Positions 1 to 64,000 of a stretch of DNA of 64,000 nt are shown here, piece after piece. The position numbers and the translations under genes were made by a program. The DNA is taken from assembly GCA_037131245.1 (NCBI GenBank), contig JBAXRK010000001.1:152385-216384 (forward strand). The letters are read 5' to 3'. Within the stretch, counting starts at the first letter, position 1. Every line of letters starts with the position of its first letter. This stretch comes from Candidatus Omnitrophota bacterium. Lineage in GTDB: Bacteria; Omnitrophota; Gorgyraeia; Zapsychrales; Fredricksoniimonadaceae. The notes under the pieces are model-generated. The model did not search any database. It was not told the DNA's origin and was given only the letters and a program-made list of their open reading frames with translations.

Positions 1-147
1 CTGCTCAAGGACCTTGATCGCGTTATCGACCGAGTTCGCGGTCGACACCGTATACCCGCACGCCGAGAGAAGCTCCTCGAGCGCCTCGCGGATCACGTCT
101 TCGTCGTCCACCAGCAACACTTTCCCTGTTTCTTTGGCTCGTGCCAT
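1..147 (-). CDS. Response regulator receiver domain protein (N-terminal 49 codons only; gene runs off the left edge)
   Basis: Absent from ORF track because no stop lies in the window. Hand translation from minus-strand ATG at 147..145: MARAKETGKVLLVDDEDVIREALEELLSACGYTVSTANSVDNAIKVLEQ. The LLVDDE opening is typical of CheY-like receivers. Starts 10 nt after the stop of the upstream hybrid kinase. Confidence 0.7.
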   Translation of the reverse strand, partial: MARAKETGKVLLVDDEDVIREALEELLSACGYTVSTANSVDNAIKVLEQ

Positions 148-157
148 AACGTCTCCT

Positions 158-1324
158 TTATAAAGTCTCGAACTCCGCCTTGAGCTCTTGCGAAAGCCCC
201 AGGTCGGCCACCAGATTATTATTCTTGTCGAACGGCAGCGCGAAATAAAAGATCTTGCGTTCCCCTTTCAACGGCGCAAAACCGATGATCCCGTTATGCG
301 CTTTCACAATGTTGTACGACACCGACAACCCTAAGCCCGTGCCCTTGCCCGGCGCTTTGGTAGTAAAGAAAGGATTGAAGATACTCTGATCCGTCCCTTC
401 CTTGACCGGAATACCGTTCTCGATGGAGCCGACCAGCACCCCCTGCCCGCCTTTGAGCTTGCGGGTAATGATCTTCATCTTTCCGCCGGGCTTATGGTCC
501 CAGCGATCAACAAGGGCGTCACGGCCGTTGACCATGAAATTCATGATCACGTCCTGCACCTGGTAGCGGTCCAGCCAGATGGCCGGCAGATCTTTCTCAA
601 AGTCCGTTTCCAGTTCGATCTGATTATCCTTAAGCTGCTGGCCCATCAAGTACACCGCGTCGGTGACCGGCCGGTTCACATCCTCGTTGCTGAAGCCTTC
701 CTTGCGGCTGCCCGAATAATCGTGCATGCGCTTGACGATGGAGCTAAGCCGCAGGAACTGGTCTTTCATCCGGGTGATCTTGGTCTTAAGCTCCGGATGT
801 TCCTCAACGACATCGTTCATTAAAAGCGATTCCATGTGCGTCAGGATAGCCATTAAAGGCTGATTCATCTCGTGCGCCACGCCGGCGCCCAGTTCACCCA
901 CCGCGGCCAGCTTAGCGGACTGCAAGAGCTGCACCTGCTGATTGGCCAGCTGCTGGCGCATCTTGCGGGTCTCCAGCGCCCGGTTGATGTTCACGCACAG
1001 CTCGTCGAAGTTCACCGGCTTGTTCATATAATCGAAGGCGCCGATCTTCATCGCCTCGATCGCGCTCTCAATGCCGCCGTGGCCGGTAAGCATGATGACC
1101 TCAACGTCGGTCTTGAGCGCCTTGATCTTGGTGAGAAATTCAATGCCGTCCATCCCCGGCATGCGGATGTCGGAGACGATAATGTCCGGCCTTTCCTTCT
1201 CGTAAACCTCCAGCCCCTTGGCGCCGCTTTCGGCGATCACCACCTCATAATCCTCAAGCTCGAGCAGGCTTTTGAGCCGCTCGCGGAGCATTTCTTCGTC
1301 GTCAACCACCTGGATCTTGATCAT
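158..1324 (-). CDS. Hybrid receiver-histidine kinase (REC + HisKA + HATPase_c)
   Basis: VVDDEEML...DIIVSDIRMPGMDGIEFL (REC), GVAHEMNQPL (H-box), GTGLGLSVSYNIV (G2 box). 4-nt overlap with the upstream kinase gene. Confidence 0.9.
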   Translation of the reverse strand: MIKIQVVDDEEMLRERLKSLLELEDYEVVIAESGAKGLEVYEKERPDIIVSDIRMPGMDGIEFLTKIKALKTDVEVIMLTGHGGIESAIEAMKIGAFDYMNKPVNFDELCVNINRALETRKMRQQLANQQVQLLQSAKLAAVGELGAGVAHEMNQPLMAILTHMESLLMNDVVEEHPELKTKITRMKDQFLRLSSIVKRMHDYSGSRKEGFSNEDVNRPVTDAVYLMGQQLKDNQIELETDFEKDLPAIWLDRYQVQDVIMNFMVNGRDALVDRWDHKPGGKMKIITRKLKGGQGVLVGSIENGIPVKEGTDQSIFNPFFTTKAPGKGTGLGLSVSYNIVKAHNGIIGFAPLKGERKIFYFALPFDKNNNLVADLGLSQELKAEFETL

Positions 1325-4300
1325 ACATTTCCTTCTATCGGTAGATAAACTTTAAGTGTCGCGCCTTCGCCCACTTTTCCGTCGAGCGAAATAGTGCCTT
1401 TATGGCTTTCCACGATGCCGTAGCTGATGGAGAGCCCCAGCCCCGTCCCCTTGCCCACTTCCTTGGTGGTAAAGAACGGCTCGAACGCTTTTTTCTTGTG
1501 CGCGTCGCTGATGCCCATGCCATTATCGGCAAAGGCGATCGCCAGCATCCCCGTGCCGGTATCGCGCGCGACCGTCACCACCAGCTTCTTGCGGTACCCC
1601 TCCAGCGTCATCCGCCCCGCCGCGATCTCCGCCTGCTTGGCGTTCATCGAATCGCGCGCGTTGGAAATAGCATTGATCCATACCTGCTCGATCTGGAACG
1701 GCTCACCCAGGATCTGCGGCAAGGCCGGCTCAATGACCTTCTCTACCTCCACCTCATGCTCGCGCAACTGCGCGCTAAGTAACCCGATCGCCGAGTCGAT
1801 GGTCTCAACCACATCCATCGGCTGGGCCTTAAGGGCTTCCTGACGGGCAAAAGCGCGGATATGCGTGATGATCTTGGTCATGCGCTTCACGCACTCCTCG
1901 ATATCTTTCACGCCGCTCGCCACTTTCTCGTCGGTCAATATCTTCTTCTCCAGCGATTTACGCAGGACGGTCGCCACCAGCGATATGCCGCCGAGCGGCT
2001 GATTGATCTCGTGCGCGAGGCCGGTCGCCATTTCGCCGAGCGTCGCGAGCTTTGAGGTCTGGAACAGCTGGGCCTGGGAATCGTCGAGCGTTTTCTTTAA
2101 TTCCTGCATCATCGCTTCCGCGGCCTTGCTCTCGGAAATGTCCTGATGAAAAGCCAGGACCACTTTCTCTTTCCCCGAATCGATCAGGTTCGCTGTTACA
2201 TTCAAATAAACAATGCGGCCGCTGACATGAAGATGTTCAGCCTCAAAACGCACCACCTCACCGGCCTTGATCCGCGAAAATACGCCTTCATTAGCTTTAA
2301 GCGCCTCATCGCGCTTGACGTTCAGGTCGAAGATCGTCCCCTTGACCACATCCTTGACCGTCAGGCCATGCATATCGGCGAAAGCCTTGTTGGCCTGGAG
2401 GATCTTGCCCTGCTGGCTCATGATCATGATGCCTTCGGCCGCTTTTTCGAACAGGTCGCGGAACCGCGCTTCGCTGTCCTTAAGGACATCGACCATTTTC
2501 TTGCGCTCGGTCACATCCCGGAACGTCACCACCGCGCCGACCGTCTGCCCCTCATCCTGCAGCGGATGGGCGCTGAACTCAACCGGAAAACTGCTGCCGT
2601 CCTTGCGCCAGAACACCTCATCGCCGAACATCGCCCGCCCGGTCGCCAGGCATTTAAAAATACGGCATTCATTGTCCGGATAAGGGCTCCCGCCCGGCCG
2701 CGAATGATGCCACATCGGATGGCTCGGCACGCCAAGCATCTCTTTCTCATCGAACCCCAGAAGCTTGAGCGCCTGCCCGTTCACGAACGTGTGCCGGCCC
2801 TCCCGGTCCAAACCCAGGATGCCTTCACCGGAAGACTCCAAAATCAGCCGGGTCTGGCGCGCCGCCTGCTCGACCTGCTCGCGGATAAGGTTATTATCCT
2901 CGAGCATGCTCGACATCACCGACTCCGACCGGCGCGATGATTGCAGCGCGGCTTCCAGCTCTGCGGCCTGCGCGGCCACTTGCGCCTGGGTCCTCGTAAG
3001 CGCTTCGGCCTCACGCTTTAATTCGGTCAGGTCGGCCCACACACAATGGAGCACGCTGCGCCCGCGAAGCGTGATCGTCGTCAGCGTCACCAGCACCGAA
3101 AAGTCTTCACCATTGGCCTTGCGATGAACCCACTCAAAACGCAAATTACCCTGCGCGCTTGCCTGGGCCATGACCTCATTGGCTTTTTCAAATGACTTTT
3201 TCCCGTCGGGCTGCAATGCCGGCGACAGCTCGGAGGGATGCGTATCAAGAAAATCACCCGGCGTCGCGTACCCCAGCATCCGGGCCGCCGCCTGGTTGCA
3301 ATCAATGAACCGGCCGCCGTCGATGATCAGGGTAGCGTCCTGCGACGTGTAAAAAACATCCAGGAACCTTTTCTCGCTCTCGCGCAGCGACGCCTCCAGC
3401 CGGTTGCGTTCGCTGATCTCTTCATTCAAGGCTCCGGCATGGACCGTGGTCTTGCGCAAATTCTCTTTCATCGTTTCAAAAGCCCGCGCCAGGTCCCCGA
3501 TCTCATCCTTGGCGTCCGAGACCACGCGATAACTCAAGTCCCCGCCACCAACGATCGCCATTCCCGCGCGCAACCGGTCAAGCGGCGCGACAATAAGCCG
3601 CGACACGCCGAAGGCCATCAGGCTCGCGGGCAGCAGCGCGGCCAGCAGGATCAGGAAGAGCATGGCCCGCAACCGGCCGAGCGGCGCGAACGCTTCCTCC
3701 TCATCGATCTCGGCGATCACCGACCCGCCCATCTTCTGAACATAATAATGATCGCCCAGGACCCTGTTCTGGCGGTAGTCCTCGTAGACGGGCAGGACCT
3801 CATCGTCCGATACCGTCCCCTTACCTAAATGCTCCCTGGCTTTGCGGGTGTTAAGCGTATCGATCTTTAACTTCAGAACAGCGTCCGGAAAATAAAGGGA
3901 TGGCGTGATCAAAATACCATCCTTGTTCACCAGGTAGATCTCGCCGGTCTTACCCAGGCCCGTCCGCTCGCGCAAGATCGCGTTAAGATCATCAAGACTC
4001 AGGCGAACAACGAAAACACCAAGAAATTCCCCGGTCCGCGAACTGACCATGGGCGCGGACACCGCCATCGCCTCTATCCCGGTCGAAGACTGGTAAACAT
4101 CCTTAACATAAACCTCGCGGCGGGCATTAATAAAATACGGATCGGCCGATTTATCCTGCCCGATACTTTCATGGCCGCTGGAGGCGACCACCCGGCCGGA
4201 AGCGTCCAGCAAAAAAACCTCCTGGAACACATGGCTGGCCTCGGCCGTTCGGCTAAGCAATGTCTCGGCCGGCGCCAGCGCCTCGGCTTGCCCGGGATCG

Positions 4301-4548
4301 TTCTTGCTGTGCAATTCCAGATAATTCTCCAGCACCACGCTCTTGGACCGCTGCACGATCAGCGTCTTGAGCATGTCTATGTACGTCTCCAGATGCCGGC
4401 CCCGCGACACCACCGAGGTCTGAAGGCTGTTGCCGATAGCGGTATGCAGGCTGTTCCGGGCAAAAACATAAAACACCCCTTCCGCGACGCCCGTAAGCAG
4501 GAGCGTGGTCGCCAGAAAATACAGCCCTATTTTATTCGCCAGTTTCAT
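1321..4548 (-). CDS. Membrane sensor histidine kinase (Cache-like ectodomain, HAMP, multiple PAS, HisKA, HATPase_c)
   Basis: 1075-aa ORF. N-terminal TM, second TM LFLILLAALLPASLMAF followed by HAMP-like DEIGDLARAFETM. H-box GLAHEINQPLGG and GTGLGLSISYGIV. 4-nt overlaps at both ends. Confidence 0.9.
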   Translation of the reverse strand: MKLANKIGLYFLATTLLLTGVAEGVFYVFARNSLHTAIGNSLQTSVVSRGRHLETYIDMLKTLIVQRSKSVVLENYLELHSKNDPGQAEALAPAETLLSRTAEASHVFQEVFLLDASGRVVASSGHESIGQDKSADPYFINARREVYVKDVYQSSTGIEAMAVSAPMVSSRTGEFLGVFVVRLSLDDLNAILRERTGLGKTGEIYLVNKDGILITPSLYFPDAVLKLKIDTLNTRKAREHLGKGTVSDDEVLPVYEDYRQNRVLGDHYYVQKMGGSVIAEIDEEEAFAPLGRLRAMLFLILLAALLPASLMAFGVSRLIVAPLDRLRAGMAIVGGGDLSYRVVSDAKDEIGDLARAFETMKENLRKTTVHAGALNEEISERNRLEASLRESEKRFLDVFYTSQDATLIIDGGRFIDCNQAAARMLGYATPGDFLDTHPSELSPALQPDGKKSFEKANEVMAQASAQGNLRFEWVHRKANGEDFSVLVTLTTITLRGRSVLHCVWADLTELKREAEALTRTQAQVAAQAAELEAALQSSRRSESVMSSMLEDNNLIREQVEQAARQTRLILESSGEGILGLDREGRHTFVNGQALKLLGFDEKEMLGVPSHPMWHHSRPGGSPYPDNECRIFKCLATGRAMFGDEVFWRKDGSSFPVEFSAHPLQDEGQTVGAVVTFRDVTERKKMVDVLKDSEARFRDLFEKAAEGIMIMSQQGKILQANKAFADMHGLTVKDVVKGTIFDLNVKRDEALKANEGVFSRIKAGEVVRFEAEHLHVSGRIVYLNVTANLIDSGKEKVVLAFHQDISESKAAEAMMQELKKTLDDSQAQLFQTSKLATLGEMATGLAHEINQPLGGISLVATVLRKSLEKKILTDEKVASGVKDIEECVKRMTKIITHIRAFARQEALKAQPMDVVETIDSAIGLLSAQLREHEVEVEKVIEPALPQILGEPFQIEQVWINAISNARDSMNAKQAEIAAGRMTLEGYRKKLVVTVARDTGTGMLAIAFADNGMGISDAHKKKAFEPFFTTKEVGKGTGLGLSISYGIVESHKGTISLDGKVGEGATLKVYLPIEGNV

Positions 4549-7142
4549 GCTTTTTTCCCAAGCTCTTTACTCAGGCGCTCGACTTCTTTCTTAAGCTCCA
4601 GGATACGCTCCTCGCGCCCGATGCTGGCCTTGTAAAAAACCTCCAGCTCCCGGGTGCGGCGGCCCTGTTCCTCTTCCACGCGCTTCTGTTCGGTGATATC
4701 CCAAATGACCCCGGCGACTTCCGCGGGCTTGCCATTCTCGTAAAAAACCTTGCCGCGGGTACGCAGAACCCGCACAGTGCCGTCGGGCCAAATGACCCGG
4801 TACTCGGTGTCATACACCCCCGTTTTAAGCGCTTCGGCAAGAGAAGTCCTGACCTTCTCGCGATCTTCCGAATGAATAACCCTGAAGAACTCATCCGCCG
4901 TGCCTTTAAAAACCTTCATGTCCGTGCCCATGACCCGATGGGTCTGGGCGTCCCAGAAACGCCGGTCCGTCCTGATATCCAGGCGCCAGGTCCCCATTTT
5001 GGACGCCTGCAGCGCCATATCCAGGCGCGTGGCGCTTTCCCTGACCTCGCGGTCCGCGAACCGGCGCGCGGTAACATCCGCCAAAGAAAATAAAATATGC
5101 CGCTCGGCCCCTATATCCAACGGCGTGGCATTGACCTCCAGCCACACCTCTTTATGCTCACCGGTAGCCGTCCTGATGATGCGGCTAAGCTCCGCCCCCC
5201 TGACCGCCTCGCCGGTCTTCAGGATCATCTTGGCCGTACTACGCACCGGGCAGTCATTGCACTCATCCGTACCGCCGCAGCCTCCCGGCGCTTCCTTGGC
5301 CTGGATACAACTAAGCGCATCCCCCGGCTGGCGTCCGATAACAAAGCCCAGCTCCTGGCCGCCCATGTCGAGCACCACCTGATTAATGCGCTTGACCCGA
5401 AAACCGCTATCAACGAGCAATAGCCCGACCTGAGACGAATTAAAAATAACTTCCATCTGGGCCTTCTGCTCCGCCAGGCGGCGCTCACGTTCCTGCATCA
5501 TGATCCGGTTGCGCTGCATGAACTCGTTCCACAGGATAAAAAGGAACACCACCACGAACACGAACAAAAGCCCGCCGAAACCCCACATCTGCCAGATATA
5601 AAGATCATGAGGCCGGCGCACGGTGACGATCTCCATCCCGCTTAATCCCGAAGGCTGGACATGGAATAATGCCTCGCTATCCTGCCATTGATCGATCACA
5701 TTAACATTCGGCCGGCCGGGCAACATCGCCGCATGGTCCACCGGAACCGGGACCTGCTTGGACTTGATGAGCTCCTGCCGCTGGCTGTCTTCCATCGGCC
5801 AAAGGCCCTTGAACACCAGGTCCGGCGAAGACGCCGCCAGAATAACGCCGGAGGCGTGCACCAGCATGGCTTGGCCGCCCGTCGCATTTTTAAGCAAGTT
5901 CGCCCCGAGCGGCGCCTTGATGACCACCACCCCGATCACCTGCCCGTCAGGAGCGTGCAGCGCGGCGCTGGTATAAAAGCCGGGCACCCGCGATGTTAAC
6001 CCCATCGCCGTATACTCACCAAACCCGTCGGCCAGGGCCTGCTTGAAATAAGGCCGCACGGTGTAATTATTACCCACAAAACTATCCTTGGTGTCGCGAT
6101 TGGACGACGCGACCGCATTCCCCTTAAGGTCCAGCGCGTAACAGATCGACCCGTCCAGCACCTTCGCGTACCGGTCGAGCGTCGCATTGACCCGCGGCAG
6201 ATCGCCCTGCGATAACGTGGTCAAGTTCGGGCTCAGCGCCAGCGTCTGGACCAGCGCCCGGATGACCCGCGCGTCATTGTTGATCCTTTCACTGATCACC
6301 TCTGAACTCACATGTAATTCCCGGGAGTCAATAGCGATCCCGCGCTGGCTTAAAGAGCCGACAACAAAAAAACCAGCGGTCAAAGACGGCACCAGCAGAA
6401 GAAGATAAATAAAGCCGCGATGCTTGCCCCAGAAGCCTTTCCATAAATGTTCGGGCCGGTAAAAAATGAACTGGCCGTGGATAATGGTCATCGCAAAGAG
6501 CATCACAAAGATCAGCACAGAGCCCCCTAAATGGGATTGCAAATGGCTCAAGGAAAGAACGCCTGGCAGGACATCGCTGAAAACCTTGATCCCGAACAGG
6601 GCCAGCAGGATCATCATCAGGAAAAGACCCTGGCGGACCCTGGACATCCGGGACGCCACGCCTTGTCCGGCTTTAATGCTGCGGGCGGAAAGCAGCATCG
6701 CGACCGAGGCCATCGCCGCGCCGGGGATGACCAGCGCGTATTTCCAGAAGCGGGCATCGATCACGCTGACCTTACCGGCCAGGCCGACCCACACCGCCAG
6801 GCCAAGGGACAAAGGCAGCACATAGATCCACGGGCTGCCCAGGCCGCTCTGCTGCGCCTTGAGCGCCCGCCGGCCGAATTCAAAAAGAGCAACAAAAGCC
6901 ACCGCCATGAGCATGGCATTGCTGATGTCCATCACCGGATAATGGAAATGCAGGGCCGTGACCTCACCCCAGTTATACAGGCCGTAACACGCGCCGAACA
7001 CGCCCAGCGCGTCCCAGGACCAGCCGAAAGACCGGGCAAAGCCCCGCGGCATGACGAACGCGTAAACCGCCATCACGAACAGCAACAAGCCGTCGACGAA
7101 AACCAGGTAATGGTGTAAAAAATGTTCCTGCCCCATGTCCAA
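4545..7142 (-). CDS. Polytopic membrane sensor protein (ectodomain, Cys-decorated PAS, second PAS, coiled coil) with no transmitter domain
   Basis: 865-aa ORF with many N-terminal hydrophobic helices and an ectodomain between TMs. First PAS carries C-x9-C-x5-C-x2-C (CIQAKEAPGGCGGTDECNDC); second PAS runs MGTWRLDI...VIWDITEQK. No H-box or ATPase motifs. Stop overlaps the start of the next kinase. Confidence 0.75.
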   Translation of the reverse strand: MDMGQEHFLHHYLVFVDGLLLFVMAVYAFVMPRGFARSFGWSWDALGVFGACYGLYNWGEVTALHFHYPVMDISNAMLMAVAFVALFEFGRRALKAQQSGLGSPWIYVLPLSLGLAVWVGLAGKVSVIDARFWKYALVIPGAAMASVAMLLSARSIKAGQGVASRMSRVRQGLFLMMILLALFGIKVFSDVLPGVLSLSHLQSHLGGSVLIFVMLFAMTIIHGQFIFYRPEHLWKGFWGKHRGFIYLLLLVPSLTAGFFVVGSLSQRGIAIDSRELHVSSEVISERINNDARVIRALVQTLALSPNLTTLSQGDLPRVNATLDRYAKVLDGSICYALDLKGNAVASSNRDTKDSFVGNNYTVRPYFKQALADGFGEYTAMGLTSRVPGFYTSAALHAPDGQVIGVVVIKAPLGANLLKNATGGQAMLVHASGVILAASSPDLVFKGLWPMEDSQRQELIKSKQVPVPVDHAAMLPGRPNVNVIDQWQDSEALFHVQPSGLSGMEIVTVRRPHDLYIWQMWGFGGLLFVFVVVFLFILWNEFMQRNRIMMQERERRLAEQKAQMEVIFNSSQVGLLLVDSGFRVKRINQVVLDMGGQELGFVIGRQPGDALSCIQAKEAPGGCGGTDECNDCPVRSTAKMILKTGEAVRGAELSRIIRTATGEHKEVWLEVNATPLDIGAERHILFSLADVTARRFADREVRESATRLDMALQASKMGTWRLDIRTDRRFWDAQTHRVMGTDMKVFKGTADEFFRVIHSEDREKVRTSLAEALKTGVYDTEYRVIWPDGTVRVLRTRGKVFYENGKPAEVAGVIWDITEQKRVEEEQGRRTRELEVFYKASIGREERILELKKEVERLSKELGKKA

Positions 7143-7147
7143 CCCCC

Positions 7148-8263
7148 TTAAGCCTTCTTCTCCAGCTCGATGACCTGGATCTTCAAATGCTTGATCTCGT
7201 CTTCATATTTCCGGATGGTCTCATCCATGTGGATAGACTTGCGGAACTCTTCAAATTCTTTGCCCTCAGCGAAAGTGGCAATGGACTCCACCGCCTCCTT
7301 GGTCTTCTCGCCGAGCAGGTCGAGTTTCATTTTGCTTTCCTGGGCGCGCATGCGCACATTGCGCAGCGAATGCTTTTCGTCTTCCAGCGTCTTTTCCATG
7401 CGGGCGATCTCGCCCTCCGCGTTTCTCAGTTTCGCGATCCGCTCGTCAAAAGCCGGATACTCGGCTTTCACGCTTTCCAGCTTGCCCATCTCAAGCTCAA
7501 GTTTCCTGTACTCAAGTTCTTTAGCGGCCAGTTCACTGACTTTGGCGTCGAGCGCGGCTTTGGCCTTTGCCGCTTCCGCTTCTTTACCCGCCAGCTCGGC
7601 GTCCTTCTTAACCAGCGCGTCCTTGAACTTCGCGGCATCCGCGGATGCCTGCTGCAGTTCGCGGTCGAGCCGCTGGCATTCGCCGCTGATCCTCTGAAAT
7701 TCCTTTTCTTTCGACGCGATCTCTTCCGCTTTGGCCAGCGACGCCTGCTGCCCCTGCTGCTGCCCGGCCTGCAATTTTGCCAGTTCGGCTTTCAGCGTTT
7801 GCAGTTCCTGGTCTTTCTGGGTAGCCTCGCTCTTGAGCTTAAGGAAACGCTCATCGTAATCCTTATATTGCGCCGACTTGACGCCCTCGATCTTAAACTT
7901 GTTCTTTAAACCCTCGAGCTCGACGGAAAGAAGCTGCGCTTCCTGTTCCTTGATCATGAGTTCATTGGCCTTAACTTGCAACTCGATGGAACAGCGCTTG
8001 GCTTCTCCCGCCGCCTGCTGCACCTCGGCGTCCTTGCGGGCCGCTTCCGCGCTTTTCTGCTCAAGCTCCACTTTCCGCCGCTCGGCATCAACCGTCAGCA
8101 GGTCGATCTGTCGCTTGAATTCGATCGCCTCGGTATTGGCGGCGCTAAGAAGTTCCTCCGCCTTGGCCACTTCCTTATATAGGCGCACCACGTTCTTCAG
8201 GATGAAGAACAGCCCGCCAAAAAGGAAAACGATGTAAACAATTAGAATGATCGGACTCGACAT
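7148..8263 (-). CDS. Membrane-anchored long coiled-coil protein (mad-type coiled-coil class, tentative)
   Basis: N-terminal TM SPIILIVYIVFLFGGLFFIL. The remaining ~330 aa are heptad-like E/K/A/Q-rich sequence. Confidence 0.7.
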   Translation of the reverse strand: MSSPIILIVYIVFLFGGLFFILKNVVRLYKEVAKAEELLSAANTEAIEFKRQIDLLTVDAERRKVELEQKSAEAARKDAEVQQAAGEAKRCSIELQVKANELMIKEQEAQLLSVELEGLKNKFKIEGVKSAQYKDYDERFLKLKSEATQKDQELQTLKAELAKLQAGQQQGQQASLAKAEEIASKEKEFQRISGECQRLDRELQQASADAAKFKDALVKKDAELAGKEAEAAKAKAALDAKVSELAAKELEYRKLELEMGKLESVKAEYPAFDERIAKLRNAEGEIARMEKTLEDEKHSLRNVRMRAQESKMKLDLLGEKTKEAVESIATFAEGKEFEEFRKSIHMDETIRKYEDEIKHLKIQVIELEKKA

Positions 8264-8272
8264 TAGTATCCT

Positions 8273-8932
8273 TTAAATTTTCGGTTTCCCGGCCCTTAGC
8301 TTACGCAAACGCTCAAGCGTGGAATCCACGCCCTTGGTCTCTTTTTCTTCAACACCGACATCCTTCAGGTTGCTCGTCACCTGCTCCGCCGAATGGGCAT
8401 AGAGCGAGGAGAAATCCACCATCTCATATTCACCCGACTGCTTGAACTCCTCGATGCGCATGGCGCGCGCGGGGCCCGACAGGGTGCCGAGCTCCTTGAG
8501 CATGCCCGAAATACGGTCGGAAAGCTTGTCGCTCACCGCGTCAAGCGAGCCTTTAAGGATCTCGCCCATGTGCAACTTGAAATCATCAAGCGTCATGCCC
8601 GGCCCTGGCCCCGCAAGGGGTGCGCTTGGCGCAACAGGGGCGGGCGGCGGAATAATAGATGCCGGCACGGACGCTGTCGAGGTGATCTCCGGCACTACTA
8701 AACGGACCACCGGCGCCGGTGGCGGCGGCGGGACCCTCGGCTCCGCTTTTTTGCGCGCCAGGCGCTGATTGGTAATAGCGATCAAGCCGAGCAATTCATC
8801 GAGCGAATAATCAACGGTCGAGACTTCCTGGTCCAGGTCGCGGCGCCGCACATGCACATCCTCCAGCCGCCGGGCCAGGATGGGGACGGACGCGATCAGG
8901 TTATCAATATCGGTTGCAGCCGGTGCGCTCAC
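8273..8932 (-). CDS. Hypothetical protein with proline-rich linker
   Basis: The ORF track start at 8968 (non-ATG) overlaps the actin-like gene by 40 nt. An in-frame GTG at 8932..8930 overlaps the upstream TGA (GTGA) and is preceded by GGGGAGGAAAGA, so I prefer 8273..8932. PPPPPAP / PPPAPVAPSAP tracts. Confidence 0.6.
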   Translation of the reverse strand: MSAPAATDIDNLIASVPILARRLEDVHVRRRDLDQEVSTVDYSLDELLGLIAITNQRLARKKAEPRVPPPPPAPVVRLVVPEITSTASVPASIIPPPAPVAPSAPLAGPGPGMTLDDFKLHMGEILKGSLDAVSDKLSDRISGMLKELGTLSGPARAMRIEEFKQSGEYEMVDFSSLYAHSAEQVTSNLKDVGVEEKETKGVDSTLERLRKLRAGKPKI

Positions 8933-10452
8933 TCTTTCCTCCCCGCTTCGATCGCGTTGAACAGGCAACCCCGCACAACACTGGTGAACGGCTCTTTGGC
9001 GTGGACGACCCGGCCGACCTCAAAACCGAACTTGGCGGTTTTGACTTCCTCTTTGACCACATCGAGAAAACCGGGCACCATCGACGACCCGCCAGCGAAA
9101 ACAATATCCACCGGGTCTTTGAATCGCGGCGTACCGGTGCTGCGGCCGAGCACCTGGGACATGCTCTCGATCAAATAATGGACATAGTTGCGATAATAAA
9201 TGGCGATGGCTTCTTCTTCGCGGGTTTTGGGGGTCACAATGCTCATCCCGTGCTCTTTGATGGAACACACCCGGCTCATGGTAACGCCCAGCACTGTCGC
9301 CGCGCTTTTGTCGATCCAGTCGCCGCCGCGCGTGATCGAGAACGACAGGACCGGTACAGATTTGAACGACGCGCAAATGTTCACCATCCCCGCGCCGCAG
9401 GAAACGCCGATACCGGTAAAGTCCGACTCTTCCATCTCCGAGAGGACCACCGCGTAACCTTCATCGATGACCAGCGGCGTAAAGCCGATACTTTTTAGGA
9501 TCCCCTCAAAAACACCCCGGTGATAAATAGTATCCTGATCGCGGTCAATGGGCTTGGCCGGCACGGAGAAACAGCACACTTCGCCTGGAACGCGCGGCGT
9601 CCACATAATGTTCTGCGCCAGAAGTTTGATGATCGGGATGGACTCGGCTTCGGAGGGGTTCATGATCCCCATGTTCATGGTGCGCTGCGTTTCGCGCCCG
9701 AAAATGTCCGCGAGCTCGAGTGCCATCGTGCCCAGGACGAAAAGCTTATCGCCCATGGCCACATACTTGACCTTGAGTTTAGTCAGCAGTTCTTTGGTGG
9801 ATGTATCGCAGCGGACGGAAAGGAACGCATTGCGCTCATTTTTCACGAACACGCGCTTATTTTCAACTTCGCGCCCGGCCACCAGATAAGCGGTGCCAAG
9901 GTCGAGCCCAACCCCCAGGCGGACATCCGTGTGGGCTTGGGTCTCGTCGCCCGAATCAGGCAGGTTTCCGCTAGCTGCTTCATCGGCCTCCACCTCGATA
10001 CGGCCTTCCTCATTCTCGCCGATCTCGGGGACTTCTTCTTTAACGATCTCGACCGCGACAGGCCGCCGTTCAACCGGCTTCGGTTTTGGAGCCGGAGGGG
10101 GCGGAGGAGGTGGAGTCTTAACGGCTGTCCGCGCCGTGAACGCGGCACGTGCCGCGGCCAGGCGCTCGGCATTCGACATCTTCGGGCGTTCGGCCGGTTC
10201 TTCTTTTTCGAAGAAGCGCGGCGGCGGGCCGACATCCAACCCCGCGGCTTTGTCGCGCACATACTGGTTAATAGCCCGCAACTTGGCGTGCATTTCTTCA
10301 ACGGAAATATTCTTGGCGGACTGATACTGGGAGGGGCTAAGTTCTTGTCCGCGCTCGGGTTGCGCTCCTGCCGTAAGCGTGGAATACTGCTTGATCTTGT
10401 CGTTTATTTTCGAAAGGCGTTCCCGAACTTTTTGCAGTTCATCGTCGACCAC
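8929..10452 (-). CDS. Actin-like ATPase (MamK/Mad28 class) with ~175-aa N-terminal coiled-coil and proline-rich extension
   Basis: The C-terminal ~330 aa are colinear with the neighbouring 330-aa paralog. Motifs GLDLGTAYLV (phosphate 1), GIGVSCGAGMVNI (phosphate 2), IVFAGGSSMVPGF (adenosine). N-terminal linker PPPPPPPAPKPKP. Confidence 0.8.
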   Translation of the reverse strand: MVDDELQKVRERLSKINDKIKQYSTLTAGAQPERGQELSPSQYQSAKNISVEEMHAKLRAINQYVRDKAAGLDVGPPPRFFEKEEPAERPKMSNAERLAAARAAFTARTAVKTPPPPPPPAPKPKPVERRPVAVEIVKEEVPEIGENEEGRIEVEADEAASGNLPDSGDETQAHTDVRLGVGLDLGTAYLVAGREVENKRVFVKNERNAFLSVRCDTSTKELLTKLKVKYVAMGDKLFVLGTMALELADIFGRETQRTMNMGIMNPSEAESIPIIKLLAQNIMWTPRVPGEVCCFSVPAKPIDRDQDTIYHRGVFEGILKSIGFTPLVIDEGYAVVLSEMEESDFTGIGVSCGAGMVNICASFKSVPVLSFSITRGGDWIDKSAATVLGVTMSRVCSIKEHGMSIVTPKTREEEAIAIYYRNYVHYLIESMSQVLGRSTGTPRFKDPVDIVFAGGSSMVPGFLDVVKEEVKTAKFGFEVGRVVHAKEPFTSVVRGCLFNAIEAGRKE

Positions 10453-10470
10453 AGCCTTCAGCCTCTTTTA

Positions 10471-11463
10471 TTATTCGTCGGCTTCGCTCAATCCCGCCAG
10501 CAGACAACCACGGGCCGTCGCGTAAAGGGGCTCATCGGCCAGCCGGACATCAGCGATATCGATCGGCAATGTCACCTTCTTGAGCTCTTCCTTGAAGACG
10601 TCAACGAATCCGCCGATCATACAGGACCCGCCGGCACACACGATATCGATCGCCTCGGGAAATTGCGGCATTGATTCAGCTTTTTCGAACTTGTTCTTAA
10701 TGTTCACCAGCGTATAGTTGATCAGATTGCGGTAATAGATGCAAACCGCCTCTTCTTCGCGGCCATTGGGCTTGTGGATATTGATGCCTTTTTCCTTGAT
10801 CGCCGTCGCGCGGGTGGTCTTGATGCCCAAAACCTGCGCCACGTTGCGGTCGATCCAGTCGCCGGCGCGACTGGTGGCGAAACTGATCGCGGGGATCGTG
10901 CGGTACGATACGCAAATGTTGAACATGCCGCCGCCGCCCGAAATGCCGATGCCGGTAAAATCCTTGTCTTCCAGCGACGCGAAAACGACCGCGTGGCCTT
11001 CATTCATGGGCTTGGGGTTATAGCCCAGGTTCTTCAGCGCGCCAACAATGACGCTGGTGTGATAAACGATATTGAACGTCGCGTCCACCGGATCGGCGGG
11101 GATCGAAAAATAACACAGCTGATTCTTCACGTCGGGCTTGCCCAGCACCGCTTCGATCAAAAGGCCGAAGATCGGCACCGCGTCCGCTTCACCCGGGCTC
11201 ATGACGCCATCCGACATCGGGCGGCGCACGACCTTGTTCATGATATTCGCCAGCTCAAAGGCGGAATCGCCGAGCACATACACCTTATTGCCCATTTCAG
11301 CGTACTGCACTTTCTGCTTCTTGAGCATGTTCTTGGTGAATGAATTCGCTTCGATGTCCAGGAAACAATGGCGCATGAGCTTCAGCTTGATCTTGCCGTC
11401 AGCTCCCTGCTCGGCCCCGACCAGGTTCATTGTCCCGACGTCCAACCCTTTGACTTTACCCAT
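10471..11463 (-). CDS. Actin-like ATPase (MamK/Mad28 class)
   Basis: GLDVGTMNLVG, GIGISGGGGMFNICVS, IVCAGGSCMIGGF and the C-terminal ARGCLLAG motif match the actin/MreB/ParM fold signature order. Confidence 0.8.
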   Translation of the reverse strand: MGKVKGLDVGTMNLVGAEQGADGKIKLKLMRHCFLDIEANSFTKNMLKKQKVQYAEMGNKVYVLGDSAFELANIMNKVVRRPMSDGVMSPGEADAVPIFGLLIEAVLGKPDVKNQLCYFSIPADPVDATFNIVYHTSVIVGALKNLGYNPKPMNEGHAVVFASLEDKDFTGIGISGGGGMFNICVSYRTIPAISFATSRAGDWIDRNVAQVLGIKTTRATAIKEKGINIHKPNGREEEAVCIYYRNLINYTLVNIKNKFEKAESMPQFPEAIDIVCAGGSCMIGGFVDVFKEELKKVTLPIDIADVRLADEPLYATARGCLLAGLSEADE

Positions 11464-11490
11464 ATATCCGACTCCTGTTGAATTTTATAA

Positions 11491-12304
11491 TTATGCCGCG
11501 ACCGGTTGTTTCGTTCCAGTCTTGTAATAATGGCCCCGGGCGCGAGCGCGGGTGTCCGCCAGCATCAGGCGGATCTCGTCCAAACTCTCCTTGGCCTTCT
11601 CCAGCTCATGCTGATAACGATCGCGCTCGGTGATGACGCTGCTAAGCTCATTATCGGACTTTTCCAGCTTGCCGGCGACGCTTTCCTTCTCGTCTTCCAG
11701 CAAAGAGATCTGGTGATGAAAACTCTGAATGGTTTTGTTCGCGCTGGAGAGCTCAAGCTCGATCTGCTCCACGCGGGAATCGCGGCTTTCGCATTCTTTT
11801 TCGAGCGCGGCCACTTTATTCTCGCCGTCCTTGATCAGCGCGTCACGCGCCTCAAGATCTTCCTCGAGCGACTTGATCTTGCCAACGGTATCGAGCCGTT
11901 CGTTCTCCAGGAACTCCAGCTCGCTGCTGAGCTCTTCCTGGGAAACCAGAAGGCCCTTCATCTCTTTAATTTTGGCTTCGGCCAGCCCGGCTTTTTCTTC
12001 AGCCTTGGCGACTTTTTCCTTAAGGTGATTGATCTCTTTTTCCTGGGCATCCTTCAGGCTGAAGGCCGCGTCCAGCTGCTTTTCCAGGTCGCCGATGATC
12101 TCAAAAACGCTCGCCTTCTCTTCGTCGGGAGACATCATGTACTTGGTGGCTTCCTTGACCTGCCTGACCGCTGTGCGAATGGAGCTTTTAGCTTCCACCG
12201 CCGGCGCTGCCGAGCCGGGCCGCGCTGAAGACGTCCGGAGTGTTGACTGCAAAAGAGGATTATCGATAAGCCTTCCCCTTCTTGAATCCGTGCCCCTGCC
12301 CGCG

Positions 12305-12327
<23 letters not shown>
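11491..12327 (-). CDS. Coiled-coil protein with basic disordered N-terminus
   Basis: N-terminal 60 aa are R/S/G/A-rich. The centre is long heptad-like E/K/L sequence. Basic tail RARARGHYYKTGTKQ. Overlaps the ParA-like gene end by 23 nt. Confidence 0.7.
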
Positions 12328-13063
<736 letters not shown>

Positions 13064-13067
13064 ATTT

Positions 13068-13361
13068 TCAGTTCGCTTTCTTCAATCTCAAAAAAGCATT
13101 GCTGTCGCTGAGCACCGAACCCGCCCAGAAGCAGACCGCGTTAACCATGGATTTGATCTTTTTCTCCACCGGCTTCGCTACCGGAACGATCTTCAGGACC
13201 GGAGCTTCAGCCTGCGCCTTGCGGATCTTTGACGCTGTCCGCTTCACGGCCTTTTTTGAAGAAACAGGCTTCGGGAACAACACCACTTTCGACGGCATGG
13301 CGGGCGAGTCGAATGCTTCGCTCGCCGCGCTTTTCTTTACTGGCTTTTTAGCTTTTGCCAT
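13068..13361 (-). CDS. Small lysine-rich basic protein
   Basis: 97-aa ORF MAKAKKPVKKSAAS..., low complexity K/P/A/V. Ends 5 nt before the ParA-like start. Confidence 0.5.
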   Translation of the reverse strand: MAKAKKPVKKSAASEAFDSPAMPSKVVLFPKPVSSKKAVKRTASKIRKAQAEAPVLKIVPVAKPVEKKIKSMVNAVCFWAGSVLSDSNAFLRLKKAN

Positions 13362-13370
13362 TAGCCGACC

Positions 13371-13559
13371 TTACGCCTGGGCGTAACCCTCGTAAAATGA
13401 TTCCTTGGCGTCATCGATGACCGCGCTGACTTTGTCGCCGATACCGGAAACAGAGCCCTTGACCTTCTTGATAAGGCCCGGATTCTGCTTTTCCAGGATC
13501 TTGTAACCGACCACACCGATAAAAGCCACTGCCACAACTGTGAGTAATCCCTTAATCAT
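13371..13559 (-). CDS. Small membrane-anchored protein
   Basis: 62-aa ORF with an N-terminal hydrophobic helix LLTVVAVAFIGVVGY followed by an amphipathic tail. Confidence 0.5.
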   Translation of the reverse strand: MIKGLLTVVAVAFIGVVGYKILEKQNPGLIKKVKGSVSGIGDKVSAVIDDAKESFYEGYAQA

Positions 13560-13604
13560 GTGAACCCCCTTGTTATTTTCCCTGAAACCTTTTTTACAAC
13601 TCCC

Positions 13605-14726
13605 CTATTTCTTCTCGCGGCCGAACGATGTCTGATGGTCCCGCCACCAGTACCGCCACCCTTCGATCGCGTCGTCTTTCGCTTTCTTCGACGCGGAAAC
13701 CTTGAAATCAAAATCTTCCTTGGTGATCTTCTTAAGCGCCGCGGAGGCGCTCTCCTGCACCTCATCGGAAGGATCGCTGAGGAGTGAGATCAACGCCGAG
13801 ATCGCCATATGGCTGCGCAGCGTACCCACAATCCCCGCCGCCGATTTGCGCACGCCGGGGTCAATATCATGAAGAGATTTTAGCGCGAACGGCAAACAGC
13901 GCTCGCTGAAAGACCAGCACAGGCAATTTAAGATCTGCCGGCGCACCTCGTGGTTCTTGTCTTTGATCAACGAGGTGAGATAGCCGAACGCCTCTTCATC
14001 ATTATATTTTGAAATAGCGCGCAACGCCGCCAGGCGGACACCGGTATCCCCGTGAGAAAGATAATCCGTGAACAGCTGCTTCGGCAAGCGGGTTTCCGCG
14101 CCGATCGCGCCAAGGGCGTTTAATATCTCGATGGTCTGCAGCGCGTCCTGCTCACTGGCGAGAACCTGCCTGAGGCCGGCGATCATCGTCGGACGCGACA
14201 GTTTTTTGATCTCACCGAGCGCTTCCATGCGCTGCACCTTGCTTGATGAACGCAGGTCGCGGAAATAAATTTCGGCCCGGACCTGCTCCGACTTGCTCGC
14301 GAACTGCACCCCTTGCAAAACATTATCCTGGCTGACGATCCTGGCCGGAGCGGCAACCTCCGCCACGGGCGCAACCGGCGCCGCGGGCGCTACAACATCA
14401 ATATGCCGAATGATCGGCGCAACCGTCGGCAGTGACGCCTTGGGCGCTTCAACGGCAACGGCAGGAATGACCGGCGCGGCAACCTTGACCGGTTTGGCGC
14501 AGGGCATGCTCAAAAGATTTTTAAAGAAACAAGGCTTCGGTGCCGCGGGCTTAACGGCAGCCACCGGCGCGGACGCCGCGCGCGCGGGCCTTGACGACGG
14601 AGAAAGATACTTGAACTCTTTCTCCAAAGAGCGGACGGTCGAACCTAGAAAACGGGCAAAATCATTCGGCACGGCTAAAAGTCCTCTGGTTGGCATAATG
14701 ACCCTTTTCTCGTAAACCATTTGCAT
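13605..14726 (-). CDS. HEAT-repeat (PBS-lyase type) protein, Mad23-like class (tentative)
   Basis: The C-terminal half has repeated units ...GDTGVRLAALRAISKY..., ...DKNHEVRRQILNCL..., ...DIDPGVRKSAAGIVGTL..., ...DPSDEVQESASAALKKI... The N-terminal half is Ala/Pro/Val-rich. Confidence 0.75.
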   Translation of the reverse strand: MQMVYEKRVIMPTRGLLAVPNDFARFLGSTVRSLEKEFKYLSPSSRPARAASAPVAAVKPAAPKPCFFKNLLSMPCAKPVKVAAPVIPAVAVEAPKASLPTVAPIIRHIDVVAPAAPVAPVAEVAAPARIVSQDNVLQGVQFASKSEQVRAEIYFRDLRSSSKVQRMEALGEIKKLSRPTMIAGLRQVLASEQDALQTIEILNALGAIGAETRLPKQLFTDYLSHGDTGVRLAALRAISKYNDEEAFGYLTSLIKDKNHEVRRQILNCLCWSFSERCLPFALKSLHDIDPGVRKSAAGIVGTLRSHMAISALISLLSDPSDEVQESASAALKKITKEDFDFKVSASKKAKDDAIEGWRYWWRDHQTSFGREKK

Positions 14727-14775
14727 TATAAGGTTAACCGCACAAAATGCAACAATTTACCGATAATATCTTATT

Positions 14776-14955
14776 TTAACCCTTTTTGAGGTTGATCGCT
14801 TCGCGCTTCTTCTCTACATAATCTATAAGCCCCGCCAGGCGCTCAACTTCCAGCTCCAGGTCCTTGCTGTGGCCGCCATATTCAAGGCGCACCCGGCCGT
14901 CCCGATGCCATTCATAGAATTGCCTGCCAAGCTCAAGAAATGACCGGTTGCTCAT
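14776..14955 (-). CDS. Small hypothetical protein (59 aa), below ORF-track cutoff
   Basis: Hand translation: MSNRSFLELGRQFYEWHRDGRVRLEYGGHSKDLELEVERLAGLIDYVEKKREAINLKKG. Its ATG overlaps the TGA of the upstream 102-aa gene (ATGA at 14952..14955). Confidence 0.55.
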   Translation of the reverse strand: MSNRSFLELGRQFYEWHRDGRVRLEYGGHSKDLELEVERLAGLIDYVEKKREAINLKKG

Positions 14956-15260
14956 GCTTTCAAGTCCTTAAAAAAAGTCTTCACTTCGCGGCCGACGATC
15001 CCCGAAACCCGCCCCACGCAAAAAGCCGCGTCCCCGATGAGGTCCACCGGGGTAACATCCTTATTGTTATCCTTAAGCTGCTGTTTCATGTCCTTGAACA
15101 TCGCCACCGTTTCATCGGCGATCTTTTTTCCTTTTTTGCCATCTTTGCCGTCTTCAAGGATAATGTCCGCCACACGGTCAGCCCCGCGCGACAAGCGCTT
15201 GCCGATACCGGCCACCGACTTTTTGATCGCTTGCTTCTTGCGGGCTTTTTTAACGCTCAT
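14952..15260 (-). CDS. Small lysine-rich protein
   Basis: 102-aa ORF MSVKKARKKQAIKK... 4-nt overlap with the upstream HEAT gene. Confidence 0.55.
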   Translation of the reverse strand: MSVKKARKKQAIKKSVAGIGKRLSRGADRVADIILEDGKDGKKGKKIADETVAMFKDMKQQLKDNNKDVTPVDLIGDAAFCVGRVSGIVGREVKTFFKDLKA

Positions 15261-17152
15261 ACCGTGGCTGCCTTTTTAGCGGTCTTCGCAGGCTTCGAGG
15301 CCTGCGGGGTCTTTGCGGGCTTCTCCGTTTTGACGGGGATCACCGCGACAGGTTCTTTTTCCATATTAGCGTATTTCAGGCGCATGTCGCGCAGAAAACG
15401 CGGCCTGGTATAACTTTCTTTCAGCATGATCTTCCACTGACGGACCGCGCGGGCACGCTCAACTTCAGGCGCCCCGCAATCATAGCCCAGGTCGGTGCCG
15501 GTCATGAGCAGCAACGCCGAGATAGCTTCTTTGCGCACCTTGATGTTCACCGACTCCAAGAGTGGCACGGTGCTCACAAAAGAAAAATGATTCGACATCA
15601 TTCCCAGCTTGCGCACAGCAATGCGCGCGACCATCTCATCGTTGTCGCGCGACAGGCGGGCGAGAGCGGTCGCGTCCGGCTCATTGCCATTATGGTCCAA
15701 ATGATTGACGATAAAGCGGCGGACATTCGCGTCGCGGTCATTGACGGCGGACACGATCACATGCTTGGATTCATCGGAGTCAAGCTTGACGAGCCCCATC
15801 ATGCCGGCCAGGCGCATGGATGAGCTCTCGTCCGTAATAAAGCGGCGGTACAGATCGACCATCGTCGGATAATCCAGCTTGCCCAGCAAATTGATGAGCT
15901 GCCGGCGCATAAAGACCTCGGAACCCCTGACCAACTCGTAAAGGTAGGGCACCACGCGGCGCGGCGCGTTGCGGAACAGCGTGTGCAAAATGGACAGCTT
16001 CTCGTTCTGGTCCACCGCTTCACTGAGCAGCTTGCGCGCGCCCGTCTCAAAAAGGCCGTAATCGAGTTTCTCGACCTGATCATCGCCCCCGTTGGTGTCG
16101 TCCGAGTCGTCGTCCGCGACTTCTTCCGCGTCCTCTTCAACCGAAGCTTCTTCCTGTAGCTCTTGCGCGGCGGATTCTTCGGCTAAAGCTTCCTCAAATT
16201 CTTCCTCGACTGGAAGAGGCTCTTCGATAACCTCTTCAGACTCCGGCAAGGCCTCTTGCGAACGCATGACCACCTGCGGCTGCGCAAGCCCCGCGCGAAC
16301 ATCCTCGGCGTAAACCGATTTGATGTTATTAAAAAGGTCCACCACCTCGCCGATCAGCCCGTCAATGCGCCGGGACGTTTCCGCGGCGTCGAGTTCCAAT
16401 TCCTTCAAAAAATCCTCTTCGGGTTTCCAGACCATATTGTCCTTATCTTCCGCGAAAAATTGTTTTTTCTTTTCCATAACCAGGCGGATCGCCTCCTGTT
16501 TCTTCTCCATCAACGCAATAGCCGCCCGGAACTTTTCATCGACGGCGGACTGGCAGACAGCGGTCTTGTCACCCGTCGAATACAAAAGGCCGACGGTGAT
16601 GCCGTCATTGAAATCATTGCGGATCTCGCGCAATTTCCTTAAATTCACATGATGCTCGATGAGCAGTTTGGTATACGGCTCGATCTGGCCGCGGCGCTCA
16701 AAGCCCAGATTACGTGTATCACGGCGTTCCACTGTTGGCTCTTTAACGGCCTGCGCGGGCGCTTCAACCGCCTGCTGCATGGATGGCAGCGCGTTAGCCA
16801 GGACATTCCCAACACCTTTGATGACGGCCGCCACCGCGTTCTTTTTAGGAGACGCTTTAACCGCCACGGCCGGCTTAGCCTGTTTTTTCACGACCGGCAC
16901 CTGAACCTTGGCCTTACGTTTCACCATCACAAAAGGATCGAGCCTGGGTTTGCGGTCAGAGATCTTCCCAACCACGACATCCCGGATCAGTCGCTTGGCC
17001 TCCGCGGCCAGCGCCGGATCTTCATACTCAACAAAGTAAGAGATCCCGCCGGATTGAATGTTCTCATACAACAAACGCCCCAACGACGTGTACAGCGAAT
17101 CGCGCTGCGTATCGCACTCTTTTAAAAGGTCCTGTTTCTTTTTGATCGCCAT
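15257..17152 (-). CDS. HEAT-repeat protein with central Glu/Asp-rich acidic tract
   Basis: 631 aa. Acidic tract EEVIEEPLPVEEEFEEALAEESAAQELQEEASVEEDAEEVADDDSDD. C-terminal HEAT-like units (DESSSMRLAGMMGL, DRDANVRRFIVNHL, DNDEMVARIAVRKL, NIKVRKEAISALL). Confidence 0.75.
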   Translation of the reverse strand: MAIKKKQDLLKECDTQRDSLYTSLGRLLYENIQSGGISYFVEYEDPALAAEAKRLIRDVVVGKISDRKPRLDPFVMVKRKAKVQVPVVKKQAKPAVAVKASPKKNAVAAVIKGVGNVLANALPSMQQAVEAPAQAVKEPTVERRDTRNLGFERRGQIEPYTKLLIEHHVNLRKLREIRNDFNDGITVGLLYSTGDKTAVCQSAVDEKFRAAIALMEKKQEAIRLVMEKKKQFFAEDKDNMVWKPEEDFLKELELDAAETSRRIDGLIGEVVDLFNNIKSVYAEDVRAGLAQPQVVMRSQEALPESEEVIEEPLPVEEEFEEALAEESAAQELQEEASVEEDAEEVADDDSDDTNGGDDQVEKLDYGLFETGARKLLSEAVDQNEKLSILHTLFRNAPRRVVPYLYELVRGSEVFMRRQLINLLGKLDYPTMVDLYRRFITDESSSMRLAGMMGLVKLDSDESKHVIVSAVNDRDANVRRFIVNHLDHNGNEPDATALARLSRDNDEMVARIAVRKLGMMSNHFSFVSTVPLLESVNIKVRKEAISALLLMTGTDLGYDCGAPEVERARAVRQWKIMLKESYTRPRFLRDMRLKYANMEKEPVAVIPVKTEKPAKTPQASKPAKTAKKAATV

Positions 17153-17170
17153 TAAAAAACTTTCAGCTAT

Positions 17171-17785
17171 TTATGCTTCTTTAACTTCTTCCGTGATCTG
17201 CGCGATCTCCTGCTCGAGCTCGGCATTCGACGGGGAAACTTGCTCGACTTTAACAGCTTCCTCTGCGGCCGGTGCCTCAACGGGCGCTTCCACCTCCGCG
17301 GCGGGAGCCACGTCAACATCCTTCACAAACTTCTCCAGCCTTGATTTGGTCTTGCGAGCACCCTTAACCTTACTCTTGGCCTTGGCAACCGTCGTGGCAG
17401 CCGCTTTGGCAGCGCCGCGCTCGGGCTTAACAGAGGTCATGCCGGCCTTGAACGAATCGGTCATGTCGGCGGTGCTTTTCTTGACGATCTCGGTGACCTT
17501 GCCGTACACGTCCGCCGTGGTCTCACTGACCTTCTCGCAGAATGACTCTGTCACTTTCAAAACTTTCTTCCAGGGCTCGCTGTCAGCCGCTTTGCGTAAA
17601 CCGGCCGCCTTGCTAAGTCCCGACACCTTCCCCTTAACCTTCTTGCACAAAGCGCCGGTGCCATAAGAGACTTTTTTAACCACATTGCCCTTAACGACTT
17701 TACCGGCTTTCTTTGCCACCACCACTTCCTCGACCTTGGCTTCCGCCGCGGCCTTAACTGCCTGCTTAGCTCTTTTTGTGACCAT
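17171..17785 (-). CDS. Lysine/alanine-rich low-complexity protein
   Basis: 204-aa ORF, K/A/V-rich with an acidic C-terminal tail (ELEQEIAQITEEVKEA). Confidence 0.5.
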   Translation of the reverse strand: MVTKRAKQAVKAAAEAKVEEVVVAKKAGKVVKGNVVKKVSYGTGALCKKVKGKVSGLSKAAGLRKAADSEPWKKVLKVTESFCEKVSETTADVYGKVTEIVKKSTADMTDSFKAGMTSVKPERGAAKAAATTVAKAKSKVKGARKTKSRLEKFVKDVDVAPAAEVEAPVEAPAAEEAVKVEQVSPSNAELEQEIAQITEEVKEA

Positions 17786-18959
17786 TTTTGGTATCCTTCT
17801 TTCTTTCCGGCATCACTTTGCCTAATGCTTTTTCCGCTGCTTTTTTAACGCTATCTTCTTTATCCGACAATAGCTCCTTAACGACCCGAAGCGAACCTTC
17901 GGGCTTCACGATCGACACCATCTCAATGAGGCTGATACGCACATACGGGCTTTTATCCGCCTTCGCCGCTACCGCCTTGGCCACGCCGTCCTTACCGTAA
18001 TAAATACCAAGGTAAGTCACCGCCAGGCCGCGGATATGTTCATTCACATCCTTAAGCAAACGCTCCAGGATCGCGCCGTTCTTCGGGCTCACGTGCGTGC
18101 CCAGACCTTTAAGCGCCGCCACCCGCACCGCTTCCTCGGGATCGGCCAGGCCCAGCTCAAAATAACCTTCCGCATCGGCATCTTTCATTCGGGTGACACT
18201 TTTAATGACCGAAAGCCGGATGCGAACACTAGGGTCCTTCAGCAGGAACTCATACGCCCGGCGCAACACCGCCTTGCTGGAGAGGTGCGCGATCTGGCCG
18301 ATGCCGATCTCGCGCTCGCGCTCTTCGCCGGACTTGAGCAATTTCAAATTATTTTCAAAGATCCTTTTATCCGCGTCCGACGTGAAGTCCCCGGTATGAA
18401 GAATGTCCTCCAAGGCGTCCCGTGACGGCATGTGGGGCACGGCCACGGCTTCCTCGATCGCGACCTCTTCCTTGACAACACGGCCGATCTGGTCCTCTTC
18501 GTAATTGTCAACCTTGACCGTCACCTCTTCCGCCGCTTCTTCCGGCGTTAGAACCGGCACCGCGGGCGCCTCTTCTGCCTTTTCAACAAGCATGACAGCG
18601 GTGATCATCGGCTCCTTAACGCGCGGCTTCGGGGCCTCTTCCACTTCTTCAACCTCAAAAGTCCCTTCGGGTTCCTCAACCTCCGCGACTTCCTCGACTT
18701 CCTCGACCGCTTCTTCCTCCAAGGCCTCCTCAACTTCTTCTTCCTCATCGGCGGCATCGTCAAGCTTCTCGATGCGGTCCTCGAGATAATTCATCAAGGT
18801 GAGCAGGCGGTCGACCTCTTTCTTCTCGGATTCGCCCTCGAAGGTGTAACGGAACCTGACATCCTGCGTGCGTGATAACTCAAAAAGCTTCTCGCCGAAC
18901 AGGAAGATCAGTTTTCTCTGTTTCTGTTCCAACTCCCTAAGCTGCTGCTCCATGTTCAC
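17766..18959 (-). CDS. HEAT-repeat protein with N-terminal acidic tract
   Basis: 397 aa. Acidic tract DDAADEEEEVEEALEEEAVEEVEEVAEVEEPEG. HEAT-like units (DPSVRIRLSVIKSV, DPEEAVRVAALKGL, DVNEHIRGLAVTYL, DKSPYVRISLIEMV, DKEDSVKKAAEKAL). Confidence 0.75.
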   Translation of the reverse strand: MNMEQQLRELEQKQRKLIFLFGEKLFELSRTQDVRFRYTFEGESEKKEVDRLLTLMNYLEDRIEKLDDAADEEEEVEEALEEEAVEEVEEVAEVEEPEGTFEVEEVEEAPKPRVKEPMITAVMLVEKAEEAPAVPVLTPEEAAEEVTVKVDNYEEDQIGRVVKEEVAIEEAVAVPHMPSRDALEDILHTGDFTSDADKRIFENNLKLLKSGEEREREIGIGQIAHLSSKAVLRRAYEFLLKDPSVRIRLSVIKSVTRMKDADAEGYFELGLADPEEAVRVAALKGLGTHVSPKNGAILERLLKDVNEHIRGLAVTYLGIYYGKDGVAKAVAAKADKSPYVRISLIEMVSIVKPEGSLRVVKELLSDKEDSVKKAAEKALGKVMPERKKDTKNGHKKS

Positions 18960-19708
18960 TTGCCTCCCGAAAAAATTGATCCAAAGAACCCCGCCAATCC
19001 GCCGGCCTTTTTATATTGCGCCCTGGGGTTACCCAATGTTTGCGGATCTTCAAAATTTTTCCAAACGCTGATATTATCGATGACCGTCTTATCGAGCGCG
19101 ATGCTCGCGCCCTCGCATTCAATAACGTAAGCGGGATAGGTCTGGTGAAGCTTCACGACCACACCCGGACGGACGCACAAGCCTTCCAGTTTATGCAACT
19201 GCTGGTCACTTTTACAATTGATGTACGCGATGCGGGCCGACTCGCCCACCTTCACGTCTGCCAGCGGGATAATAAAGCTCATGTCGGTCTTTTTGGCCTG
19301 TTTACAGCAATCCCCCTCGGGGATCGGCAAGCCATGCGGGCACTCTTTCGGATGGCCCAAAAGCGTACAAATACCGTTGACCAGCTCCAGCGACACCGTA
19401 TGCTCGAATTCACAGGCGATCTTTTCCATATCGCCGCCGCCCAGGACGTCGGCAATAAGGCGCTCCGCCAGGCGATGCGCGCGGATCAGCTGGCGGGCGC
19501 GAAGCTCGCCGTCCTCGGTCAACTTAACGGTCGTGCCATCCTTACTTAGGTCGATCAGGCCGCGGCAGGAAAGTTCCTGAAGCTGAGCCAGGTCAAAAGC
19601 GCTTTTCATCAGGCGCTTTAAAAACGCGACTGAAGTATCGCCGCGCTCTTTCATATGCCACAGCTGCTCAATATGTTCGTCCTGCTCAACCCTTTTGCTC
19701 ATGACCAT
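18956..19708 (-). CDS. DtxR-family metalloregulator fused to a FeoA-like domain
   Basis: N-terminal wHTH plus dimerisation region (RARQLIRAHRLAERLIADVLG, HPKECPHG). C-terminal SH3-like FeoA segment (LADVKVGESARIAYINCKSDQQLHKLEGLCVRPGVVVKL). Confidence 0.8.
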   Translation of the reverse strand: MVMSKRVEQDEHIEQLWHMKERGDTSVAFLKRLMKSAFDLAQLQELSCRGLIDLSKDGTTVKLTEDGELRARQLIRAHRLAERLIADVLGGGDMEKIACEFEHTVSLELVNGICTLLGHPKECPHGLPIPEGDCCKQAKKTDMSFIIPLADVKVGESARIAYINCKSDQQLHKLEGLCVRPGVVVKLHQTYPAYVIECEGASIALDKTVIDNISVWKNFEDPQTLGNPRAQYKKAGGLAGFFGSIFSGGK

Positions 19709-20556
19709 GCTTTTTCTACCACCCTTCCCGTGCCCAGCGCCAGCACCCCAAAAAGCAACAGAGCCAACAACGGCACCGACAGTGACGCGCGGGAAACCAC
19801 CGCCATCACCACAGCCAGCGGCTTATGGACCAGCGTCTCCTGCACCGTCGATATTTTTCCGTTAAGATTCGCGCGCGATAAAGCCTCGATCGACTGCACC
19901 CAGGAGCGCCAGGCGCCCTGTTCCTGAGGGGTCATGCGGATAACACGCGATGGCTTTTCGAACTGCGCCACGCGGACCTTCCAGCTGTCGCTCAGCAGGA
20001 GCTCATCGTTCATTTCCAAATGATCAGAGGTAATGCCTTTGACGAAAATGCGGCTTTCAAAGTCGGTGATCAGCGCTTCTTTGCCTTCCAGCGCAATGCC
20101 AAAAGCTGTACCACGGACACCGGCAATAGCGACCGGCGTGCGCACCTTGAAGGTGGAGCCTTTTTCCAGGCCATCGAGTTTCACCATCACGCTGCCGCGG
20201 TCCATGAACAGGCGGGTCAAGCGCTCGATGCGGGAACTTTCAAAAACGATACGGGAATTGGCATTGATCTTGATGACATTCTTGAGGCTGTCATCGTAGG
20301 CGACCTCAACGTAAGCGCCATCACCGGTGATGATCTTGTCCTGGGCATTAAGCATCATGCCGATGACGGGCGTGATCGTTTCATTCGCCCGCACAATGGT
20401 CACGGAGCCTGCCATGCGCAAAACACGCGCGCGGTCCGGCGTATCACTGCAAAGAAAATTCACCGCTAGGAGAACGGCCAGGAGAGCGCCCCCGATCAGA
20501 AGGATCAGGGACTGATGGCCAAGGAACCAATTGCCGGATGTGTCGGAACGGACCAT
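19699..20556 (-). CDS. FecR-domain membrane protein
   Basis: N-terminal TM, then a FecR-like beta region (GSVTIVRANE...IITGDGAYVEVAYDD...FKVRTPVAIAGVRGTAFGI). C-terminal TM. Confidence 0.65.
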   Translation of the reverse strand: MVRSDTSGNWFLGHQSLILLIGGALLAVLLAVNFLCSDTPDRARVLRMAGSVTIVRANETITPVIGMMLNAQDKIITGDGAYVEVAYDDSLKNVIKINANSRIVFESSRIERLTRLFMDRGSVMVKLDGLEKGSTFKVRTPVAIAGVRGTAFGIALEGKEALITDFESRIFVKGITSDHLEMNDELLLSDSWKVRVAQFEKPSRVIRMTPQEQGAWRSWVQSIEALSRANLNGKISTVQETLVHKPLAVVMAVVSRASLSVPLLALLLFGVLALGTGRVVEKAWS

Positions 20557-20581
20557 TGAACGAACTCTTTAGATGATTGAA

Positions 20582-22585
20582 TTAATGTGCCGCAAAAAAC
20601 AATAACAAAACCCAATTAAGAACACCCATCAGCGTGAACGATGCCACATAGATCAGCGCGGTCATGCCCAGCGCCGCTTTCCAGCCCATTTCCCGGCCGG
20701 TCGCGACAACACTGACGACGCAGGGAAAGGTGATCGTCGTCACCACCACCGCCACGATCGTCTGCACATACGTGAGTGTCCCGGCTTCCACCATCTTGAG
20801 GATCAGCCCCGCGGAAGCCGCGCGGCTGGCAAGCGCCAGCAGGAACACATCAACGATATCTTTCGGCAAACCCATCCACCCTACGGTCAAAGGGGTCAGG
20901 GCTTTCTTGGCCATTGCTAAAAGACCTATCTTATCAAAAAAGAACAAACCTATGGCAGAAAAAAAGAAGATGGGCAAAGCTTCCTTCAAAAAGTCCTGGA
21001 TACGGTGATAGGTTTTTCGGCACACCGCCTTGAAACCCGGCAGCCGCAGCGGCGGGATCACCTGGATAAAAGAACTTTCGGCCTTGTCTTTAATGACAAC
21101 ATTGAGGATCATGCCCGCGATCATTTCAAAAAAGATCAGGATACCGAACACCAGCAAAAAGGCCCCGGCCCCCAGCTTGGCCAGAATGGCCATCGACATA
21201 CCGAGCTGCGATGAACAAGGGATCGCGAAAGCGATCAGAAAGATCGCGATGAACTTTTCTTTCGGGATCGTGATGCTGCGTGTGCTCATCGTGGCCATGG
21301 TCTTGCAACCAAAACCCAAAACCAGCGACGTGATGGCGTTCCCTGGAATGCCGATCTTCTCAAAAACGCGCTTTGAAAAGATCGTAAAATTCGTGATGTA
21401 ACCGCTGTCCTCAAAACAGCCAAAAACAAAAAAGAACACCGACAGGATCGGCAACACCGTGCACAAGGCATTGAATATCCCGAGGGTCAGGATACCGTGA
21501 TTGCCCAGCAGAAAATCATTCCAGAACGGCGGCAGCGCAAACGCCAGGATCATGTTGGTGATCGGCATGACCACCATAAAATTAATCGCGTGATCCAGGG
21601 CGCCCGACACATAGACCACCGCGTAATAGATCAGCACCAGCATGGCCGCGAAGATCGGAATGCCCAGCAACGGATCGCGGCTGGCCTGGGTAAGATGATA
21701 CGACAACCCTTGATATTCGATCTTCTGCTTGCGAACCACCACGTCCGAAATGCGGTCGACCCATTGATTGCGCTTATCATTAATGGCCTGGCGGGTATTG
21801 ACCTTGGCGTCACGGCAGATCTTGTCGATCTGGCCGAGGATCAGCGCGGCCTTTTCTTTGCCTATTTTCTTCTCCAGGAATTTACCGATGAACAGATCAT
21901 TAAGCAGGAACAACACCGCGATCTTATGCTTAAAAGCCAGGTCGAAGGGCAGCGCGGAGGTGATCTCATTAATGCGGCTTTCAATATGAAAACCATACTT
22001 GATACCCAGCGTGCTTTTGCGGGCCTTGGTGATAGCCGCCTTAACCTCTTCCTTACCCAAGCCGCGCATGGCCGCCGATTCTACGACAGGAATGCCCAGC
22101 AGGCGCTCAAGCTCGCCGGAATCCATCCACAGGCCCTTACGGCCGGTCTCGTCCATCGAATTAAGGACCAGGACCATCGGCGTCTCCAGCTCAAGGAGTT
22201 CCGCCGTCAGCAACAATGACTGCTTATAGTGGCTGGCGTCAATACACTGCACAATGACTTCCGGCGCTTCCGCCAGGATCATGTCACGCACGGCCACTTC
22301 TTCCTCGGAATGGATGTAAAGGCAATGCAGCCCGGGCGTATCAATGATCTCATAATGCTGATCCTTGATCCGGGTGATCGTGCGCTTCATTTCAATGGTG
22401 GTGCCGGGATAATTGGCGACGATATTGTATTCGCCGGTGAGGTTATTGAAGATCTGGGTCTTGCCGGTGTTTGGCAGGCCGACGATGGCGACCTTTTTGA
22501 CCGGGGTCATGTCCGACAACCCGACGGGATTCGACACCCCGCGGACAGGTTTCGGCTGATTTTCCGTATGACTCGACGACATCAT
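20582..22585 (-). CDS. feoB: Ferrous iron transporter FeoB
   Basis: G-domain VAIVGLPNTGKTQIFNNLTG, DTPG and NSMD motifs, followed by a polytopic membrane domain. 667 aa. Confidence 0.92.
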   Translation of the reverse strand: MMSSSHTENQPKPVRGVSNPVGLSDMTPVKKVAIVGLPNTGKTQIFNNLTGEYNIVANYPGTTIEMKRTITRIKDQHYEIIDTPGLHCLYIHSEEEVAVRDMILAEAPEVIVQCIDASHYKQSLLLTAELLELETPMVLVLNSMDETGRKGLWMDSGELERLLGIPVVESAAMRGLGKEEVKAAITKARKSTLGIKYGFHIESRINEITSALPFDLAFKHKIAVLFLLNDLFIGKFLEKKIGKEKAALILGQIDKICRDAKVNTRQAINDKRNQWVDRISDVVVRKQKIEYQGLSYHLTQASRDPLLGIPIFAAMLVLIYYAVVYVSGALDHAINFMVVMPITNMILAFALPPFWNDFLLGNHGILTLGIFNALCTVLPILSVFFFVFGCFEDSGYITNFTIFSKRVFEKIGIPGNAITSLVLGFGCKTMATMSTRSITIPKEKFIAIFLIAFAIPCSSQLGMSMAILAKLGAGAFLLVFGILIFFEMIAGMILNVVIKDKAESSFIQVIPPLRLPGFKAVCRKTYHRIQDFLKEALPIFFFSAIGLFFFDKIGLLAMAKKALTPLTVGWMGLPKDIVDVFLLALASRAASAGLILKMVEAGTLTYVQTIVAVVVTTITFPCVVSVVATGREMGWKAALGMTALIYVASFTLMGVLNWVLLLFFAAH

Positions 22586-23322
22586 TTTCCTAACAGCATT
22601 TTCGAAAGGAATGAACTATTCTTGGGTTTTTCAGGCGCAACGTCTTCGGTGTCTTCGTCCACAATGGTGCCGGCGGCGGCCATCGTTGTATTCTCAACGC
22701 TTTCAGCTTTCGGCTCAGCTTCGGCCGCGGGAGCCTCCGCAGCTGGCGCGGTAGCAATAACAGACTTTGAAAAGTATTTCCGCTTCGGGTCAATACCAAT
22801 GCCACGCAAATGGAAACAGACCGTGAAGGTCTTCCACTCAAAAACGCGCTCCAGCTCGGACTTGAGGACCGTTTCAATCTCAGCCAGCTCTTCATAGATC
22901 GACGTCACACCATCGAGGGCGGCCGAGATCTCGATCTCGACATCCTTACCTTTTCCCTTATGCTCGAAAGCCACATTCACGTCCGACGCACAGGGGTTCT
23001 GGCTGAGGATCTGCAAAATAAACTCGCGCACCGCCCGTTCGGGGATGCTCAGCGGCTTGCCGTCTTTTTCCACCTCGATCACGTGCGGCACCGGACGAGT
23101 CCGGGACGAAATGACCAGCAGGATAAAGCCCAGCAAAACGAAAAATCCACCCACCCAGAAAACCGCGGTCAGCGCTTTGGGCGCAGCCATGAGCTGGCCA
23201 TAGATCGTCATCAGCTTCTCTGATGACAGAGTGCCCAGACCGACCGCCAGAAGCACGATGCCCTGGAGAAAACAGAACGCGGCGGCAATAACCATAAAAA
23301 TTTTAGCTAGCAGAGACTTCAT
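22582..23322 (-). CDS. Membrane protein with Asp23/AmaP-like core (tentative) and Ala/Glu/Pro-rich tail
   Basis: Two N-terminal TM helices, then a region resembling alkaline-shock-protein folds (ERAVREFILQIL...VNVAFEHKGKGKDVEIEISAAL). 4-nt overlap with feoB. Confidence 0.45.
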   Translation of the reverse strand: MKSLLAKIFMVIAAAFCFLQGIVLLAVGLGTLSSEKLMTIYGQLMAAPKALTAVFWVGGFFVLLGFILLVISSRTRPVPHVIEVEKDGKPLSIPERAVREFILQILSQNPCASDVNVAFEHKGKGKDVEIEISAALDGVTSIYEELAEIETVLKSELERVFEWKTFTVCFHLRGIGIDPKRKYFSKSVIATAPAAEAPAAEAEPKAESVENTTMAAAGTIVDEDTEDVAPEKPKNSSFLSKMLLGK

Positions 23323-23334
23323 TCAATGTCCTTT

Positions 23335-23676
23335 TTAGAGATTAAACAACAATTCGCGACACGATGGAGGGGTTTTAAGCTTCCCCGTCTTCTCGATCCT
23401 CGCCACCACCGCCCGGGCCATACCCTTGATGTCTTCTTTAGACTTCACGGCATGATCGGGGTCAACTTTTACCTTGGCCACCAAGGCCATGATCTTCATC
23501 ATTTCGGGAAACGTGACCGCTTCACAGATAAGATGAATATCGTTCGTTAAAAGCGCCTCAACATCAAGACCCTTAAGCTCTTTTGCCAAAGGAGACTTTT
23601 TGTCGATCTGCTTCAAACCTGAACGCGCGGCAACCGTTAAAAACCCTTCCAACTGATGCTTCAAAGACGCTATCAT
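23335..23676 (-). CDS. Hypothetical protein (113 aa)
   Basis: ORF only; no motif recognised. Confidence 0.45.
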   Translation of the reverse strand: MIASLKHQLEGFLTVAARSGLKQIDKKSPLAKELKGLDVEALLTNDIHLICEAVTFPEMMKIMALVAKVKVDPDHAVKSKEDIKGMARAVVARIEKTGKLKTPPSCRELLFNL

Positions 23677-23693
23677 GCCCCAATTACCGGAGT

Positions 23694-23721
23694 ATTATAT
23701 TAATATAATAAGATAAATCAA
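23694..23721 (-). promoter_or_regulatory. Candidate sigma70-type internal promoter (TTGATT-16 nt-TATAAT) ahead of the 113-aa gene and feoB module
   Basis: Minus strand reads TTGATTtatcttattatattaaTATAAT in the AT-rich 45-nt gap after the porin stop. Confidence 0.4.
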
Positions 23722-25092
23722 TTAAAACTTTAGTATCAACGAAGATTCCACTCTGTTATCACTGGACTGAACGCCATCCGCCCAACGGGTTGAAAACCGC
23801 TGGTATTCAAGGCCCACCAGCAAGTCCTTGCTCAAATTGTACTTCAAGTTCGTGTAATAGGTCTTGTTATAGTCCCAAACCACCGTGGTCGCTCCGCGGT
23901 CAACGGCGGTCATGTCCTCATTAGCATCATCAATACCATAACCAAAGTTAACCTCGGTCTTTTTGATAGGATTAAGGGTCAATTCCAGGAAACCGCCCTT
24001 GACCGGTAAAGGTTTGGAAGCAGATGTTAAGGTCGCATTGCCCGTGGTCTGGGCCGGACCGCCCTGGAACTTGTTAAGGCCGGCGCCCGCAAAACCTTCA
24101 CCCTTGAGGCTCAGCCAATCGGTAAAAGCCAGGGTCAAACCGGTCGTTACCGCGTAGATCGGATCATGCGACACGCCATTCGTCGGCAAATTCAACTTGC
24201 CGTACATCCCGCCAAGGCCCAGGGTCGACTTCACGCCCAAAACAGTCTTCTCGTAACCGGCATAAGCCGCCGCGACGGGCATTCCTGAATCCTGGATCAA
24301 CGGATCATCGGAATCGATCGCGCCGATCTTGGTGGTCAATTTACCGCCAAGGACATTGCCCCACTTATTGATCAAACTGACCTGCGGATGGCGCGTGCCA
24401 AGGTTACCGGCACGATAGAGAACACCGGGATTAAGCAGATTGTCGTTCATGGGCGCGAAAATATCCCAATTCTGACCGGCATTGACCGCCCATTTGTCAA
24501 AATCGATCTGGGCAAAAGCCAAACGCAAGCGGGGATTATACGTACCAACCGTCCCGGATGAAGACGTGCCGGCAAAATCAAACTCGATCTGACCGGTGAG
24601 TTTCGCGCCGTTATCAAGGTCGGGCGCTTTGATCTTGAAACCCAAACGGGTATCCTGGGCGCTCAAATGAGCTTCCGGATCATCGCCGCCGGTCGCGCTA
24701 TTGGGGCGCAGCGCATTGTACTGGGTAATGCCGGTCGTGGTATTGCCGGCATCACGGCTGGTCAAAACAGCATCAGCCTTAATAAATCCATAGAGGGAAA
24801 TATCCATGCCGGTCTTAAGGAAATTACCGGACGGCGCGGGAGAAGCCACGGGCACAGAAGAAACAACGGTCATGGTCTTGGTTTTGACCTCGGCCACATC
24901 AGCGGCCTGGACGGCCTGGGCGCCTTTGAGCGCACCGACCTCGGCCTTCAGGGAAGCGTTCTCGGCTTCGAGTGCCTCGACGCGCTTGGCCAGGTCCTCA
25001 AGCGTTACCGCGGCCCGCGCGGGCAGCGCCGCCGCGAACGTGAACACAACGGACATGACAAACGCTAAAAAACACTTGCCTGTTTTTCCCAT
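23722..25092 (-). CDS. Outer-membrane porin with N-terminal coiled-coil
   Basis: Signal peptide ...FTFAAALPARA/AV. Coiled coil LEDLAKRVEALEAENASLKAEVGALKG. Long alternating beta-strand pattern rich in G/Y/N. Terminal ...SSLILKF aromatic residue. Confidence 0.75.
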   Translation of the reverse strand: MGKTGKCFLAFVMSVVFTFAAALPARAAVTLEDLAKRVEALEAENASLKAEVGALKGAQAVQAADVAEVKTKTMTVVSSVPVASPAPSGNFLKTGMDISLYGFIKADAVLTSRDAGNTTTGITQYNALRPNSATGGDDPEAHLSAQDTRLGFKIKAPDLDNGAKLTGQIEFDFAGTSSSGTVGTYNPRLRLAFAQIDFDKWAVNAGQNWDIFAPMNDNLLNPGVLYRAGNLGTRHPQVSLINKWGNVLGGKLTTKIGAIDSDDPLIQDSGMPVAAAYAGYEKTVLGVKSTLGLGGMYGKLNLPTNGVSHDPIYAVTTGLTLAFTDWLSLKGEGFAGAGLNKFQGGPAQTTGNATLTSASKPLPVKGGFLELTLNPIKKTEVNFGYGIDDANEDMTAVDRGATTVVWDYNKTYYTNLKYNLSKDLLVGLEYQRFSTRWADGVQSSDNRVESSLILKF

Positions 25093-25168
25093 ATAAATCT
25101 CCCTTGTTTGTGGCTAAAGATAAAGGAGATTATATAGGAAAAAATTGCCCTGCCACGCGCTTATTTAC

Positions 25169-25360
25169 TTATTTGATCCCCAGCTTCTGCAGGATGAGCA
25201 TCATCGGGCACCAGTTGGTGAATGCCGACTGCAGCAAGTTCGCGCCAATAAAGGCCGTGAACCACAGCCACAACGGGCTGACGAAATGAGCCAGCAGCAA
25301 ACTGATGAGTAAAAAAGTACCCGCAATACCCCGTAAGACTCGTTCCATAATATCCCCCAT
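25169..25360 (-). CDS. DUF2892 (YgaP-like) small membrane protein
   Basis: 63 aa, two hydrophobic helices, and ...ANLLQSAFTNWCPMM... typical of that family. Confidence 0.6.
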   Translation of the reverse strand: MGDIMERVLRGIAGTFLLISLLLAHFVSPLWLWFTAFIGANLLQSAFTNWCPMMLILQKLGIK

Positions 25361-28300
25361 TACTTTTGTTTCATCATCATGTAATAAATGACCGGAATGG
25401 CCGTGCGCGACAGAAGCGTGGACGCCACTTCCCCCGCGATCAAAGCCAGCGCGAGCCCCTGAAATATCGGATCGAATAAAATGACCGACGCCCCCACCAC
25501 CACCGCGGCCGCGGTCAGCAGCATCGGGCGGAAACGCTTGGCCCCGGCATCGACCACCGCCTCTTCCAGCGGCATGCCTTCCCGCCGGCGTAACTCGATA
25601 AAGTCCACCAGGATGATCGCGTTACGCACCACGATACCGGCGCCCGCGATCATGCCGATCATGGACGTCGCGGTAAAGAACGTGCCGGTCATCCAATGCG
25701 CCGGCAGAATACCGATCAAAGTGAGCGGAATGGGGAACATGATGACCAGCGGCTTTGAGAACGACTGGAACCAGCCGACCACCAACGCGTAGATCAAAAG
25801 AAGGACGATCCCGAACGCAATGCCTAAGTCACGGAACACTTCAAAGGTCACTTGCCACTCGCCGTCCCATTTTACCGACCATGTGTCACCGCTATCGGGC
25901 ATGGATGTAAAAAGTTGGTCGACTTTTTTATCCGCGACGAAAGGCGCGCCTGACGGCGGCGTTAGCGCGTCGATTTTCGGCTGAAGGCTCATGATCGCGT
26001 ACACCGGACTTTCCAAAGAGCCCTGAACATCGCCGGTCACATAGGTGACCCGCATCAGGTTCTTATGGTAAATGACCGGATCTTTGAACCCCTCTTCGAT
26101 CGTCACCAGATCGCGCAAAGCAATGCGATTGCCATCACGTGACAGGACCGTCAGCTCCAAAACGTTATCCAGCGACCGGCGCTTTTCCTGAGGCAGGCGC
26201 AGCACGATCTCGACCGGCTCATTTTGGCCGTCCAGATGCGCCAGGTCGGCGGCATTACCTTTTAAACTTTCCGTGATCAGGGCCGCCACCTTGCTCGTGG
26301 CGATCCCATTAAGGAAAGCCTTCTGCGTTTCGATCCGCAACCGGTAAAGCTTTTCAGGTTTGGCCACGAATGTGTCAACATCGGTCACATTCTTATCTGT
26401 ATTAAATAAATTTTCGATATCAGCGGCCAATTTGCGGCGGCCTTCCTCATCGGGACCATAGACCTCGGTCACGAGCGTGGCAAGGACCGGCGGGCCCGGC
26501 GGCACTTCGGCCACCTGCACATGCGCTTTATATTTCGCGGCGATCTCATGGATCTTCGGGCGCACCGACACCGCGATCGCGTGGCTCTGGCGCTTGCGTT
26601 CATCCTTTGACGCCAGATTCACCTGCAAGTCGGCCTGCCAGGGACTTGAGCGCAGGAAATAATGCCGCACCAAGCCGTTGAAATTATACGGCGCATTGAT
26701 CCCCGTGTACGCCTCGATATCACGGACTTCCGGGACGGTCGTCAGATAATCGGCCATTTCACCGATGGCCTGCGCCGTCACCTTGACCGGCGTGCCTTCG
26801 GGCATATTTAAAATAACCTGAAATTCATTCTTGTTATCAAAGGGCAGCATCTTGACTTTCACCGCTTTGAGCGGCACCAGCAGGATCGAGAAAAGCAAGA
26901 GAACGCCCATGCCGACCAGAAAGATCAAGCGGACCTTCGGCTTTTCGATCAGCGGCTTCATATAAGAACGATACAAACGGGTCAACCAGTCCTCGCGCTC
27001 GCCTTCCTCGTGAACTTTAAGCAGGCCCTTCTGGTGAGCACCACCCAAGATCTTGCACGCCGCCCAGGGGGTGGCCACGAAAGCCACCATCATTGAAATA
27101 AGCATTGCCATGCTCGAACCGATCGGGATCGGAAGCATATAAGGGCCCATGAGCCCGCCGACGAAGGCCATCGGCAGGATCGCCGCGATAACAGTCAGCG
27201 TCGCCAGGATCAGCGGCCCCTGCACTTCATTGACCGCGTCGATCGCGACCGCCAGAATGTCCCGCCCGCGATTCTTCGCCATCCGTAGGTGCCGGACGAT
27301 ATTCTCCACATCGACGATCGGATCATCGACCAGGATCCCGATGGAAAAGATCAAAGCAAAAAGCGTGATGCGATTAAGCGTAAAACCCAGGAAATAAAAG
27401 CCCGCCAGCGTGAGTGCCAGCGTCATCGGAATAGCGACCGCCACCACGCCCGCTTCGCGCCAGCCAAGCACCACCGCGATCAGGACACTCACGCCCATGA
27501 CCGCCAGCGCCATATGGAACAAAAGCTCGTTCGATTTTTCTTCCGCCGTGCGGCCGTAATCACGGGTGACCGTATAATCCACACCCGCCGGGATCACGCC
27601 GCCCCGTAAACCGTCGACCTTCTTTAATATCTTCTGGCATAACTGCGCCGCATTGGTCCCTTTGCGCTTGGAAACAGAAAGCGTCGCCGCCGCGAAGGGG
27701 CCCTTATCTGTTACGGTCGACTGCGCGCCAAAACGGATGTTCACGTTCTGGTCGTTTTCATCGGGCCCGTCAACCACCGTCGCCACATCTTTTAGCAGAA
27801 CCTCCGCGCCCTGGCTGATACTGACCACCATATTCTCCAGGTCGGCCTTTGAACGGAAGAACGCATCGGCCTCGACAATGATCGCCCCCCCTTCGGCATC
27901 AACGTTGGCTGATCCACTCTTAACATTCGTCTGCTGGATCAAGGCCGCGATCCCGGAAGGATCAAGCAGGCGCTCTTTTAATTTCGCCTCGTCAAACGCG
28001 ACCCGGAACTGCCGCTGACGGCCGCCGGTCACTTGCGTTTGGGAGACATCGGGGATGACCGACACCTCATTCTGAACATCGGTCACGGTATGACGCAGCG
28101 CGACTTCATCGAGTGTTTTTGAATGGAACGTGAGCGTCAGGACCGGCACATCATCGATCGACCGCACTTTAATGAGTGGCTGGGACCCGCCCGGCGCCAG
28201 GGCGTCCAAATTCGCGCTAACCTTGCTATAAAGCTTGATGAGGCTTTTCTCGATATCCTCGCCCACCTTAAAACGCACCGAGATGATCGCGCCACCGGAA

Positions 28301-28578
28301 TGGATCATCGAATAAACGTACTCAACGCCCTTGATCTCCCAGAGCCGGCGTTCGCCGACATTCACGATGCGTTTTTCAACTTCTTCCGTGCTGGCCCCGG
28401 GATAAGAAACAAAGATATCGAACATCGGCACGCTGATCTGCGGTTCTTCCTCGCGCGGCAGATTCACTACCGCCAGCCAGCCGACAAAAACCGAGAACAG
28501 AATGATAAGCGGCGTCACCTTGGAACGGGCAAACATCCCAACAACTTTGGCAATGAAACTTTCCTGGGGGTTATTCAT
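25360..28578 (-). CDS. RND efflux transporter permease (AcrB/AcrD/AcrF family)
   Basis: 1072 aa with the 12-TM / two-large-loop layout. The N-terminal TM followed by LPREEEPQISVP... is typical of the family. Confidence 0.9.
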   Translation of the reverse strand: MNNPQESFIAKVVGMFARSKVTPLIILFSVFVGWLAVVNLPREEEPQISVPMFDIFVSYPGASTEEVEKRIVNVGERRLWEIKGVEYVYSMIHSGGAIISVRFKVGEDIEKSLIKLYSKVSANLDALAPGGSQPLIKVRSIDDVPVLTLTFHSKTLDEVALRHTVTDVQNEVSVIPDVSQTQVTGGRQRQFRVAFDEAKLKERLLDPSGIAALIQQTNVKSGSANVDAEGGAIIVEADAFFRSKADLENMVVSISQGAEVLLKDVATVVDGPDENDQNVNIRFGAQSTVTDKGPFAAATLSVSKRKGTNAAQLCQKILKKVDGLRGGVIPAGVDYTVTRDYGRTAEEKSNELLFHMALAVMGVSVLIAVVLGWREAGVVAVAIPMTLALTLAGFYFLGFTLNRITLFALIFSIGILVDDPIVDVENIVRHLRMAKNRGRDILAVAIDAVNEVQGPLILATLTVIAAILPMAFVGGLMGPYMLPIPIGSSMAMLISMMVAFVATPWAACKILGGAHQKGLLKVHEEGEREDWLTRLYRSYMKPLIEKPKVRLIFLVGMGVLLLFSILLVPLKAVKVKMLPFDNKNEFQVILNMPEGTPVKVTAQAIGEMADYLTTVPEVRDIEAYTGINAPYNFNGLVRHYFLRSSPWQADLQVNLASKDERKRQSHAIAVSVRPKIHEIAAKYKAHVQVAEVPPGPPVLATLVTEVYGPDEEGRRKLAADIENLFNTDKNVTDVDTFVAKPEKLYRLRIETQKAFLNGIATSKVAALITESLKGNAADLAHLDGQNEPVEIVLRLPQEKRRSLDNVLELTVLSRDGNRIALRDLVTIEEGFKDPVIYHKNLMRVTYVTGDVQGSLESPVYAIMSLQPKIDALTPPSGAPFVADKKVDQLFTSMPDSGDTWSVKWDGEWQVTFEVFRDLGIAFGIVLLLIYALVVGWFQSFSKPLVIMFPIPLTLIGILPAHWMTGTFFTATSMIGMIAGAGIVVRNAIILVDFIELRRREGMPLEEAVVDAGAKRFRPMLLTAAAVVVGASVILFDPIFQGLALALIAGEVASTLLSRTAIPVIYYMMMKQK

Positions 28579-29947
28579 GAGCCGCTCCCGTTAATCTGGC
28601 CGTTAAGGCCTTCATGCCCGCTTCATCCATTTTACCACCCAGGAAATACAAGCGGGCTTCGCAGGCATATAGCGCGGCCTTCAGTTCCTCAACAGCATTC
28701 AGCGTGTTAAAACGGGCCTCACGCGCGTCTTCCAGGTCCATGACCGATCGACGGCCTTCATTATAAAGAGGCAGCAAGAGTTCAACGGCTTTAGCGGCAT
28801 CCTCAGCCATTGCCCGGACGACGGGATAATTCGCCCGCAAAGCGTCGAACCGGGCGCTTTCCCGGCTGATATCAACCGCTGTCGCATCCTTGAGCGCGGC
28901 GGCCTCGTTTTGGGCGCGGCTTAAAAGAGCAACGGCTTCTTTCTGCCGGCCGGCGCGCGTCCGGTCAAAGAGCGGCAGTTCCGCGACGATCCCACCCGAC
29001 GCATTATTGCCCCCGTGGCCAAAAAGATCGTGACGGTTATTCGTGCCATCCGCGGTCAGGGTAATGGTGGGCAAAGCGCTGTCTTTCGCGCGCTTAACCT
29101 CTTCCTGGCCGGCATTGATCCGGGCACCGGCCGCCACAAAGTCAGGGCGCGACGCCACGGCTTTTTCCAACAAAGCAACAGCGTCAGTATCTGCGAAATC
29201 CGCGTCCGGCAGCGCCGCGGGAAGCGCGATCTCATTCTTGATCGGCTCACCCATCATGATATTAAGCAGCATCCGCATCGCTTTCACCTGTCGGAGCATA
29301 TCATTCTTTGCCTGACTGAAACGTCCGTACCGCACACGGGCGGCATAATAATCCGCTCCGAGCACAAGGCCCTTATCTTTTAGCGTCTCAGCTTTCTTAA
29401 GATCAGCCTGCGCGGCTTTTTCGGCTTCTTCGGCGGCCACAAGCAGGCGGTCCATCGCCAGCGCGCTGGTAAAAGCATCGTGCGCCATCAGGAACGTTTC
29501 CATCTTCACAAAAGCTTCATCGGCCTGCGCGGCCTTGACCTGTTCGCGGGCAACGCGAGCGCGGCGGACGGTCTGCATCGCGTCGAACAATGGCCAACGC
29601 AAATGAACACCGCCCTGAAGGTCGCGCTGATGCCGCGGCGTATTCAAGCGGTTAAGATCAAAGTCAGCGGATGTAAATCGTTCCTGGCGCAGCAGCATGC
29701 CGAACACATTGACCGGGTCATCGCTTTCGGTATAACCGGCCGATATCGACACGCCCGGCCAGAAACCGGCGGAGGCCTGCATTTCGCGGGCCCAGCTTAA
29801 CTCCACATCAGCTCCAGCGGACTTTAATTTAGGATAATGATCGAGAACCTTGACGTAAAATTGATCAAAGGAAAGTGGCGCGGCAAGAGCAGGTAAAGAC
29901 AGCGCCGCGCAAAAAATGAACGTTATAACGATCGCGCTCCATCTCAT
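28571..29947 (-). CDS. TolC-like outer membrane efflux factor
   Basis: I place the start at the internal ATG 29947..29945 (MRWSAIVITFIFCAALSLPALAAP signal peptide). That ATG overlaps the upstream TGA (ATGA). Two-fold repeated helical/beta layout. 8-nt overlap with the RND gene. Confidence 0.8.
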   Translation of the reverse strand: MRWSAIVITFIFCAALSLPALAAPLSFDQFYVKVLDHYPKLKSAGADVELSWAREMQASAGFWPGVSISAGYTESDDPVNVFGMLLRQERFTSADFDLNRLNTPRHQRDLQGGVHLRWPLFDAMQTVRRARVAREQVKAAQADEAFVKMETFLMAHDAFTSALAMDRLLVAAEEAEKAAQADLKKAETLKDKGLVLGADYYAARVRYGRFSQAKNDMLRQVKAMRMLLNIMMGEPIKNEIALPAALPDADFADTDAVALLEKAVASRPDFVAAGARINAGQEEVKRAKDSALPTITLTADGTNNRHDLFGHGGNNASGGIVAELPLFDRTRAGRQKEAVALLSRAQNEAAALKDATAVDISRESARFDALRANYPVVRAMAEDAAKAVELLLPLYNEGRRSVMDLEDAREARFNTLNAVEELKAALYACEARLYFLGGKMDEAGMKALTARLTGAAHE

Positions 29948-30300
29948 TGTTCGAGCCCCTTCTCCACAGCTATTGCGACCGTTTCCACGCAACCCACGCA
30001 TGACAATTTCTTGGCGGCGCGGATCTCTTTGCATTTGGTCGACCCGGCAACAGACAGCAGCGAATTCTCACATGCCCGCACCTGCTCGGGATGATCTTTT
30101 TCAAGAAGGACCCTGGCGGCGTACAAAGCGCCGCACTCTCCATCGGGAGCCCGCCCTCCGCCACAAGTCGCGCACTTTTCGACCACGTCCTGCGAGAGGG
30201 CGAACTGGTCCTCAAACGCGCGAACAACCGCCTGGGCACAGTTCAGCTTTTGATACCCCGGCTTACCGATGTAATGCGCTTTGGCTTTCTCGACAGACAT
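29944..30300 (-). CDS. C_GCAxxG_C_C family putative redox protein
   Basis: 118 aa. LNCAQAV..., CATCGGG...ECGALYAA..., KCKEI..., SCVGCVE cysteine pattern of that family. Confidence 0.65.
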   Translation of the reverse strand: MSVEKAKAHYIGKPGYQKLNCAQAVVRAFEDQFALSQDVVEKCATCGGGRAPDGECGALYAARVLLEKDHPEQVRACENSLLSVAGSTKCKEIRAAKKLSCVGCVETVAIAVEKGLEQ

Positions 30301-30301
30301 T

Positions 30302-30931
30302 CTACCCCCTTAGTCCCGTCATGATAAATATCGTGAACTTCCGCTTCTTTCCATCGGCGTCGGGCTTTGACATTTCGGCCGCCGGATGGTCCCGCAGATC
30401 TGCAAAACCGGCCTCAATGAATTGCGCGCGCAGCGCCGCCCGATCGAACCCGTGATGATGGACGCCTTGATGATCATCGTGAAAGCGCCCCTGCTCGGGG
30501 TCCAGGTCCGTGACCGACAGGATCCCGCCTGAATGAAGCGCGTCGTAAAGCCTTTTTAACAAAAACCCCGTATCCTTCACATGATGCAAGGCCATGTTCA
30601 CGGCAATAAAATGATATTTCCCGGGGATCGGCCCGGCATGATCCTGATCAATGAACAGGGTCCTGACCCGGGCAACACCTTCACGATGGATCTTCTCTTT
30701 AAAAACGTCCAGCATGACCTTTGACGCGTCGGCGCCGGTGACCGAACGGACCTTGGGGCGGAGCGCCAGCGCCAGATTCCCGGTGCCGCAGCCAAAATCC
30801 AGCATGTCCATGGAAGGTGTCAACGCAACGTAGCGGACGATAGCCCGAGCTACTTCCCGCGCCAACTTCAGGCGCGGCGGCGTATCCCAAAAGGCAGCCG
30901 CTTTGTCGAAGCCATGCAATTCCTCGCTCAT
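30302..30931 (-). CDS. Class I SAM-dependent methyltransferase
   Basis: Motif I MLDFGCGTGNLAL, followed by VTGADASKVML and FIAVNMALHH. Confidence 0.8.
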   Translation of the reverse strand: MSEELHGFDKAAAFWDTPPRLKLAREVARAIVRYVALTPSMDMLDFGCGTGNLALALRPKVRSVTGADASKVMLDVFKEKIHREGVARVRTLFIDQDHAGPIPGKYHFIAVNMALHHVKDTGFLLKRLYDALHSGGILSVTDLDPEQGRFHDDHQGVHHHGFDRAALRAQFIEAGFADLRDHPAAEMSKPDADGKKRKFTIFIMTGLRG

Positions 30932-31242
30932 AACGCCCCCTTTTGCAATTCCATCGCTTTTAATCTCGGGCAGTTGATCTTGAGCCTCTTTCCCTTAATG
31001 AGCGCCTCCCCGATCTTGGCATGAGCGCGCGTCACAATATTCCCGAAAGTCTGACGCGAGATCTTCATCTGTTTAGCGGCGTCTTCCTGATAAAAACCTT
31101 CCACGTCAGCCAGGCGCACAGCTTCCAGCTCATCGACCTCAAGCACGACTTCCTGACGCGCGTGCGGCGGAATGCCGCGCGGGTCAAAATAGAAAGCCTT
31201 CAGGTCAAGGCAGATCTTACGGCTCTTACGCGGACGCGGCAT
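30928..31242 (-). CDS. DUF134/UPF0251 putative DNA-binding protein
   Basis: MPRPRKSRKI... N-terminus and a sigma-70 region-4-like HTH LEAVRLADVEGFYQEDAAKQMKISRQTFGNIVTRAHAKI. Confidence 0.7.
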   Translation of the reverse strand: MPRPRKSRKICLDLKAFYFDPRGIPPHARQEVVLEVDELEAVRLADVEGFYQEDAAKQMKISRQTFGNIVTRAHAKIGEALIKGKRLKINCPRLKAMELQKGAL

Positions 31243-31259
31243 AACGCTCCTTCAAACAG

Positions 31260-31281
31260 ATTATTAGCATATGCCAATAAT
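31260..31281. promoter_or_regulatory. 22-bp near-perfect palindrome (candidate operator)
   Basis: ATTATTAGCATATGCCAATAAT: arms ATTATT/AATAAT and core GCATATGC are symmetric, with one mismatched pair. It overlaps the -10 of the DUF134 operon promoter. Confidence 0.5.
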
Positions 31282-31305
31282 ACCCTATGGCCATCGATCT
31301 GTCAA
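31277..31305 (-). promoter_or_regulatory. Candidate sigma70 promoter of the DUF134-methyltransferase-TolC-RND operon
   Basis: Minus strand reads TTGACAgatcgatggccatagggTATTAT (17-nt spacer). GAAGGAG lies 4 nt before the ATG at 31242. Confidence 0.55.
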
Positions 31306-31333
31306 GAAAAACGAGCGGCTGGCAGAAGAACCC

Positions 31334-31362
31334 TTGACATGCCCCGGCGTGCCTGCCATACT
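31334..31362 (+). promoter_or_regulatory. Candidate sigma70 promoter of fur
   Basis: TTGACAtgccccggcgtgcctgcCATACT (17-nt spacer), divergent from the DUF134 promoter. Confidence 0.45.
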
Positions 31363-31404
31363 CTATATAGGAAATGAAAACCATTACCTGTAAGGAATAC
31401 GGCC

Positions 31405-31878
31405 ATGAAAAACCATCCCAGCGAACTTCAGAGCAAGATCAACAGCCAGGGGTACCGGATCACCAAACCCCGCCAAAAGATCATTGACGCTTTAAGCCAT
31501 TCCAAGAACTGCCTGAGCGTTGATGATATTTACATGGCCATACGGGCCAAAGGAGATAGTGTCGGGGTCACCACGATCTACCGGGCGGTCGATAGCCTGG
31601 CCAAGGCCGGTATTATCAGAAAATTATCACTTATCAGTGGAAAAACCTCTTACGAGCTCATTGACCCTGAGCTTAAGCACCACCATCACCTGATCTGCCG
31701 CAGCTGCCAGCGGGTCATCGATTACTCTGACTTTATTAATGAAGAGGTACTGCTCATCAAGAAACTGGAAAAGATCGTTTCACAGACCCATCATTTTGAT
31801 ATTGAAGACCATATGCTGTCGTTTACCGGGCTTTGTCAGCTATGTCAAAAACCAGGATCAATGAATAAAGTGAGGTGA
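31405..31878 (+). CDS. fur: Fur-family metalloregulator
   Basis: wHTH (RITKPRQKIIDAL...VTTIYRAVDSL), HHHHLIC regulatory site, CRSC and CQLC structural Zn pairs. AAGGAA RBS. Confidence 0.85.
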   Translation: MKNHPSELQSKINSQGYRITKPRQKIIDALSHSKNCLSVDDIYMAIRAKGDSVGVTTIYRAVDSLAKAGIIRKLSLISGKTSYELIDPELKHHHHLICRSCQRVIDYSDFINEEVLLIKKLEKIVSQTHHFDIEDHMLSFTGLCQLCQKPGSMNKVR

Positions 31879-31883
31879 TCTAT

Positions 31884-32009
31884 ATGTATAGCCTACTCTT
31901 TAGAACAGGATGTTTCGTTGGCAGAGCGTTCTTCCCGGTTTTAGCCATTGGCGCTGTCGTTGCCGCGATCGTGATCGCCGCGTCAAAGAACACAGAAACC
32001 GAGAAGTAA
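31884..32009 (+). CDS. Small hydrophobic peptide (41 aa), below ORF-track cutoff
   Basis: Hand translation: MYSLLFRTGCFVGRAFFPVLAIGAVVAAIVIAASKNTETEK. GAGG lies 8 nt upstream inside the fur stop region. Followed by a hairpin. Confidence 0.4.
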   Translation: MYSLLFRTGCFVGRAFFPVLAIGAVVAAIVIAASKNTETEK

Positions 32010-32018
32010 CGTTACCAG

Positions 32019-32047
32019 GGCCGCAGCTGATCCTGATGGCTGCGGCC
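32019..32047 (+). terminator. Stem-loop after fur and the small ORF
   Basis: GGCCGCAGC-11 nt-GCTGCGGCC (9-bp perfect stem). No clear U-tract. Confidence 0.4.
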
Positions 32048-32063
32048 AAACTGCAATAATAAC

Positions 32064-32092
32064 TTGACACCCACACTTTAGTGTGGTAATGT
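32064..32092 (+). promoter_or_regulatory. Candidate sigma70 promoter with embedded inverted repeat, giving a leaderless Bro-N transcript
   Basis: TTGACAcccacactttagtgtggTAATGT (17-nt spacer). The spacer contains CCACAC-TTTA-GTGTGG. Only 6 nt separate the -10 from the ATG at 32099, and there is no SD. Confidence 0.5.
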
Positions 32093-32098
32093 TTATTT

Positions 32099-32929
32099 AT
32101 GAATAACGAGATAACCATCTTCGAAGATTACAAGATCCGCCGTATTTATGATGAGCCGACGGAAACATGGCACTTCTCCGTTGTGGACGTCATTCAAGCC
32201 TTAATTCAACAGCCTGACTACCAGACAGCCAGAAAATACTGGAATAAACTTAAAGAGCGCCTTCGTCAGGAAGGAAGTCAGTCGGTGACAAAATGTCACC
32301 AACAGAAATTGCTTGCGGCCGATGGTAAAAAGTATCTAACCGATGTCGCGACAGCGGAAATCCTTCTGCGCCTGGTTCAGTCCATCCCCAGCCCTAAAGC
32401 TGAACCGATCAAACTCTGGCTCGCCAAAGTCGGCTATGAACGCATGCAAGAAATAGCCGACCCCGCCCTTTCGCTTAACCGTGCCAGGGAAACCTGGAAA
32501 AAACACGGCCGCAGCTCTCAATGGATCCAGCAACGGATGCTGGGCCAGGAGACTCGCAACAAATTAACGGATTACTGGAAAGAGAATGATATTAACAAGC
32601 CTGACGAATTTGCCATTCTGACAAACATCATTCATCAGGAATGGGCCGAAGTCACTGTCAAAGAACACAAGGCCCTGAAGGGACTAAAAACACAGAACTT
32701 GCGCGATCATATGAACGAGGCGGAACTTATCTTTACCGCCCTTGCCGAAATGTCCAGCCGTAAGATCGCTGAAAGCGTGGAAGCCAAAGGCATGCCGGAA
32801 AATGCGCGGGCCGGCAAGAAGGGAGGCGGCATCGCCCGTAAAGCCAGGATCGAGTTAGAAACCGCCACCGGCAAGAAAGTCATTTCGGCCGGCAATTATT
32901 TGACGACGAAAGAGTTACCACGGCCGTAA
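32099..32929 (+). CDS. Bro-N domain protein (antirepressor-like)
   Basis: ITIFEDYKIRRIYDEPTETWHFSVVDVIQAL... and IQSIPSPKAEPIKLWLAKVGYERMQEI resemble the widespread Bro-N family. Visibly AT-richer than surrounding genes. The 3' end overlaps the convergent CDF-NifX gene by 15 nt. Confidence 0.7.
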   Translation: MNNEITIFEDYKIRRIYDEPTETWHFSVVDVIQALIQQPDYQTARKYWNKLKERLRQEGSQSVTKCHQQKLLAADGKKYLTDVATAEILLRLVQSIPSPKAEPIKLWLAKVGYERMQEIADPALSLNRARETWKKHGRSSQWIQQRMLGQETRNKLTDYWKENDINKPDEFAILTNIIHQEWAEVTVKEHKALKGLKTQNLRDHMNEAELIFTALAEMSSRKIAESVEAKGMPENARAGKKGGGIARKARIELETATGKKVISAGNYLTTKELPRP

Positions 32930-34009
32930 CCACTGGATACGGCTGCGGCCGAAACCGGTGGCCGCATTGGCTGAAGAAGCCATTTTCAAGCGACCGGCTT
33001 GATAATCCGCGAAGGTTGAGCCCACCGTCTGCAGCGTATCAAAATAATAGATCCTGACCCCCTGCCCTCTTAATTCCGAGAACATATGCGGTCCCACCTT
33101 CCCCGCCAGCACCACGCCGATCCGGCTCTCACGGACGATCGACCCGAGAATAATACTTTCTTCCACGTTATACATCCGGCTATTGTTAGCTCGGATCGAG
33201 GTGGTTTTTTTCTTAAGGTCGAGCAGGCAGAAATACGGCGCCCGCCCCAGCAACGTTGAGACCGGACCGTCCCACATGCCGGTTTCAGCCGGAATAAGGA
33301 TCATGTTGCGCCGCGCCAGTGTGTCCTCCACGCCGCGCGTAAAAACGAACATGATCGCAACCGCCAACGCCGCCAGCGAAAATGCCACGCGTTGTTTTGT
33401 TTCCAGAGAGACCTTGGCGCGCTCCTTTTCAAAATACTCTTTGAAGATCTGCATCGCGCCCTGGATCTGAAAGCCCCCGATCACGATCGCCCCGATCGGG
33501 TCACAGTAAACCAATCCCATGACCGCGAGAAATATCCCCAGGAACCCGAAACAAGCCGCGAAAAGATTCGTCTTGTTCTGGATCATGAACATAAATAAAT
33601 TGCTGTTCTTCGGATCGCGCTCCAGCGCTTTCGATGAGATGTAATACAAGTAGCCATTAGCCAGGATCGAAATTTTTGCGACCAACAAGGCAAAGAGTCC
33701 CGGGCGGGCCGGAATACGCGACACAATGATCGCGATATTATCCGCGCAGATCCACACTCCCGACAGGAACATGATCGCCCCGATCAGAATGCTCTGCGTC
33801 GCAAGAGAGAGCCTTTTGTCCCTGGCCCCGTGATAATTGATCCCGAACGCGAAACAATCCGAGAACGAATGCACCGCCTCAGCCACCAGCACTTTACTGC
33901 CGGTCACCAATCCCACCACCGCCTTGATCAGCGTCATACTGATGTGATAGATCAGGGACCAGGAAACAACCTTTTCCTGCTCAGCGGCATCGGCTTTTTT
34001 ACGGTTCAT
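32915..34009 (-). CDS. CDF-like membrane domain fused to a C-terminal NifX/NafY-like (FeMo-cofactor-carrier fold) domain
   Basis: Start moved to ATG 34009..34007, which overlaps the upstream TGA (ATGA). TM2-type AEAVHSFSD. No CDF cytoplasmic domain; instead an extra TM and LGRAPYFCLLD...GVVLAGKVGPHMFSELRGQGVRIYY. Confidence 0.7.
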   Translation of the reverse strand: MNRKKADAAEQEKVVSWSLIYHISMTLIKAVVGLVTGSKVLVAEAVHSFSDCFAFGINYHGARDKRLSLATQSILIGAIMFLSGVWICADNIAIIVSRIPARPGLFALLVAKISILANGYLYYISSKALERDPKNSNLFMFMIQNKTNLFAACFGFLGIFLAVMGLVYCDPIGAIVIGGFQIQGAMQIFKEYFEKERAKVSLETKQRVAFSLAALAVAIMFVFTRGVEDTLARRNMILIPAETGMWDGPVSTLLGRAPYFCLLDLKKKTTSIRANNSRMYNVEESIILGSIVRESRIGVVLAGKVGPHMFSELRGQGVRIYYFDTLQTVGSTFADYQAGRLKMASSANAATGFGRSRIQWLRPW

Positions 34010-34914
34010 TTCAATTTCCCCCGAATATGAACAAGGCACTTGCGGCATTTATCTCTTTTATCGCGCGCCGCCCCCTGCATCTGGCCGTCGCACCAGGTAT
34101 GGTCGATCTCCCAGCAATGCTTCCCATGATTGGGGAAAGACGGGCACTGCACCTGCCGCTCAGCGGGGCAATTTAAGATCTCCCAGCAATTCGACTTCAT
34201 CGTGGTCGAGCAATAAACCTTAAGGTCGCCGGTGCGCTTTTTCATCTCCAGGATCAATTTATCCCGCCCGTCCTTGCTATCAAGGTCCTTCCGGCCGATA
34301 TCCTCCAGGAACCCCTCCATGTTCTTGCAATAATCCCTGACCGCGTTAAGCAAATGCTTGGTGCGCGCGTTCACTTCCTCATCAGGCATCGCGTCGCGCC
34401 AGACCTCGAAACCGCCAAGCACGCGCCCTTTCTTATCGATCAGCGGGCCGGCGGAAACCACTATCGAATGCTCCCTGTTAATACGGTCGATCACCTTGAC
34501 CCTTTTGCCGATCACGGACTTGCGCGTTTTCATCGCCTGCTTGATCGCACAATGATTAGTGCACAGGTCGCTCTTGAAAATATCCGCGCAAACCACCTTT
34601 CCGATCGCGTCATTCAGGTTCAAGCCCGTAAAATCAAGACAGGCCGGATTCATGAACTGGATCTTCATATCCTTGTCGACCACGAAGAACGGATAGGTGG
34701 ACGCGCGTAAAATACTCACCGCGAAGGTCGCCATGTCTTCAAAATCACCGAAAGCCTTGGTCTTGGACGAAAGGAAGTCCAGGAAATCATCCTGCGCCCC
34801 ATCCTCACCCGAACCAGCCTTCTTTTTTGAACCGCGATGCTCTTCGGTGGTTTTAAGCGGCGCCTTTACCGCCCTGAGTTCACTGAGGATCTTGGCCATC
34901 CGGTCGAAGTTCAT
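34006..34914 (-). CDS. Stand-alone PAS sensor with C-terminal double CWE cysteine-rich (two-CW-like) domain
   Basis: PAS core FFVVDKDMKIQFMNPACLDFTG... with CADIFKSDLCTNHC. C-terminus NCWEILNCPAERQVQCPSFPNHGKHCWEIDHTWCDG...CRKC. Confidence 0.65.
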   Translation of the reverse strand: MNFDRMAKILSELRAVKAPLKTTEEHRGSKKKAGSGEDGAQDDFLDFLSSKTKAFGDFEDMATFAVSILRASTYPFFVVDKDMKIQFMNPACLDFTGLNLNDAIGKVVCADIFKSDLCTNHCAIKQAMKTRKSVIGKRVKVIDRINREHSIVVSAGPLIDKKGRVLGGFEVWRDAMPDEEVNARTKHLLNAVRDYCKNMEGFLEDIGRKDLDSKDGRDKLILEMKKRTGDLKVYCSTTMKSNCWEILNCPAERQVQCPSFPNHGKHCWEIDHTWCDGQMQGAARDKRDKCRKCLVHIRGKLK

Positions 34915-35820
34915 TTATTTTCCCCCAAATTCAATATAAAAATCAACACTCCCCACTTCGGCAAAAGCGCCAGTCAAAGCCATGCGCAATCGCCCCAACT
35001 CCTGCCTGCACTCGTCCACCGTCACAGGCGGACAATGCAGCGTTATCCCCAGCCAGAACTTTTTCCCCACACGCTTGAATTTCAGCGCGCTCATTCGATA
35101 TGGCGCGAAATCCCGGTGGATCAACTGTGTGACCCCATGGCGGAACACCGGGTCGGGTGAGCGGTCAAGCACCACCCTCAAATTGCTTTGCCAGTGCCCC
35201 AGCGCATCTTTAATGATGATGACGCCCACGATCAGCGCCGCGACCTTATCAACAAAAGCGAAAGCCGGCCCGAACTGCGCGACAATGATCGCCACAATGA
35301 CCGCGCCCGATGAAAAAAGGTCAGCCCCCGCGTGGCAGGCATTCGCCACCATCCCCGGGCTTTCGAGCTTTGTTCCGGCGCAAAAGTTATACCGGTACAT
35401 CATGTATGTCAGAAAGGTCGACACCAGCACGATCGGCAGAGCCATGATGTCCGGTGTTACAAAATCACGCCGCATGATCGCCAGCACATTCGAGAGCACG
35501 ATGAACAGCCCCAGTCCGATCAGGACGCTAAAAGCCGAAAGAGCCGCGATGAACTCGATCCGGGCATAGCCGTAAGGAAATTTCTCGTCCGACTTGCGCT
35601 CGACAAAAACCAGACTGACCATGATCAGAATGCTGGTCGCGACACAGGATAATGACTGCAACCCGTCCGCGACCAGGCCCGAGCTATTCGTGAACGCGCC
35701 ACCCGCCAGCTTAAGGCCCGACATGAGGACATTACCCGCCACCGTAAGCCCCAACACCCGCTGCGAACAGATCCGGCAGGCTTTAAGATTGGTTGACGCG
35801 CACATCGGCTTCTCGGTCAC
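34915..35820 (-). CDS. Cation diffusion facilitator, MamB-like paralog
   Basis: N-terminal CRIC, TM2 ADGLQSLSC, FPYGYARIEF, TM5 HAGAD, C-terminal CDF domain. 301 aa. Confidence 0.75.
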   Translation of the reverse strand: MTEKPMCASTNLKACRICSQRVLGLTVAGNVLMSGLKLAGGAFTNSSGLVADGLQSLSCVATSILIMVSLVFVERKSDEKFPYGYARIEFIAALSAFSVLIGLGLFIVLSNVLAIMRRDFVTPDIMALPIVLVSTFLTYMMYRYNFCAGTKLESPGMVANACHAGADLFSSGAVIVAIIVAQFGPAFAFVDKVAALIVGVIIIKDALGHWQSNLRVVLDRSPDPVFRHGVTQLIHRDFAPYRMSALKFKRVGKKFWLGITLHCPPVTVDECRQELGRLRMALTGAFAEVGSVDFYIEFGGK

Positions 35821-36701
35821 GCGCCCTCCTTTAATGACATCCCCAGGAACAACTCATGCGGCCTGTCGAGCTTCCTGCGCAGCGCATCTTTCACTCTTTT
35901 TCCGGTGGCTGTCACCTCATTCATGGAAGCCCCGGCGCCCACACCCAGCGTCAGCATGATCTCCAGCACATGGCCCGACCGCGACACCCGAAGAGCCTCA
36001 ACAGCCACCGACGGCTTTACCTTCATGACCAGCTTTCTGATCTCACCGGTCAGCTCTTCATCACCAGCAGCATCCATCAAACCCTTGAAAGCGGACTTCA
36101 AATAAACAATGCCATAGATGATCATGAAGAACGCGGTCAGGATCGCGCAGGCATAATCAGGCAAGGTCGCCCCGTGACGGGCGATGACCACGGTAAAAAC
36201 CGTCAGGATCGATAGCAGGAAATCCGTGCTGAGGGCCAGCGCCATATCGCGGTTATCCACCTCGGGAATATCCCATATCTTGTTCCCGCTCCAGAAGATC
36301 ATGATCAAACCACCCAGCGCTACCACCAACGAAACCCAGGCCGCCAGCATCTGCGGCGGATAAAGCGTATGAAAGAACACCATATGCCCGGTGGAATACA
36401 GCAGCATCCCTGTGCTCAACGTGATCAACAGAGAAGCCCCCAGGACAATGATAAATTCCAACTTGTCTGCATTAAAGTTAACGCGGGCGCCTCGAGCGGG
36501 ATGCATACGACCGATGCGGATCAAACTCACCACCGCGAGAAAAACCCCGAACAAAGAAAACAGCCCGGAGACCAGCAGGGTTTTTGACCCGGCCAGACCC
36601 CCAAAAACCACTTTCACTAAAAATGATGCCAGAAAAAAGTAGAACAGCCCGTAAACCGTGAACTCTTTCTTTTCTTTGGCAACATCGACCATCTTCTTCA
36701 T
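35817..36701 (-). CDS. Cation diffusion facilitator-like protein with degenerate transport-site residues
   Basis: Start moved to ATG 36701 (MKKMVDV..., AAGGGA RBS) to remove the 130-nt overlap with the upstream gene. Six TM plus a CDF C-terminal fold (LMDAAGDE...VEALRVSRSGHVLEIMLTL). TM2 has no His/Asp (VSGLFSLFG). Confidence 0.65.
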   Translation of the reverse strand: MKKMVDVAKEKKEFTVYGLFYFFLASFLVKVVFGGLAGSKTLLVSGLFSLFGVFLAVVSLIRIGRMHPARGARVNFNADKLEFIIVLGASLLITLSTGMLLYSTGHMVFFHTLYPPQMLAAWVSLVVALGGLIMIFWSGNKIWDIPEVDNRDMALALSTDFLLSILTVFTVVIARHGATLPDYACAILTAFFMIIYGIVYLKSAFKGLMDAAGDEELTGEIRKLVMKVKPSVAVEALRVSRSGHVLEIMLTLGVGAGASMNEVTATGKRVKDALRRKLDRPHELFLGMSLKEGA

Positions 36702-36712
36702 ATCATTTCCCT

Positions 36713-37426
36713 TTATATCGCCGCCGGCTTCAAGCCATTGATCTGATGGCAATTCGAACATACCCCGCGATACACATGCGGCATCTGGGTCGTATTGGCC
36801 GGGATCGTGATATCCGGCCTGACGACATGGCAGTTCTCGCACACACCGCGAAACTCATGAAGCATATTCGCGTCGCGGAAGATCGGCGGAGGCGTCACAC
36901 CCTGATTGAGCGCGATCTGTTGAAACCCGTTATTAGCCTTTGGCGCTACCGGGATCATCTGGCCGCAACGCGGGCAGCGCGTATAACCGCGGTTCCAGCA
37001 ATTGACATCATTGAATGTGAACTTGCACTGCGGACAAGTGAAGGTCCCCATCTGACGGCCCTGGCCGAAAGCCACTGGCTGCGCGGGGGGCGTCGCGTTT
37101 GGAAAACAATTCGTCACCGTTGGACAGGTCGCGCAACCCGGTGGAATAAAAGCGGCCGGCTGAGCCGGATTGGTGGTGGCGTTAGGAAAACATTGCGTCA
37201 CGGTCGGACATGTCGCGCAAGCCGGAGGAATAAAGGCCGCTTGCTGTGCCCCGTTCCCGCGCCCGACTGACTGGCCCGGCAATGGCACATTGCCACCCTT
37301 AAATAGGGCCGTGCAAAATAGCACGAATAATACCGTCACCGCGGCACCCGCCAGCCAGACATTCCTGGTGCCGGAACCGGTGCATTTCTCCCACGCTTTC
37401 TCGATCCCATCCTCATGATGCTTCAT
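36713..37426 (-). CDS. Double-magnetochrome protein with Cys-rich tandem repeat and zinc ribbon (MamT/MamP-like class)
   Basis: TM. Two copies of AAFIPP(A/G)CATCPTVT(Q/N)CFPNAT. CPQC...CPRC. HEFRGVCENCH and HVYRGVCSNCH. Confidence 0.8.
   Translation of the reverse strand: MKHHEDGIEKAWEKCTGSGTRNVWLAGAAVTVLFVLFCTALFKGGNVPLPGQSVGRGNGAQQAAFIPPACATCPTVTQCFPNATTNPAQPAAFIPPGCATCPTVTNCFPNATPPAQPVAFGQGRQMGTFTCPQCKFTFNDVNCWNRGYTRCPRCGQMIPVAPKANNGFQQIALNQGVTPPPIFRDANMLHEFRGVCENCHVVRPDITIPANTTQMPHVYRGVCSNCHQINGLKPAAI
37076..37240 (-). repeat. In-frame tandem duplication (~81 nt x2) encoding a CxxCx6C module
   Basis: aa 63-90 and 91-117 of the 237-aa protein are near-identical. Confidence 0.8.
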
Positions 37427-37444
37427 ATATTATCCCTTTCAAGT

Positions 37445-37888
37445 TTATCCCCCCGGCCGGACTCCCACCCGACCGTACACCAGCGTCTGTTGCCCGCCGC
37501 GCTCCACCGTGAACGTCACCCGTTCATCGATCCCTGTTGTCTGGACCAGATATTGAAACTGATCCTGTCCTGTCACGCTGGTCCCATTCCAGCGCTGCAG
37601 CACATCCCCTTCCTGAAGCCCAGCTTCCTCTGCCGGCGAACCGTTAAATATCCTGGATACCACTATGCCGCTGGCCGCGACCAGGTCATATTGCCGACGA
37701 AGTTCCGGTGTGAGCTCGATGGTCTCTACCCCCAGCCACACCCGGGGATCCACTGTCTTAAACCTGAAATTCCAGCCCTCGGCAAAAACCAATACGATAT
37801 AAATCAGCGCGATCAGAAGCAACCCCGCCACCATCGCCATGGACGACCCGCTGGGACCTTCTTTTAATGGGCGCGTGGTTGTGATCAT
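37445..37888 (-). CDS. Membrane-anchored single-PDZ protein
   Basis: Start moved to ATG 37888, which overlaps the upstream TGA (ATGA). TM MAMVAGLLLIALIYIVLVF. PDZ WLGVETIELTPELRRQYDL...SPAEEAGLQEGDVLQRWNG. Confidence 0.7.
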   Translation of the reverse strand: MITTTRPLKEGPSGSSMAMVAGLLLIALIYIVLVFAEGWNFRFKTVDPRVWLGVETIELTPELRRQYDLVAASGIVVSRIFNGSPAEEAGLQEGDVLQRWNGTSVTGQDQFQYLVQTTGIDERVTFTVERGGQQTLVYGRVGVRPGG

Positions 37889-38715
37889 TTGCTCCCCTTT
37901 GTGCCAACTCTGATCTTCACACTGTCGCACTTTACGCAATTAAAACACCGCACGCACACCGAACTTCCGGGATCATCGCTGATATTGATATCAACTGGAC
38001 AGTCCTGCCGACACTCCTGGCAATCCTTGCACTTCTTCGGGTCAACATCGAGCTGAACTAGGCTGTGACGGTTAAAGAATCCGAAGATCGCGCCCATCGG
38101 ACAAACCAGCTTGCAGAAAGGCCGTTTAGCAAAAACAAAGTAGGCGACGAACAAAGCCGCGATAAAGATCTTAAGAACAAATAACCAACCCAGTTTTTGG
38201 ATCGACACCGCCGGCTCACCGTACACCGGAATGGTCGGGTTCCAGATCACCCACGGCACTGCCGCTTGAATGGTCCCCATCGGGCAGAGCTTGGAGAACA
38301 TCGTTTCCTGCATAATGAACGGCAGCAGAATGACCAGAAGTCCCAGGATCAAATATCGAAGTCCGGCAAGTTTCAGCGGGATGCGGACCTTGAAGGTCTT
38401 GATCTTATAGAGCAGATCCTGAAGCAACCCGAACGGGCAAAGCCAACCGCAAGCCAAACTCCCCACCGTGATGCCGATCGCTGTCAAATACCCCGCCAGC
38501 AGATACGGGAATTTATGCATGGTCATGTAATGCTGAATGGTCCCGATAGGACATGAAAAAAATGCTGACGGGCAGCTATGGCAATTGAGGAACGGAACAC
38601 AGGAGCTCTTAAGCTCGCCCTGATAAACCTGCTTGGTCTTGAAGAACCCCAGATAAGCGTTCGTGACCACTAGCGTGATCCATTGCACCGCCTCTCTTAT
38701 TCTCTGCAAATCCAT
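37885..38715 (-). CDS. Membrane polyferredoxin, NapH/MauN-like 4Fe-4S protein (Mad6-like, tentative)
   Basis: Start moved to MDLQRIRE (ATG 38715, GGAG 7 nt upstream). CHSCPSAFFSCPIG, CGWLCPFG, CPMG, CKDCQECRQDCP, CVRCFNCVKC. Confidence 0.75.
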   Translation of the reverse strand: MDLQRIREAVQWITLVVTNAYLGFFKTKQVYQGELKSSCVPFLNCHSCPSAFFSCPIGTIQHYMTMHKFPYLLAGYLTAIGITVGSLACGWLCPFGLLQDLLYKIKTFKVRIPLKLAGLRYLILGLLVILLPFIMQETMFSKLCPMGTIQAAVPWVIWNPTIPVYGEPAVSIQKLGWLFVLKIFIAALFVAYFVFAKRPFCKLVCPMGAIFGFFNRHSLVQLDVDPKKCKDCQECRQDCPVDINISDDPGSSVCVRCFNCVKCDSVKIRVGTKGSK

Positions 38716-38719
38716 GGGA

Positions 38720-38851
38720 CTACTCCAATCCGATGCACGCCATGCACATGGTCGCGCCGTTATTCTGGGTTTCCAGCGCGTCATTCGCGCTGTCACCAAG
38801 CAGAAATAAAATAAATACCACGAACAAAACGATGATGACTTTCTTGTTCAT
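38720..38851 (-). CDS. Small membrane peptide (43 aa) with C-terminal CMAC, below ORF-track cutoff as an ATG-started unit
   Basis: MNKKVIIVLFVVFILFLLGDSANDALETQNNGATMCMACIGLE. Its ATG overlaps the upstream TGA (ATGA at 38848..38851). Its last codons supply the RBS of the next gene. Confidence 0.55.
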   Translation of the reverse strand: MNKKVIIVLFVVFILFLLGDSANDALETQNNGATMCMACIGLE

Positions 38852-39201
38852 TGGGCCTCGATCCAGGTCATGTTCTCTTTGCAGCGCGGGCATACCGGAA
38901 ATCCGGTCTTGCCGCAGGCCGGACACACAAAATTCCCGATGAACCCATTCCAGAACATCGCCACTTTACAGGTCGGGCAAAGAGGGACGCCTTTTTCCCC
39001 GCACCTCGGGCAAACCGCGCTCACATTGTGCTGGATGACTTTCATCACCACATTGCTTTTCACCAGCCCCCGCGCCGATAATGACTTGAACTTCCCTACT
39101 GAATAAGCGATGAACACAAAAACAAAAATAGCGAACAGCGCCCCCACGATCATCAGGCGGCTGCGGTCCTCATCGGCAATCTCGCGCATTTGGCCGGCCA
39201 T
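38848..39201 (-). CDS. Membrane-anchored double zinc-ribbon protein
   Basis: Start moved to ATG 39201 (TGATG overlap with the upstream stop). TM MIVGALFAIFVFVFIAY. CPRC-x7-CPTC and CPAC-x7-CPRC. Confidence 0.65.
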   Translation of the reverse strand: MAGQMREIADEDRSRLMIVGALFAIFVFVFIAYSVGKFKSLSARGLVKSNVVMKVIQHNVSAVCPRCGEKGVPLCPTCKVAMFWNGFIGNFVCPACGKTGFPVCPRCKENMTWIEAQ

Positions 39202-39908
39202 CAAAACACTCTCACTTTCGGCTTCACGCCACCGGCCGCGACCATCGGCGCGGCCACTGCCACCACTTCGTGCATCGCGCCGCCGCATTTCGGGCATTGC
39301 GCCGGCATGATCCCGTCAGCCGCTGTTTCAGAAATACGATAATCACAATCAAAGCAGATATAGAACTTGCCCTGAACGATACGGCCCAAATTCGCCTGCG
39401 TGTCAAAAGTCGCGCAAGCCACCGGCTTTTTACTCCCGGTGATCCCGAAATGCGCCGGAACATTCTCGGCGGTTAATTTCGTCAGTCCATCCGGAAAATC
39501 ATTGAGCGCCTGCCAGGCTGAGCCATGAACACCGGTATAAACCTCGATACGCGCCTGGTCAAAAACCCGGAATGGCTCAAACCCGACATTATTCCCCAGG
39601 ACCGCGTCGACCTTCATTCCGGCTATCATCTGGGCGCTGCGTAACCCGGCGGCATGCTGAGCATCCAAATATTTATTCGGTACCGCTTTATATGTTTTCT
39701 TGGCACGGTCGCAAATGATGTAGTAGGGCGCCCGGCCGAACAGATACGACACGGGACTATTGATGTCCGGTCCCGTTGCCGCGATGGCCACGATCACCGC
39801 TTTGCGTCTGCTTAAGATCACCGGATTGTCGTTCTCATAGAACGCCTGCCCGACCACCAGCGTGACGGCCGCAAAAAAAATCATTAAGAAGATCATTTCC
39901 CGGCGCAT
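39201..39908 (-). CDS. NifX/NafY-like (FeMo-cofactor-carrier fold) domain protein with C-terminal zinc ribbon
   Basis: Signal/TM. IVAIAATGPDINSPVSYLFGRAPYYIICD...VDAVLGNNVGFEPFRVFDQARIEVY. CFDC...CPKC. Confidence 0.75.
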   Translation of the reverse strand: MRREMIFLMIFFAAVTLVVGQAFYENDNPVILSRRKAVIVAIAATGPDINSPVSYLFGRAPYYIICDRAKKTYKAVPNKYLDAQHAAGLRSAQMIAGMKVDAVLGNNVGFEPFRVFDQARIEVYTGVHGSAWQALNDFPDGLTKLTAENVPAHFGITGSKKPVACATFDTQANLGRIVQGKFYICFDCDYRISETAADGIMPAQCPKCGGAMHEVVAVAAPMVAAGGVKPKVRVF

Positions 39909-40340
39909 TTATTTCGTATTCTCCTGGTCCACATGGATCTTTTTGTAATAATCGCACTTCACACAGGACTCTTTACAGTAGATCTTCTGATGACTCAAAT
40001 GCTCACGCAACGTGTAACATTTCTTGGTATCCGAAAGGAACACCACGCAGACTTTGCAATTATGGCTCTCTTTCTTTTTTGATCCCTGATGATATTCCCA
40101 GCAGCGCAGGAAATCATTCTCCATGCCCACCAGCTCCTCAGAGCGAAACGCATTGAGTCCGATCTTGTAGGTCTTAATAAAAGCGATCAGGTCCCCGCGA
40201 TGAATGCGCCGATGGCCCCCGGGTGTGCGGGTGGTCTTGAGCATTCCCTTTTTCGTCCAGTTAATGACGGAAAATCGCGTAACGTTACAGACCTTAGCCG
40301 CCTCGACCGTAGAGAAATACTCTTTCATTGTCTCCCCCAT
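39909..40340 (-). CDS. Excisionase/MerR-type HTH regulator with Cys/His-rich C-terminal domain
   Basis: YFSTVEAAKVCNVTRFSVINWTKKGMLKTTRTPGGHRRI. C-terminus CWEYHQG...HNCKVC...C...CKESCVKC. Confidence 0.7.
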   Translation of the reverse strand: MGETMKEYFSTVEAAKVCNVTRFSVINWTKKGMLKTTRTPGGHRRIHRGDLIAFIKTYKIGLNAFRSEELVGMENDFLRCWEYHQGSKKKESHNCKVCVVFLSDTKKCYTLREHLSHQKIYCKESCVKCDYYKKIHVDQENTK

Positions 40341-40389
40341 AGCTCGTTATACATATTTCACTTATTCTACTTATTCAACATTTGAAGGT
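40341..40389 (-). promoter_or_regulatory. Candidate promoter region with tandem direct repeat ACTTATTC x2 (40360..40376)
   Basis: Minus strand reads TTGAATaagtagaataagtgaaaTATGTA, with GAATAAGT repeated in the spacer. AT-rich gap directly after a terminator. Confidence 0.35.
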
Positions 40390-40420
40390 AAAAAAATGCC
40401 ACGAATCCCGTTCGTGGCAT
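40389..40420 (-). terminator. Rho-independent terminator ending the upstream mam-like transcription unit
   Basis: Minus strand reads ATGCCACGAA-CGGGA-TTCGTGGCAT followed by TTTTTT. 10-bp perfect stem, 7 nt after the stop at 40427. Confidence 0.8.
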
Positions 40421-40426
40421 GCGTTC

Positions 40427-41029
40427 CTATTTCGGCGTCGGAATTGGTAAAAACCCTTCCATCTCCCCTTCGCCGACGAAAATGATCCCCTTCTTCTTGC
40501 TCGCGCCGCGCAAGTAAGTGAACTTGTAATCCTTCTCCGGCGGAAGTGCCGCCAGGTCGGTTTTAAACTGCTCGAAGCCCTCGATCGACTTATCATTAAA
40601 AGAAAGAAGAATATCACCCGCGACCAGCCCCGCTTTATCCGCCCAGGAGCTGCCCATGACGCCCGTGATCTTCACTTTGCCGCCGGCCACTTCGATGGCT
40701 TCTACGCCCATGATCTTAACCAGCTCGGGTGCATTCTGACCCTGAGCGATCACCGTTGTTCCCGTCACGGCTGCCGCCATAGCCCCGGCCTGAAGCGTCG
40801 CGACCGGCTGATAAGCACCGGCACCCGCTGGAATTGGACAGCCGGGCGTGAACGCCACGTGCTGCTGGGCCTGCTCGACAGGATCCTTATCCCCGAACAT
40901 GTCCGCGGTCTTGATCTCGTGGAAAGCGCCAAGTGCGGCGTCCTGCACCGGATTGCTGGTGAACGCGGTGATCAAAAGAACCACCAGGAAACCAATGCCG
41001 CAGAGGATGATAATGTTTTCTTTGGTCAT
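40427..41029 (-). CDS. Membrane-anchored single-PDZ protein
   Basis: TM IIILCGIGFLVVLLITAF. PDZ IMGVEAIEVAGGKVKITGVMGSSWADKAGLVAGDILLSFND. Confidence 0.7.
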   Translation of the reverse strand: MTKENIIILCGIGFLVVLLITAFTSNPVQDAALGAFHEIKTADMFGDKDPVEQAQQHVAFTPGCPIPAGAGAYQPVATLQAGAMAAAVTGTTVIAQGQNAPELVKIMGVEAIEVAGGKVKITGVMGSSWADKAGLVAGDILLSFNDKSIEGFEQFKTDLAALPPEKDYKFTYLRGASKKKGIIFVGEGEMEGFLPIPTPK

Positions 41030-41044
41030 TCTTTCACCTGAGAA

Positions 41045-41224
41045 TTAGGCCGCCTGAGCGTCCGGTCTACCCAATAAGAAATACAACACCGCGCCGATCG
41101 CCGGGACGGAGAGGATCACGACCGCCCACAAGATCTTCTTCACTAACGATGTCCTCAACTTTAACAGATCAACAATGGCCACCACATCGATCACAACAAT
41201 AAGTCCGAAAATTAATGTTTCCAT
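41045..41224 (-). CDS. Small two-TM protein of PLD-nuclease-N-terminal (PLDc_N) type
   Basis: I prefer the start METLIFGL (ATG 41224), preceded by a G-run and AGCTTC. ...ILWAVVILSVPAIGAVLYFLLGRP is the family signature. Confidence 0.6.
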   Translation of the reverse strand: METLIFGLIVVIDVVAIVDLLKLRTSLVKKILWAVVILSVPAIGAVLYFLLGRPDAQAA

Positions 41225-41230
41225 GAAGCT

Positions 41231-41241
41231 CCCCCCCCCCC
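41231..41241 (-). repeat. Homopolymer tract (11 G on the coding strand) serving as or overlapping the RBS of the small PLDc_N-type gene
   Basis: The plus strand shows 11 consecutive C, 6 nt upstream of the ATG at 41224. Confidence 0.85.
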
Positions 41242-41268
41242 GTTTTGTACTGTTTATTACCATTCTAG

Positions 41269-41316
41269 GTCTCAAAGGTCTGTCCTTTGAAAAACCCATG
41301 TAAGTCTCAAAAGTCT
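41269..41316. promoter_or_regulatory. Direct repeat GTCTCAAARGTCT x2 in the 89-nt gap (candidate operator / internal promoter)
   Basis: 41269..41281 gtctcaaaggtct and 41304..41316 gtctcaaaagtct. The minus strand also offers TTCAAA-18 nt-TAGAAT overlapping the first copy. Confidence 0.4.
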
Positions 41317-41330
41317 CGTAACCCCCATGC

Positions 41331-42359
41331 TCAAACTAAAAACAATTTCACTGCCAAAACGATCAGGATCACCACGAACAAATACAGCGTCATCTTCGCG
41401 TTAAGCTTCGGCGCGATGCGCGCCCCGACCTGGGCACCCACGATAACGCCAATGCCCATCCAGAGCGCCTCGGCATAACAAATATTGCCCAGGAACACGT
41501 GCGGCGCGAGCGCAATGGCGCACGTCAGCAAGGTCACAAAGTGGCTGGTCGCGGTGGCAATATGCGACGGATAACGGAGTAAAAAGATCAATATCGGAAC
41601 CTGGAAAACACCGCCGCCGATACCCAGAAAACCGCAAAAGAACCCCAGCGCCAGGTTAAGCGCCACGCCCATTTTATCGTTCGAATAATAATCGTACTTG
41701 ATACCGAACGCGTCCATGAATTTCACATGGCGAAAACCCGCGGCCTTGGCTTCCTTCAATAATGTTTTTTCCTGCGCCGCGCTCTTGTCCAGCCGGCCGA
41801 TGCTGAAGATCGTATAGAACGCCAGGAAGATCAAAAAGATGCCGAAAATAATATTAAAGAAAGACAAATTGATCAAATGGTGCGTAAAGCTCGAGATGAG
41901 CGCGCCCGGCATAGCCGCGAGCGTAAACTTCAAGCCGCCTTTATAATCGATGCGCTTCTGCATCGAATAGCCTAAGCAACCGGAACCCGCGTTCAAAAAA
42001 ACAATGAACAATGATGTCGCCACCAGCAATTCATTTTCCCAACCATAAAAGAAAACCAGCAAGGGAAGAATGATGGGGCCCCCGCCGATACCGACGATGG
42101 TGCCGTAACAGCCGATCGCAAATCCGGTGAAGAGCAACAGCCACCAGGCCGGAAGGTCGGCCGGAACTGCCGCCGCACCCGGAGCCGCAAGGGGCTGCAC
42201 GCCCGCCAAAGCCGCCTGCATGGTCGTTACTGTCTGCGGACCGGCATGATTGGAAGAAGAGAACATCGCGATAATGATCACGATCATCAACGCGATCGCC
42301 ACCCCGATCTTGGCATAGCTCTTCCAGTCGTATGTCATTTCATCGTTCATGTGGAACAT
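41331..42359 (-). CDS. TauE/SafE-family membrane protein (stand-alone equivalent of the MamO C-terminal domain)
   Basis: Two-fold repeated 4-TM units with GTIVGIGGGPIILPLL and FLGIGGGVFQVPIL motifs. 342 aa. Confidence 0.8.
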   Translation of the reverse strand: MFHMNDEMTYDWKSYAKIGVAIALMIVIIIAMFSSSNHAGPQTVTTMQAALAGVQPLAAPGAAAVPADLPAWWLLLFTGFAIGCYGTIVGIGGGPIILPLLVFFYGWENELLVATSLFIVFLNAGSGCLGYSMQKRIDYKGGLKFTLAAMPGALISSFTHHLINLSFFNIIFGIFLIFLAFYTIFSIGRLDKSAAQEKTLLKEAKAAGFRHVKFMDAFGIKYDYYSNDKMGVALNLALGFFCGFLGIGGGVFQVPILIFLLRYPSHIATATSHFVTLLTCAIALAPHVFLGNICYAEALWMGIGVIVGAQVGARIAPKLNAKMTLYLFVVILIVLAVKLFLV

Positions 42360-42377
42360 GATATAAAGTCCCCTTTT

Positions 42378-44180
42378 TTAAGGTAATAAGCTTAAAAAAA
42401 TAATATAGAACGTCGAAAGCACAAGAAAAATGATAGCGACCGGGATCCCCCGCCGGCCGTAGCTGGCAAAGGTAAGCCCTTCCTTATTCTTGAGGTCTTT
42501 CCCCATTTCTTCAACCAGCGTCTGCGAAACGATCCCCGCGCTCGCGCCTGAAATACACGCGCACGCACCGGCAATAGAGCCCAGGTTCAGCGCCCACCAC
42601 ACGACATCGGTAAAATCCGCGAACCCCGAATGCAGGACGATCGGCACCAGGAAAGCCGTGGCCGGACCAGCGTTCATGAGCGCGGTAAAGATCGCCATGG
42701 TGAACATCAGCAGGATCGGATAAAGGATCTTGTTGCCCATCGACATCGTCACCAGCGCATCAGAAACCACTTTAAGCATCCCGGAATACAGCGCGCCGCC
42801 GACGATCAAAAAGAGCGCGATAAAGAACAGCATGTCAGTGAGGCTGATCCGCTTGATCACATCCTTGGCCTTATGGTTCTCGATGGCCAGAAGCAGGAAG
42901 CCGCCGCCCAGCGCGATCGGCGCCAGATGGACCTTGAAGAACGGCAGGACCAGGAACGCCACCAGAACCGCGCCCAGAATAATAAGCACCCGCTTGATCC
43001 GGGGCCAATCCATGTGCATCTCTTCAAGCTCGCCCTCAACCTTGGCCAGGAATTCTTTTTCCAGCTTGGCGGAATGATGCTTCTGATTATGACGGAACTC
43101 GGTATACCACATATACCAGAGAAAGACGCCCAGGAAGATCGCGCACATCGGGCCCATCACGATCAAGAAATCAATAAAGGTCAGGCCCGCGGCGGACGCC
43201 ATGAGCATATTGGAGAAGTCCCCGACCGGCGTCATATTCCCGCCGATGACGGACGAAATAAGCTCGGCCACGATCACAGGGATAGGGTCGAAATTGAGCC
43301 CGCGCGCGATATAGATCGTGATCGGGATAACAACCAGAATGATCGAAATGTTGTTCACAAAAGATGACGACAAGGCGGTCACCACGCACAGCGCAAAGAC
43401 CACTTCGATCGTTTTGGCCCGGAACATCACCACGATCTTTTTCGCGCTGTATTCAAAGACGCGCAGGTCATCAAGGAATATCGCAAAGATGCTCATGCCC
43501 ATAAAGATGAAGATGGGGCTCATGTGGATGGCATCGAACGCTTCGGTTTGATTGTAAAAACCGAATGCCGTGCCGGCCAGCAGCATTAATACCGCGCCCA
43601 GCACCACACAGACCGTGCGATTGAAGAGATTAAGGAAAAGCATACCGAAGGTGATCGCCACAATGACCAGCACGACCAGGATATTTCGTCCGCTGGTGCC
43701 AAACAGGTCGACCCCGGCATTAAGCGGCAATTTCTCGCTCATCGTGAGCTTCATGCCGTTACGGGAGATCACGAACGACACCTTATCCCCCGGCTTGTTC
43801 TGCGACATCAGGAAAGATAAATGCGACGCCGACTGGATATCGATATTGTTATACTTGAGGATCACGTCCCCGCGGCGGATATCAATAAGGCGCCGGGCAT
43901 TACCTTTAGGAACATTATTGACCAGCACGCCCGCCACGATCGGCAAATTGAACTCTTTGGCGATAACCGGATTGACCGTCACGCCGTCAAACTCGATGGC
44001 ATTCGACCCGCCCGCCTGCGCCAGACGCGGCTGGCCGTGCGTGGGCATGGTGCGGCTGTCCATGAACAACGCTGTCAGCACAATGACCACAATGATAGCG
44101 ATCGCCGCTTCCATAAAAGGGAAGCTTTTAACGTGCTTGAGGTTGTCTTCCTGAATGGTCCTTCTGATATTTAACGCCAT
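42378..44180 (-). CDS. N-terminal TM + PDZ fused to an ArsB/NhaD-superfamily permease (MamN-like)
   Basis: PDZ FDGVTVNPVIAKEFNLPIVAGVLVNNVPKG...GDVILKYNN, then ~10-12 TM helices with a central soluble loop. 600 aa. Confidence 0.75.
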   Translation of the reverse strand: MALNIRRTIQEDNLKHVKSFPFMEAAIAIIVVIVLTALFMDSRTMPTHGQPRLAQAGGSNAIEFDGVTVNPVIAKEFNLPIVAGVLVNNVPKGNARRLIDIRRGDVILKYNNIDIQSASHLSFLMSQNKPGDKVSFVISRNGMKLTMSEKLPLNAGVDLFGTSGRNILVVLVIVAITFGMLFLNLFNRTVCVVLGAVLMLLAGTAFGFYNQTEAFDAIHMSPIFIFMGMSIFAIFLDDLRVFEYSAKKIVVMFRAKTIEVVFALCVVTALSSSFVNNISIILVVIPITIYIARGLNFDPIPVIVAELISSVIGGNMTPVGDFSNMLMASAAGLTFIDFLIVMGPMCAIFLGVFLWYMWYTEFRHNQKHHSAKLEKEFLAKVEGELEEMHMDWPRIKRVLIILGAVLVAFLVLPFFKVHLAPIALGGGFLLLAIENHKAKDVIKRISLTDMLFFIALFLIVGGALYSGMLKVVSDALVTMSMGNKILYPILLMFTMAIFTALMNAGPATAFLVPIVLHSGFADFTDVVWWALNLGSIAGACACISGASAGIVSQTLVEEMGKDLKNKEGLTFASYGRRGIPVAIIFLVLSTFYIIFLSLLP

Positions 44181-44195
44181 GAGACTCGTCCTTGT

Positions 44196-45017
44196 TTACT
44201 TTGCCGCGTTGACTTTTACGTTATCCATCGGGCCGGTGGGCATGGGTTCATTCTGCTGCTCCACCTGCTCGCGGTTACCGGCATTCGACAAACCGGGCTC
44301 GCGATAATCGATCGTGGCGTTCTTATCAAGATCCCCGTCGACCACCGCGTAATGGAACATGTTCTCGCGATAGCCGAAGACATAAGCATAAATACAACCC
44401 GGGATCTCTTTAACAGCAGCGTGGAAAATACTCGCCGCTTTGTTATATTCCATGCGGCTATCCGCAATACGGTTTTCGCTAATGATCAACGCGTTCATCA
44501 GGTCCTGGAAATTCGCGCTGAGCTTGAGGTCCGGATAGGCTTCGGCGACCGCGAGCAATTTGGTCATCGCGCTCTTGAACAGCTCGGGCTTGACCTTGTC
44601 GAAATCAGCGATACCGTTGGCCTTGAGCGCCTCAAGGACCATTTCCGACTTGCCCGAATTACCCGCGCGGGAATCAGCCATATATTTATACATCATCCGC
44701 TCATGCTCGGCATAAGCCAGCACCATGCGCGCCAGATTCGACGCCAGGTTACGCCGGCGCTGCAACTGCACCTCGATCTGATGCTGCTCCATGTCGGTAA
44801 AACGCGACAGGTTAACGAACTTATTGTAGTAATAGATGCCGGGCAGAATGATCACGACCGCGATCACGATCCCCCACACGCCCTCTTTGGTTTGCAGGTT
44901 ATTAAAGTCGATCTTCTCCCACCAATGCTTGCCGACGGGCCGCAGCTCGCCCAGCTCGCTGGGGAAAAGTTTTTTCATTGATTCGGATATCATGCTCATG
45001 ACTTCGATCTCCTGCAA
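44196..45017 (-). CDS. mamQ: LemA-family protein (MamQ-like)
   Basis: Single TM WGIVIAVVIILPGIYYY. QLQRRRNLASNLARMV, AYPDLKLSANFQDLMNALIISENRIADSRMEYNKAASIFHAAVKEIPG. Confidence 0.8.
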   Translation of the reverse strand: MQEIEVMSMISESMKKLFPSELGELRPVGKHWWEKIDFNNLQTKEGVWGIVIAVVIILPGIYYYNKFVNLSRFTDMEQHQIEVQLQRRRNLASNLARMVLAYAEHERMMYKYMADSRAGNSGKSEMVLEALKANGIADFDKVKPELFKSAMTKLLAVAEAYPDLKLSANFQDLMNALIISENRIADSRMEYNKAASIFHAAVKEIPGCIYAYVFGYRENMFHYAVVDGDLDKNATIDYREPGLSNAGNREQVEQQNEPMPTGPMDNVKVNAAK

Positions 45018-45033
45018 AACAAGTTAATAGCGC

Positions 45034-45858
45034 TTAATGACCCGCGCGCTTCTGCCCGCGCTCGAGGTCCATGGCTTTCTTAAAACAAACGATGGCATCA
45101 TTATGATTGCCGTTGCTCTCATAGAGGAACCCGAGCGCCTGGTAATACACCGCCTGGCGGGGCTCGACGTCGATCGCTTTCTTATAAAACTTCTTGGCTT
45201 CTTCCACATTCTCGGTCTTTTCGTAGCAGGTACCGAGATGATAATAACTATCAGCGTGCTCGTCATTAACTTCAATAGCCTTGAGAAGATAGGGGATCGC
45301 CTCCGCATACTCTTCAAGCACCACCAGGCAATCGCCAAGCTCGGTAATGATGTTCACGTCATTCTTGTCGAGCTTCTCGGCTTTTTTCAAATATTCAACG
45401 GCTTCCTTATGCTCTTCCATGTTCTTATGGCACATCGCCAGCATATAAAGAACGTCGACGTCGCCCGGATTCTCTTCGTCAAAAAGAAGGAACGCGTGCT
45501 GGGACTTCTCAAAATCGCCTTTTTCAAAATACTTATACCCCTGGTCCTTATTGAAAGACGCCTGGGTCTGCTCGGGCGCCACGAAAACGCTCTGGTAGGC
45601 GTTCGACAGTCCGTTAATGATGCGCTCGGCGGTTGACAGGGTCACATTGGTAGCCACTTTGAAATGATGGCCGATATCAGGAACCTTCTCGGCTCTGGCT
45701 TTTTTGGTCACCCGGGGATGACGGCGAACGGGCTTTTCCGCGGCGTCGGCAGCATCATCCGCTTCTTCAACCAACGTGCCCGCGTCGAGGTCACTCGACG
45801 TATCGGCCTCTTTGACCGCGTCTTCATTGTGTCTTTTGTGTTTCTTTAATTCTTCCAT
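45034..45858 (-). CDS. mamA: TPR-repeat protein (MamA-like) with acidic N-terminal extension
   Basis: Five or so 34-residue repeats from about aa 100 (e.g. AVEYLKKAEKLDKNDV, AIPYLLKAIEVNDEHADSYYHLGTCY, AKKFYKKAIDVEPRQAVYYQALGFLY). Confidence 0.75.
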   Translation of the reverse strand: MEELKKHKRHNEDAVKEADTSSDLDAGTLVEEADDAADAAEKPVRRHPRVTKKARAEKVPDIGHHFKVATNVTLSTAERIINGLSNAYQSVFVAPEQTQASFNKDQGYKYFEKGDFEKSQHAFLLFDEENPGDVDVLYMLAMCHKNMEEHKEAVEYLKKAEKLDKNDVNIITELGDCLVVLEEYAEAIPYLLKAIEVNDEHADSYYHLGTCYEKTENVEEAKKFYKKAIDVEPRQAVYYQALGFLYESNGNHNDAIVCFKKAMDLERGQKRAGH

Positions 45859-45872
45859 ATTCCCTCTTTTGA

Positions 45873-46784
45873 TTATTTCCTTGCCGCAGCCAGCGCAAGG
45901 GCCTTAGGAGTTAAATTTTCCTTACACGTGAACGCGACCGTCACTTCCTTGATCTGCGCGTATTTACGCATCAGGGCCTGACGGACTTCACGGGCGATCG
46001 CATGGCCTTCCTTGACCGTCCGTTTCGGGTCAATAATGATCTCAAGGTCGACCCAGGCATGCTGCCCCACGCGACGGGCATGGACATAATTAACGCCCAT
46101 CACCTGGCGGTACTTCATGACTTCCGCCTCGATGACCTTTTCCTTATCGCCGGGCAGGGCTTCATCGATGAGGTTCTTGAACGACTGCAACCCCAGCGTG
46201 ACCGCCGACTTGCCGATCATCAGGCCAACGAAGATCGCCGCCAGCGCGTCTATAATAGGAAAACCGATATTGGCCGCGAAAACGCCGAACAACACCGCGA
46301 TACTTGAAAGCATGTCGGAGCGGTTCTCCTGGGCATTCGCGATCATCGCCGGTGAATTCAGTTTTCTGCCCACGCAAAAGCCGTAAGACGACAAAATGAA
46401 GTTCGCCAGGATCGCGACCAAAGCCGCGAAGAACGCCGCCATGTGGGGCGCCTTGATCTCGCCGCTCACAATGACCGCGATGGCGTCGATCAGGATCATG
46501 CATGAAATACCAAAGAGCAGAATATACGCGAAAACCGCGCCGATGAATTCCGATTTGCCCAGGCCCCAGGGATATTTCTTATCATCCCGGTGGCTGGAGA
46601 GCTTGACCGTGATGATGACCATGAGCGTCGTCGCCACGTCGGTACCGCTGTGAAACCCGTCAGCCACCAGACCCTTCGACTTGGCGGCATAACCGATATA
46701 GATCTGAAAGATCGCAAGCGTCAAATTCCCAAGGAGGACGATCCAGGGAACGATCTTGCCGCATTTAACGCAACGTTCTTGCAT
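45873..46784 (-). CDS. mamB: Cation diffusion facilitator, MamB-like
   Basis: N-terminal CVKC, TM2 ADGFHSGTD, YPWGLGKSEF, TM5 NAQENRSD (compare the MamB NAWDNRSD as I recall it), CDF C-terminal fold. Confidence 0.8.
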   Translation of the reverse strand: MQERCVKCGKIVPWIVLLGNLTLAIFQIYIGYAAKSKGLVADGFHSGTDVATTLMVIITVKLSSHRDDKKYPWGLGKSEFIGAVFAYILLFGISCMILIDAIAVIVSGEIKAPHMAAFFAALVAILANFILSSYGFCVGRKLNSPAMIANAQENRSDMLSSIAVLFGVFAANIGFPIIDALAAIFVGLMIGKSAVTLGLQSFKNLIDEALPGDKEKVIEAEVMKYRQVMGVNYVHARRVGQHAWVDLEIIIDPKRTVKEGHAIAREVRQALMRKYAQIKEVTVAFTCKENLTPKALALAAARK

Positions 46785-46787
46785 AAA

Positions 46788-47687
46788 TTATTCCGCCGGA
46801 AAATCCTGAATAAAGATATTACCGATGTACTTATCTTCGCTTCTAAGCAAAGCCCGGACCGACTGATTGATGTGCTTGGCCTCAACAACACTGAGCTCGG
46901 GGCTAAGCTGCAACCCGATATCGAGTACGATCTGCCGCCCTGTCTGGCGCGCCCGAACGTGTTTGATCTTGGCGATCCCCTTTACCGTCTCGACCGTGCG
47001 GTGGATCTTCTCCAGGTACTCCTCGGGCAGGTTCGTATCAACGATGCCTTTAAGCCCGCTTTTGAGGATCTCAAAACTGGCATGCAAAACGTGTGCGCAC
47101 TCGAAGATCGCGATGACCGGGTCCACCCAGTGCAACCCCATGCGGGTCACGACCACGCCGATCGCGACCAGGAGCGATGAAATAACGTCGATCTTGTTAT
47201 GTTCCGCGTGCGCTTTTAAGGAAGGGCTGTTAAGCTCCTGCCCGCTGCAATGCGAAAATTTATAAATGAACGCGCTGATGGTGGCCGACAGGATCGCCAC
47301 GAAAAACACCACCGAGTGCTGGACCACAAAGGTGCGCTTGGCCAGAACAATGAAAGAGCTCAAGATCAGCGCCAGCGTACCCAGGATCATGATGACGCTC
47401 ATCACGACTTGCGCGATGAACTCGATCTTGCCGTAGCCGTAAGGGTAGCGGTGATCGGCCGGCTTCTTGGAATACTTGACGCCGATAATGACTACGATCG
47501 AAGAAAGAACGTCACTCAAATTACAAAGCCCGCTGCCGATGAGCGCGCGGCTGCGGCCCATGAACCCCACGAACAACTTGAACGCCGCCAGGAACAGATT
47601 CGCGATAATGCCCGCGAAGATCGTCTTGCGCGCGCAAGCCTCGCATTTCTGTGAATTCTTTTTCTTTGGCTCGTTATTTGACGACAT
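46788..47687 (-). CDS. mamM: Cation diffusion facilitator, MamM-like
   Basis: N-terminal CEAC, TM2 GSGLCNLSD, YPYGYGKIEF, TM5 HAEHNKID, CDF C-terminal fold. Immediately upstream of the MamB-like gene. Confidence 0.75.
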   Translation of the reverse strand: MSSNNEPKKKNSQKCEACARKTIFAGIIANLFLAAFKLFVGFMGRSRALIGSGLCNLSDVLSSIVVIIGVKYSKKPADHRYPYGYGKIEFIAQVVMSVIMILGTLALILSSFIVLAKRTFVVQHSVVFFVAILSATISAFIYKFSHCSGQELNSPSLKAHAEHNKIDVISSLLVAIGVVVTRMGLHWVDPVIAIFECAHVLHASFEILKSGLKGIVDTNLPEEYLEKIHRTVETVKGIAKIKHVRARQTGRQIVLDIGLQLSPELSVVEAKHINQSVRALLRSEDKYIGNIFIQDFPAE

Positions 47688-47962
47688 TACGCCTCATCTT
47701 CGAACAACTCGCCATCATCCTCTTCCGCCGCCACCGCCTTGGCCTTGCGGTTCATCCTTGACCCGAAATGGACCATCATCCAGAACATATTGCTGGCGCC
47801 AATGACATAAGAGACGGCAATAATAATGATCAGCCCGCACTGGCGGCCCTTGAAGAACGGGATCCAGATCCTGACCGGGTCAAGGTTCTCAAAAACGAAC
47901 ATCCCCATGAACAGGGCGGCCAGCAGGAAAGCGATGATCTTAAGTATCAGTTTGATGTTCAT
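47687..47962 (-). CDS. Small membrane protein, LapA-domain-like, acidic tail
   Basis: Two TM helices with the FENLDPVRIWIPFF loop; tail EEDDGELFEDEA. Confidence 0.5.
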   Translation of the reverse strand: MNIKLILKIIAFLLAALFMGMFVFENLDPVRIWIPFFKGRQCGLIIIIAVSYVIGASNMFWMMVHFGSRMNRKAKAVAAEEDDGELFEDEA

Positions 47963-49155
47963 AGCGCCGGTTTCAAGATGATATGACAGTTATTGCATTT
48001 GCCCCGGAATTCATGGGGAGCAACCGCGCCTTTAGTGATCGGCGGCGGCGTGGGCAAAATATCGCCCGCGTCCGTGGGAAGCTGGCCGCCGGTGATCATG
48101 ATGATATGACAGGCCGTGCACGGCTTACCCTGCTGGCGCTTGCGATGGGGCGCGAGCGCGCCGGGCTTGATCGGCTGGGCCGCTTCATTCTGCGAAAAGC
48201 CCAGCGTTCGGTCGGAAACAAACGTGAATTCCATCATCCGCCCGCGGCGGTTAACCTGCACCCGGGCCTTTTTGGCATTCTTGACCCGGCGGGTCGCCTC
48301 GGTGAACGCCGCGAGGTCAGGTGTGGAAAAATGTTCAACGCCGATCACCATGTCGCCGGCCAGAATTCCGGACTCGGCAGACTCAAGCGAAATCTCGTCG
48401 ACCAGCAAACCCTTCGTGTCGGGCGCGATGCCGAATTCTTTAGCCAACTCAGGTACCAATGGAATAAGCTCCATGCCCAGCCAATGGCCTTCAACAAGTT
48501 CTTTATGCGCCGCGCCCTGTTCTTTGGGCGAAGGAAGCATGATGGTCGGAGCCCGGCGGTTTACAACGGGCGCTGCCGCGGCACCGGCTTCCTGGACCAG
48601 CGCGACCGGGGCCAAGGCCGCGTCACCAAAAGTCGTTTCCTTCATCGCGACCGGCGCGCCTTCCGTCGTCTGAGCAACGGGCGTGGCCAGGCCATGGCCG
48701 GTCGTACCCGGATCGATATTAAGCATTTTCTTCATCGTATCGTGCATGCTGCCGGTGCTCTGCATCGTAATGAACAAGGGCTGGCCTTGACGGAGAATAT
48801 CAAGAAGAACGCCGTTACTGACATCGGTGACCTTGGTCACTTTAAGAAAATCATTGATCGTAAGCGTCGGCTTATTGTTGATCGATTTAATAACGTCGCC
48901 GCCGCGCACGCCCGACGCGAATGCCGGGTCTTCACACCAGTTGACCACCACGCCCTTCTCGTCTTTGGGAATGCTGAACTCCATCTGCAGCGCCGGCGTC
49001 ATGTTCGACACCGTCATGCCCGACCACTCGGCGTCGCCCGCCCCGATGTGCATGAGCGCGGCCGTGATAAAGAGGCCCAAAATGATGAGCAGGGTCAAGA
49101 GCAAACCCCTCTTCATTTTTTTATAGCGGTATTCCTGTAATTGCGGCTCAAGCAT
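47959..49155 (-). CDS. TM + two PDZ + two magnetochrome motifs (MamP / MamE-C-terminal-like)
   Basis: PDZ1 WSGMTVSNMTPALQMEF...GDVIKSINN. PDZ2 WLGMELIPLVPELAKEFGI...GDMVIGVEH. PCTACH and HEFRGKCNNCH. Confidence 0.85.
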   Translation of the reverse strand: MLEPQLQEYRYKKMKRGLLLTLLIILGLFITAALMHIGAGDAEWSGMTVSNMTPALQMEFSIPKDEKGVVVNWCEDPAFASGVRGGDVIKSINNKPTLTINDFLKVTKVTDVSNGVLLDILRQGQPLFITMQSTGSMHDTMKKMLNIDPGTTGHGLATPVAQTTEGAPVAMKETTFGDAALAPVALVQEAGAAAAPVVNRRAPTIMLPSPKEQGAAHKELVEGHWLGMELIPLVPELAKEFGIAPDTKGLLVDEISLESAESGILAGDMVIGVEHFSTPDLAAFTEATRRVKNAKKARVQVNRRGRMMEFTFVSDRTLGFSQNEAAQPIKPGALAPHRKRQQGKPCTACHIIMITGGQLPTDAGDILPTPPPITKGAVAPHEFRGKCNNCHIILKPAL

Positions 49156-49167
49156 AGATCCTGTTCT

Positions 49168-49431
49168 TTACTCTTTGGCGATCGTTTTGGGATTAAGGTT
49201 GATGTGTTCGACGCCGACATTACATTCTTTGCAAACCCAGAGCTCGCGCTTGGCGGTGCTCATGTAAATACCGATAATGACCAGCGGAATACCCACCACC
49301 ATACCGACCCAGAACAGGGTCATCAGGATACCGGCCAGGATAATGAACCCGGCGGCCTTGCGGTTATAACGCGGACCGTTAAAAAGCTGCATTTCACCGT
49401 TACAATGTGAGCACTTGATCGCTTTAGCCAT
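49168..49431 (-). CDS. Membrane protein with split zinc ribbon
   Basis: CSHC...(two TM helices)...CKEC. 87 aa. Confidence 0.55.
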   Translation of the reverse strand: MAKAIKCSHCNGEMQLFNGPRYNRKAAGFIILAGILMTLFWVGMVVGIPLVIIGIYMSTAKRELWVCKECNVGVEHINLNPKTIAKE

Positions 49432-49440
49432 ATACTCCTC

Positions 49441-49674
49441 TTAATTTTTTCCCGCGATCAGGTCGTCGATCGCTTTTTCTTTGTCCGCGTCAAAAACTTC
49501 GGTCGTTTGTTCGGTCTGCACCGGACGGGACGACTTCACCAAGGGTGCGCTTTTCACTTCAGGTGTTGCTTCGGCCTTCGGGGCTTTGTCTTTTTTATTT
49601 TTACCCGTGACTGATAATCCAATGCCTAACGCTGCTGCAATAACCGTGAATGCCCAAATGGACAGTGGCTCCAT
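49441..49674 (-). CDS. Small single-TM protein
   Basis: 77 aa. TM IWAFTVIAAALGIGLSV followed by a charged tail. Confidence 0.5.
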   Translation of the reverse strand: MEPLSIWAFTVIAAALGIGLSVTGKNKKDKAPKAEATPEVKSAPLVKSSRPVQTEQTTEVFDADKEKAIDDLIAGKN

Positions 49675-49686
49675 ATGTACCTCTCT

Positions 49687-51300
49687 TTATTTGATCGCCA
49701 TGTGGGCGACGTTCGGATCCTGCATGCCATTATTCTGCGCGACTTCATTCTCGACGGCCTGTTGCTGCATTGGAACATTCTGCATCGCCACGGGTTGAGC
49801 CTGTACTGCCTGCGCCGGCGCGATCTGATGGCAATTGGAACAAACACCGCGATAAGCGTGCGGCATCGTCGCATTAGCGGCGATCGTGATATCAGGTTTT
49901 ACCGTATGACAATTTTCGCAAACACCCCGGAACTGGTGAGGCATCACCGCATCGCGAAAGATCGGCGGAGCACTGTTAGGCACGGGATTCGCCACCGGAG
50001 CGTTTTGGACCATGGCGATCCGCGACGCCGGATTGACCCGCTTCATGATCTGCCCGCAATTGGGACAACGCGGAAATTCATTCATGCCCTGCTCGGAATG
50101 CATCAACCAACCGCAATTGGGACATTTAAAACCATTGGTCATGTCCGGATTCGGGCTGAAAAAATTCGCCTGAGTGCCCATCATCATGGCCTGCTGACCC
50201 ATGGCCTGCTGAGCCATCGCTTGCTGAGCCATCGCTTGCTGACCGAAGGCCTGATTCTGCATCTGCATTTCCGGCTGTTCAACGAACGGGTTCACGAGAC
50301 GATTCTGATTCTGGGCCTGCATATCAAGCGCCATCGACCCGCCGCAATTCGGGCACTGTGGAAACCCATCGCCTTGCTGGCTACTTTTCATGCGCCAGTT
50401 ACAGATAGGACAAACATACGCCCGCTGGCCCCAACCGAACCAGCCGGCTTGCATTGCTCCCGCGCCCCCCTGGGCCATGGCTTGCTGTTGGGCCAACTGC
50501 TGCTGAAGGATCTGCTGCTGATACAAATAACCCGGGCCGTTGCCGTTATGAAGCATGCCGATGCCTTGAAAACCACCGGGGAGAGGACAAGTCGGTTGCT
50601 GAGCCTGCATCATATAATTCATCGGCATATTCTGCATGCCCATGCCTTGCTGCATCATATTTCCCTGCATGCCCATCGGCATATTCGCTGCCATCCCGCC
50701 GCCCATCCCCCCTACGGGGGCCATGCCTTGCATCTGCATTTGCTGTTGAACAGGAATTTGCTGGGCTTGCCCGGGCATCGGAGAGGCCGGAATTCTCGCC
50801 TGACGATATAAACTGATCACTTTCTGCGCCCGGCCCTGATACCCGCCGAACACCCTGATGCCGAACTGCGAAAGCGTATTGTAGGTCTGCTGATCCACAC
50901 TGCCGACGATGACCGCTTCCTCGCCCTTGCTGGCGATCAAATACGTCATCTGCTGGCTGGGCCCCTGGCCGAAATAAGGGTTCTTAACCACTTCCATCAA
51001 TTTCTTGTTGAGCGGATTGACGACCAGAAAATAACGGGCCTCGGACAAGGTCGGCGCGACAGGCGCCGCCAGCGAACGGCCGCCGGTCGCGATAACGATC
51101 ATCCCGCAAGCCGGGTTACCTTTGGCCGTGCCGGTCGATTCCGCCGAGAACAGGGCATATGTCCCGACGATCAAGATGAGCACGATCGCGGAAAAAATGA
51201 AGATAACGTTCAGGTCGGTATCCTTGAACCGTTCTTCGACCTTTGCCAGGATCGACTTAAGATCAATATTGAACGCGGCGCCCTCAGACTTCTTAGCCAT
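49687..51300 (-). CDS. Mosaic protein: TM + NifX/NafY-like domain + Met/Gln-rich low-complexity region + two zinc ribbons + two magnetochromes
   Basis: LSEARYFLVVN...AVIVGSVDQQTYNTLSQFGIRVF. aa 171-380 are Q/M/G-rich with QQAMAQQAMAQQAMGQQAM. CPIC..CPNC and CPNC..CPNC. HQFRGVCENCH and HAYRGVCSNCH. Confidence 0.8.
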   Translation of the reverse strand: MAKKSEGAAFNIDLKSILAKVEERFKDTDLNVIFIFSAIVLILIVGTYALFSAESTGTAKGNPACGMIVIATGGRSLAAPVAPTLSEARYFLVVNPLNKKLMEVVKNPYFGQGPSQQMTYLIASKGEEAVIVGSVDQQTYNTLSQFGIRVFGGYQGRAQKVISLYRQARIPASPMPGQAQQIPVQQQMQMQGMAPVGGMGGGMAANMPMGMQGNMMQQGMGMQNMPMNYMMQAQQPTCPLPGGFQGIGMLHNGNGPGYLYQQQILQQQLAQQQAMAQGGAGAMQAGWFGWGQRAYVCPICNWRMKSSQQGDGFPQCPNCGGSMALDMQAQNQNRLVNPFVEQPEMQMQNQAFGQQAMAQQAMAQQAMGQQAMMMGTQANFFSPNPDMTNGFKCPNCGWLMHSEQGMNEFPRCPNCGQIMKRVNPASRIAMVQNAPVANPVPNSAPPIFRDAVMPHQFRGVCENCHTVKPDITIAANATMPHAYRGVCSNCHQIAPAQAVQAQPVAMQNVPMQQQAVENEVAQNNGMQDPNVAHMAIK

Positions 51301-51312
51301 ACCCCATCTCCA

Positions 51313-51930
51313 TTATTTAACGACCGGACCGTACTGGAACGCCTGCCCCAACACCGGTGAACCTAATTGCCATGTCCCCTTGTTCGGCCCGAACAGCGGA
51401 CCATACTGATATTCAAAAGGGACCGTGATATATAAATTTTCTTTACCGCGGAACACGTCGAGCAGAATGCCGTTGGTAAAACGCGTATTCTGCGCCGCGT
51501 CCACAAACTCGCGGCTGTTACGCACCGGATGGCGGTTAAGCGACACGATCACGTCGCCCATCTTGACGCCGTTGCGGAACGCTTCCTGCGTGCCCTGATC
51601 GACCACGAACATCCCCTTGATACGGCCGGGGATCTTGAATTCCTTGCGCAGCATCGGCGACACCGGCGCGATCTCCATGCCCAGCCACACCAGCGTATCG
51701 GTCTTTTTAAAGACCTGCGGCTTCTGCGCTTTCATCTCGGCCGTTTCCGGCAGCACTTCGGTCGCCCTTAAATACTCAACGCCCCAGGTCAATGTCAAAA
51801 TAACACCCGTCACGATCGCCGCCAGCACCCAGGGTTTCTCGCGCGCGAATTCCACCGTTTGCTTGATGACCTTCTGCCAAGGAGCAAACTCTTTTTCCGC
51901 CGCCTTGTGGTGTGTTTTTTTCTGTGTCAT
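51313..51930 (-). CDS. Membrane-anchored single-PDZ protein
   Basis: TM WVLAAIVTGVILTLTWGV. PDZ WLGMEIAPVSPMLRKEFKIPGRIKGMFVVD...GDVIVSLNR. Confidence 0.7.
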   Translation of the reverse strand: MTQKKTHHKAAEKEFAPWQKVIKQTVEFAREKPWVLAAIVTGVILTLTWGVEYLRATEVLPETAEMKAQKPQVFKKTDTLVWLGMEIAPVSPMLRKEFKIPGRIKGMFVVDQGTQEAFRNGVKMGDVIVSLNRHPVRNSREFVDAAQNTRFTNGILLDVFRGKENLYITVPFEYQYGPLFGPNKGTWQLGSPVLGQAFQYGPVVK

Positions 51931-53324
51931 TGCAACCTCACCAGGACTTCGTCGTACTTGCCGTTGCGGTAGATCCGCACGTTCACATTATCGCCCGCCT
52001 TGAAATGGGTCACGACCTTCGGGATATCATTGGTCTCCACGATCGGCACACCGGCGACCGACATCACGATGTCGCCGCGCATGATGCCGGCCATCGCCGC
52101 GGGAGAACCGTCAAGGATCCGATTGACCAGCACGCCCTGACCGAGCGGAATACCATACTGCTTGGAAATAATAGGATCGACCGCCATGACTTCGATACCG
52201 AAATGCACCGGCACCGGGCCCTGCTGTAAATGGCTGAACTTGGTGAGCGCCACATTGACCATACCCTTCTGATCGAGGGGAACGGTATAGCTCTTGCCAA
52301 GGTTAGCCGATAAGAAATCTTTGCAATTATTGATGGGAATAGCGAAACCCGTGCCGCTGAACACGCCGGTCGGCGCGTAGATGGCGGTATTGATCCCGAT
52401 GACCTCGCCCTTCATATTGACCAGCGGACCACCGGATGAGCCGCGGTTAATGGACGCGTCGGTCTGGAACAGATCTTTGTAGCGGACGCCATCAATGACC
52501 ATCGATTTGCGGTTGCCGCTGATAATACCGCTGGTGACCGTCTGCTCGATCCCGAAGGGGCTGCCCACCGCCACCACATAATCGCCCACCTGGGTCCAGC
52601 TGGAATCGCCAATTTTGGCTTCCGGGAAAAGAACATCCGCGCCCGTGATCTTGAGGATCGCCAGGTCCGAATTCGCATCCTGCGCCACGATCTGGGCCGG
52701 ATAATCGCGCGCGGGCGAACCGAACACGGTAACCATGATGTCGGTGGCGTCCTGCGTCACATGATAATTCGTCAGGATATAGCCGCGCTCGTCAACAAAA
52801 ACACCGCTGCCGATCCGTTCAAAACCTTTATTGGCAATAAATTTATCGATCACGCCATCGAAAGGCGGCACGAACTTGAGATTCTGCGCATCGGGTACCA
52901 CTTTGCGCGGAGCACGCACAACCCGTTGAGCGTGAATATCGCAGACGGTCGGAATAATGCCGTTGACCGCATCCTTAAGCGAATTCTGAAAACCGCCGGC
53001 ATTGTCAACCTGCTGAGCAACCAACTGCATACCGCCATTAGGCGTGGCCTTGGTAAGCGCCGCGCGCGCGTAGTTAGGATCGTTCCACTGAGCGGCAGGT
53101 GGCGTGACAGTCGCGGCAGGCATAACACCCTTAGGGAATGAAGGCTCGCCTTGGATCGGAGACGTCACCTTGGGAGGCTCGGGTGTTTCCAGTTCTAACG
53201 GAATGAAGATCTCGTTCCGTTTGAGAACGACCCACATGACCGACATGACCGAAACGCCAATAAGCCCGTAAACCCAGGGCTTGATCGACTGATTACAAAA
53301 TTCGTCATTGTGATCTTGAGGCAT
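51927..53324 (-). CDS. mamE: HtrA/DegP-type serine protease with one PDZ (MamE-like protease part)
   Basis: TM VYGLIGVSVMSVMWVVL. Triad contexts ILTNYHV, SDLAILKI, GSSGGPLVN. C-terminal PDZ. No CXXCH in this polypeptide. Confidence 0.85.
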   Translation of the reverse strand: MPQDHNDEFCNQSIKPWVYGLIGVSVMSVMWVVLKRNEIFIPLELETPEPPKVTSPIQGEPSFPKGVMPAATVTPPAAQWNDPNYARAALTKATPNGGMQLVAQQVDNAGGFQNSLKDAVNGIIPTVCDIHAQRVVRAPRKVVPDAQNLKFVPPFDGVIDKFIANKGFERIGSGVFVDERGYILTNYHVTQDATDIMVTVFGSPARDYPAQIVAQDANSDLAILKITGADVLFPEAKIGDSSWTQVGDYVVAVGSPFGIEQTVTSGIISGNRKSMVIDGVRYKDLFQTDASINRGSSGGPLVNMKGEVIGINTAIYAPTGVFSGTGFAIPINNCKDFLSANLGKSYTVPLDQKGMVNVALTKFSHLQQGPVPVHFGIEVMAVDPIISKQYGIPLGQGVLVNRILDGSPAAMAGIMRGDIVMSVAGVPIVETNDIPKVVTHFKAGDNVNVRIYRNGKYDEVLVRLQ

Positions 53325-53348
53325 TCTCTTCTAGCTCCGCTTCATTTC

Positions 53349-53567
53349 TTAAAAAAGGACTTTACCATCTGCTGTTGTCCCGGCCACAGGAGTGGCTGGA
53401 ACCGTATGCATCGTGCCCTGCGCCACCGGCTTGGGATGCTTCCTGGCCCGCTTACGCGCGCTGCCCTTGGTCTCAAAGAAAACCGCACCCGCGATCACGA
53501 TACAAACGATCAGGATGACCAGGTAACCGATCCAGGGACTAAAGCATTTATCGCTTCTGCCGATCAT
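53349..53567 (-). CDS. Small single-TM protein with basic tail
   Basis: 72 aa. TM WIGYLVILIVCIVIAGAVFF followed by a K/R/P-rich tail. Confidence 0.5.
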   Translation of the reverse strand: MIGRSDKCFSPWIGYLVILIVCIVIAGAVFFETKGSARKRARKHPKPVAQGTMHTVPATPVAGTTADGKVLF

Positions 53568-53579
53568 ATAAACCTCTTA

Positions 53580-53750
53580 TTACTTCTTTTCTTTGAGGAA
53601 TTTCAAACCCGTGTTAACCGCAATCAAACCGCCGATGAAGATCGCCAGGGGCATGCTGCCGCGCAGGAAATCGCCGAAATTATCCCACCAGCCGATGATA
53701 CCGATAATACCCAGAACTGCCGCGATCGAACCTCCGATAATGTGAACCAT
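53580..53750 (-). CDS. mamI: MamI-like small two-TM protein (56 aa), below ORF-track cutoff
   Basis: Hand translation: MVHIIGGSIAAVLGIIGIIGWWDNFGDFLRGSMPLAIFIGGLIAVNTGLKFLKEKK. The G-x-x-G-W-W ... F-L-R-G ... P pattern matches my recollection of MamI. AAGGAAAGGGGA lies upstream of the ATG. Confidence 0.65.
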   Translation of the reverse strand: MVHIIGGSIAAVLGIIGIIGWWDNFGDFLRGSMPLAIFIGGLIAVNTGLKFLKEKK

Positions 53751-53779
53751 GTGATTCCCCTTTCCTTGCGTTTATTAGA

Positions 53780-54157
53780 TTAAACTTTTTTCTCGCTACC
53801 CGGCTTAACCATCTTATGGGCAAAAGCCGCGATGACCTTACCTGATGCGAAAGCACCCCTTGAAACCATGCTATCGATCTTGGCCTTCTGTTTAACCAGA
53901 AAAGCGCCAACCACAGCCGGCTCTTTAACCGCCTCAACTGCCTTTTGGACAGCATTGGGCACAAGGTCAACAGCCGCCTGATCGCTGCTATGACTCTTTT
54001 TAACTAAGTCTAATACTGCTTTACGGGGGATGCGTTGATGGCCGCCAAGGGTGGCGGTGGATTCAAGTTTATGCTTCTTGACCCAGTTAAGAACGGTGAA
54101 ACGGGTGACGTGACAGATCTTGGCGGCTTCAGTAGTTGTTAAGTAATCGGTATGCAT
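53780..54157 (-). CDS. Excisionase/MerR-type HTH regulator, first gene of the cluster
   Basis: YLTTTEAAKICHVTRFTVLNWVKKHKLESTATLGGHQRI is paralogous to the HTH at 39909..40340. Confidence 0.7.
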   Translation of the reverse strand: MHTDYLTTTEAAKICHVTRFTVLNWVKKHKLESTATLGGHQRIPRKAVLDLVKKSHSSDQAAVDLVPNAVQKAVEAVKEPAVVGAFLVKQKAKIDSMVSRGAFASGKVIAAFAHKMVKPGSEKKV

Positions 54158-54217
54158 TCTTGCTGAGCCCTAAGTGGTTATCAATTAAACAATTAAGTGA
54201 GCGTTTTAAGATTTTCG

Positions 54218-54246
54218 AAGTATAAAGATTTGATAAAATTATGTCA
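54218..54246 (-). promoter_or_regulatory. Strong sigma70-type promoter candidate for the mam-like operon
   Basis: Minus strand reads TTGACAtaattttatcaaatcttTATACT (17-nt spacer) inside a 268-nt AT-rich gap, about 60 nt upstream of the ATG at 54157. Confidence 0.6.
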
Positions 54247-54425
54247 AGAAAACTTTATGGGGTGCCCCGGAATTTAAAAAGAGGAAATTGTTAAAATGGT
54301 TGAAGCCTTTAGAAGATAAAAATATTGATATTTTATCGACGGGACCAAAAGGAGGGGTCAACAGAAAGGAAAAGAAATGTTAGACAAGACAAACAATGGA
54401 TGGGGTGAGTAAAAGAGTGCGGCTG

Positions 54426-55397
54426 TTAGAAAACATTGAAATTGTTGAATCCGTCCGTTCGCAACTGGCGGATCGTGCCATCAACATTTTCAATGATCAG
54501 CGCTTCAACGTTTTCAACCATTCGCGCGAACGCTAATGCTTTCTCACCACCCATCACGCATAGCGCAGTTGACAGCTCATTGGCCGCTTGAGTGTTATTC
54601 GCAATGACCGTAACACTGGCCGCGCCGGTTTGCGGATACCCGGTCCTAGGATCAATAATATGGGCATAGCGAGTACCATCAATTGTTGAAAACTTCTCAT
54701 AATCACCGGATGTCGAGACCCCTTTGCCATCCAGTTTGATGTCCATCAGAACGCTTTCCTTATTAAAGGGATCCTGAATGCCGACTTTCCAGGGGAATTC
54801 AGCTTTATTAAGGCCGCGGGCGAAGATCTCCCCGCCGCCATCGACCATAAAGTGTTCTATTCCATATGTTTGCATAATTAGAGCCACTTCATCACAGAAG
54901 TAGCCGGAGGCGGGGCTGCCGAGGTCGATCATCATGCCCTGCTTTAAGAATTTGACTTTATCCGGCTCAAATTGTTGAAAATGTTGAAATCCGACTTTAC
55001 TTTTGGCGATCTCAAGGGAGTCTTTATCCGGCAGGCGGTTCTTGGCGGCGGCATTTTTCCATATCTTGACCAAAGGATAGATGGTCATATCGTAGGCGCC
55101 ATCGGTCAGTTGTGCGTATTTCAAGGATTGCTTCAGGATCTTGAACAGATCCGGATGGACCCGGGCGCCTTCAAAGCCAAGCTCATTGAGCCAGCTTAAA
55201 TTGCCTTCTTTCAGGCCCGCGTGAACATTCAAATTCTGCTGAATGCTCTCGGCTTTCTGCCAGATCGCCCTTGCGGCGCCGGCCATATCCACCCCGTCCC
55301 TATAGAAACAATGGGCCCAGATCGTGGTTCCGAAGTAAGGGCGAATCTCGTAGTATTCCTTCAAAATTGTTGAAATTGTGGAATCCTTTGCGGGCAT
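54426..55397 (-). CDS. apbE: FAD:protein FMN transferase (ApbE family)
   Basis: YFGTTIWAHCFY..., GAYDMTIYPLVKIW, MMIDLGSPASGYFCDEV, GGGEIFARG, VSTSGDYEKF...YAHIIDPRTGYP. No obvious signal peptide. Confidence 0.85.
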   Translation of the reverse strand: MPAKDSTISTILKEYYEIRPYFGTTIWAHCFYRDGVDMAGAARAIWQKAESIQQNLNVHAGLKEGNLSWLNELGFEGARVHPDLFKILKQSLKYAQLTDGAYDMTIYPLVKIWKNAAAKNRLPDKDSLEIAKSKVGFQHFQQFEPDKVKFLKQGMMIDLGSPASGYFCDEVALIMQTYGIEHFMVDGGGEIFARGLNKAEFPWKVGIQDPFNKESVLMDIKLDGKGVSTSGDYEKFSTIDGTRYAHIIDPRTGYPQTGAASVTVIANNTQAANELSTALCVMGGEKALAFARMVENVEALIIENVDGTIRQLRTDGFNNFNVF

Positions 55398-55457
55398 TCG
55401 TTAGTGTTGGGTCGATGCAGTCATCCGATGGCGAGGGGATATTGTCAGCTGCGAGTT

Positions 55458-55497
55458 CACGGCCATCCTTCAACTCTATTAGAAAGGGATGGCCGTG
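55458..55497. other. 11-bp perfect inverted repeat (hairpin) between the ion-channel gene and apbE
   Basis: CACGGCCATCC-18 nt-GGATGGCCGTG. No U-tract on the minus strand. Confidence 0.3.
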
Positions 55498-55546
55498 CTG
55501 TCTGAGCAGACGATAATATCCCCGAAGCCAAGCGGATGACCCAAGT

Positions 55547-56314
55547 TCAATATCTCAAATACTTCCTGCAGAGCCCGGTCAAATACAATGGGATCGTGAA
55601 TATCCCGATAAAGGCCTGAATGGTGGCCACGATCTTGGCCCCGCCTACCGGGGTGATGTTCTCAACGCCAACCCTGGTATAGCTGCTAAAGCTGAAGTAG
55701 AACGCCTGGGCAAAAGTCGGGGAAATAATAGTGCCGTCCTTATTAAGATGGCCAAGCATATAGCCAGCCGCACAAATAAGGATCAGGACCAACCCGAACC
55801 CCACTGTACGATGCGGGCGCTCCCCATGTCCCCATATAAGAGAAGCGAAGGTCAAGGTAAGGAGCGGCACGATACGTTTGCTAAAGAAAGCCAGGTTAAA
55901 GCCGATGGCCACATTTTCCTTGGTCTTTTTGGTGCGAAAAAGGTCCTGGACCAGAAAACGGCGATAGGCCTCCTTGGACTTAAAAAGGCACTCTGAAAGG
56001 GAAATATTGTCATGGTCCCGCTCATAAGCGACCGCGGCATACTTATAAAGCATGGAAGCATATTCCAGGTCTTTGCAGGCTTCGGCCTCGAGTGCGGCTT
56101 CCTCATATAAGCCGGCCACGCGATGGTAGGTCTTTTCCCCCAAAATAAGGGCCCGGCTGCTGGCGGAGGCGGCCAAACAAATAGCGGCCCGGTCATGCTT
56201 ATCCTGCCTTTGAAAAGCCTTGGCGGCCTGCAAATAACGCTCACCGGCTTCCGCGTACTTCTCTTCGCCTAATAGTTCGTGGGCTTCCTGTTCAAGGGTC
56301 TTTTTATCCGACAT
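55547..56314 (-). CDS. Ion-channel protein (two-TM pore domain) with N-terminal helical-repeat domain
   Basis: C-terminal FAQAFYFSFSSYTRVGVENITPVGGAKIVATIQAFIGIF resembles a K-channel pore helix and filter. Confidence 0.6.
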   Translation of the reverse strand: MSDKKTLEQEAHELLGEEKYAEAGERYLQAAKAFQRQDKHDRAAICLAASASSRALILGEKTYHRVAGLYEEAALEAEACKDLEYASMLYKYAAVAYERDHDNISLSECLFKSKEAYRRFLVQDLFRTKKTKENVAIGFNLAFFSKRIVPLLTLTFASLIWGHGERPHRTVGFGLVLILICAAGYMLGHLNKDGTIISPTFAQAFYFSFSSYTRVGVENITPVGGAKIVATIQAFIGIFTIPLYLTGLCRKYLRY

Positions 56315-56315
56315 A

Positions 56316-56648
56316 TTAGAAGCTCCTTAAGGCCTCTTGATGGCTTTCGAAGATCTTGAACAACTTATGGACCTTGGTGATCTCAAAGACATTCACGATC
56401 TTTTTATTCACATGGCACAGGCAAGCCCGGGCATTCACCTTGCCCAGGTTCTGGCAAACCTCGATCAAAGCCGCGATCCCCGAACTGTCAATAAAGGGCA
56501 CCTTGGCAAAATCGATAATGACCTTGGCATTGCGCTCCTTAAGGATCGCCTTGAAGGTCTCCTTGAACTTGTGGGTGCTTTCCATATTAAGCTCCCCATC
56601 AAGGACAATAAGCTGGATATCATTGATCTTTTCTAATTTAATGTCCAC
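56316..56648 (-). CDS. STAS-domain anti-sigma-factor antagonist (RsbV/SpoIIAA-like)
   Basis: 110 aa. ...IIDFAKVPFIDSSGIAALIEV... with the conserved phospho-serine context. Confidence 0.8.
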   Translation of the reverse strand: MDIKLEKINDIQLIVLDGELNMESTHKFKETFKAILKERNAKVIIDFAKVPFIDSSGIAALIEVCQNLGKVNARACLCHVNKKIVNVFEITKVHKLFKIFESHQEALRSF

Positions 56649-57057
56649 CGGTCCTGCCTCCCTTAAGCTTCATGACCATACGGATCGTACGGCCCCCGTT
56701 CAAAAATGCAACCTCATCCATGGTCTGGCGGATCAGATAAATGCCCCGGCCATGGCCTTTGCCAATATTTTCAGCCGCGGTCGGATCCGGCACCGCATTA
56801 ACATCGAACCCTTTGCCCTGATCGGCCACTTCGATCATGATCTGCTGCGGATCGGCCACGATCGAACAATGAACGGTCAGCGCCTTATTATCCTGATGAC
56901 CATGGCGGATCGCATTGATCAGCGCTTCCTGCAAACAAAGCTGTAAACCAAAAACCGCGTCCTCATTGAGTTTTAGGGGCCCAAGCTGTTTGAGCCAGCC
57001 CTTGATCGCGCCGGGCACTAGTTCCACATCTGAAGGCAGCCGGGCATCAATGGTCAT
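56638..57057 (-). CDS. Anti-sigma regulatory Ser/Thr kinase (RsbW/SpoIIAB-like, HATPase_c)
   Basis: QEALINAIRHG (N-box), DQGKGFD, GHGRGIYLI. Confidence 0.8.
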   Translation of the reverse strand: MTIDARLPSDVELVPGAIKGWLKQLGPLKLNEDAVFGLQLCLQEALINAIRHGHQDNKALTVHCSIVADPQQIMIEVADQGKGFDVNAVPDPTAAENIGKGHGRGIYLIRQTMDEVAFLNGGRTIRMVMKLKGGRTGGH

Positions 57058-58925
57058 TTTATCTTTACCACAACAATGGTGATATCGTCCTGTTGCCTGG
57101 GCTTGCCGCGGAATCGGGCCACATCCTCAATGATCGTGGTCAGGATCTGCCGGGCATCCAGATTGCGATGCCGCTCGACCAGTGCGGTGAGGCGCTCGAC
57201 TCCATACATCTCGCCCCGGGCATCGGCCGCTTCCGTCACGCCGTCCGTATAATAAATAAAGATGTCCTCGAGGTCAAATTTTTTCTCCCCACCCGTATAT
57301 TCGCCTTTCATCATGCCTAAAGGCAGGCCGTCCGTCACGTCCAGCGAAACGCCCGGCTGACCTTTGGCGACATGCAGCACTGGCATATGCCCGGCATTAG
57401 CGTAGAGCATGACCCGGCGCTTCATATCGAACAAAGAATAATAAGCAGTCACAAAACGGCCGGAGGCGTTCTCCGCCAAAAGCTTTTCATTAAGGTCCAG
57501 CAGCGTTTTCTGCGGCAGCACATCGGGTTTAGCAAAAAACCGGAACGCGCTCACCGCCATGCCCATGAACAAACTGGCGGAAAAGCCCTTGCCCATCACA
57601 TCCCCCACCATCACGCCCGCGATATCATCATTGAACTTATCGACCGTATAAAGATCGCCGCCCACTTCGCGCGCGGTCAGCATCATCGCGCCAATATCCA
57701 GGCCTTTGATCTCGGGCAGCGTGACCGGAATAAAACTTTCCTGCACCTGCTTGGCCAGGCGGAATTCATTATCGAGGATGATCTTTTCCTTAAAATGCAA
57801 AATAGAGCGGTACAGGATACAAATAACATAAAACCCGGCGCACACCAGAAGCGGATAATACATATCGAGCCAAAGCCCAAGCTTGTTGAAGACCATCACG
57901 CTGATGACCGCGAACACGGCCATGATCTCCAGGAGCATCCCGAAAGCATGTGAAGGCGTGGCCTTGATCGAGACCACCGCCACCAGCGCGCACAGCACGA
58001 GCAGAATGGCCAGGTTCAGCCCCCGGGACGCCCGGGCGATATATTTCTGATTAATGATCGAATTAAAAACATCGGCGTGAATACCGATGGACGGGTACAG
58101 CGGCTCGAGCGGGCTGGGATGAAGGTCGGTCGTCCCGTCGGCGGTAAGGCCTACCAGGCAAACCTTGCCTTTGAAGATGTTCAGGTCCAGGATGGTTTCT
58201 TTGCCCGCCGCCGATGCCTCCAGGATCTCCGCGTAAGAGTAATGATCGAACGAGTCCGCCCATTTTCCGGCGAAGTTCACGATCAAATTCCCGCTCTCAT
58301 CGAGCGGGATCTTATCCTTGCTTAAGTCGCGCTTAAGAAAATCCGCGCTCACCTGATACGCGATGGATGGGTATTTCGTCCCCTGATATTCGATGAACAG
58401 CGGGACCCGGCGAAACTTTCCGTCGATGTCGGGGATGACATTAATGTAACCCAGCGCCTTCGCGGCGCGGGCCAGCCCTTCTTGATTCTGCGACAAAATG
58501 CTTAGCGCGCGGGCACCCCGGCCTTCGGCCGCCGGCGCCAGTTCAAAAACATAAGGCAGATACACATTGCCGGCCAAGCGCATGGCGAGCTTGAACGCAT
58601 CGTCGCTGGCCTGCGGTTCACTAAAGAACATATCAAAGACCACCGCTTTAGCGCCGGCTTTGGAAAGCGCCTCAACCAGTTTGGCATGATAACCCCGGTC
58701 TATGGGGAAACGGCCGTATTTTTTGATGGTGTCATTATCGATCTCAACGATGACCACCTTGTCGGTGCGTTCAATGGAAGAGCGCAAGCGGAAACGCAGG
58801 TCAAGCGTATCAAGCTCGTTCTTTTCAAAGACACGGAGGTACGACCCGCCGGCGATCAGCGCGGTGGCGACGATAAGAACGAGAACCAGTATTTTTTCTT
58901 TGTAGTGAGCCGTCATATTAAACAA
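57054..58925 (-). CDS. CHASE2 sensor domain - membrane - PP2C/SpoIIE phosphatase (RsbU-like)
   Basis: N-terminal CHASE2 (VVIVEIDNDTIKKYGRFPIDRGYHAKLV), several TMs, C-terminal GGDLY...GDVMGKG...YTDGVTEA. Confidence 0.8.
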   Translation of the reverse strand: MFNMTAHYKEKILVLVLIVATALIAGGSYLRVFEKNELDTLDLRFRLRSSIERTDKVVIVEIDNDTIKKYGRFPIDRGYHAKLVEALSKAGAKAVVFDMFFSEPQASDDAFKLAMRLAGNVYLPYVFELAPAAEGRGARALSILSQNQEGLARAAKALGYINVIPDIDGKFRRVPLFIEYQGTKYPSIAYQVSADFLKRDLSKDKIPLDESGNLIVNFAGKWADSFDHYSYAEILEASAAGKETILDLNIFKGKVCLVGLTADGTTDLHPSPLEPLYPSIGIHADVFNSIINQKYIARASRGLNLAILLVLCALVAVVSIKATPSHAFGMLLEIMAVFAVISVMVFNKLGLWLDMYYPLLVCAGFYVICILYRSILHFKEKIILDNEFRLAKQVQESFIPVTLPEIKGLDIGAMMLTAREVGGDLYTVDKFNDDIAGVMVGDVMGKGFSASLFMGMAVSAFRFFAKPDVLPQKTLLDLNEKLLAENASGRFVTAYYSLFDMKRRVMLYANAGHMPVLHVAKGQPGVSLDVTDGLPLGMMKGEYTGGEKKFDLEDIFIYYTDGVTEAADARGEMYGVERLTALVERHRNLDARQILTTIIEDVARFRGKPRQQDDITIVVVKIK

Positions 58926-59916
58926 TTTGATACCTTGCCGAACGAGTGTGCCCTTTCTTGGCCACCACCCCGGCCGCGATCAAAGGCGCGATTAATTGAT
59001 GAACCCGGGCGCGATGAACTTTCATTGCCTGGCAGATATCCCCTGAACCCAAGACCCCCCGTTGGGTCAATAGATCAAGCAATTCGCGCTGCTTGGGTGT
59101 CCATTCCCGGCCATCCGTCTTTACGGAGCGCAGCCGCTCGGCCAAATTCTCCATCGACGTTTGCAGCCCCAAGGCAACATACTCGATCCAATGGGTATAA
59201 TCACGATCCATGTCATGTGTTTCCTGGATCATCTGATAATATTTCGCCCGGTCAGCCGCAAAATATTCATCCAAGCCCAGGGAATGCGCCGGGTCATATC
59301 CGCCTTGTAACAGGATCCATTGCGCTAAAGCCCGCGCCATGCGCCCGTTCCCGTCAATAAAAGGATGAATAGCCACCAATTCGTGGTGAAATATCGCGCT
59401 GCGAATGATCGGGTGTTCCTGCTTCGACTTTAACAACCAGGCCAGAAGCTCCCCCGTCCGCTTGACGACATCTTTCGGCAAAGGGGGCGTAAAGACAACC
59501 TGCTGTTTGGCGTTAACCACATAGTTTTGTACTTTGCGCCAACAACCTGAACGTTCGGCCGGCAATAAGCCTTTGGTCATTTGCGCGTGAAGCGTCAGGA
59601 TCCGTGCGGTCGTGCACGGCGACTTTTGGTGGCTCATGATCCAGCGCAACACCGCGATACAATTTTTTACTTCCGTCTTTTGCCTGGACTCGGCGGCAAT
59701 GTCTTTCCCGTCAACGAGCGCGGAAACTTGTGCCAGGGATAGCGTGTTCCCCTCGATCCAGGTTGAAGAATGCGCATCACGGCCGAGCGCGTCACGAGTG
59801 ACCTTGAGCCTTACCGGAGACCCGGAAGAAAGGCTTTTCAACGCGCCCGACAGAAGCGTCGTCCGCTCCAGGCAGGCCGAAAGATGCTTTGTTAAACGAT
59901 ATGTCGGGCTGAACAT
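58918..59916 (-). CDS. Fic-family protein
   Basis: Fic motif HPFIDGNGRMARAL. C-terminal wHTH-like tail. Confidence 0.85.
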   Translation of the reverse strand: MFSPTYRLTKHLSACLERTTLLSGALKSLSSGSPVRLKVTRDALGRDAHSSTWIEGNTLSLAQVSALVDGKDIAAESRQKTEVKNCIAVLRWIMSHQKSPCTTARILTLHAQMTKGLLPAERSGCWRKVQNYVVNAKQQVVFTPPLPKDVVKRTGELLAWLLKSKQEHPIIRSAIFHHELVAIHPFIDGNGRMARALAQWILLQGGYDPAHSLGLDEYFAADRAKYYQMIQETHDMDRDYTHWIEYVALGLQTSMENLAERLRSVKTDGREWTPKQRELLDLLTQRGVLGSGDICQAMKVHRARVHQLIAPLIAAGVVAKKGHTRSARYQIV

Positions 59917-60025
59917 GCCGTGATGCTAACACATTGTCTAGCATTTGTATAGTACATTGTATAGGATTGCGCGAATCTGGCGGAAGCTCGATCACGGGCG
60001 ATCCTGACATCCCAAAACAACATGC

Positions 60026-61012
60026 TCAAATCTTGTGCACCGTTAAATAGACCATGGTCTGATTGAGCAACTGGTAAGCCACTTCGCCGAAAGTAATAGG
60101 GCCGACGATGCCGCCGGTCTTTTTCCCCTCCAGCTCTGAATGGATAAAGTTCAGGATGCAATTGCAGGAAAAGACTATATGCCCGTCATCTTTAGGGATC
60201 TGGCGGGTAAACTCGCCGACATAATCGGCACAGGGAGCGGCCTGACGATACTTGAGCCCCTTCAGCAGCGGCGCGTAGAAATTGACCATGCGGCCCTTTT
60301 CATCAACACTCTGAAAACTCACATTGATCATGGCGCCGCAGAAATCCGCTACTAGCGGAAGCCGGGTATCGAGCTTCCGGGCAACCGCGTGCTCCGCCAG
60401 ATTGGCGCGCTGGCCGTTGATCAAAACATCTCCGGCGGAAAATGTATTCTCGAACACCTCATAAACATCGCCGTCACCCTGCTTAAAAATGTTAACAATG
60501 CCCATATCACAAACCCGGTCGTGCTTAAGCTCAACCCGCATCACGACCGCGTGGCGATCGGATAATTCACCCGTCATCCCGTTAAGCGTTTTCGGTGAGA
60601 CCTTCCCCAGGTCCGGCAGATAGACCCCCGAGATCCACCCGACCAGCGGGCGCATGCCGAAATCAGGGAATTGCGGGGCCTTAAGCGCGAACGCTAAATG
60701 GACCGGGCTTCCAGCCGGCAGGATCAGGAAAGTAAACCCATTGGCAGGCGCATCCGCGTAAACGCGGTCAATGTCCCGATCGTCATAAGACTGCACCGCG
60801 ACCTGTTGAACATCGTCGGGCAATTCGGTGACAAAGATCTTATCCCGCGAAATAACACCGCCTTCCGGCGAAATAAAATACGGGGTTGTCCCGCCGACCC
60901 AGTTTCCCCGGGGCAATTGCTTCAACAGGGCCTCATCACCCGCCAGGATCAACGCCTTGCCTTCGTTGATCATTCTGCCAACGTCAGCCACACCATGCAT
61001 AATAGAATTCAT
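60026..61012 (-). CDS. Conserved hypothetical protein (possibly FIST-like sensor; low confidence)
   Basis: 328-aa ORF. LPRGNWVGGTTPYFI is reminiscent of FIST-type proteins, but I cannot confirm this. Confidence 0.4.
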   Translation of the reverse strand: MNSIMHGVADVGRMINEGKALILAGDEALLKQLPRGNWVGGTTPYFISPEGGVISRDKIFVTELPDDVQQVAVQSYDDRDIDRVYADAPANGFTFLILPAGSPVHLAFALKAPQFPDFGMRPLVGWISGVYLPDLGKVSPKTLNGMTGELSDRHAVVMRVELKHDRVCDMGIVNIFKQGDGDVYEVFENTFSAGDVLINGQRANLAEHAVARKLDTRLPLVADFCGAMINVSFQSVDEKGRMVNFYAPLLKGLKYRQAAPCADYVGEFTRQIPKDDGHIVFSCNCILNFIHSELEGKKTGGIVGPITFGEVAYQLLNQTMVYLTVHKI

Positions 61013-61013
61013 G

Positions 61014-61250
61014 TCAGTTTACCTCCGACAACAGTTTCTCCAGGTCTTTTTGTACCGACGGCAAGGCCCGATTCTTTTCAAAAAGAAGATAGAAGGAACT
61101 GGCCAGAAGCTTTAACGTTGACGGATTCCGTTTATATTCAAGCTGCGCAAAGCCCAGGACCGTGCGCACGGTGATCGACTCGAACGGCACGACTTTAACG
61201 CCCGAAATAATATCTGCCCAAACATTACTGGCCTGTTGTGGTATCTCCAT
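61014..61250 (-). CDS. Hypothetical protein (78 aa)
   Basis: ORF abutting the downstream gene (2-nt gap). Confidence 0.4.
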   Translation of the reverse strand: MEIPQQASNVWADIISGVKVVPFESITVRTVLGFAQLEYKRNPSTLKLLASSFYLLFEKNRALPSVQKDLEKLLSEVN

Positions 61251-61283
61251 ACTATCCCACTCCTTTATTACCCCCGGATCGGG

Positions 61284-62354
61284 TCACGCCGGACTTTGCA
61301 CATACTCGGAATAACTGACATCTTTGAGGCTGACAAAAATAGGCATCGCCTTGACCAGTTTAAGATGCTTATACTCTTCCTGGGTGATCTCAACGTGAAT
61401 GCGCTCGCCGGTCTCAGTCTTCAAATTCACTTTCACGATCGTGCCAGCGGGATTCACATATTCCACCGTGGCCTTAAGCGACGAACCCTTACCCGGGCCG
61501 CGGGAAAGCTTGAACTGATTGGGGCGCACGTAAAGTTTCGCGTGCTTCGGCTGATCGACAGATAAGCCAGGAACCTCAAGTTCTGTGTCGCCGATGATCG
61601 CCTTGCCTTCTGCCAAACGGCAATGGAAGAAGTTCACATTGCCCAGAAAATTCAGAACAAAAGCATTAACAGGATTATGATAAACATCTTCCGGCGTGCC
61701 CACCTGCTCGATGCGCCCCTGGTTCATCACCACGATACGATCGGCAACCTCAAGAGCTTCTTCCTGGTCATGAGTAACAAACAACGTCGTTATATGCGCC
61801 TCGTCATGGAAGCGCCGCAGCCACATGCGCAGTTCCTTGCGCACCTGGGCGTCGAGAGAACCGAAAGGTTCGTCAAGAAGCAAGACGCGAGGCTTCACCG
61901 CTAAAGCGCGCGCGAGCGCGATGCGCTGCCGCTGCCCGCCGGAAAGCTGCCACGGATACCGATCGACCACCCATTCGAGCTGAATAAGTTTGAGCAGCTC
62001 CATGACTTTCGCCTGCACATCTTTCTGCGAAGGCCGTAAATGTTTCGGGAGGACCCGAAGCCCGAAAGCGATATTATCGAACACCGTCATGTGACGAAAC
62101 AAAGCGTAATGCTGGAACACAAAGCCGACGCCGCGGTCTTTCACTTTCTGGTCACGCGCGTCCTGCCCGCTGAAAAGGACCTGGCCTTCATCATGAAAAT
62201 CAAGACCGGCCACAATGCGCAGCAATGACGTTTTTCCGGAACCAGACGGCCCCAGAAGCGCCAGCAATTCGCCGTTATCGACCTTCAGGCTCACATTATC
62301 GAGCGCCTTGAACGCGCCGAACTTCTTGTGAATATTCTTAACTTCAATACTCAT
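61284..62354 (-). CDS. cysA: Sulfate/thiosulfate ABC transporter ATP-binding protein
   Basis: [35 protein letters not shown]-terminal TOBE-like domain. Confidence 0.88.
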
Positions 62355-63175
62355 GCCGAATGGCCTCTTTTGATCAGGGCCTCGATGACCGTTTTAACGA
62401 CCAGCGTCACGATCGCAAGCAAAGCCAAAATAGACGCCGCCGCAAAAGCCGCGGTCGACTGATATTCGTTATACAAGATCTCAATATGCAAGGGCAGCGT
62501 ATTGGTGAGCCCCCGGATATGGCCGGACACCACCGACACCGCGCCGAACTCGCCCATCGCGCGGGCATTGCACAAGATGATGCCGTACAAAATACCCCAA
62601 CGGATATTGGGCACCGAGATCATCCAGAACGTTTTCCAGCCGCTGGCGCCAAGCGTCAGCGCCGCCTCTTCTTCTTCATTGCCCTGCGACTTCATGATCG
62701 GGATAAGCTCGCGTGCCACCATCGGGAACGTCACAAAGATCGTCGCGAGGATAATGCCGGGCAAAGCAAAAACAATTCGGATATTGTGCTCAATAAGCCA
62801 GGGGCCGAAGAAACCCTGCGCGCCGAAGATCAGAATAAAGATCAACCCCGCGATAACCGGCGATACCGATAAAGGCAGGTCGATCAGGGACAATAAAAGG
62901 TCCCGTCCCTTAAAATCAAATTTGGCAATAGCCCAGGAAGCCGCGACACCGAAGACCAGGTTAAGCGGCACCGCGACCAACGCGGTGATCACGGTAAGTC
63001 TCATCGCCGCCAGCGCGTCGGGATTCTGCAATGACTTAAGATAAACCGCCCAGCCCTTATCGAAGGCATGATAAAAAACGCACGCCAGAGGCAACACAAT
63101 AAAAAGGCCGAAAAATACCAGCGCGATCGTCGTCAGAATATAGCGGATATAAGCCGGTTCCGTGCGCGAGTTCAT
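62351..63175 (-). CDS. cysW: Sulfate ABC transporter permease CysW
   Basis: Start moved to ATG 63175, which overlaps the cysT TGA (ATGA). EAA-loop region [22 protein letters not shown]. Confidence 0.85.
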
Positions 63176-64000
63176 GTCTTCCCCAGGTTCTTTGACGTCT
63201 TCCACTGAAAGAAATTCGCGGCCGCGAGCAGAAAGAACGAGATCAGCAGCATACCGATCGCGATGGCCGTCGCACCCGCGTAATCATACTGCTCGAGCTT
63301 AGTCATGATCAACAGAGGGGCGATCTCGGTCTTCATCGGCATGTTCCCGGCAATAAAGATGACCGAACCGTATTCGCCGATAGCCCGGGCGAACGCCAGG
63401 GTAATGCCGGCCAAAAGCGCGGGAAAAATGACCGGCAGGATAACCAGGCGAACCGTCTGCCAGCGGTCCGCGCCGAGTGACGCCGCGGCTTCCTCGATCT
63501 GCGGGTCAAGATCTTCCAACACTGGCTGAACGGTCCGCACCACAAAAGGTAAACCGATAAAAGTGAGCGCCACCGTGATCCCGAAAGGCGTGAACGCGCC
63601 CTTGATCCCGATGGACATCAGGAACTTGCCGATCCATCCGGTCGGCGCGTAAAGTTCTGTGAGCGTAATACCGGCCACCGCGGTGGGCAGCGCCAGAGGG
63701 AAATCCACCAAAGCATCCACGATGCGCTTGCCCGGAAAGGTATAGCGCACCAGCACCCAGGCCACAATAGACCCGAACACCGCGTTCACACAGGCACTGG
63801 CAAAAGCGGTCCCGAAACTCAACCGATACGCCGCCAGCGTGCGTTCGGCCGAAATGACGGCCCAGAACTGCTGAAAGCTCAGCGACGATGTTTTGACGAA
63901 AAGCATGGATAAGGGAATAAGGACGATCAGGCTCAGGTAAAAGATCGTAAACCCGAGGGATAGGGGAAATCCTGGAATAATGCTCTTTTTGACGAATTCA
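63172..64000 (-). CDS. cysT: Sulfate ABC transporter permease CysT (5' end beyond the window)
   Basis: The reading frame stays open upstream of the track's Met to the window edge (EFVKKSIIPGFPLSLGFTIFYLSLIVLIPLSMLF...). EAA loop EEAAASLGADRWQTVRLVILP. Confidence 0.85.
   Translation of the reverse strand, partial: EFVKKSIIPGFPLSLGFTIFYLSLIVLIPLSMLFVKTSSLSFQQFWAVISAERTLAAYRLSFGTAFASACVNAVFGSIVAWVLVRYTFPGKRIVDALVDFPLALPTAVAGITLTELYAPTGWIGKFLMSIGIKGAFTPFGITVALTFIGLPFVVRTVQPVLEDLDPQIEEAAASLGADRWQTVRLVILPVIFPALLAGITLAFARAIGEYGSVIFIAGNMPMKTEIAPLLIMTKLEQYDYAGATAIAIGMLLISFFLLAAANFFQWKTSKNLGKT

Follow-up and report, generated by a model that had tools for sequence, protein, structure and literature searches.

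The gene at positions 39201 to 39908 (minus strand) of the 64-kb window, by which we mean the whole stretch of DNA analyzed here, encodes a membrane-tethered or exported protein that carries a NifX-like domain, a His-containing linker, and a four-Cys ribbon. The window is a magnetosome gene cluster (MGC) of an uncultured Omnitrophota lineage, in which MamQ-, MamA-, MamB/M-, MamE-like, magnetochrome, and Mad6-like genes flank the target gene, and the target family is conserved in, and restricted to, the MGCs of Omnitrophota, Planctomycetota, and Hydrogenedentota. Judging by its relatives, the protein probably handles iron in magnetic-crystal formation, and not specifically iron sulfide. Taken as a whole, our explanation (an MGC-restricted, membrane-tethered or exported protein that originated in an ORP-type cassette and binds iron species on the lumen side) has, in our judgment, an even chance of being right.

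The open reading frame starts with ATG and specifies 235 amino acids, arranged as a hydrophobic N-terminal helix, the NifX-like domain, a linker with a His motif, and a C4 ribbon. Pfam family PF02579 (Nitro_FeMo-Co) matches residues 50 to 138 (E value of 1.5e-15); the score of 57.7 bits clears the gathering cutoff of 26.3, far above chance level, and 61 of the 62 homologue matches of the target, ranging in identity from 100 down to 49%, carry the same family. The strings on which the earlier note had based its domain call, FGRAPYYIICD and VDAVLGNNVGFEPFRVFDQARIEVY, are found at residues 57 to 67 and 100 to 124 of the translation, and the C-terminal ribbon that it described is likewise present (CFDC at residues 185 to 188 and CPKC at residues 205 to 208). 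The jackhmmer envelope of the alpha/beta domain extends from residue 37 to residue 146 (39471 to 39800, minus strand). Three glycine-bearing loop motifs (FGRAP, HAAGL, and NNVGFEP) are invariant throughout the family alignment, which speaks for conservation of a ligand site. Every MGC-type NifX domain has Ala at the position where most generic relatives have Cys (FGRC).

The N-terminal hydrophobic helix (residues 3 to 27; 39828 to 39902, minus strand) may be a signal anchor or a cleavable signal peptide. Kyte-Doolittle hydropathy peaks at residues 5 to 23, the AlphaFold model places a helix at residues 3 to 27, and a K/R-rich n-region precedes the hydrophobic stretch. A [GA]-[RQK]-[AST] motif, G-R-A in the target, occurs at residues 20 to 22 in most of 21 homologues. 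Downstream of the NifX-like domain, the conserved linker ENVPAHFGITGSKKPVAC (residues 148 to 165; 39414 to 39467, minus strand) contains the family motif VPxHFGITGSK, in which V150, P151, H153 to T157, and K160, together with C165, are invariant in the alignment; NVP[AT]H[FY]G is common to this linker and to sister membrane-anchored NifX proteins, and an HxG motif is found in generic relatives as well. The ribbon (residues 178 to 217; 39258 to 39377, minus strand) has four invariant Cys residues (C185, C188, C205, and C208), is colinear with the ribbons of generic NifX-ribbon proteins, and shows a match to DUF7129 that is below threshold (E value of 0.0011). The region after the domain is 10% Gly and holds the folded ribbon. 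The soluble part of the protein has a pI of 9.1, and its NifX domain has a pI of 8.8. No Pfam match to PDZ or MCR was found in the target, both domains being encoded by separate neighboring genes, nor was a Fer4-type match. The place of the gene after a Mad8-like HTH gene had made Mad9 a candidate identity; it was rejected, as the target lacks the Fer4 match and Mad9 is described as having a bacterial-type ferredoxin Fe-S binding domain (PMC9840458).

The AlphaFold model of the target has a mean pLDDT of 80.8, with values above 90 across most of the NifX-like domain, 86 to 91 in the ribbon, which is modeled as three strands, and low confidence in the linker (residues 153 to 170); the alignments behind this model and that of a second NifX-domain protein (see below) are shallow (21 and 16 sequences). 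The best Foldseek match of the model is the orange protein 2wfb (E value of 1.2e-9, TM-score of 0.89 on the ORP chain, rmsd of 1.3 A, and 27% identity). TM1290 and MTH1175 are matched as well, the entries 1rdu, 1eo1, 1o13, 2yx6, and 2wfb spanning E values of 1e-9 to 5e-5, whereas a true NifX structure, 9ian_F, ranks 14th (E value of 0.043 and TM-score of 0.52, versus 1e-9 for ORP). A profile search of the PDB gave 1rdu (7.7e-17) and 1eo1 (3e-16), with MTH1175 at an E value of 3e-16 and 33% identity, and no NifX or NafY chain at an E value of 0.01 or below. By predicted structure and by sequence, the domain thus matches the orange-protein/MTH1175/IssA branch, not the nitrogenase NifX. The target is not NifX proper, the nitrogenase cofactor chaperone: a scan of about 70 ORFs of the 64-kb window turned up no nif genes, and NifX/NafY proteins are not its closest relatives.

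Immediately downstream lies a gene for a 117-aa membrane protein with a double zinc ribbon (38848 to 39201, minus strand; Zn_ribbon_6, E value of 1.1e-5). Its ATG overlaps the stop codon of the target (TGATG), and the two genes are evidently translationally coupled, as read from the sequence. The double-ribbon gene directly follows the target in 15 of 15 related loci examined, and in one protein (P0146) a double ribbon of this type is fused to a target-like NifX protein, a Rosetta-stone fusion. The third gene of the trio encodes a Mad6-like membrane polyferredoxin of the NapH type (37885 to 38799, minus strand; Fer4_5, E value of 1.5e-14), the position of which is kept in 14 of the 15 loci, that is, in all those with sequence reaching that far. 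Upstream, with zero-base spacing, is a gene for a Cys-rich HTH_17 protein of 143 aa (39909 to 40340, minus strand; E value of 4.5e-8). The 86-bp gap before this HTH gene contains a terminator-like hairpin (40420 to 40396) and a sigma-70-like promoter (40392 to 40364), both on the minus strand and found by a consensus scan; such matches are no more frequent than in shuffled sequences, and their position alone is suggestive. The description of the target as the second gene of a second transcription unit, after a Cys-rich HTH gene, therefore fits the gene order, the promoter and terminator being consensus matches only. There is no MinD-ferredoxin ATPase gene in the operon of the target, and the sole ParA-like gene of the window (12305 to 13063) has no Fer4 match.

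The target family was found at 13 genome loci (10 Omnitrophota, 2 Planctomycetota, and 1 Hydrogenedentes), all in metagenome-assembled genomes (MAGs) with magnetosome genes at the locus. When 1.84 billion representatives were scanned, the full-length family amounted to two clusters plus fragments, and every full-length member whose context was examined lies inside an MGC; the MGC setting of the target is also found at 15 other loci. Gene order is kept across the three phyla: NifX-ribbon, transmembrane (TM) double ribbon, Mad6-like, PDZ, magnetochrome, CDF, and CDF.

The alignments show that the soluble part of the target is a full-length homologue of predicted cytoplasmic NifX-ribbon proteins of non-magnetotactic anaerobes and archaea. 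Residues 40 to 214 are colinear with the NifX-ribbon proteins of loci L019 and L022 (30% identity; E values of 3e-22 and 5e-19). Genes of this type sit in cassettes with DUF134, CDF, Fer4, CbiA-Fer4, and ParA genes, in which the DUF134 regulator, the CDF protein, and the NifX protein all bear the same type of ribbon; L022 additionally has a generic CDF-ZT_dimer-NifX fusion. This end-to-end homology supports recruitment from an anaerobe gene set, and the best reading is that the target was probably recruited from a DUF134/CDF/MinD-ferredoxin (ORP-type) cassette.

The earlier note had also pointed to a DUF134 regulator and a C_GCAxxG_C_C protein in the window, both of which it described as often co-occurring with small NifX-like proteins outside nitrogen fixation. 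The two genes are indeed identified by Pfam, at 30931 to 31242 (PF02001, E value of 9.8e-19) and 29944 to 30300 (PF09719, E value of 3.5e-7, 30.8 bits versus a cutoff of 27), both on the minus strand. A plus-strand ORF at 31021 to 31377 was rejected as a gene; it is probably spurious because it has no family match and overlaps the DUF134 gene. The window DUF134 protein is 40 to 41% identical to those of the generic cassettes L019 and L020. Since the nearest non-MGC relatives of the target occur in DUF134/CDF/NifX-ribbon/MinD-ferredoxin cassettes of non-magnetotactic organisms, this association is real for DUF134 and NifX-like proteins; C_GCAxxG_C_C was seen in none of the four generic cassettes examined. 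The DUF134 and C_GCAxxG_C_C pair also adjoins the MGC in two further Omnitrophota MAGs (L004 and L007), bracketing arsenic-resistance-type genes in L007; the MGC neighborhood of L006 has the C_GCAxxG_C_C gene and lacks DUF134.

Two more NifX-like domains are encoded in the window, so that the count of three in one MGC is borne out. (i) The product of the gene at 32915 to 34048 (minus strand) consists of a CDF transporter core, a seventh helix, and a NifX-like domain (Cation_efflux, E value of 3e-16; Nitro_FeMo-Co, E value of 1.3e-7). Both domains are present in 19 of 19 homologues, including that of “Ca. Magnetomonas plexicatena” (P0300), and the AlphaFold model has seven long helices, namely, six CDF helices and an extra one (H215-246), followed by NifX at residues 249 to 350. 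(ii) The gene at 49687 to 51300 (minus strand) encodes a 537-aa protein, with 66 homologues found, in which a single TM helix (residues 32 to 50) precedes a degenerate NifX-like domain and two ribbons, with two magnetochrome motifs (CXXCH at 461 and 487; MCR, E value of 1.8e-14; Nitro_FeMo-Co, E value of 1.1e-5). Its first ribbon is 42% identical to that of the target. The idea that an Fe-S toolkit was wired into the cluster three times over is supported as far as the three domains and the recruitment from a cassette are concerned, but none of the three has another of them as its nearest relative: identity between them is 23 to 28%, as against about 40% between the target and generic small NifX-like proteins. 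In a neighbor-joining tree of 202 NifX domains (100 bootstraps), the phylogenetic check that had been proposed, the three families separate at 93 to 99% (95% for the target family) and deeper nodes have 28% or less; therefore, one recruitment and several are not separable by this tree.

We infer the function of the target family from its relatives. The NifX-ribbon module would have been taken into MGCs and then shifted to the non-cytoplasmic (magnetosome-lumen) side by different means: an N-terminal signal or anchor in the target, the seventh helix in the CDF fusion, and, in the magnetochrome fusion, an N-terminal anchor shared with c-type heme domains. The motifs of such domains mature outside the cytoplasm. 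By this topology, two of the three NifX domains of the window would lie on the lumen side. CDF transporters would deliver inorganic polynuclear iron species, with iron-oxo/hydroxo and iron-sulfur species as candidates, and the target would bind them non-covalently in the lumen, holding them or handing them on as the crystal begins to nucleate. The ribbon, for its part, may coordinate a metal (Zn or Fe) or serve to dock the partner ribbon protein.

A possible, though not a probable, alternative places the target on the other side of the membrane, as a cytoplasm-facing Fe-S carrier (N-out/C-in) in the magnetosome or cell membrane that would store or deliver clusters, as its ORP-cassette ancestors do, and mature the [4Fe-4S] centers of the co-transcribed Mad6-like polyferredoxin. 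Cys4 ribbons mostly belong to cytoplasmic proteins, the Fer4_5 gene always lies two genes downstream, and the generic relatives are cytoplasmic and encoded beside ferredoxin and MinD-Fer4 genes. The partner protein has more positive charge (K/R) after its TM helix; by the positive-inside rule, its ribbons would then be cytoplasmic, which speaks against the lumen model. The target helix itself shows little charge bias (net about +2.1 on its N side versus +1.2 on its C side). However, the NifX-ribbon module of the 537-aa paralogue is on the same side as the c-type heme motifs, the CDF fusion has an extra helix before NifX, the N terminus of the target, positive in its n-region, resembles a signal or an anchor, and the generic FGRC Cys is missing from all MGC-type domains. 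Cluster transfer by IssA and MrpORP provides precedents for such a carrier (PMC5524996, PMC6345978), whereas the signal peptide of FmpB argues against it (PMC12748827).

A broader proposal, which we consider rather unlikely, extends the lumen-side reading to the cluster: the iron-handling core of deep-branching MGCs (CDF transporters, NifX-ribbon modules, and ferredoxin-type partners) would descend from an ORP-type cassette of DUF134 regulator, CDF exporter, NifX-ribbon carrier, and ferredoxin/MinD partners, the key innovation being relocation of the NifX-ribbon module trans of the CDF. Single or tandem modules would then be IssA-like scaffolds for a polynuclear iron precursor of the crystal, and those in tandem, of which Desulfamplus proteins have as many as four, might suit sulfide-bridged species in greigite producers.

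It is unlikely that the target and the Cys-rich HTH protein form a membrane redox or iron sensor, or that the target is a docking subunit, with a NifX-like domain devoid of carrier function. The HTH gene is kept upstream in most Omnitrophota loci, its spacing from the target is zero, the ribbon on DUF134, CDF, and NifX proteins of generic cassettes suggests a protein-protein tag, and the glycine loop motifs are gone from the paralogous M-family NifX domain. Yet all these motifs are invariant in the target, and the HTH gene, upstream in 9 of the 15 loci (8 Omnitrophota and L011, labeled Planctomycetales), is absent at L001 and L014 (Planctomycetota), L002 (Hydrogenedentota), and L005 and L015 (Omnitrophota), and was not seen at L013; the trio of NifX-ribbon, double-ribbon, and Mad6-like genes persists in loci without it.

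That the NifX-like proteins supply iron-sulfur species for greigite (Fe3S4), the speculative reading offered at the outset, we regard as very unlikely. One member of the nearest characterized branch, IssA, binds a polymer of ferric sulfide (PMC5524996); MGCs of Desulfamplus MAGs encode giant PDZ proteins with two to four NifX-ribbon modules; the Desulfamplus locus L016 shows no CXXCH within 10 kb on either side; and a family member occurs in nS315_bin20, a genome reported with both cluster types (PMC7602337). Against this, the target family sits in clusters with magnetochrome proteins, several of them in the window cluster, with which the L015 locus is syntenic, and the genome of the closest relative, nHGR_bin18 (L005), is not among the Fe3S4-type genomes listed (PMC7602337). 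The sole imaged magnetotactic cell of Omnitrophota, strain SKK-01, produces bullet-shaped magnetite (PMC3840360), and FmpA and FmpB function in the magnetite-only strain RS-1 (PMC4287615, PMC12748827). Because the clusters are of the magnetite type, the greigite link is not supported.

Finally, that the target is a passenger, a generic anaerobe gene merely neighboring magnetosome genes, as the DUF134 and C_GCAxxG_C_C genes nearby might suggest by bracketing efflux/arsenic-type genes like ordinary metal-resistance cargo, is effectively refuted by the MGC location of all full-length members examined, by the gene order conserved across three phyla, and by invariant signature residues of the family's own.

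These results bear on how iron travels from CDF transporters to the growing magnetosome crystal, especially outside Alphaproteobacteria. NifX-like domains, so far noted in two magnetosome proteins of one strain only, are the one recurrent candidate cluster-binding module in MGCs of five phyla (Desulfobacterota, Nitrospirota, Omnitrophota, Planctomycetota, and Hydrogenedentota). The analysis brings out a compact 235-aa member conserved across three phyla, its clear cytoplasmic ancestor in ORP-type cassettes, and the apparent move of MGC versions of the module to the lumen side. Together these findings, which do not support a greigite-specific role, provide a protein that lends itself to biochemical work and a concrete hypothesis on how part of the magnetosome toolkit evolved.

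Among known systems, NifX, NafY, and the C-terminal domain of NifB have in common with the target the Pfam superfamily and the general alpha/beta fold. The best structural match, ORP (Orp8), is a soluble, cytoplasmic protein of 120 aa that lacks a TM helix and a ribbon, whereas the target has both a membrane helix and a ribbon. The cluster that orange protein binds, without covalent linkage, is of the Mo-Cu-S type; in MrpORP, the Di-Nase domain carries a [3Fe-4S] cluster, and ORP proteins receive clusters from MrpORP (PMC6345978). Orp3, Orp4, and Orp9 of the Desulfovibrio ORP cluster resemble the CbiA/ParA-ferredoxin ATPases beside the generic relatives of the target (PMC6345978); a MinD-ferredoxin ATPase, which these relatives do have, is not part of the target operon. 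IssA (PF2025 of Pyrococcus furiosus) and MTH1175 fall, like the target, in the same IPR003731/PF02579 branch. The homologous domain of IssA holds Fe and S as thioferrate, a ferric-sulfide polymer, and IssA reconstitutes ferredoxin clusters (PMC5524996). IssA-like traits of the target are the FGRA-type motif without Cys and the basic soluble part, its pI being in line with the high pI that marks the IssA clade (PMC5524996). IssA is cytoplasmic, however, and relies for its function on a long cationic Gly/aromatic tail, instead of which the target has the His-motif linker and the C4 ribbon, in addition to the N-terminal membrane helix; MTH1175 is a tail-less relative, and some of the nearest generic relatives of the target bear IssA-like Gly/Arg-rich tails (48% Gly in P0226).

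The cassettes also provide comparable proteins, an example being a cytoplasmic NifX-ribbon protein of Woesearchaeota (MBD3248718.1; P0154), the NifX domain, HxG linker, and ribbon of which are colinear with the target (30% identity; E value of 3e-22). Cassette proteins of this kind share CDF and DUF134 neighbors with the window, with a CDF-NifX fusion as neighbor in L022, but they lack the N-terminal helix, are not found in MGCs, mostly have the FGRC Cys, and carry extra Cys/His residues in the ribbon (CxCxxCG..H..G.PC....CPxCG).

Magnetosome proteins with NifX-like domains have been described before, namely, FmpA and FmpB (DMR_41090 and DMR_41100) of Desulfovibrio magneticus RS-1, which have a FeMo-cofactor-type (NifX/NifB) domain. 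With fmpA and fmpB alleles that lack these domains, crystals are fewer, smaller, or misshapen; early magnetosomes show enrichment of both proteins, and RS-1 produces magnetite only (PMC4287615, PMC12748827); FmpB has a signal peptide (PMC12748827). After its orthologues, the best matches of the target profile are large proteins with PDZ, several NifX domains, and ribbons from Desulfamplus and Planctomycetes MGCs, which by their domains look like the Fmp class. That class has PDZ in the same polypeptide, and FmpB additionally has magnetochrome; the target has neither, is 235 aa long with a single C4 ribbon, and comes from different phyla. Like FmpA and FmpB as described, it is encoded in an MGC and combines an N-terminal TM helix or signal peptide with a FeMo-cofactor-type domain, and it may be the counterpart, in these phyla, of their NifX-like domains.

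The features on which the earlier note drew, namely, a gene with a NifX-like domain and a CxxC ribbon right after a Cys-rich HTH gene, three NifX-like domains in the window, and a DUF134 regulator and a C_GCAxxG_C_C protein elsewhere in it, are all present. The target gene (39201-39908, minus strand; 235 amino acids [aa]) contains every peptide string quoted, and its residues 50 to 138 match PF02579 (Nitro_FeMo-Co; E value, 1.5e-15; 57.7 bits versus a cutoff of 26.3); its C-terminal CxxC...CxxC matches a ribbon weakly in Pfam. It starts one base past the stop of the upstream HTH_17 gene (39909-40340, minus strand; 143 aa), and its stop overlaps the ATG of the next gene (TGATG), encoding a 117-aa membrane protein with a double ribbon (38848-39201, minus strand). 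The 86-bp gap upstream of the HTH gene contains a terminator-like hairpin and a promoter-like site, which are consensus matches with counts no higher than in shuffles. The C-terminal half of this HTH_17 protein is Cys-rich (CKVC...C...C..C..C), and it could be a metal or redox sensor. This gene and another HTH_17 gene (53780-54157, minus strand) are each first in a magnetosome gene block.

The AlphaFold model of the target (mean pLDDT, 80.8) comprises an N-terminal helix (residues 3 to 27), a confidently modelled NifX-like domain (residues 39 to 145), a linker of low model confidence (residues 153 to 170), and a confident three-stranded ribbon (residues 178 to 217). The best Foldseek match is the Desulfovibrio gigas orange protein (2wfb; E value, 1.2e-9; TM-score, 0.89 on the target chain), followed by TM1290, TM1816, MTH1175, and PH0822; the true NifX chain 9ian_F reaches no better than an E value of 0.043. 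A PDB profile search concurs (1rdu, E value of 7.7e-17; 1eo1, E value of 3e-16). Because of this ranking, and because MTH1175 has been described as an IssA-type protein without the tail (PMC5524996), the domain is assigned to the ORP/MTH1175/IssA branch and not to nitrogenase NifX.

Single-domain NifX-ribbon proteins without a membrane helix account for 13 of the 150 best representatives. Gene context was examined for four relatives from non-magnetotactic organisms (here, generic relatives), three of which are NifX-ribbon proteins, and all four lie in cassettes typical of non-magnetotactic anaerobes. These encode DUF134, CDF, NifX-ribbon, ferredoxin, CbiA-Fer4, and ParA (L019, Woesearchaeota); a DUF134-NifX fusion, NifX-ribbon, two CbiA-Fer4 proteins, and ParA (L020); ParA, NifX with an IssA-like Gly/Arg tail, two CbiA-Fer4 proteins, NifX, and DUF134 (L021); or NifX-ribbon, a CDF-ZT_dimer-NifX fusion, CbiA-Fer4, and ParA (L022). 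They resemble the anaerobe-specific ORP cluster of Desulfovibrio, in which the orange protein is partnered with MinD-type ferredoxin ATPases (PMC6345978). Residues 40 to 214 of the target (domain, linker, and ribbon) are colinear with the L019 and L022 proteins (30% identity; E values, 3e-22 and 5e-19), the window DUF134 is 40 to 41% identical to those of L019 and L020, and generic look-alikes of both the ribbon fusion and the CDF fusion exist side by side. Thus, the core proposal of the earlier note, that the magnetosome gene cluster (MGC) recruited a NifX-centred gene set from anaerobes, is supported by colinear generic homologues and their DUF134/CDF/NifX-ribbon/CbiA-Fer4 contexts; the recruited unit looks like the NifX-ribbon module. 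In L019 (4474-6561, a Woesearchaeota MAG), a C-terminal Gly/Arg stretch and the ribbon CxCxxCG..H..G.PC....CPxCG..M are common to three adjacent products, the ribbon ending the DUF134, CDF, and NifX proteins alike. This element, uncharacterized as far as we know, looks like a common tag or cluster-binding module; ribbons of this type also occur in giant Desulfamplus proteins.

The window is an MGC of an uncultured Omnitrophota bacterium, and the annotation of the 100% identical database entry names an Omnitrophota MAG. Pfam and a jackhmmer search across all ORFs of the window together show exactly three NifX-like domains: that of the target, one joined to a CDF core (CDF-NifX; 32915-34048, minus strand), and one joined to ribbons and two magnetochromes in a 537-aa paralogue (49687-51300, minus strand). 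In Pfam scans, the MGC also encodes LemA (MamQ-like), TPR (MamA-like), four further CDF (MamB/M-like), and trypsin-PDZ (MamE/O-like) proteins, three magnetochrome proteins, TauE, and a Mad6-like Fer4_5 protein (37885-38799, minus strand), and the window contains FeoB, HEAT-repeat proteins, and actin-like genes. Two neighboring Volactin actin-like genes (8929-11463, minus strand; E values of about 1e-79 each), one with a 180-aa N-terminal extension, are followed by genes for a coiled-coil protein and for an ATPase that is ParA-like but lacks ferredoxin motifs. An 87-aa protein (49168-49431, minus strand) with a LITAF-like split ribbon (CxxC, TM helix, CxxC) is kept in L005 and L015, between the NifX-magnetochrome and PDZ-magnetochrome genes.

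DUF134 (30931-31242, minus strand; E value, 9.8e-19), an S-adenosylmethionine (SAM) methyltransferase, and the C_GCAxxG_C_C protein (29944-30300, minus strand; E value, 3.5e-7) form a small minus-strand unit (29944-31242), which has one half of the MGC on each side and lies upstream of an OEP/RND efflux system. In L007 (6118-9388), the DUF134...C_GCAxxG pair flanks ACR3/SBF, ArsP, and LMWPc (arsenic-resistance-type) genes and directly adjoins CDF-NifX and HTH/NifX-ribbon; in L004 (2490-3339), the unit is followed by a YeiH-like gene and the same efflux system as in the window. The unit has the appearance of a variable cassette for metals or metalloids that is maintained next to the MGC. A plus-strand ORF (31021-31377; 118 aa) is probably not a gene, as it has no family match and overlaps DUF134 on the opposite strand. 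Between this unit and CDF-NifX, a Fur-family regulator gene and a BRO-N domain gene (31405-32929, plus strand) break the otherwise minus-strand cluster, and the latter suggests a mobile-element remnant.

The three NifX-like domains are 23 to 28% identical pairwise, and the target shares about 40% identity with small NifX-like proteins of the generic kind. In a neighbor-joining tree of 202 NifX domains, each of the three families is monophyletic (bootstrap values of 95, 99, and 93%), with all deeper nodes at or below 28%, too low to tell one recruitment from several. The Cys of the FGRC motif is found in 60% of generic relatives, and Ala takes its place in all MGC-type groups (96 to 100% in the target, magnetochrome-fusion, and giant-protein groups; 95% in the CDF-fusion group). 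Because the CDF part of CDF-NifX is not specifically close to that of the generic fusion (E value, 0.003), an independent fusion is as likely as inheritance. The 537-aa paralogue family has lost the glycine loop motifs, and the paralogue may no longer bind the same ligand. Long Gln/Met/Gly/Ala-rich low-complexity linkers (residues about 170 to 290 and 330 to 385) lie between its NifX-like domain, ribbons, and magnetochromes. Its residues 391 to 493 are 52% identical to the C-terminal module of one ribbon and two magnetochromes in a 237-aa MCR protein (36713-37426, minus strand), and this module has been duplicated inside the cluster.

A word-indexed search with the target gave 62 matches, 61 of them with PF02579 (100 to 49% identity); most carry no organism label, and the labelled ones are all Omnitrophota, Planctomycetes, or Hydrogenedentota. 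A scan of one genome per GTDB species gave 13 loci (10 Omnitrophota, 2 Planctomycetota, and 1 Hydrogenedentes), and an exhaustive HMM search of 1.84 billion representatives gave two full-length target-family clusters plus fragments and no more. Among 21 aligned members, the loop motifs L56-F-G-R-A-P61, H85-A-A-G-L89, and N106-N-V-G-F-E-P112, the pair C66-D67, the linker residues V150, P151, H153-F-G-I-T157, K160, and C165, and the ribbon residues C185, C188, C205, and C208 are invariant. The double-ribbon gene directly follows the target homologue in all 15 loci examined, and the Mad6-like gene is next in all 14 whose sequence reaches that far; PDZ, magnetochrome, CDF, CDF, and often PAS genes come after it where the sequence goes on. 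An HTH gene lies upstream in 9 of the 15.

Behind the orthologues, the profile search ranks proteins of 700 to 1,500 aa that combine two PDZ domains with two to four NifX-like domains and intervening ribbons; their sources are MAGs of Desulfamplus, other Deltaproteobacteria, and Planctomycetes. The gene for one of them, P0133, lies in a Desulfamplus MGC (L016), with a MamB-like CDF gene on one side and a trypsin gene on the other. The giants P0130 to P0135 (including L016 10001-13789; 940 to 1,516 aa) have two PDZ domains and then three or four alternating NifX-like domains, with three ribbons. Small membrane-anchored NifX proteins (P0136, P0139, P0140, P0146, and P0151) share the linker NVP[AT]H[FY]G with the target, and the P0151 gene adjoins PDZ, magnetochrome, and Fer4_5 genes (L017). 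In P0146, a NifX part resembling the target (33% identity; E value, 3e-22) is joined to a double ribbon with 41% identity to the product of the window gene downstream of the target, a Rosetta-stone fusion that links the two window genes functionally. P0171/P0302 (TM-NifX-ribbon-ribbon-magnetochrome), from an MGC (L018), aligns to target profile positions 8 to 217. It forms a bridge from the target family to the 537-aa paralogue, the first ribbon of which is 42% identical to the target ribbon.

The 537-aa paralogue has a single TM (residues 32 to 50), and its NifX domain, its two ribbons, and its two CXXCH haem motifs all come after this helix. Because c-type haem is attached outside the cytoplasm, its NifX-ribbon module is predicted to be lumenal or periplasmic. 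In CDF-NifX, six helices lie under the CDF profile (residues 39 to 215 of the L007 orthologue, profile positions 4 to 195) and a seventh (215-246) precedes the NifX domain; since both termini are cytoplasmic in canonical CDFs, the extra helix places the domain on the trans side. The generic fusion of L022, in contrast, keeps its cytoplasmic ZT_dimer. For the target itself, a lumen-facing position would follow indirectly: its N terminus has a K/R-rich n-region, a hydrophobic core of 15 to 17 residues, and a [GA]-[RQK]-[AST] motif (residues 20 to 22), and the charge bias of the helix is weak. A signal peptide has been reported for FmpB, a magnetosome protein of Desulfovibrio magneticus RS-1 (PMC12748827).

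We give an even chance to the proposal that the target is associated with the membrane, faces the lumen, and binds an inorganic iron species; the CDF transporters would supply its iron, and it would function at an early stage of nucleation. For the ligand chemistry, we draw on relatives, namely, IssA, which binds thioferrate (PMC5524996), the orange protein, which binds a Mo-Cu-S cluster, and MrpORP, whose FeMo-cofactor-type domain carries a [3Fe-4S] cluster (PMC6345978). The double-ribbon partner carries more positive charge past its TM, which counts against the lumenal side. The main alternative, which we consider rather unlikely, is that the target is a cytoplasm-facing Fe-S carrier that matures the cotranscribed Mad6-like polyferredoxin. 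Delivery of Fe-S species for greigite, raised in the earlier note, is not supported: the cluster is magnetochrome-rich, the nearest relative's genome, nHGR_bin18 (L005), is not among the Fe3S4-type genomes of Lin et al. (PMC7602337), Omnitrophota SKK-01 forms bullet-shaped magnetite (PMC3840360), and the genetic precedent, FmpA/FmpB, comes from a magnetite-only organism; a residual lead is the tandem NifX-ribbon giants of Desulfamplus, with no CXXCH motif in any ORF of more than 100 aa within 10 kb either side in L016.

Earlier reports of NifX/NifB-type domains in magnetosome proteins concern FmpB (2015) and both FmpA and FmpB (2025), and a full-text literature search found no further paper tying such a domain to magnetosomes. 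To our knowledge, the compact TM-NifX-ribbon family with its invariant partners (the double-ribbon protein and the Mad6-like gene), three distinct NifX-domain families within one cluster, the apparent shift of the NifX-like domain to the lumen side, and the tie between MGC NifX-ribbon proteins and ORP-type cassettes are undescribed. FmpA and FmpB offer a parallel to the iron-binding role proposed for the target: with mutant alleles that lack the homologous domains, magnetite crystals are reduced in number or size or are misshapen, and early-stage magnetosomes are enriched in both proteins (PMC4287615, PMC12748827).

Follow-up and report, generated by a model that had tools for sequence, protein, structure and literature searches.

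The 64,000-nucleotide stretch of Candidatus Omnitrophota DNA analysed here (the window; contig JBAXRK010000001.1, positions 152,385 to 216,384) carries on its minus strand, at 42378..44180, a fusion gene that encodes a signal anchor, a PDZ domain and a MamN-like, ArsB-fold permease in one polypeptide. The gene is a single complete open reading frame without interruption (600 aa plus stop, ATG start), and its product is 100% identical to P0001, which is annotated as 'SLC13 family permease [Candidatus Omnitrophota bacterium]'. The sequence shows a Shine-Dalgarno-like AAGGA (44189..44193, minus strand) 8–13 nt 5' of the ATG, with a GGA-to-ATG distance of 8 nt, and the stop codon of mamQ stands immediately before it. 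The N-terminus (MALNI...) is kept in homologs, which supports the called start. The upstream neighbour is MamQ, a LemA family protein (44196..45017, minus strand), and the downstream neighbour is a TauE permease of the 'MamO-Cter' type (41331..42359, minus strand), both identified with Pfam and NCBIfam.

A first-pass annotation had described a single TM helix and a clear PDZ ahead of a permease with about 10–12 TM helices, and this layout is borne out by Pfam, hydropathy and an AlphaFold model of moderate confidence (mean pLDDT 73.7). Domain HMM annotation, which it had proposed as a check, places two Pfam domains in the one ORF: PDZ_2 at residues 84–148 (E 6.5e-9; 36.4 bits, which exceeds 27, the gathering score), followed by CitMHS at residues 183–533 (E 1.5e-45). 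The polypeptide begins with a positively charged tail (residues 1–21; 44118..44180, minus strand) that has four K/R and is predicted to be cytoplasmic; the K/R enrichment is kept family-wide (4–6 K/R). The tail is followed by TM0 (residues 22–40; 44061..44117, minus strand), a single hydrophobic helix supported by hydropathy and by an AF2 helix at 22–37. It is predicted to be a signal anchor running from inside to outside, and its hydrophobic run of ~19 aa is long for a cleavable signal peptide. Next come the HtrA-type PDZ domain (residues ~61–150; 43731..44000, minus strand), which is identified by Pfam, NCBIfam, Foldseek and PDB profiles and predicted to be lumenal or periplasmic, and the permease (residues 162–600; 42381..43697, minus strand), an elevator-type, MamN-like CitMHS member of the IT superfamily with the ArsB/NhaD fold. 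The peptide quoted in the first-pass annotation corresponds to residues 64–112. The polypeptide ends in a conserved -LS(L/I/M)(L/I/M)P, and the neighbouring TauE permease in -KLFLV.

Such a gene could arise if a small PDZ gene and a permease gene were wrongly joined, through a frameshift in sequencing or a contig that is chimeric, and the cluster does contain free-standing anchor–PDZ proteins (40427–41029, 37445–37939 and 51313–51930) that could in principle precede a permease. This explanation is effectively refuted. The same continuous ~600-aa PDZ+CitMHS layout occurs in ~47 independent 90%-identity protein clusters from four data sources (NCBI, JGI, ENA and Logan; 49–89% identity) and at 17 separate genome loci, the linker region aligns throughout the family without frame breaks, and in relatives from other phyla the junction is collinear, with the segment from PDZ to permease matched as one HMM stretch. 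The assembly artefact that the first-pass annotation had named as a possible refutation is thus contradicted by ~47 independently assembled clusters with an unbroken junction, and the fusion ORF is confirmed as a real, conserved gene.

The fusion gene is also fixed in its surroundings. At all 17 loci fetched from other genomes, those of GTDB species, it lies in a magnetosome gene cluster (MGC), flanked by mamQ and the TauE gene, in the order MamM–MamB–MamA–MamQ–fusion–TauE–(PLDc_N)–PDZ, and a KSB1 locus has the same gene order. The fusion belongs to the conserved core of Omnitrophota and KSB1 clusters and is not peculiar to this genome. The count of seven PDZ domains given for the cluster in the first-pass annotation is correct: one each in MamE, the fusion protein and the three free-standing anchor–PDZ proteins, and two in a MamP-like protein, the second of which is weakly detected (8.6 bits). 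As one N-terminal TM helix precedes each of the seven, a lumenal orientation is predicted for all of them.

The AlphaFold model and its match to ArsB give the permease 10 TM helices and two re-entrant hairpins. The best structural match in Foldseek is ArsB (10tp_A, TM-score of 0.80 normalised to ArsB), with DASS transporters next; the relationship to ArsB was obtained by the fold match alone, as neither phmmer nor the profile search reached ArsB at the thresholds used. The two proteins have in common the 10 TM helices and two hairpins, the inverted repeat and an Asn at both hairpin tips, but they are ~18% identical, and ArsB has neither accessory domains nor a magnetosome context. The substrate of the permease very likely differs from that of ArsB. 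A phmmer alignment to VcINDY places the hairpin and broken-helix motifs of the permease. The tip of hairpin 1 carries N277–N278 (VNNIS; 43347..43352, minus strand), which correspond to Asn111 of ArsB and to the substrate-site motif SNT of VcINDY; N277 is kept by 90% or more of the family.

In the structure of L. ferriphilum ArsB obtained by cryo-EM (10tp), both termini are periplasmic and the central linker (Arg199–Val221) is cytoplasmic; the site residues have been described, and Asp112 and Asp148 have been proposed to couple transport to H+ (PMC13381914). By analogy with this linker, the charged central loop of the permease (residues 360–391; 43008..43103, minus strand), which carries an amphipathic helix, is predicted to lie in the cytoplasm and to link the two inverted repeats. 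The periplasmic termini of the ArsB fold suggest, by homology, that the fused PDZ faces the magnetosome lumen, and the positively charged N-terminal tail fits an N-in anchor. A cytoplasmic PDZ, which would have followed from the six hydrophobic segments counted by hydropathy before the central loop, was considered and dropped: in the VcINDY alignment the re-entrant hairpin takes up two of the six and one broken helix another two, and the termini of ArsB are periplasmic.

Among transporter models the permease is by far closest to NCBIfam MamN (NF040989), which gives 257.6 bits over profile positions 4–435 of 437 (residues 168–596). The score does not reach the equivalog cutoff of 500 bits, so the label 'MamN-like' used in the first-pass annotation is the right one and plain 'MamN' is not. 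Other members of the fused family reach 315–341 bits on this model; the ArsB/DASS models give 32–51 bits on the permease, and generic relatives have lower MamN-model and higher ArsB-model scores than the fused family. A bona fide MamN, P0122 (437 aa, 697 bits), aligns with 30% identity (E 9e-40; residues 167–597 to MamN 4–436). In the literature MamN has 437 aa, 11 TM helices and no further domain (PMC3905215), and both the MamN profile and P0122 align to the permease part only, in agreement with the statement of the first-pass annotation that MamN has no PDZ. Genetic evidence, which comes only from Magnetospirillum, shows MamN to be required for magnetite crystal formation, and a role in proton or ion transport across the magnetosome membrane has been proposed (PMC3905215, PMC7017999).

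Canonical MamN and the permease share the ArsB/NhaD-fold CitMHS domain aligned end to end, the Asn at the hairpin 1 tip, the GGxxTxxGDFxN broken-helix motif and a location in a mamAB-type magnetosome cluster. They differ in size and composition: canonical MamN (Magnetospirillum, Magnetococcia and other Pseudomonadota) is a single-domain protein of 437 aa, whereas the fusion protein has 600 aa with the anchor and PDZ. They also differ in gene order, as the fusion gene lies between mamQ and the TauE gene, and in the Asn at the tip of hairpin 2 (N503), which is absent from canonical MamN, so the substrates may differ.

This missing hairpin 2 Asn, the identity to MamN of only 30%, the score under the NCBIfam MamN cutoff and the weak deep nodes of an NJ tree are what would be expected if the permease were an independently recruited ArsB/NhaD/CitMHS transporter for another substrate (for example an anion or a metalloid) rather than the counterpart of MamN. 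We regard such a recruitment as unlikely. The score of the MamN model is 5–8 times that of the next transporter models, with an end-to-end alignment, a profile of the fused family ranks true MamN proteins over generic relatives, and the fused permease and MamN are both MGC genes. Moreover, a superclade that unites canonical MamN with all fused groups is recovered against the sampled generic CitMHS in 60/60 NJ bootstraps, a distance-based result only. Deep nodes inside this superclade, which bear on the choice between module loss by MamN and repeated fusion, are found in 0–38 of 60 bootstraps. With deep nodes so weakly supported, the fused permease may be either an ortholog of canonical MamN or an ancient paralog.

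The fusion in the window is one of a series in which MamE- or MamP-type modules are joined to a permease in deep-branching magnetotactic phyla. When 1.84 billion proteins were searched exhaustively, 17,044 hits were obtained, and the best 150 representatives were inspected. Hits below 1e-30 number 465. Among these best 150 of 17,044, the closest relatives come from Elusimicrobiota, Fibrobacteria, Riflebacteria and KSB1 and include PDZ-, PDZ-MCR-PDZ-, MCR-PDZ-, trypsin-PDZ-, trypsin- and MCR-permeases. The survey of MamN-type homologs for an N-terminal PDZ, suggested in the first-pass annotation, thus did find further fusions, and within the same 150 all PDZ-permease fusions belong to the MamN-like superclade. 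The five fusion contexts that were examined, one of them from the window's own family, all have a link to MGCs, either synteny or a magnetochrome domain, and two fusion-series contexts, one from KSB1, are MGC-like. The generic CitMHS clade shows no PDZ among the best 150 of 17,044; its N-terminal extensions are Ig-like (CARDB, TIG, CarboxypepD_reg) or unassigned, and more distant SLC13 relatives have TrkA_C inserts instead of a PDZ. A PDZ-permease architecture common outside MGCs, the second ground on which the first-pass annotation would have been refuted, is ruled out among the best 150 of 17,044 by these non-PDZ extensions.

The known parallel to this series is MamO, in which a degenerate trypsin-like domain is fused to a TauE permease. 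The design is the same: an MGC gene encodes a single polypeptide in which a MamE-family lumenal module follows a signal anchor and is joined N-terminally to a polytopic permease of the magnetosome membrane. The fusion protein fits this design, its topology being compatible through homology to ArsB. It differs from MamO in the permease, which has the ArsB rather than the TauE fold, and in the fused module, which is a PDZ only; in the window, the TauE permease is encoded by its separate ORF and has no protease domain. Relatives that carry a trypsin-like domain and a PDZ on the same MamN-like permease extend the parallel with MamO.

A MamN with an added lumenal module has already been noticed, as mamN is annotated in the MGCs of Elusimicrobiota and the MamN of genome NORP122 is reported to have magnetochrome domains (Uzun et al., bioRxiv 10.1101/2022.07.08.499144). 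This remark is one sentence on one genome, and the fusion series described here is wider; that paper makes no mention of a PDZ on MamN, of Omnitrophota or of the breadth of the series. The texts of three papers on Omnitrophota MGCs (PMC7602337, PMC7449369 and PMC10066038), considered apart from their figures, mention neither mamN nor PDZ.

The PDZ domain itself is of the type found in HtrA proteins. NCBIfam models match it to the PDZ regions of DegP, DegS and MamE, a PDB profile search matches it to a DegP-like PDZ1, and Foldseek finds the PDZ1 of DegQ and DegP (DegQ 3stj_A, rmsd 2.0 over 87 columns; also DegP 3otp). Within the window its closest relative is the PDZ of MamE (50.7 bits). AF2 predicts beta strands and a helix at residues 118–126 with pLDDT of ~70–80. 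Like the PDZ1 of MamE and of the HtrA proteins (DegP, DegQ and DegS), which it resembles in sequence and fold class, the fused PDZ follows an N-terminal signal anchor and is placed on the lumenal or periplasmic side. Unlike them, the fusion protein has neither a protease domain nor a conserved glycine in the carboxylate-binding loop. Mean pairwise identity in the family is 63.5% for the PDZ and 63.7% for the permease versus 42–50% for the linkers and tail, and many PDZ residues are invariant across the family. The canonical carboxylate-binding loop (x-Phi-G-Phi) does not recur: the glycine, G66 here, is present in 9 of 32 members and Val takes its place in 19, while a DegP-based register, in a segment where the alignment is uncertain, puts the conserved Glu63 at the position of the loop Gly. 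Since the glycine is not conserved, classical C-terminal peptide binding by the fused PDZ looks doubtful from its sequence.

The PDZ might no longer be a peptide-recognition module and might serve instead as a structural or metal-handling lumenal domain, such as a lumenal cap, a dimerisation element or an ion-binding surface like the PDZ 'crucible' of MamP. The PDZ of MamP (4JJ3, cited in PMC3905215) acts as a structural scaffold that binds iron, not as a binder of peptides, and offers a precedent. The same PDZ adjoins magnetochrome domains in relatives, and the change of the binding-loop glycine to Val or Ile in most members, or the conserved Glu at this position in the alternative alignment, points the same way. 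Were this so, the fusion would not wire the permease into a network of PDZ ligands. We consider this alternative unlikely, though far from negligible. V69, N70, S117 and H120 are invariant and L124 is nearly so along the predicted beta2/alphaB groove, as expected for a conserved ligand site, and the nearest type, the MamE/HtrA PDZ1, is a peptide binder. The claim in the first-pass annotation that the fusion hard-wires the permease into a PDZ-mediated interaction network stands in part: the fusion is true and the MGC is rich in PDZ domains, but the hard-wiring itself is hypothetical.

In the reading of the locus that we consider likely, the MGC of Omnitrophota has in this gene its MamN-type transporter, built of a tail and anchor, a lumenal PDZ and an ArsB-fold permease, as one member of the fusion series. 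The short, predicted cytoplasmic tail and the signal-anchor helix are the first part of the polypeptide, and an HtrA/MamE-type PDZ, predicted to lie in the magnetosome lumen, topologically the periplasm, is the second. The third is an elevator transporter of the ArsB fold with 10 TM helices and two hairpins, whose N-terminus would naturally lie on the lumenal side. The permease would most likely carry a small ion or solute through the magnetosome membrane; for MamN, the standing hypothesis is that protons are exported while magnetite precipitates. The tethered PDZ would most likely couple the transporter to lumenal biomineralisation proteins (the MamE protease, MamP-like and magnetochrome proteins), which it would recruit; alternatively, it would sense a ligand in the lumen through which transport is regulated. 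MamN-like permeases fused to lumenal modules of the MamE/MamP type would form an ancient series, with MamO as the known parallel.

A further possibility, which we regard as speculative and improbable, is that in ancestral magnetosome clusters the MamN-type transporter and the lumenal redox and protease modules (MamE/MamP-type PDZ, magnetochrome and trypsin) were originally one physically coupled unit. Pseudomonadota, with their free MamN of 437 aa, would then have a stripped-down form of it. In fused forms the lumenal PDZ would sense the state of the lumen or the crystal, or a partner protein, and gate the export of ions or protons, which would give a mechanical link between transport, iron redox chemistry and proteolytic checkpoints.

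MamN is among the least understood of the essential or near-essential magnetosome proteins. From the conserved fusion to a lumenal PDZ it would follow that the MamN fold begins on the side of the lumen, which agrees with the new structure of ArsB. By 'Rosetta-stone' logic the fusion predicts that in model organisms unfused MamN cooperates with proteins of the MamE/MamP type. Nor does MamO stand by itself, as the fusion of a lumenal module to a permease is recurrent in magnetosome evolution. Flanked by mamQ and the TauE gene, the PDZ-MamN gene can serve as a marker for clusters of the Omnitrophota and KSB1 type.

The PDZ-permease gene (42378–44180, minus strand) is an uninterrupted open reading frame of 600 residues with an ATG start. 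An AAGGA ribosome-binding motif lies close 5′ of it, right behind the stop codon of the LemA/MamQ gene. The protein, for which a Candidatus Omnitrophota MAG encodes a 100% identical counterpart, consists of an N-terminal tail with four Lys/Arg residues, a single hydrophobic helix (TM0, residues ~22–40), a PDZ_2 domain (residues 84–148, Pfam E 6.5e-9, with a score exceeding the gathering threshold) and a CitMHS permease (residues 183–533, Pfam E 1.5e-45). The first-pass annotation, whose quoted peptide comprises residues 64–112, was thus correct in describing a single TM helix and a PDZ domain in front of a permease. In NCBIfam, the models that the PDZ region matches are those of DegP/DegS/HtrA and MamE, in their PDZ1 segment. 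The top model is MamN (NF040989, 257.6 bits), which aligns residues 168–596 to profile positions 4–435 of 437, and the next transporter models (DASS, ArsB) score 32–37 bits.

The fusion is real and robust. A homolog search covering 5.8 billion proteins yielded ~47 clusters of ~600-residue proteins with the same architecture and 49–89% identity, which stem from NCBI, JGI, ENA and Logan assemblies and whose named sources are all Omnitrophota. In an alignment of 32 sequences the PDZ, linker and permease are in register, and many PDZ residues are invariant. The mean pairwise identity is the same in the PDZ (63.5%) and the permease (63.7%) and lower in the tail and linkers (42–50%), so the PDZ is as constrained as the transporter. 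In GTDB species genomes, 17 of 17 loci have the gene order MamM-MamB-MamA-MamQ-[fusion]-TauE-(PLDc_N)-PDZ; isolate names of most of these genomes match the bin naming of Lin et al. 2020 (PMC7602337). Together, the clusters, the alignment and the synteny rule out an assembly artefact or a single-genome oddity.

In Omnitrophota nDJH6bin13 (JADFYD010000074.1, locus L012:988–4758), mamQ and the TauE gene flank two tandem PDZ-permease copies, whose products share 64% and 63% identity with that of the window. The nDJH6bin5 MAG contains two separate clusters (L007, JADFYJ010000024.1; L015, JADFYJ010000001.1), both of which encode a PDZ-permease (74% and 75% identity); the pair could be a real duplication or two strains mixed in one bin.

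The window holds an Omnitrophota magnetosome gene cluster (MGC). In the order of transcription, it encodes MamE (trypsin and PDZ), an anchor-PDZ protein, a Nitro_FeMo-Co and magnetochrome protein, a MamP-like protein with two PDZ and magnetochrome domains, MamM, MamB, MamA, MamQ, the PDZ-permease, a TauE permease of the ‘MamO-Cter’ type (41331–42359, minus strand), a small PLDc_N protein, a second anchor-PDZ protein, an HTH protein, a Nitro_FeMo-Co protein, a 4Fe-4S membrane protein, a third anchor-PDZ protein and three CDF paralogs. The earlier count of seven PDZ domains was reproduced, the second MamP-like PDZ being weak. Each is preceded by one N-terminal hydrophobic helix, and all are therefore predicted to reside in the same compartment.

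Several other features of the region deserve mention. The Nitro_FeMo-Co domain (dinitrogenase Fe-Mo cofactor-binding-like) occurs in three cluster proteins (49687–51300, 39201–39908 and 32915–34048, all minus strand): in one it is joined to two magnetochrome motifs, in another to a zinc-ribbon-like tail, and in another to the C-terminus of a CDF transporter. Two small HTH_17/MerR-like proteins with similar N-termini (39909–40340, with a Cys-rich C-terminal half, and 53780–54157, both minus strand) are found within and at the head of the cluster; their homologs keep the same positions in related loci, and they are candidate cluster regulators. In most of the related Omnitrophota loci, the gene for the 84-residue, two-TM PLDc_N protein (41045–41299, minus strand) is conserved directly 3′ of TauE, and one locus (L010) has two copies. 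Downstream of the cluster, in place of the MamK-type actin that one might expect, two adjacent actin-like genes (8929–10452 and 10471–11463, minus strand; Pfam ‘Volactin’, ~266 bits each), the longer with a 180-residue N-terminal extension, adjoin ParA-like and HEAT-repeat genes. A Fur-family regulator (31405–31878) and a Bro-N-domain, phage antirepressor-like gene (32099–32929), the latter resembling a mobile-element remnant, lie on the opposite (plus) strand at the end of the CDF run, before the efflux genes that separate the cluster from the FeoB region.

Canonical MamN has 437 residues, 11 predicted TM helices and no additional domain (PMC3905215), which bears out the earlier statement that it lacks a PDZ, whereas the 600-residue fusion has an anchor and a PDZ. 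In an exhaustive profile search with the fused family (1.84 billion representatives, 465 matches below 1e-30), bona fide and near-MamN proteins outrank generic CitMHS relatives. Two bona fide MamN proteins, P0122 and P0097, score 697 and 571 bits on the NCBIfam MamN model; the generic relatives score ~180–200 bits and also match ArsB/DASS models. The permease of the fusion aligns end to end with P0122 (30% identity, E 9e-40) and shares with it the hairpin-1 Asn and a GGxxTxxGDFxN motif. When the permease domains are placed in a distance (NJ) tree, canonical MamN and all fused groups form a superclade that splits from the sampled generic relatives in 60/60 bootstraps. Within it, the Omnitrophota PDZ (60/60), canonical MamN (59/60), magnetochrome-bearing (60/60) and trypsin-bearing (58/60) groups are recovered, and the deep nodes that set their branching order reach 0–38/60. 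The protein falls below the curated MamN equivalog cutoff and departs from the single-domain architecture, but has the fold and genomic context of MamN and falls into the same superclade of the NJ tree, and is for these reasons labelled ‘MamN-like’.

The AlphaFold model (mean pLDDT 73.7) is most similar to a 2026 cryo-EM structure of ArsB (TM-score 0.80, normalised to ArsB), followed by DASS elevator transporters, and its PDZ part matches DegQ/DegP PDZ1. ArsB has 10 TM helices and two hairpins, with both termini periplasmic and the central linker cytoplasmic (PMC13381914). Alignment with VcINDY identifies residues 257–295 as hairpin 1, with its tip VNNIS equivalent to the SNT motif, and residues 299–331 as the broken helix. 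The ArsB termini and these equivalences imply that the permease begins on the outside, which, combined with the Lys/Arg-rich tail and the one anchor helix, suggests a coherent topology. The tail would be cytoplasmic, TM0 would cross the membrane from inside to outside, the PDZ would reside in the lumen or periplasm, the permease would begin at the lumenal face, and the central loop (residues 360–391) would be cytoplasmic. Because the permease would start on the lumenal side, type-II-anchored lumenal modules (PDZ, magnetochrome, trypsin) could be fused to it without disturbing the fold, the same logic as in MamO. The hairpin-tip residues N277 and N503, which at least 90% of family members share, would fit an active transporter. 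The protein can best be summarised as a MamN-type transporter tethered to a predicted lumenal PDZ.

Within the window, this PDZ is closest to that of MamE. The earlier proposal that it would wire the permease into the PDZ network is plausible. The predicted-groove residues V69, N70, S117 and H120 are invariant, but the fused family has not kept the glycine of the canonical loop. A serious alternative is that the PDZ recognises a non-classical ligand or has a structural or metal-related function.

Among the best 150 representatives, the closest relatives outside Omnitrophota are fusions as well: PDZ-permease (P0073, P0076, P0078, P0080, P0086; 574–609 residues), PDZ-magnetochrome-PDZ-permease (P0074, P0077, P0082, P0084; 842–1009), magnetochrome-PDZ-permease (P0079; 672), magnetochrome-permease (P0099; 815), trypsin-PDZ-permease (P0081, P0085, P0087, P0088; 788–859) and trypsin-permease (P0092; 785). 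The profile match of several runs unbroken from the PDZ into the permease, a sign that the junction is homologous. Where a source is named, these proteins come from candidate division KSB1, Elusimicrobiota, Fibrobacteria, Riflebacteria and a MAG labelled Clostridia. Further relatives have only an extra N-terminal anchor helix (two named sources, a Desulfobacterales and an Elusimicrobiota MAG). N-terminal extensions of the generic CitMHS relatives among the best 150 of 17,044 matches are Ig-like (CARDB, TIG, CarboxypepD_reg) or unassigned, with no PDZ. The sole related statement found in our literature search is one sentence on magnetochrome domains in the MamN of one Elusimicrobiota genome (bioRxiv 10.1101/2022.07.08.499144). 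The protein is one of a series of fusions of MamE/MamP modules to permeases in deep-branching magnetotactic bacteria, most of which has gone undescribed. The finding overturns nothing; the series generalises the MamO design, and the fusion offers testable leads on the orientation and partners of MamN.

Genomic context was inspected for two fusions outside Omnitrophota. The KSB1 gene has the Omnitrophota order MamA-MamQ-[fusion]-TauE, and the trypsin-PDZ-permease gene neighbours LemA/MamQ, MamI, MamE-like and CDF genes. The KSB1 cluster (JBHPKY010000010.1, L020:33–14173), which encodes Nitro_FeMo-Co, MamE, magnetochrome proteins, two CDFs, MamA, MamQ, the PDZ-permease, TauE and FeoB, is syntenic with that of Omnitrophota, suggesting shared ancestry or inter-phylum transfer. 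The magnetosome-like cluster of the ‘Clostridia bacterium’ MAG from a subsurface metagenome (WJOT01000131.1, L018:2425–22424) encodes LemA/MamQ, MamI, MamE-like proteins of the trypsin-PDZ type and several CDFs together with an 829-residue trypsin-like-PDZ-CitMHS fusion, and also contains chromate-transporter halves, a Zip transporter, TauE and UbiA/polyprenyl synthase genes; its label may be wrong, or it may represent an unreported lineage with an MGC.

Follow-up and report, generated by a model that had tools for sequence, protein, structure and literature searches.

MamI belongs to the core set mamABIKMQ, which is shared by over 90% of 83 high-quality genomes of magnetotactic bacteria (MTB), as established in a study in which 20 Omnitrophota MTB genomes were reconstructed (Lin et al. 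2020, PMC7602337). In Magnetospirillum magneticum AMB-1, deletion of mamI abolishes the magnetosome membranes and a MamI-GFP fusion marks the magnetosomes (PMC3905215). In M. gryphiswaldense MSR-1, on the other hand, the deletion mutant still has wild-type-like magnetosome membranes, with particles in only some of them, and the localisation of MamI-GFP depends on other Mam proteins, chiefly on MamB (PMC4902198). The recruitment cascade places MamI downstream of MamB, MamM, MamQ and MamL, together with MamE and MamO (PMC4902198). A preliminary description of the locus studied here had called MamI essential for magnetosome membrane formation, a statement that is correct for AMB-1 but does not extend to MSR-1 (PMC4902198). 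Furthermore, MamI was reported to have no homologues outside MTB (PMC3905215).

The DNA analysed in this work, referred to as the window in the following, is a stretch of 64,000 nucleotides from a Candidatus Omnitrophota genome. It contains a short ORF which, with a probability of about 0.92 and as judged from sequence comparison and gene context, encodes the orthologue of MamI in a magnetosome gene cluster of the magnetite type that belongs to an uncultured member of the Omnitrophota. The ORF, its start signal and a competing longer ORF are located as follows:

53580..53750, minus strand: mamI coding sequence, 56 aa, ATG to TAA
53756..53767, minus strand: Shine-Dalgarno-like sequence AAGGAAAGGGGA, 5 nt before the mamI ATG
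53680..53970, minus strand: 96-aa ORF with TTG start in another frame, overlapping the HTH gene and mamI; spurious

The start codon of the 56-aa ORF lies at 53750 and its TAA stop codon at 53582..53580. The purine block preceding the ATG, already seen in the preliminary description, is AAGGAAAGGGGA at 53767..53756 and is separated from the start codon by the 5-nt spacer ATCAC. The deduced peptide, MVHIIGGSIAAVLGIIGIIGWWDNFGDFLRGSMPLAIFIGGLIAVNTGLKFLKEKK, is identical in the program-made ORF list and in that description. It had been termed invisible to the ORF track, which is true for the length threshold of the first-stage track but not for GenBank, where the gene has already been called and the exact protein is deposited as MEI6437215.1 ('hypothetical protein' WCO69_00520, 247-kb contig of a Candidatus Omnitrophota MAG).

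Hydropathy analysis of the protein reveals two hydrophobic segments at approximately residues 2-22 and 32-50 with a polar loop (23-31) between them, and AlphaFold2, run on a 44-sequence alignment, predicts helices 2-20 and 22-55 with a mean pLDDT of 95. Both results bear out the two transmembrane (TM) helices joined by a WW..F..FLRG loop that had been proposed earlier. The loop joining both helices, WWDNFGDFLRG (W21 to G31), is invariant or nearly so over its 11 residues in 36 sequences, in which H3 and P34 are invariant too. The loop carries a net charge of -1 and the C-terminal tail LKFLKEKK one of +3. Glycine accounts for 10 of the 56 residues, and several small-xxx-small motifs are found in the helices. 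The protein is therefore a small two-TM protein with a short loop and falls into the size range of MamI, which is about 55-80 aa.

The gene resides within a magnetosome gene cluster, two genes upstream of a mamE-like gene. The neighbouring features, ordered from the 5' side of mamI to the distal part of the cluster, are:

54426..55397, minus strand: apbE, syntenic in most loci
54219..54247, minus strand: sigma-70-like promoter match TTGACA-17-TATACT, 11/12 consensus, located in the 268 bp that separate apbE from the HTH gene
53780..54157, minus strand: HTH_17/excisionase-type DNA-binding protein, 125 aa (Pfam HTH_17 E=1.8e-9; TIGR01764 2.9e-10)
53349..53567, minus strand: single-TM protein of 72 aa whose tail is basic and rich in proline, here called s72 (GenBank MEI6437214.1, WCO69_00515)
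51927..53324, minus strand: MamE-like HtrA serine protease with PDZ, 465 aa (Trypsin_2 1.4e-31, PDZ_2, NCBIfam MamE 7.8e-76)
51313..51930, minus strand: PDZ protein
49687..51300, minus strand: 537-aa protein with two magnetochrome motifs
47959..49155, minus strand: MamP
46788..47687, minus strand: MamM
45873..46784, minus strand: MamB
45034..45858, minus strand: MamA
44196..45017, minus strand: MamQ
42378..44180, minus strand: PDZ-MamN fusion (NCBIfam MamN 1.9e-76)
41331..42359, minus strand: TauE/MamO C-terminal-like protein

Distal cluster genes (PDZ, HTH_17, NifB-like, ferredoxin, magnetochrome, CDF) continue to about 33 kb. The HTH protein (GenBank MEI6437216.1) has a weak match to MamR (0.087). 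In the 537-aa protein, a NifB/FeMo-co-like domain, a Q/M/G-rich low-complexity stretch and zinc-ribbon motifs are combined with the two magnetochrome motifs at the C-terminus, and this protein is conserved in Omnitrophota loci with 34-64% identity. The MamN-like CitMHS transporter carries an N-terminal PDZ domain, a fusion that also occurs in loci L001 and L002. On the minus strand between 32915 and 40340, a second HTH_17 gene (39909-40340), a NifB/FeMo-co-like gene (39201-39908), a Fer4 gene (37885-38799) and a gene for a 237-aa protein with magnetochrome motif (36713-37426) are joined by up to three more CDF (MamB/M-like) paralogues (35817-36842, 34915-35820 and 32915-34048). This distal part resembles a second module that has a regulator of its own.

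When 23 related loci were inspected by tblastn, the order HTH-mamI-s72-mamE-PDZ-magnetochrome protein was found in all 21 Omnitrophota-type loci that are long enough, and an HTH gene precedes mamI in 23 of 23, in some of them separated from it by an insert of about 1.7 kb. No other protein of the block is as well conserved across the loci as MamI, with an identity of 66-95% as against 52-83% (MamE) and 36-66% (HTH protein). All 21 loci that reach far enough have the s72 gene between mamI and mamE (34-60% identity). Its product yielded no significant Pfam or NCBIfam match, and a protein search gave only six homologues, all from Omnitrophota and all without domains. The additional segment between the HTH gene and mamI occurs at L002:8274-9985, where it holds genes for a FixC-like flavoprotein and a FixX-like ferredoxin, and at about 4300-6000 in L007, L011, L016, L020 and L024; the window lacks it. 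A full Omnitrophota-type HTH-mamI-s72-mamE block with 75% MamI identity is present in a MAG labelled 'Planctomycetales' (L019, CAZASA010000011.1), which could be due to mis-binning, a problem with the taxonomy label or horizontal transfer. Another MAG, labelled 'Gemmatimonadales' (L025, CAZJQI010000031.1), contains a MamI-like gene with 44% identity and no syntenic neighbours.

The relationship of the 56-aa protein to MamI was assessed in both directions. NCBIfam model NF040963 (MamI, equivalog) aligns residues 1-54 with profile positions 1-54 of 69 (E=8.1e-12, 44.8 bits) and is the sole NCBIfam match of the protein at E<=0.1. Precomputed matches to Pfam PF26391 ('MamI') exist for every listed homologue, including P0001, which represents the 90%-identity cluster of the window protein. 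Our local Pfam scan gave no match for the 56-aa protein. However, a bona fide MamI, that of Candidatus Terasakiella magnetica (CAA7623088.1, P0270; 105 bits on the NCBIfam MamI model), likewise remained without a MamI match there, so that the blank represents a gap in the library and not negative evidence. For the reciprocal test, a profile of 36 clade members was run without word index against 1.84 billion cluster representatives. Among the 200 matches at E<=1e-3 was P0174 (E=3.1e-7), whose cluster holds P0270 under the name 'Magnetosome protein MamI [Ca. Terasakiella magnetica]', so that a named, cluster-embedded MamI is retrieved in addition to the match with a curated MamI profile. P0270 is encoded in the order mamH (MFS) - mamI - mamE (trypsin + magnetochrome + PDZ) - ... 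- mamK - ... - mamM. In pairwise BLASTP the two proteins share 33% identity and 69% positives over 39 residues comprising the loop and TM2, with the common signature WWDNFGDFLRGSMP in the window protein and WWWSVTEFLRGAVP in P0270. The Terasakiella loop reads WWWSVTEFLRG, and the motif named in the preliminary description is therefore genuine. The identification as MamI made there is supported by NF040963, PF26391 and the named Terasakiella protein, the proposed search with a MamI profile having returned significant similarity. A second MamI-like ORF, as it occurs in some Desulfobacterota, was not found in the window when all six frames were searched with an HMM at full sensitivity (next best E=0.085). 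As the only MamI-like ORF, the gene indeed supplies the core component that otherwise appeared to be missing: the cluster has its MamI, and the core set mamABIKMQ/EP is not short of it.

The score of the window protein lies below the NCBIfam equivalog cut-off of 80 bits, which explains the label 'hypothetical protein' in GenBank. The low value is no argument against orthology because the other Mam proteins of the window are all below their cut-offs as well, i.e. MamE with 256 bits (cut-off 800 bits), MamM with 246 bits (350 bits), MamB with 238 bits (350 bits), MamA with 138 bits (200 bits), MamP with 210 bits (300 bits), MamQ with 102 bits (250 bits) and MamN with 258 bits (500 bits), and because cluster-embedded MamI proteins from other non-model lineages also stay under 80 bits (P0122, 54.8; P0169, 72.3). 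The MamI equivalog cut-off is tuned to proteobacterial MamI. With cut-offs tuned to Proteobacteria, small core genes of deep-branching MTB remain 'hypothetical'.

The overlapping 96-aa ORF, mentioned in the preliminary description and present in the ORF list at the position given above, is longer than the 56-aa ORF and is the one shown by the first-stage ORF track. That it should be the real gene, and the 56-aa ORF a frame open by chance, is nevertheless practically inconceivable. Its overlap amounts to 191 nt with the HTH gene and 71 nt with mamI, it has no match in a Pfam scan, and its exact product was not found in a collection of 15 billion proteins in which the 56-aa, 72-aa and HTH products all occur. 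The two frames were compared over 23 related loci including that of a complete 1.8-Mb genome (L002). The 96-aa frame is interrupted by 1-10 stop codons in each of them, which rules this ORF out as a gene, whereas the frame of mamI is open for 55-58 codons in all 23. Conservation of the 96-aa frame in homologous loci had been named beforehand as an observation that would speak against mamI; the opposite is found. Pairwise nucleotide differences over the first 49 codons of the 23 loci amount to 26%, 9% and 66% at codon positions 1, 2 and 3, and an AAGGAG/GGAG-type purine block is kept 5-9 nt ahead of the start codon in 26 related loci. A search of 5.8 billion proteins returned 51 homologues of 54-63 aa (one has 80 aa) with 64-95% identity. 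A scan of species-representative genomes yielded 23 loci. In 22 the identity is 66-94%; 21 of these 22 are labelled Omnitrophota or Omnitrophica and one 'Planctomycetales'. Taken together, the uniformly short ORF in all loci, the third-position bias, the kept ribosome-binding site and the broken rival frame lead us to conclude from comparative evidence that the 56-aa ORF is a real gene under purifying selection.

A protein of this kind might also be another small two-TM magnetosome protein, related to MamL or Man2 and not to MamI. In fact, MamL is a small two-helix protein considered 'very similar to MamI' (PMC3905215), and alternative small proteins such as Man2 are used by deep-branching MTB (PMC9840458). 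We regard this as highly improbable, given that MamI is the only NCBIfam family matched, that the clade profile finds a named MamI and that the gene is placed upstream of mamE as in the classical operon. Moreover, the adjacent 72-aa protein with its basic tail appears to be the better MamL- or Man2-like candidate and may be a partner of this type. A different objection is that the window protein could be a generic, MamI-like two-helix housekeeping membrane protein that lies beside magnetosome genes without having a function in magnetosomes. Proteins with equal or better MamI-profile scores do occur alone among housekeeping genes: P0097 adjoins genes for FdhD, AraC and TusA on a 3.7-Mb contig, P0111 is found between the genes for shikimate dehydrogenase and LeuRS, and P0118 between those for PlsB and RNase H on 16 contigs. 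No magnetosome genes are present in the +/-8 kb viewed around each of these three, and their genomes may have a cluster elsewhere. For the protein studied here, we consider such a role clearly unlikely. Its clade occupies one fixed place between the HTH gene and mamE in 23 of 23 Omnitrophota-type loci, among them the complete 1.8-Mb genome, the long charged C-tail seen in the non-cluster proteins is missing from it, His3 and the FG..[LM]RG..P loop are common to it and to cluster-embedded MamI such as P0122, and the named MamI P0270 is likewise encoded upstream of mamE. Since a profile match alone cannot separate MamI from paralogues, the assignment of the window protein as MamI orthologue rests on the cluster context and on the common H3 / FG..LRG..P signature.

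The standalone MamI-like genes (L026:8001-8333, L027:8001-8222, L028:8001-8285 and L029:8001-8285) merit attention of their own. Distant PF26391 members with a long charged or coiled C-tail reach 38-59 bits with the NCBIfam MamI model, which is equal to or above the value for the window protein. The standalone proteins, 73-110 aa in length and scoring 42-59 bits, share with the latter the two-helix core including G7, G14, G17, W21, F25, P34 and G41, but differ from it by the long charged/coiled tail, by a loop ending in L(A/Q/K)G or LMA instead of LRG and by the lack of His3. Those members with His3 and/or an LRG loop end that were checked (P0049, P0122, P0169, P0270) sit in magnetosome clusters. 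Among 179 family representatives, the loop ends with [LMV]RG in 66 and with LAG, LKG, LQG or LMA in about 65. At the family level, MamI hence appears not to be strictly MTB-specific, contrary to what had been assumed for this locus, and the published statement that homologues do not exist outside MTB appears too strong and in need of qualification in the light of these sequences. A profile match in itself is no proof of a role in magnetosomes; here, it is the conserved cluster context that provides it. Within a wider, hitherto unremarked two-helix membrane family, MamI may be the branch without a tail that was recruited to magnetosomes, with the 56-aa form of the Omnitrophota (invariant H3 and WWDNFGDFLRG) as its minimal version, an idea for and against which we see the chances evenly balanced. 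If it is true, the ancestral activity at the membrane from which an early step of magnetosome biogenesis arose (oligomerisation or curvature sensing?) could be learned from the standalone relatives. These proteins are the only mildly novel thread of our analysis. Current understanding of magnetosome biology is unchanged. The annotation is correct but ordinary, as both the MamI family and its presence in Omnitrophota are already known. Its value lies in a functional name for an unnamed small gene; the annotation is settled, and the 96-aa ORF should be dropped.

In the preliminary description, mamI had been taken to mark the start of the mam-like operon. The HTH gene, which ends 29 nt upstream of the mamI ATG, is the more likely first gene, as it is syntenic everywhere and preceded by a promoter-like site. 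The TTGACA-17-TATACT sequence is a candidate for the operon promoter; the scan for promoter consensus sequences found two sites versus 1.4 expected in shuffles, and the assignment is a consensus match only. Judged by gene position, the operon most likely begins at the HTH gene. A common transcript most likely comprises mamI, this gene and those for s72, the MamE-like protease, the PDZ and magnetochrome proteins and MamP, MamM, MamB, MamA, MamQ and MamN, a proposal drawn from the distances between the genes and from a single consensus promoter match. Ahead of the HTH gene, the minus strand between 54426 and 58925 carries apbE followed by genes for an Ion_trans_2 protein, a STAS anti-anti-sigma factor, a HATPase_c_2 anti-sigma kinase and a CHASE2-SpoIIE phosphatase. 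The order from apbE to the SpoIIE gene is syntenic in the closest relative (L001:4726-9315). This partner-switching module may regulate the cluster or belong to it. Because apbE and the partner-switching genes have the same orientation and are syntenic in the closest relatives, the 5' border of the functional cluster may lie beyond the HTH gene.

To our knowledge, no Omnitrophota MTB has been cultured or is genetically tractable. The proposed role of the protein is modelled on Magnetospirillum MamI, by analogy with which it would be inserted into the cytoplasmic membrane and then drawn into the forming magnetosome membrane by other Mam proteins, next to MamE. With its very short N-terminus and a C-tail that is basic (net +3), the protein is predicted by the positive-inside rule to have both termini in the cytoplasm and the loop W21-G31 at the periplasmic/lumenal interface. 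The protein would act early, either in membrane remodelling, as in AMB-1, and/or in rendering the vesicle competent for magnetite nucleation, as in MSR-1. Remodelling might be brought about by crowding or wedging of a small, tightly packing membrane subunit, and nucleation competence might be conferred through the conserved loop on the lumen side. From the Gly-rich helices and the invariant loop, close packing of the helices or oligomerisation may be expected, together with a specific contact to a partner on the lumenal side. The invariant 11-residue loop is a good target for mutagenesis.

Within the Omnitrophota, the MamI clade shows no difference of substance from the window protein. MBF0386936.1 (HQL20_03675) of MAG nHGR_bin18, for example, exhibits 95% protein identity and falls into the same 90% cluster, and gene order in this clade is identical to that in the window from apbE to the magnetochrome protein. 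At the nucleotide level, mamI of the window is about 86-87% identical to its counterparts in the nearest species representatives. The HQL-tagged homologues stem from MAGs with names (nDJH, nHGR and nS315 bins) in the style of the PMC7602337 study. Differences are more pronounced when the alphaproteobacterial proteins are considered. With 56 aa, MamI from the window is shorter than these (69-77 aa) and lacks their C-terminal extension, leaving profile positions 55-69 unmatched. It has an invariant His3 and FG in the loop, whereas Terasakiella MamI has Ser3 and VT. In the window, a 72-aa gene is inserted between mamI and mamE, and mamI is preceded by an HTH gene, its place being taken by mamH in Terasakiella. 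The MamE protein of the window is devoid of a magnetochrome domain, which is found in separate proteins, while Terasakiella MamE contains such a domain. Alphaproteobacterial MamI, be it from M. magneticum AMB-1, M. gryphiswaldense MSR-1 or Ca. Terasakiella magnetica, is likewise a small protein with two TM helices and a short loop. Terasakiella and window MamI have in common the motif WW-x4-(E/D)FLRG-xx-P and, after it, a TM2 containing Gly, in both cases the gene precedes mamE at the 5' end of the main mam operon, and their homology is significant in both directions.
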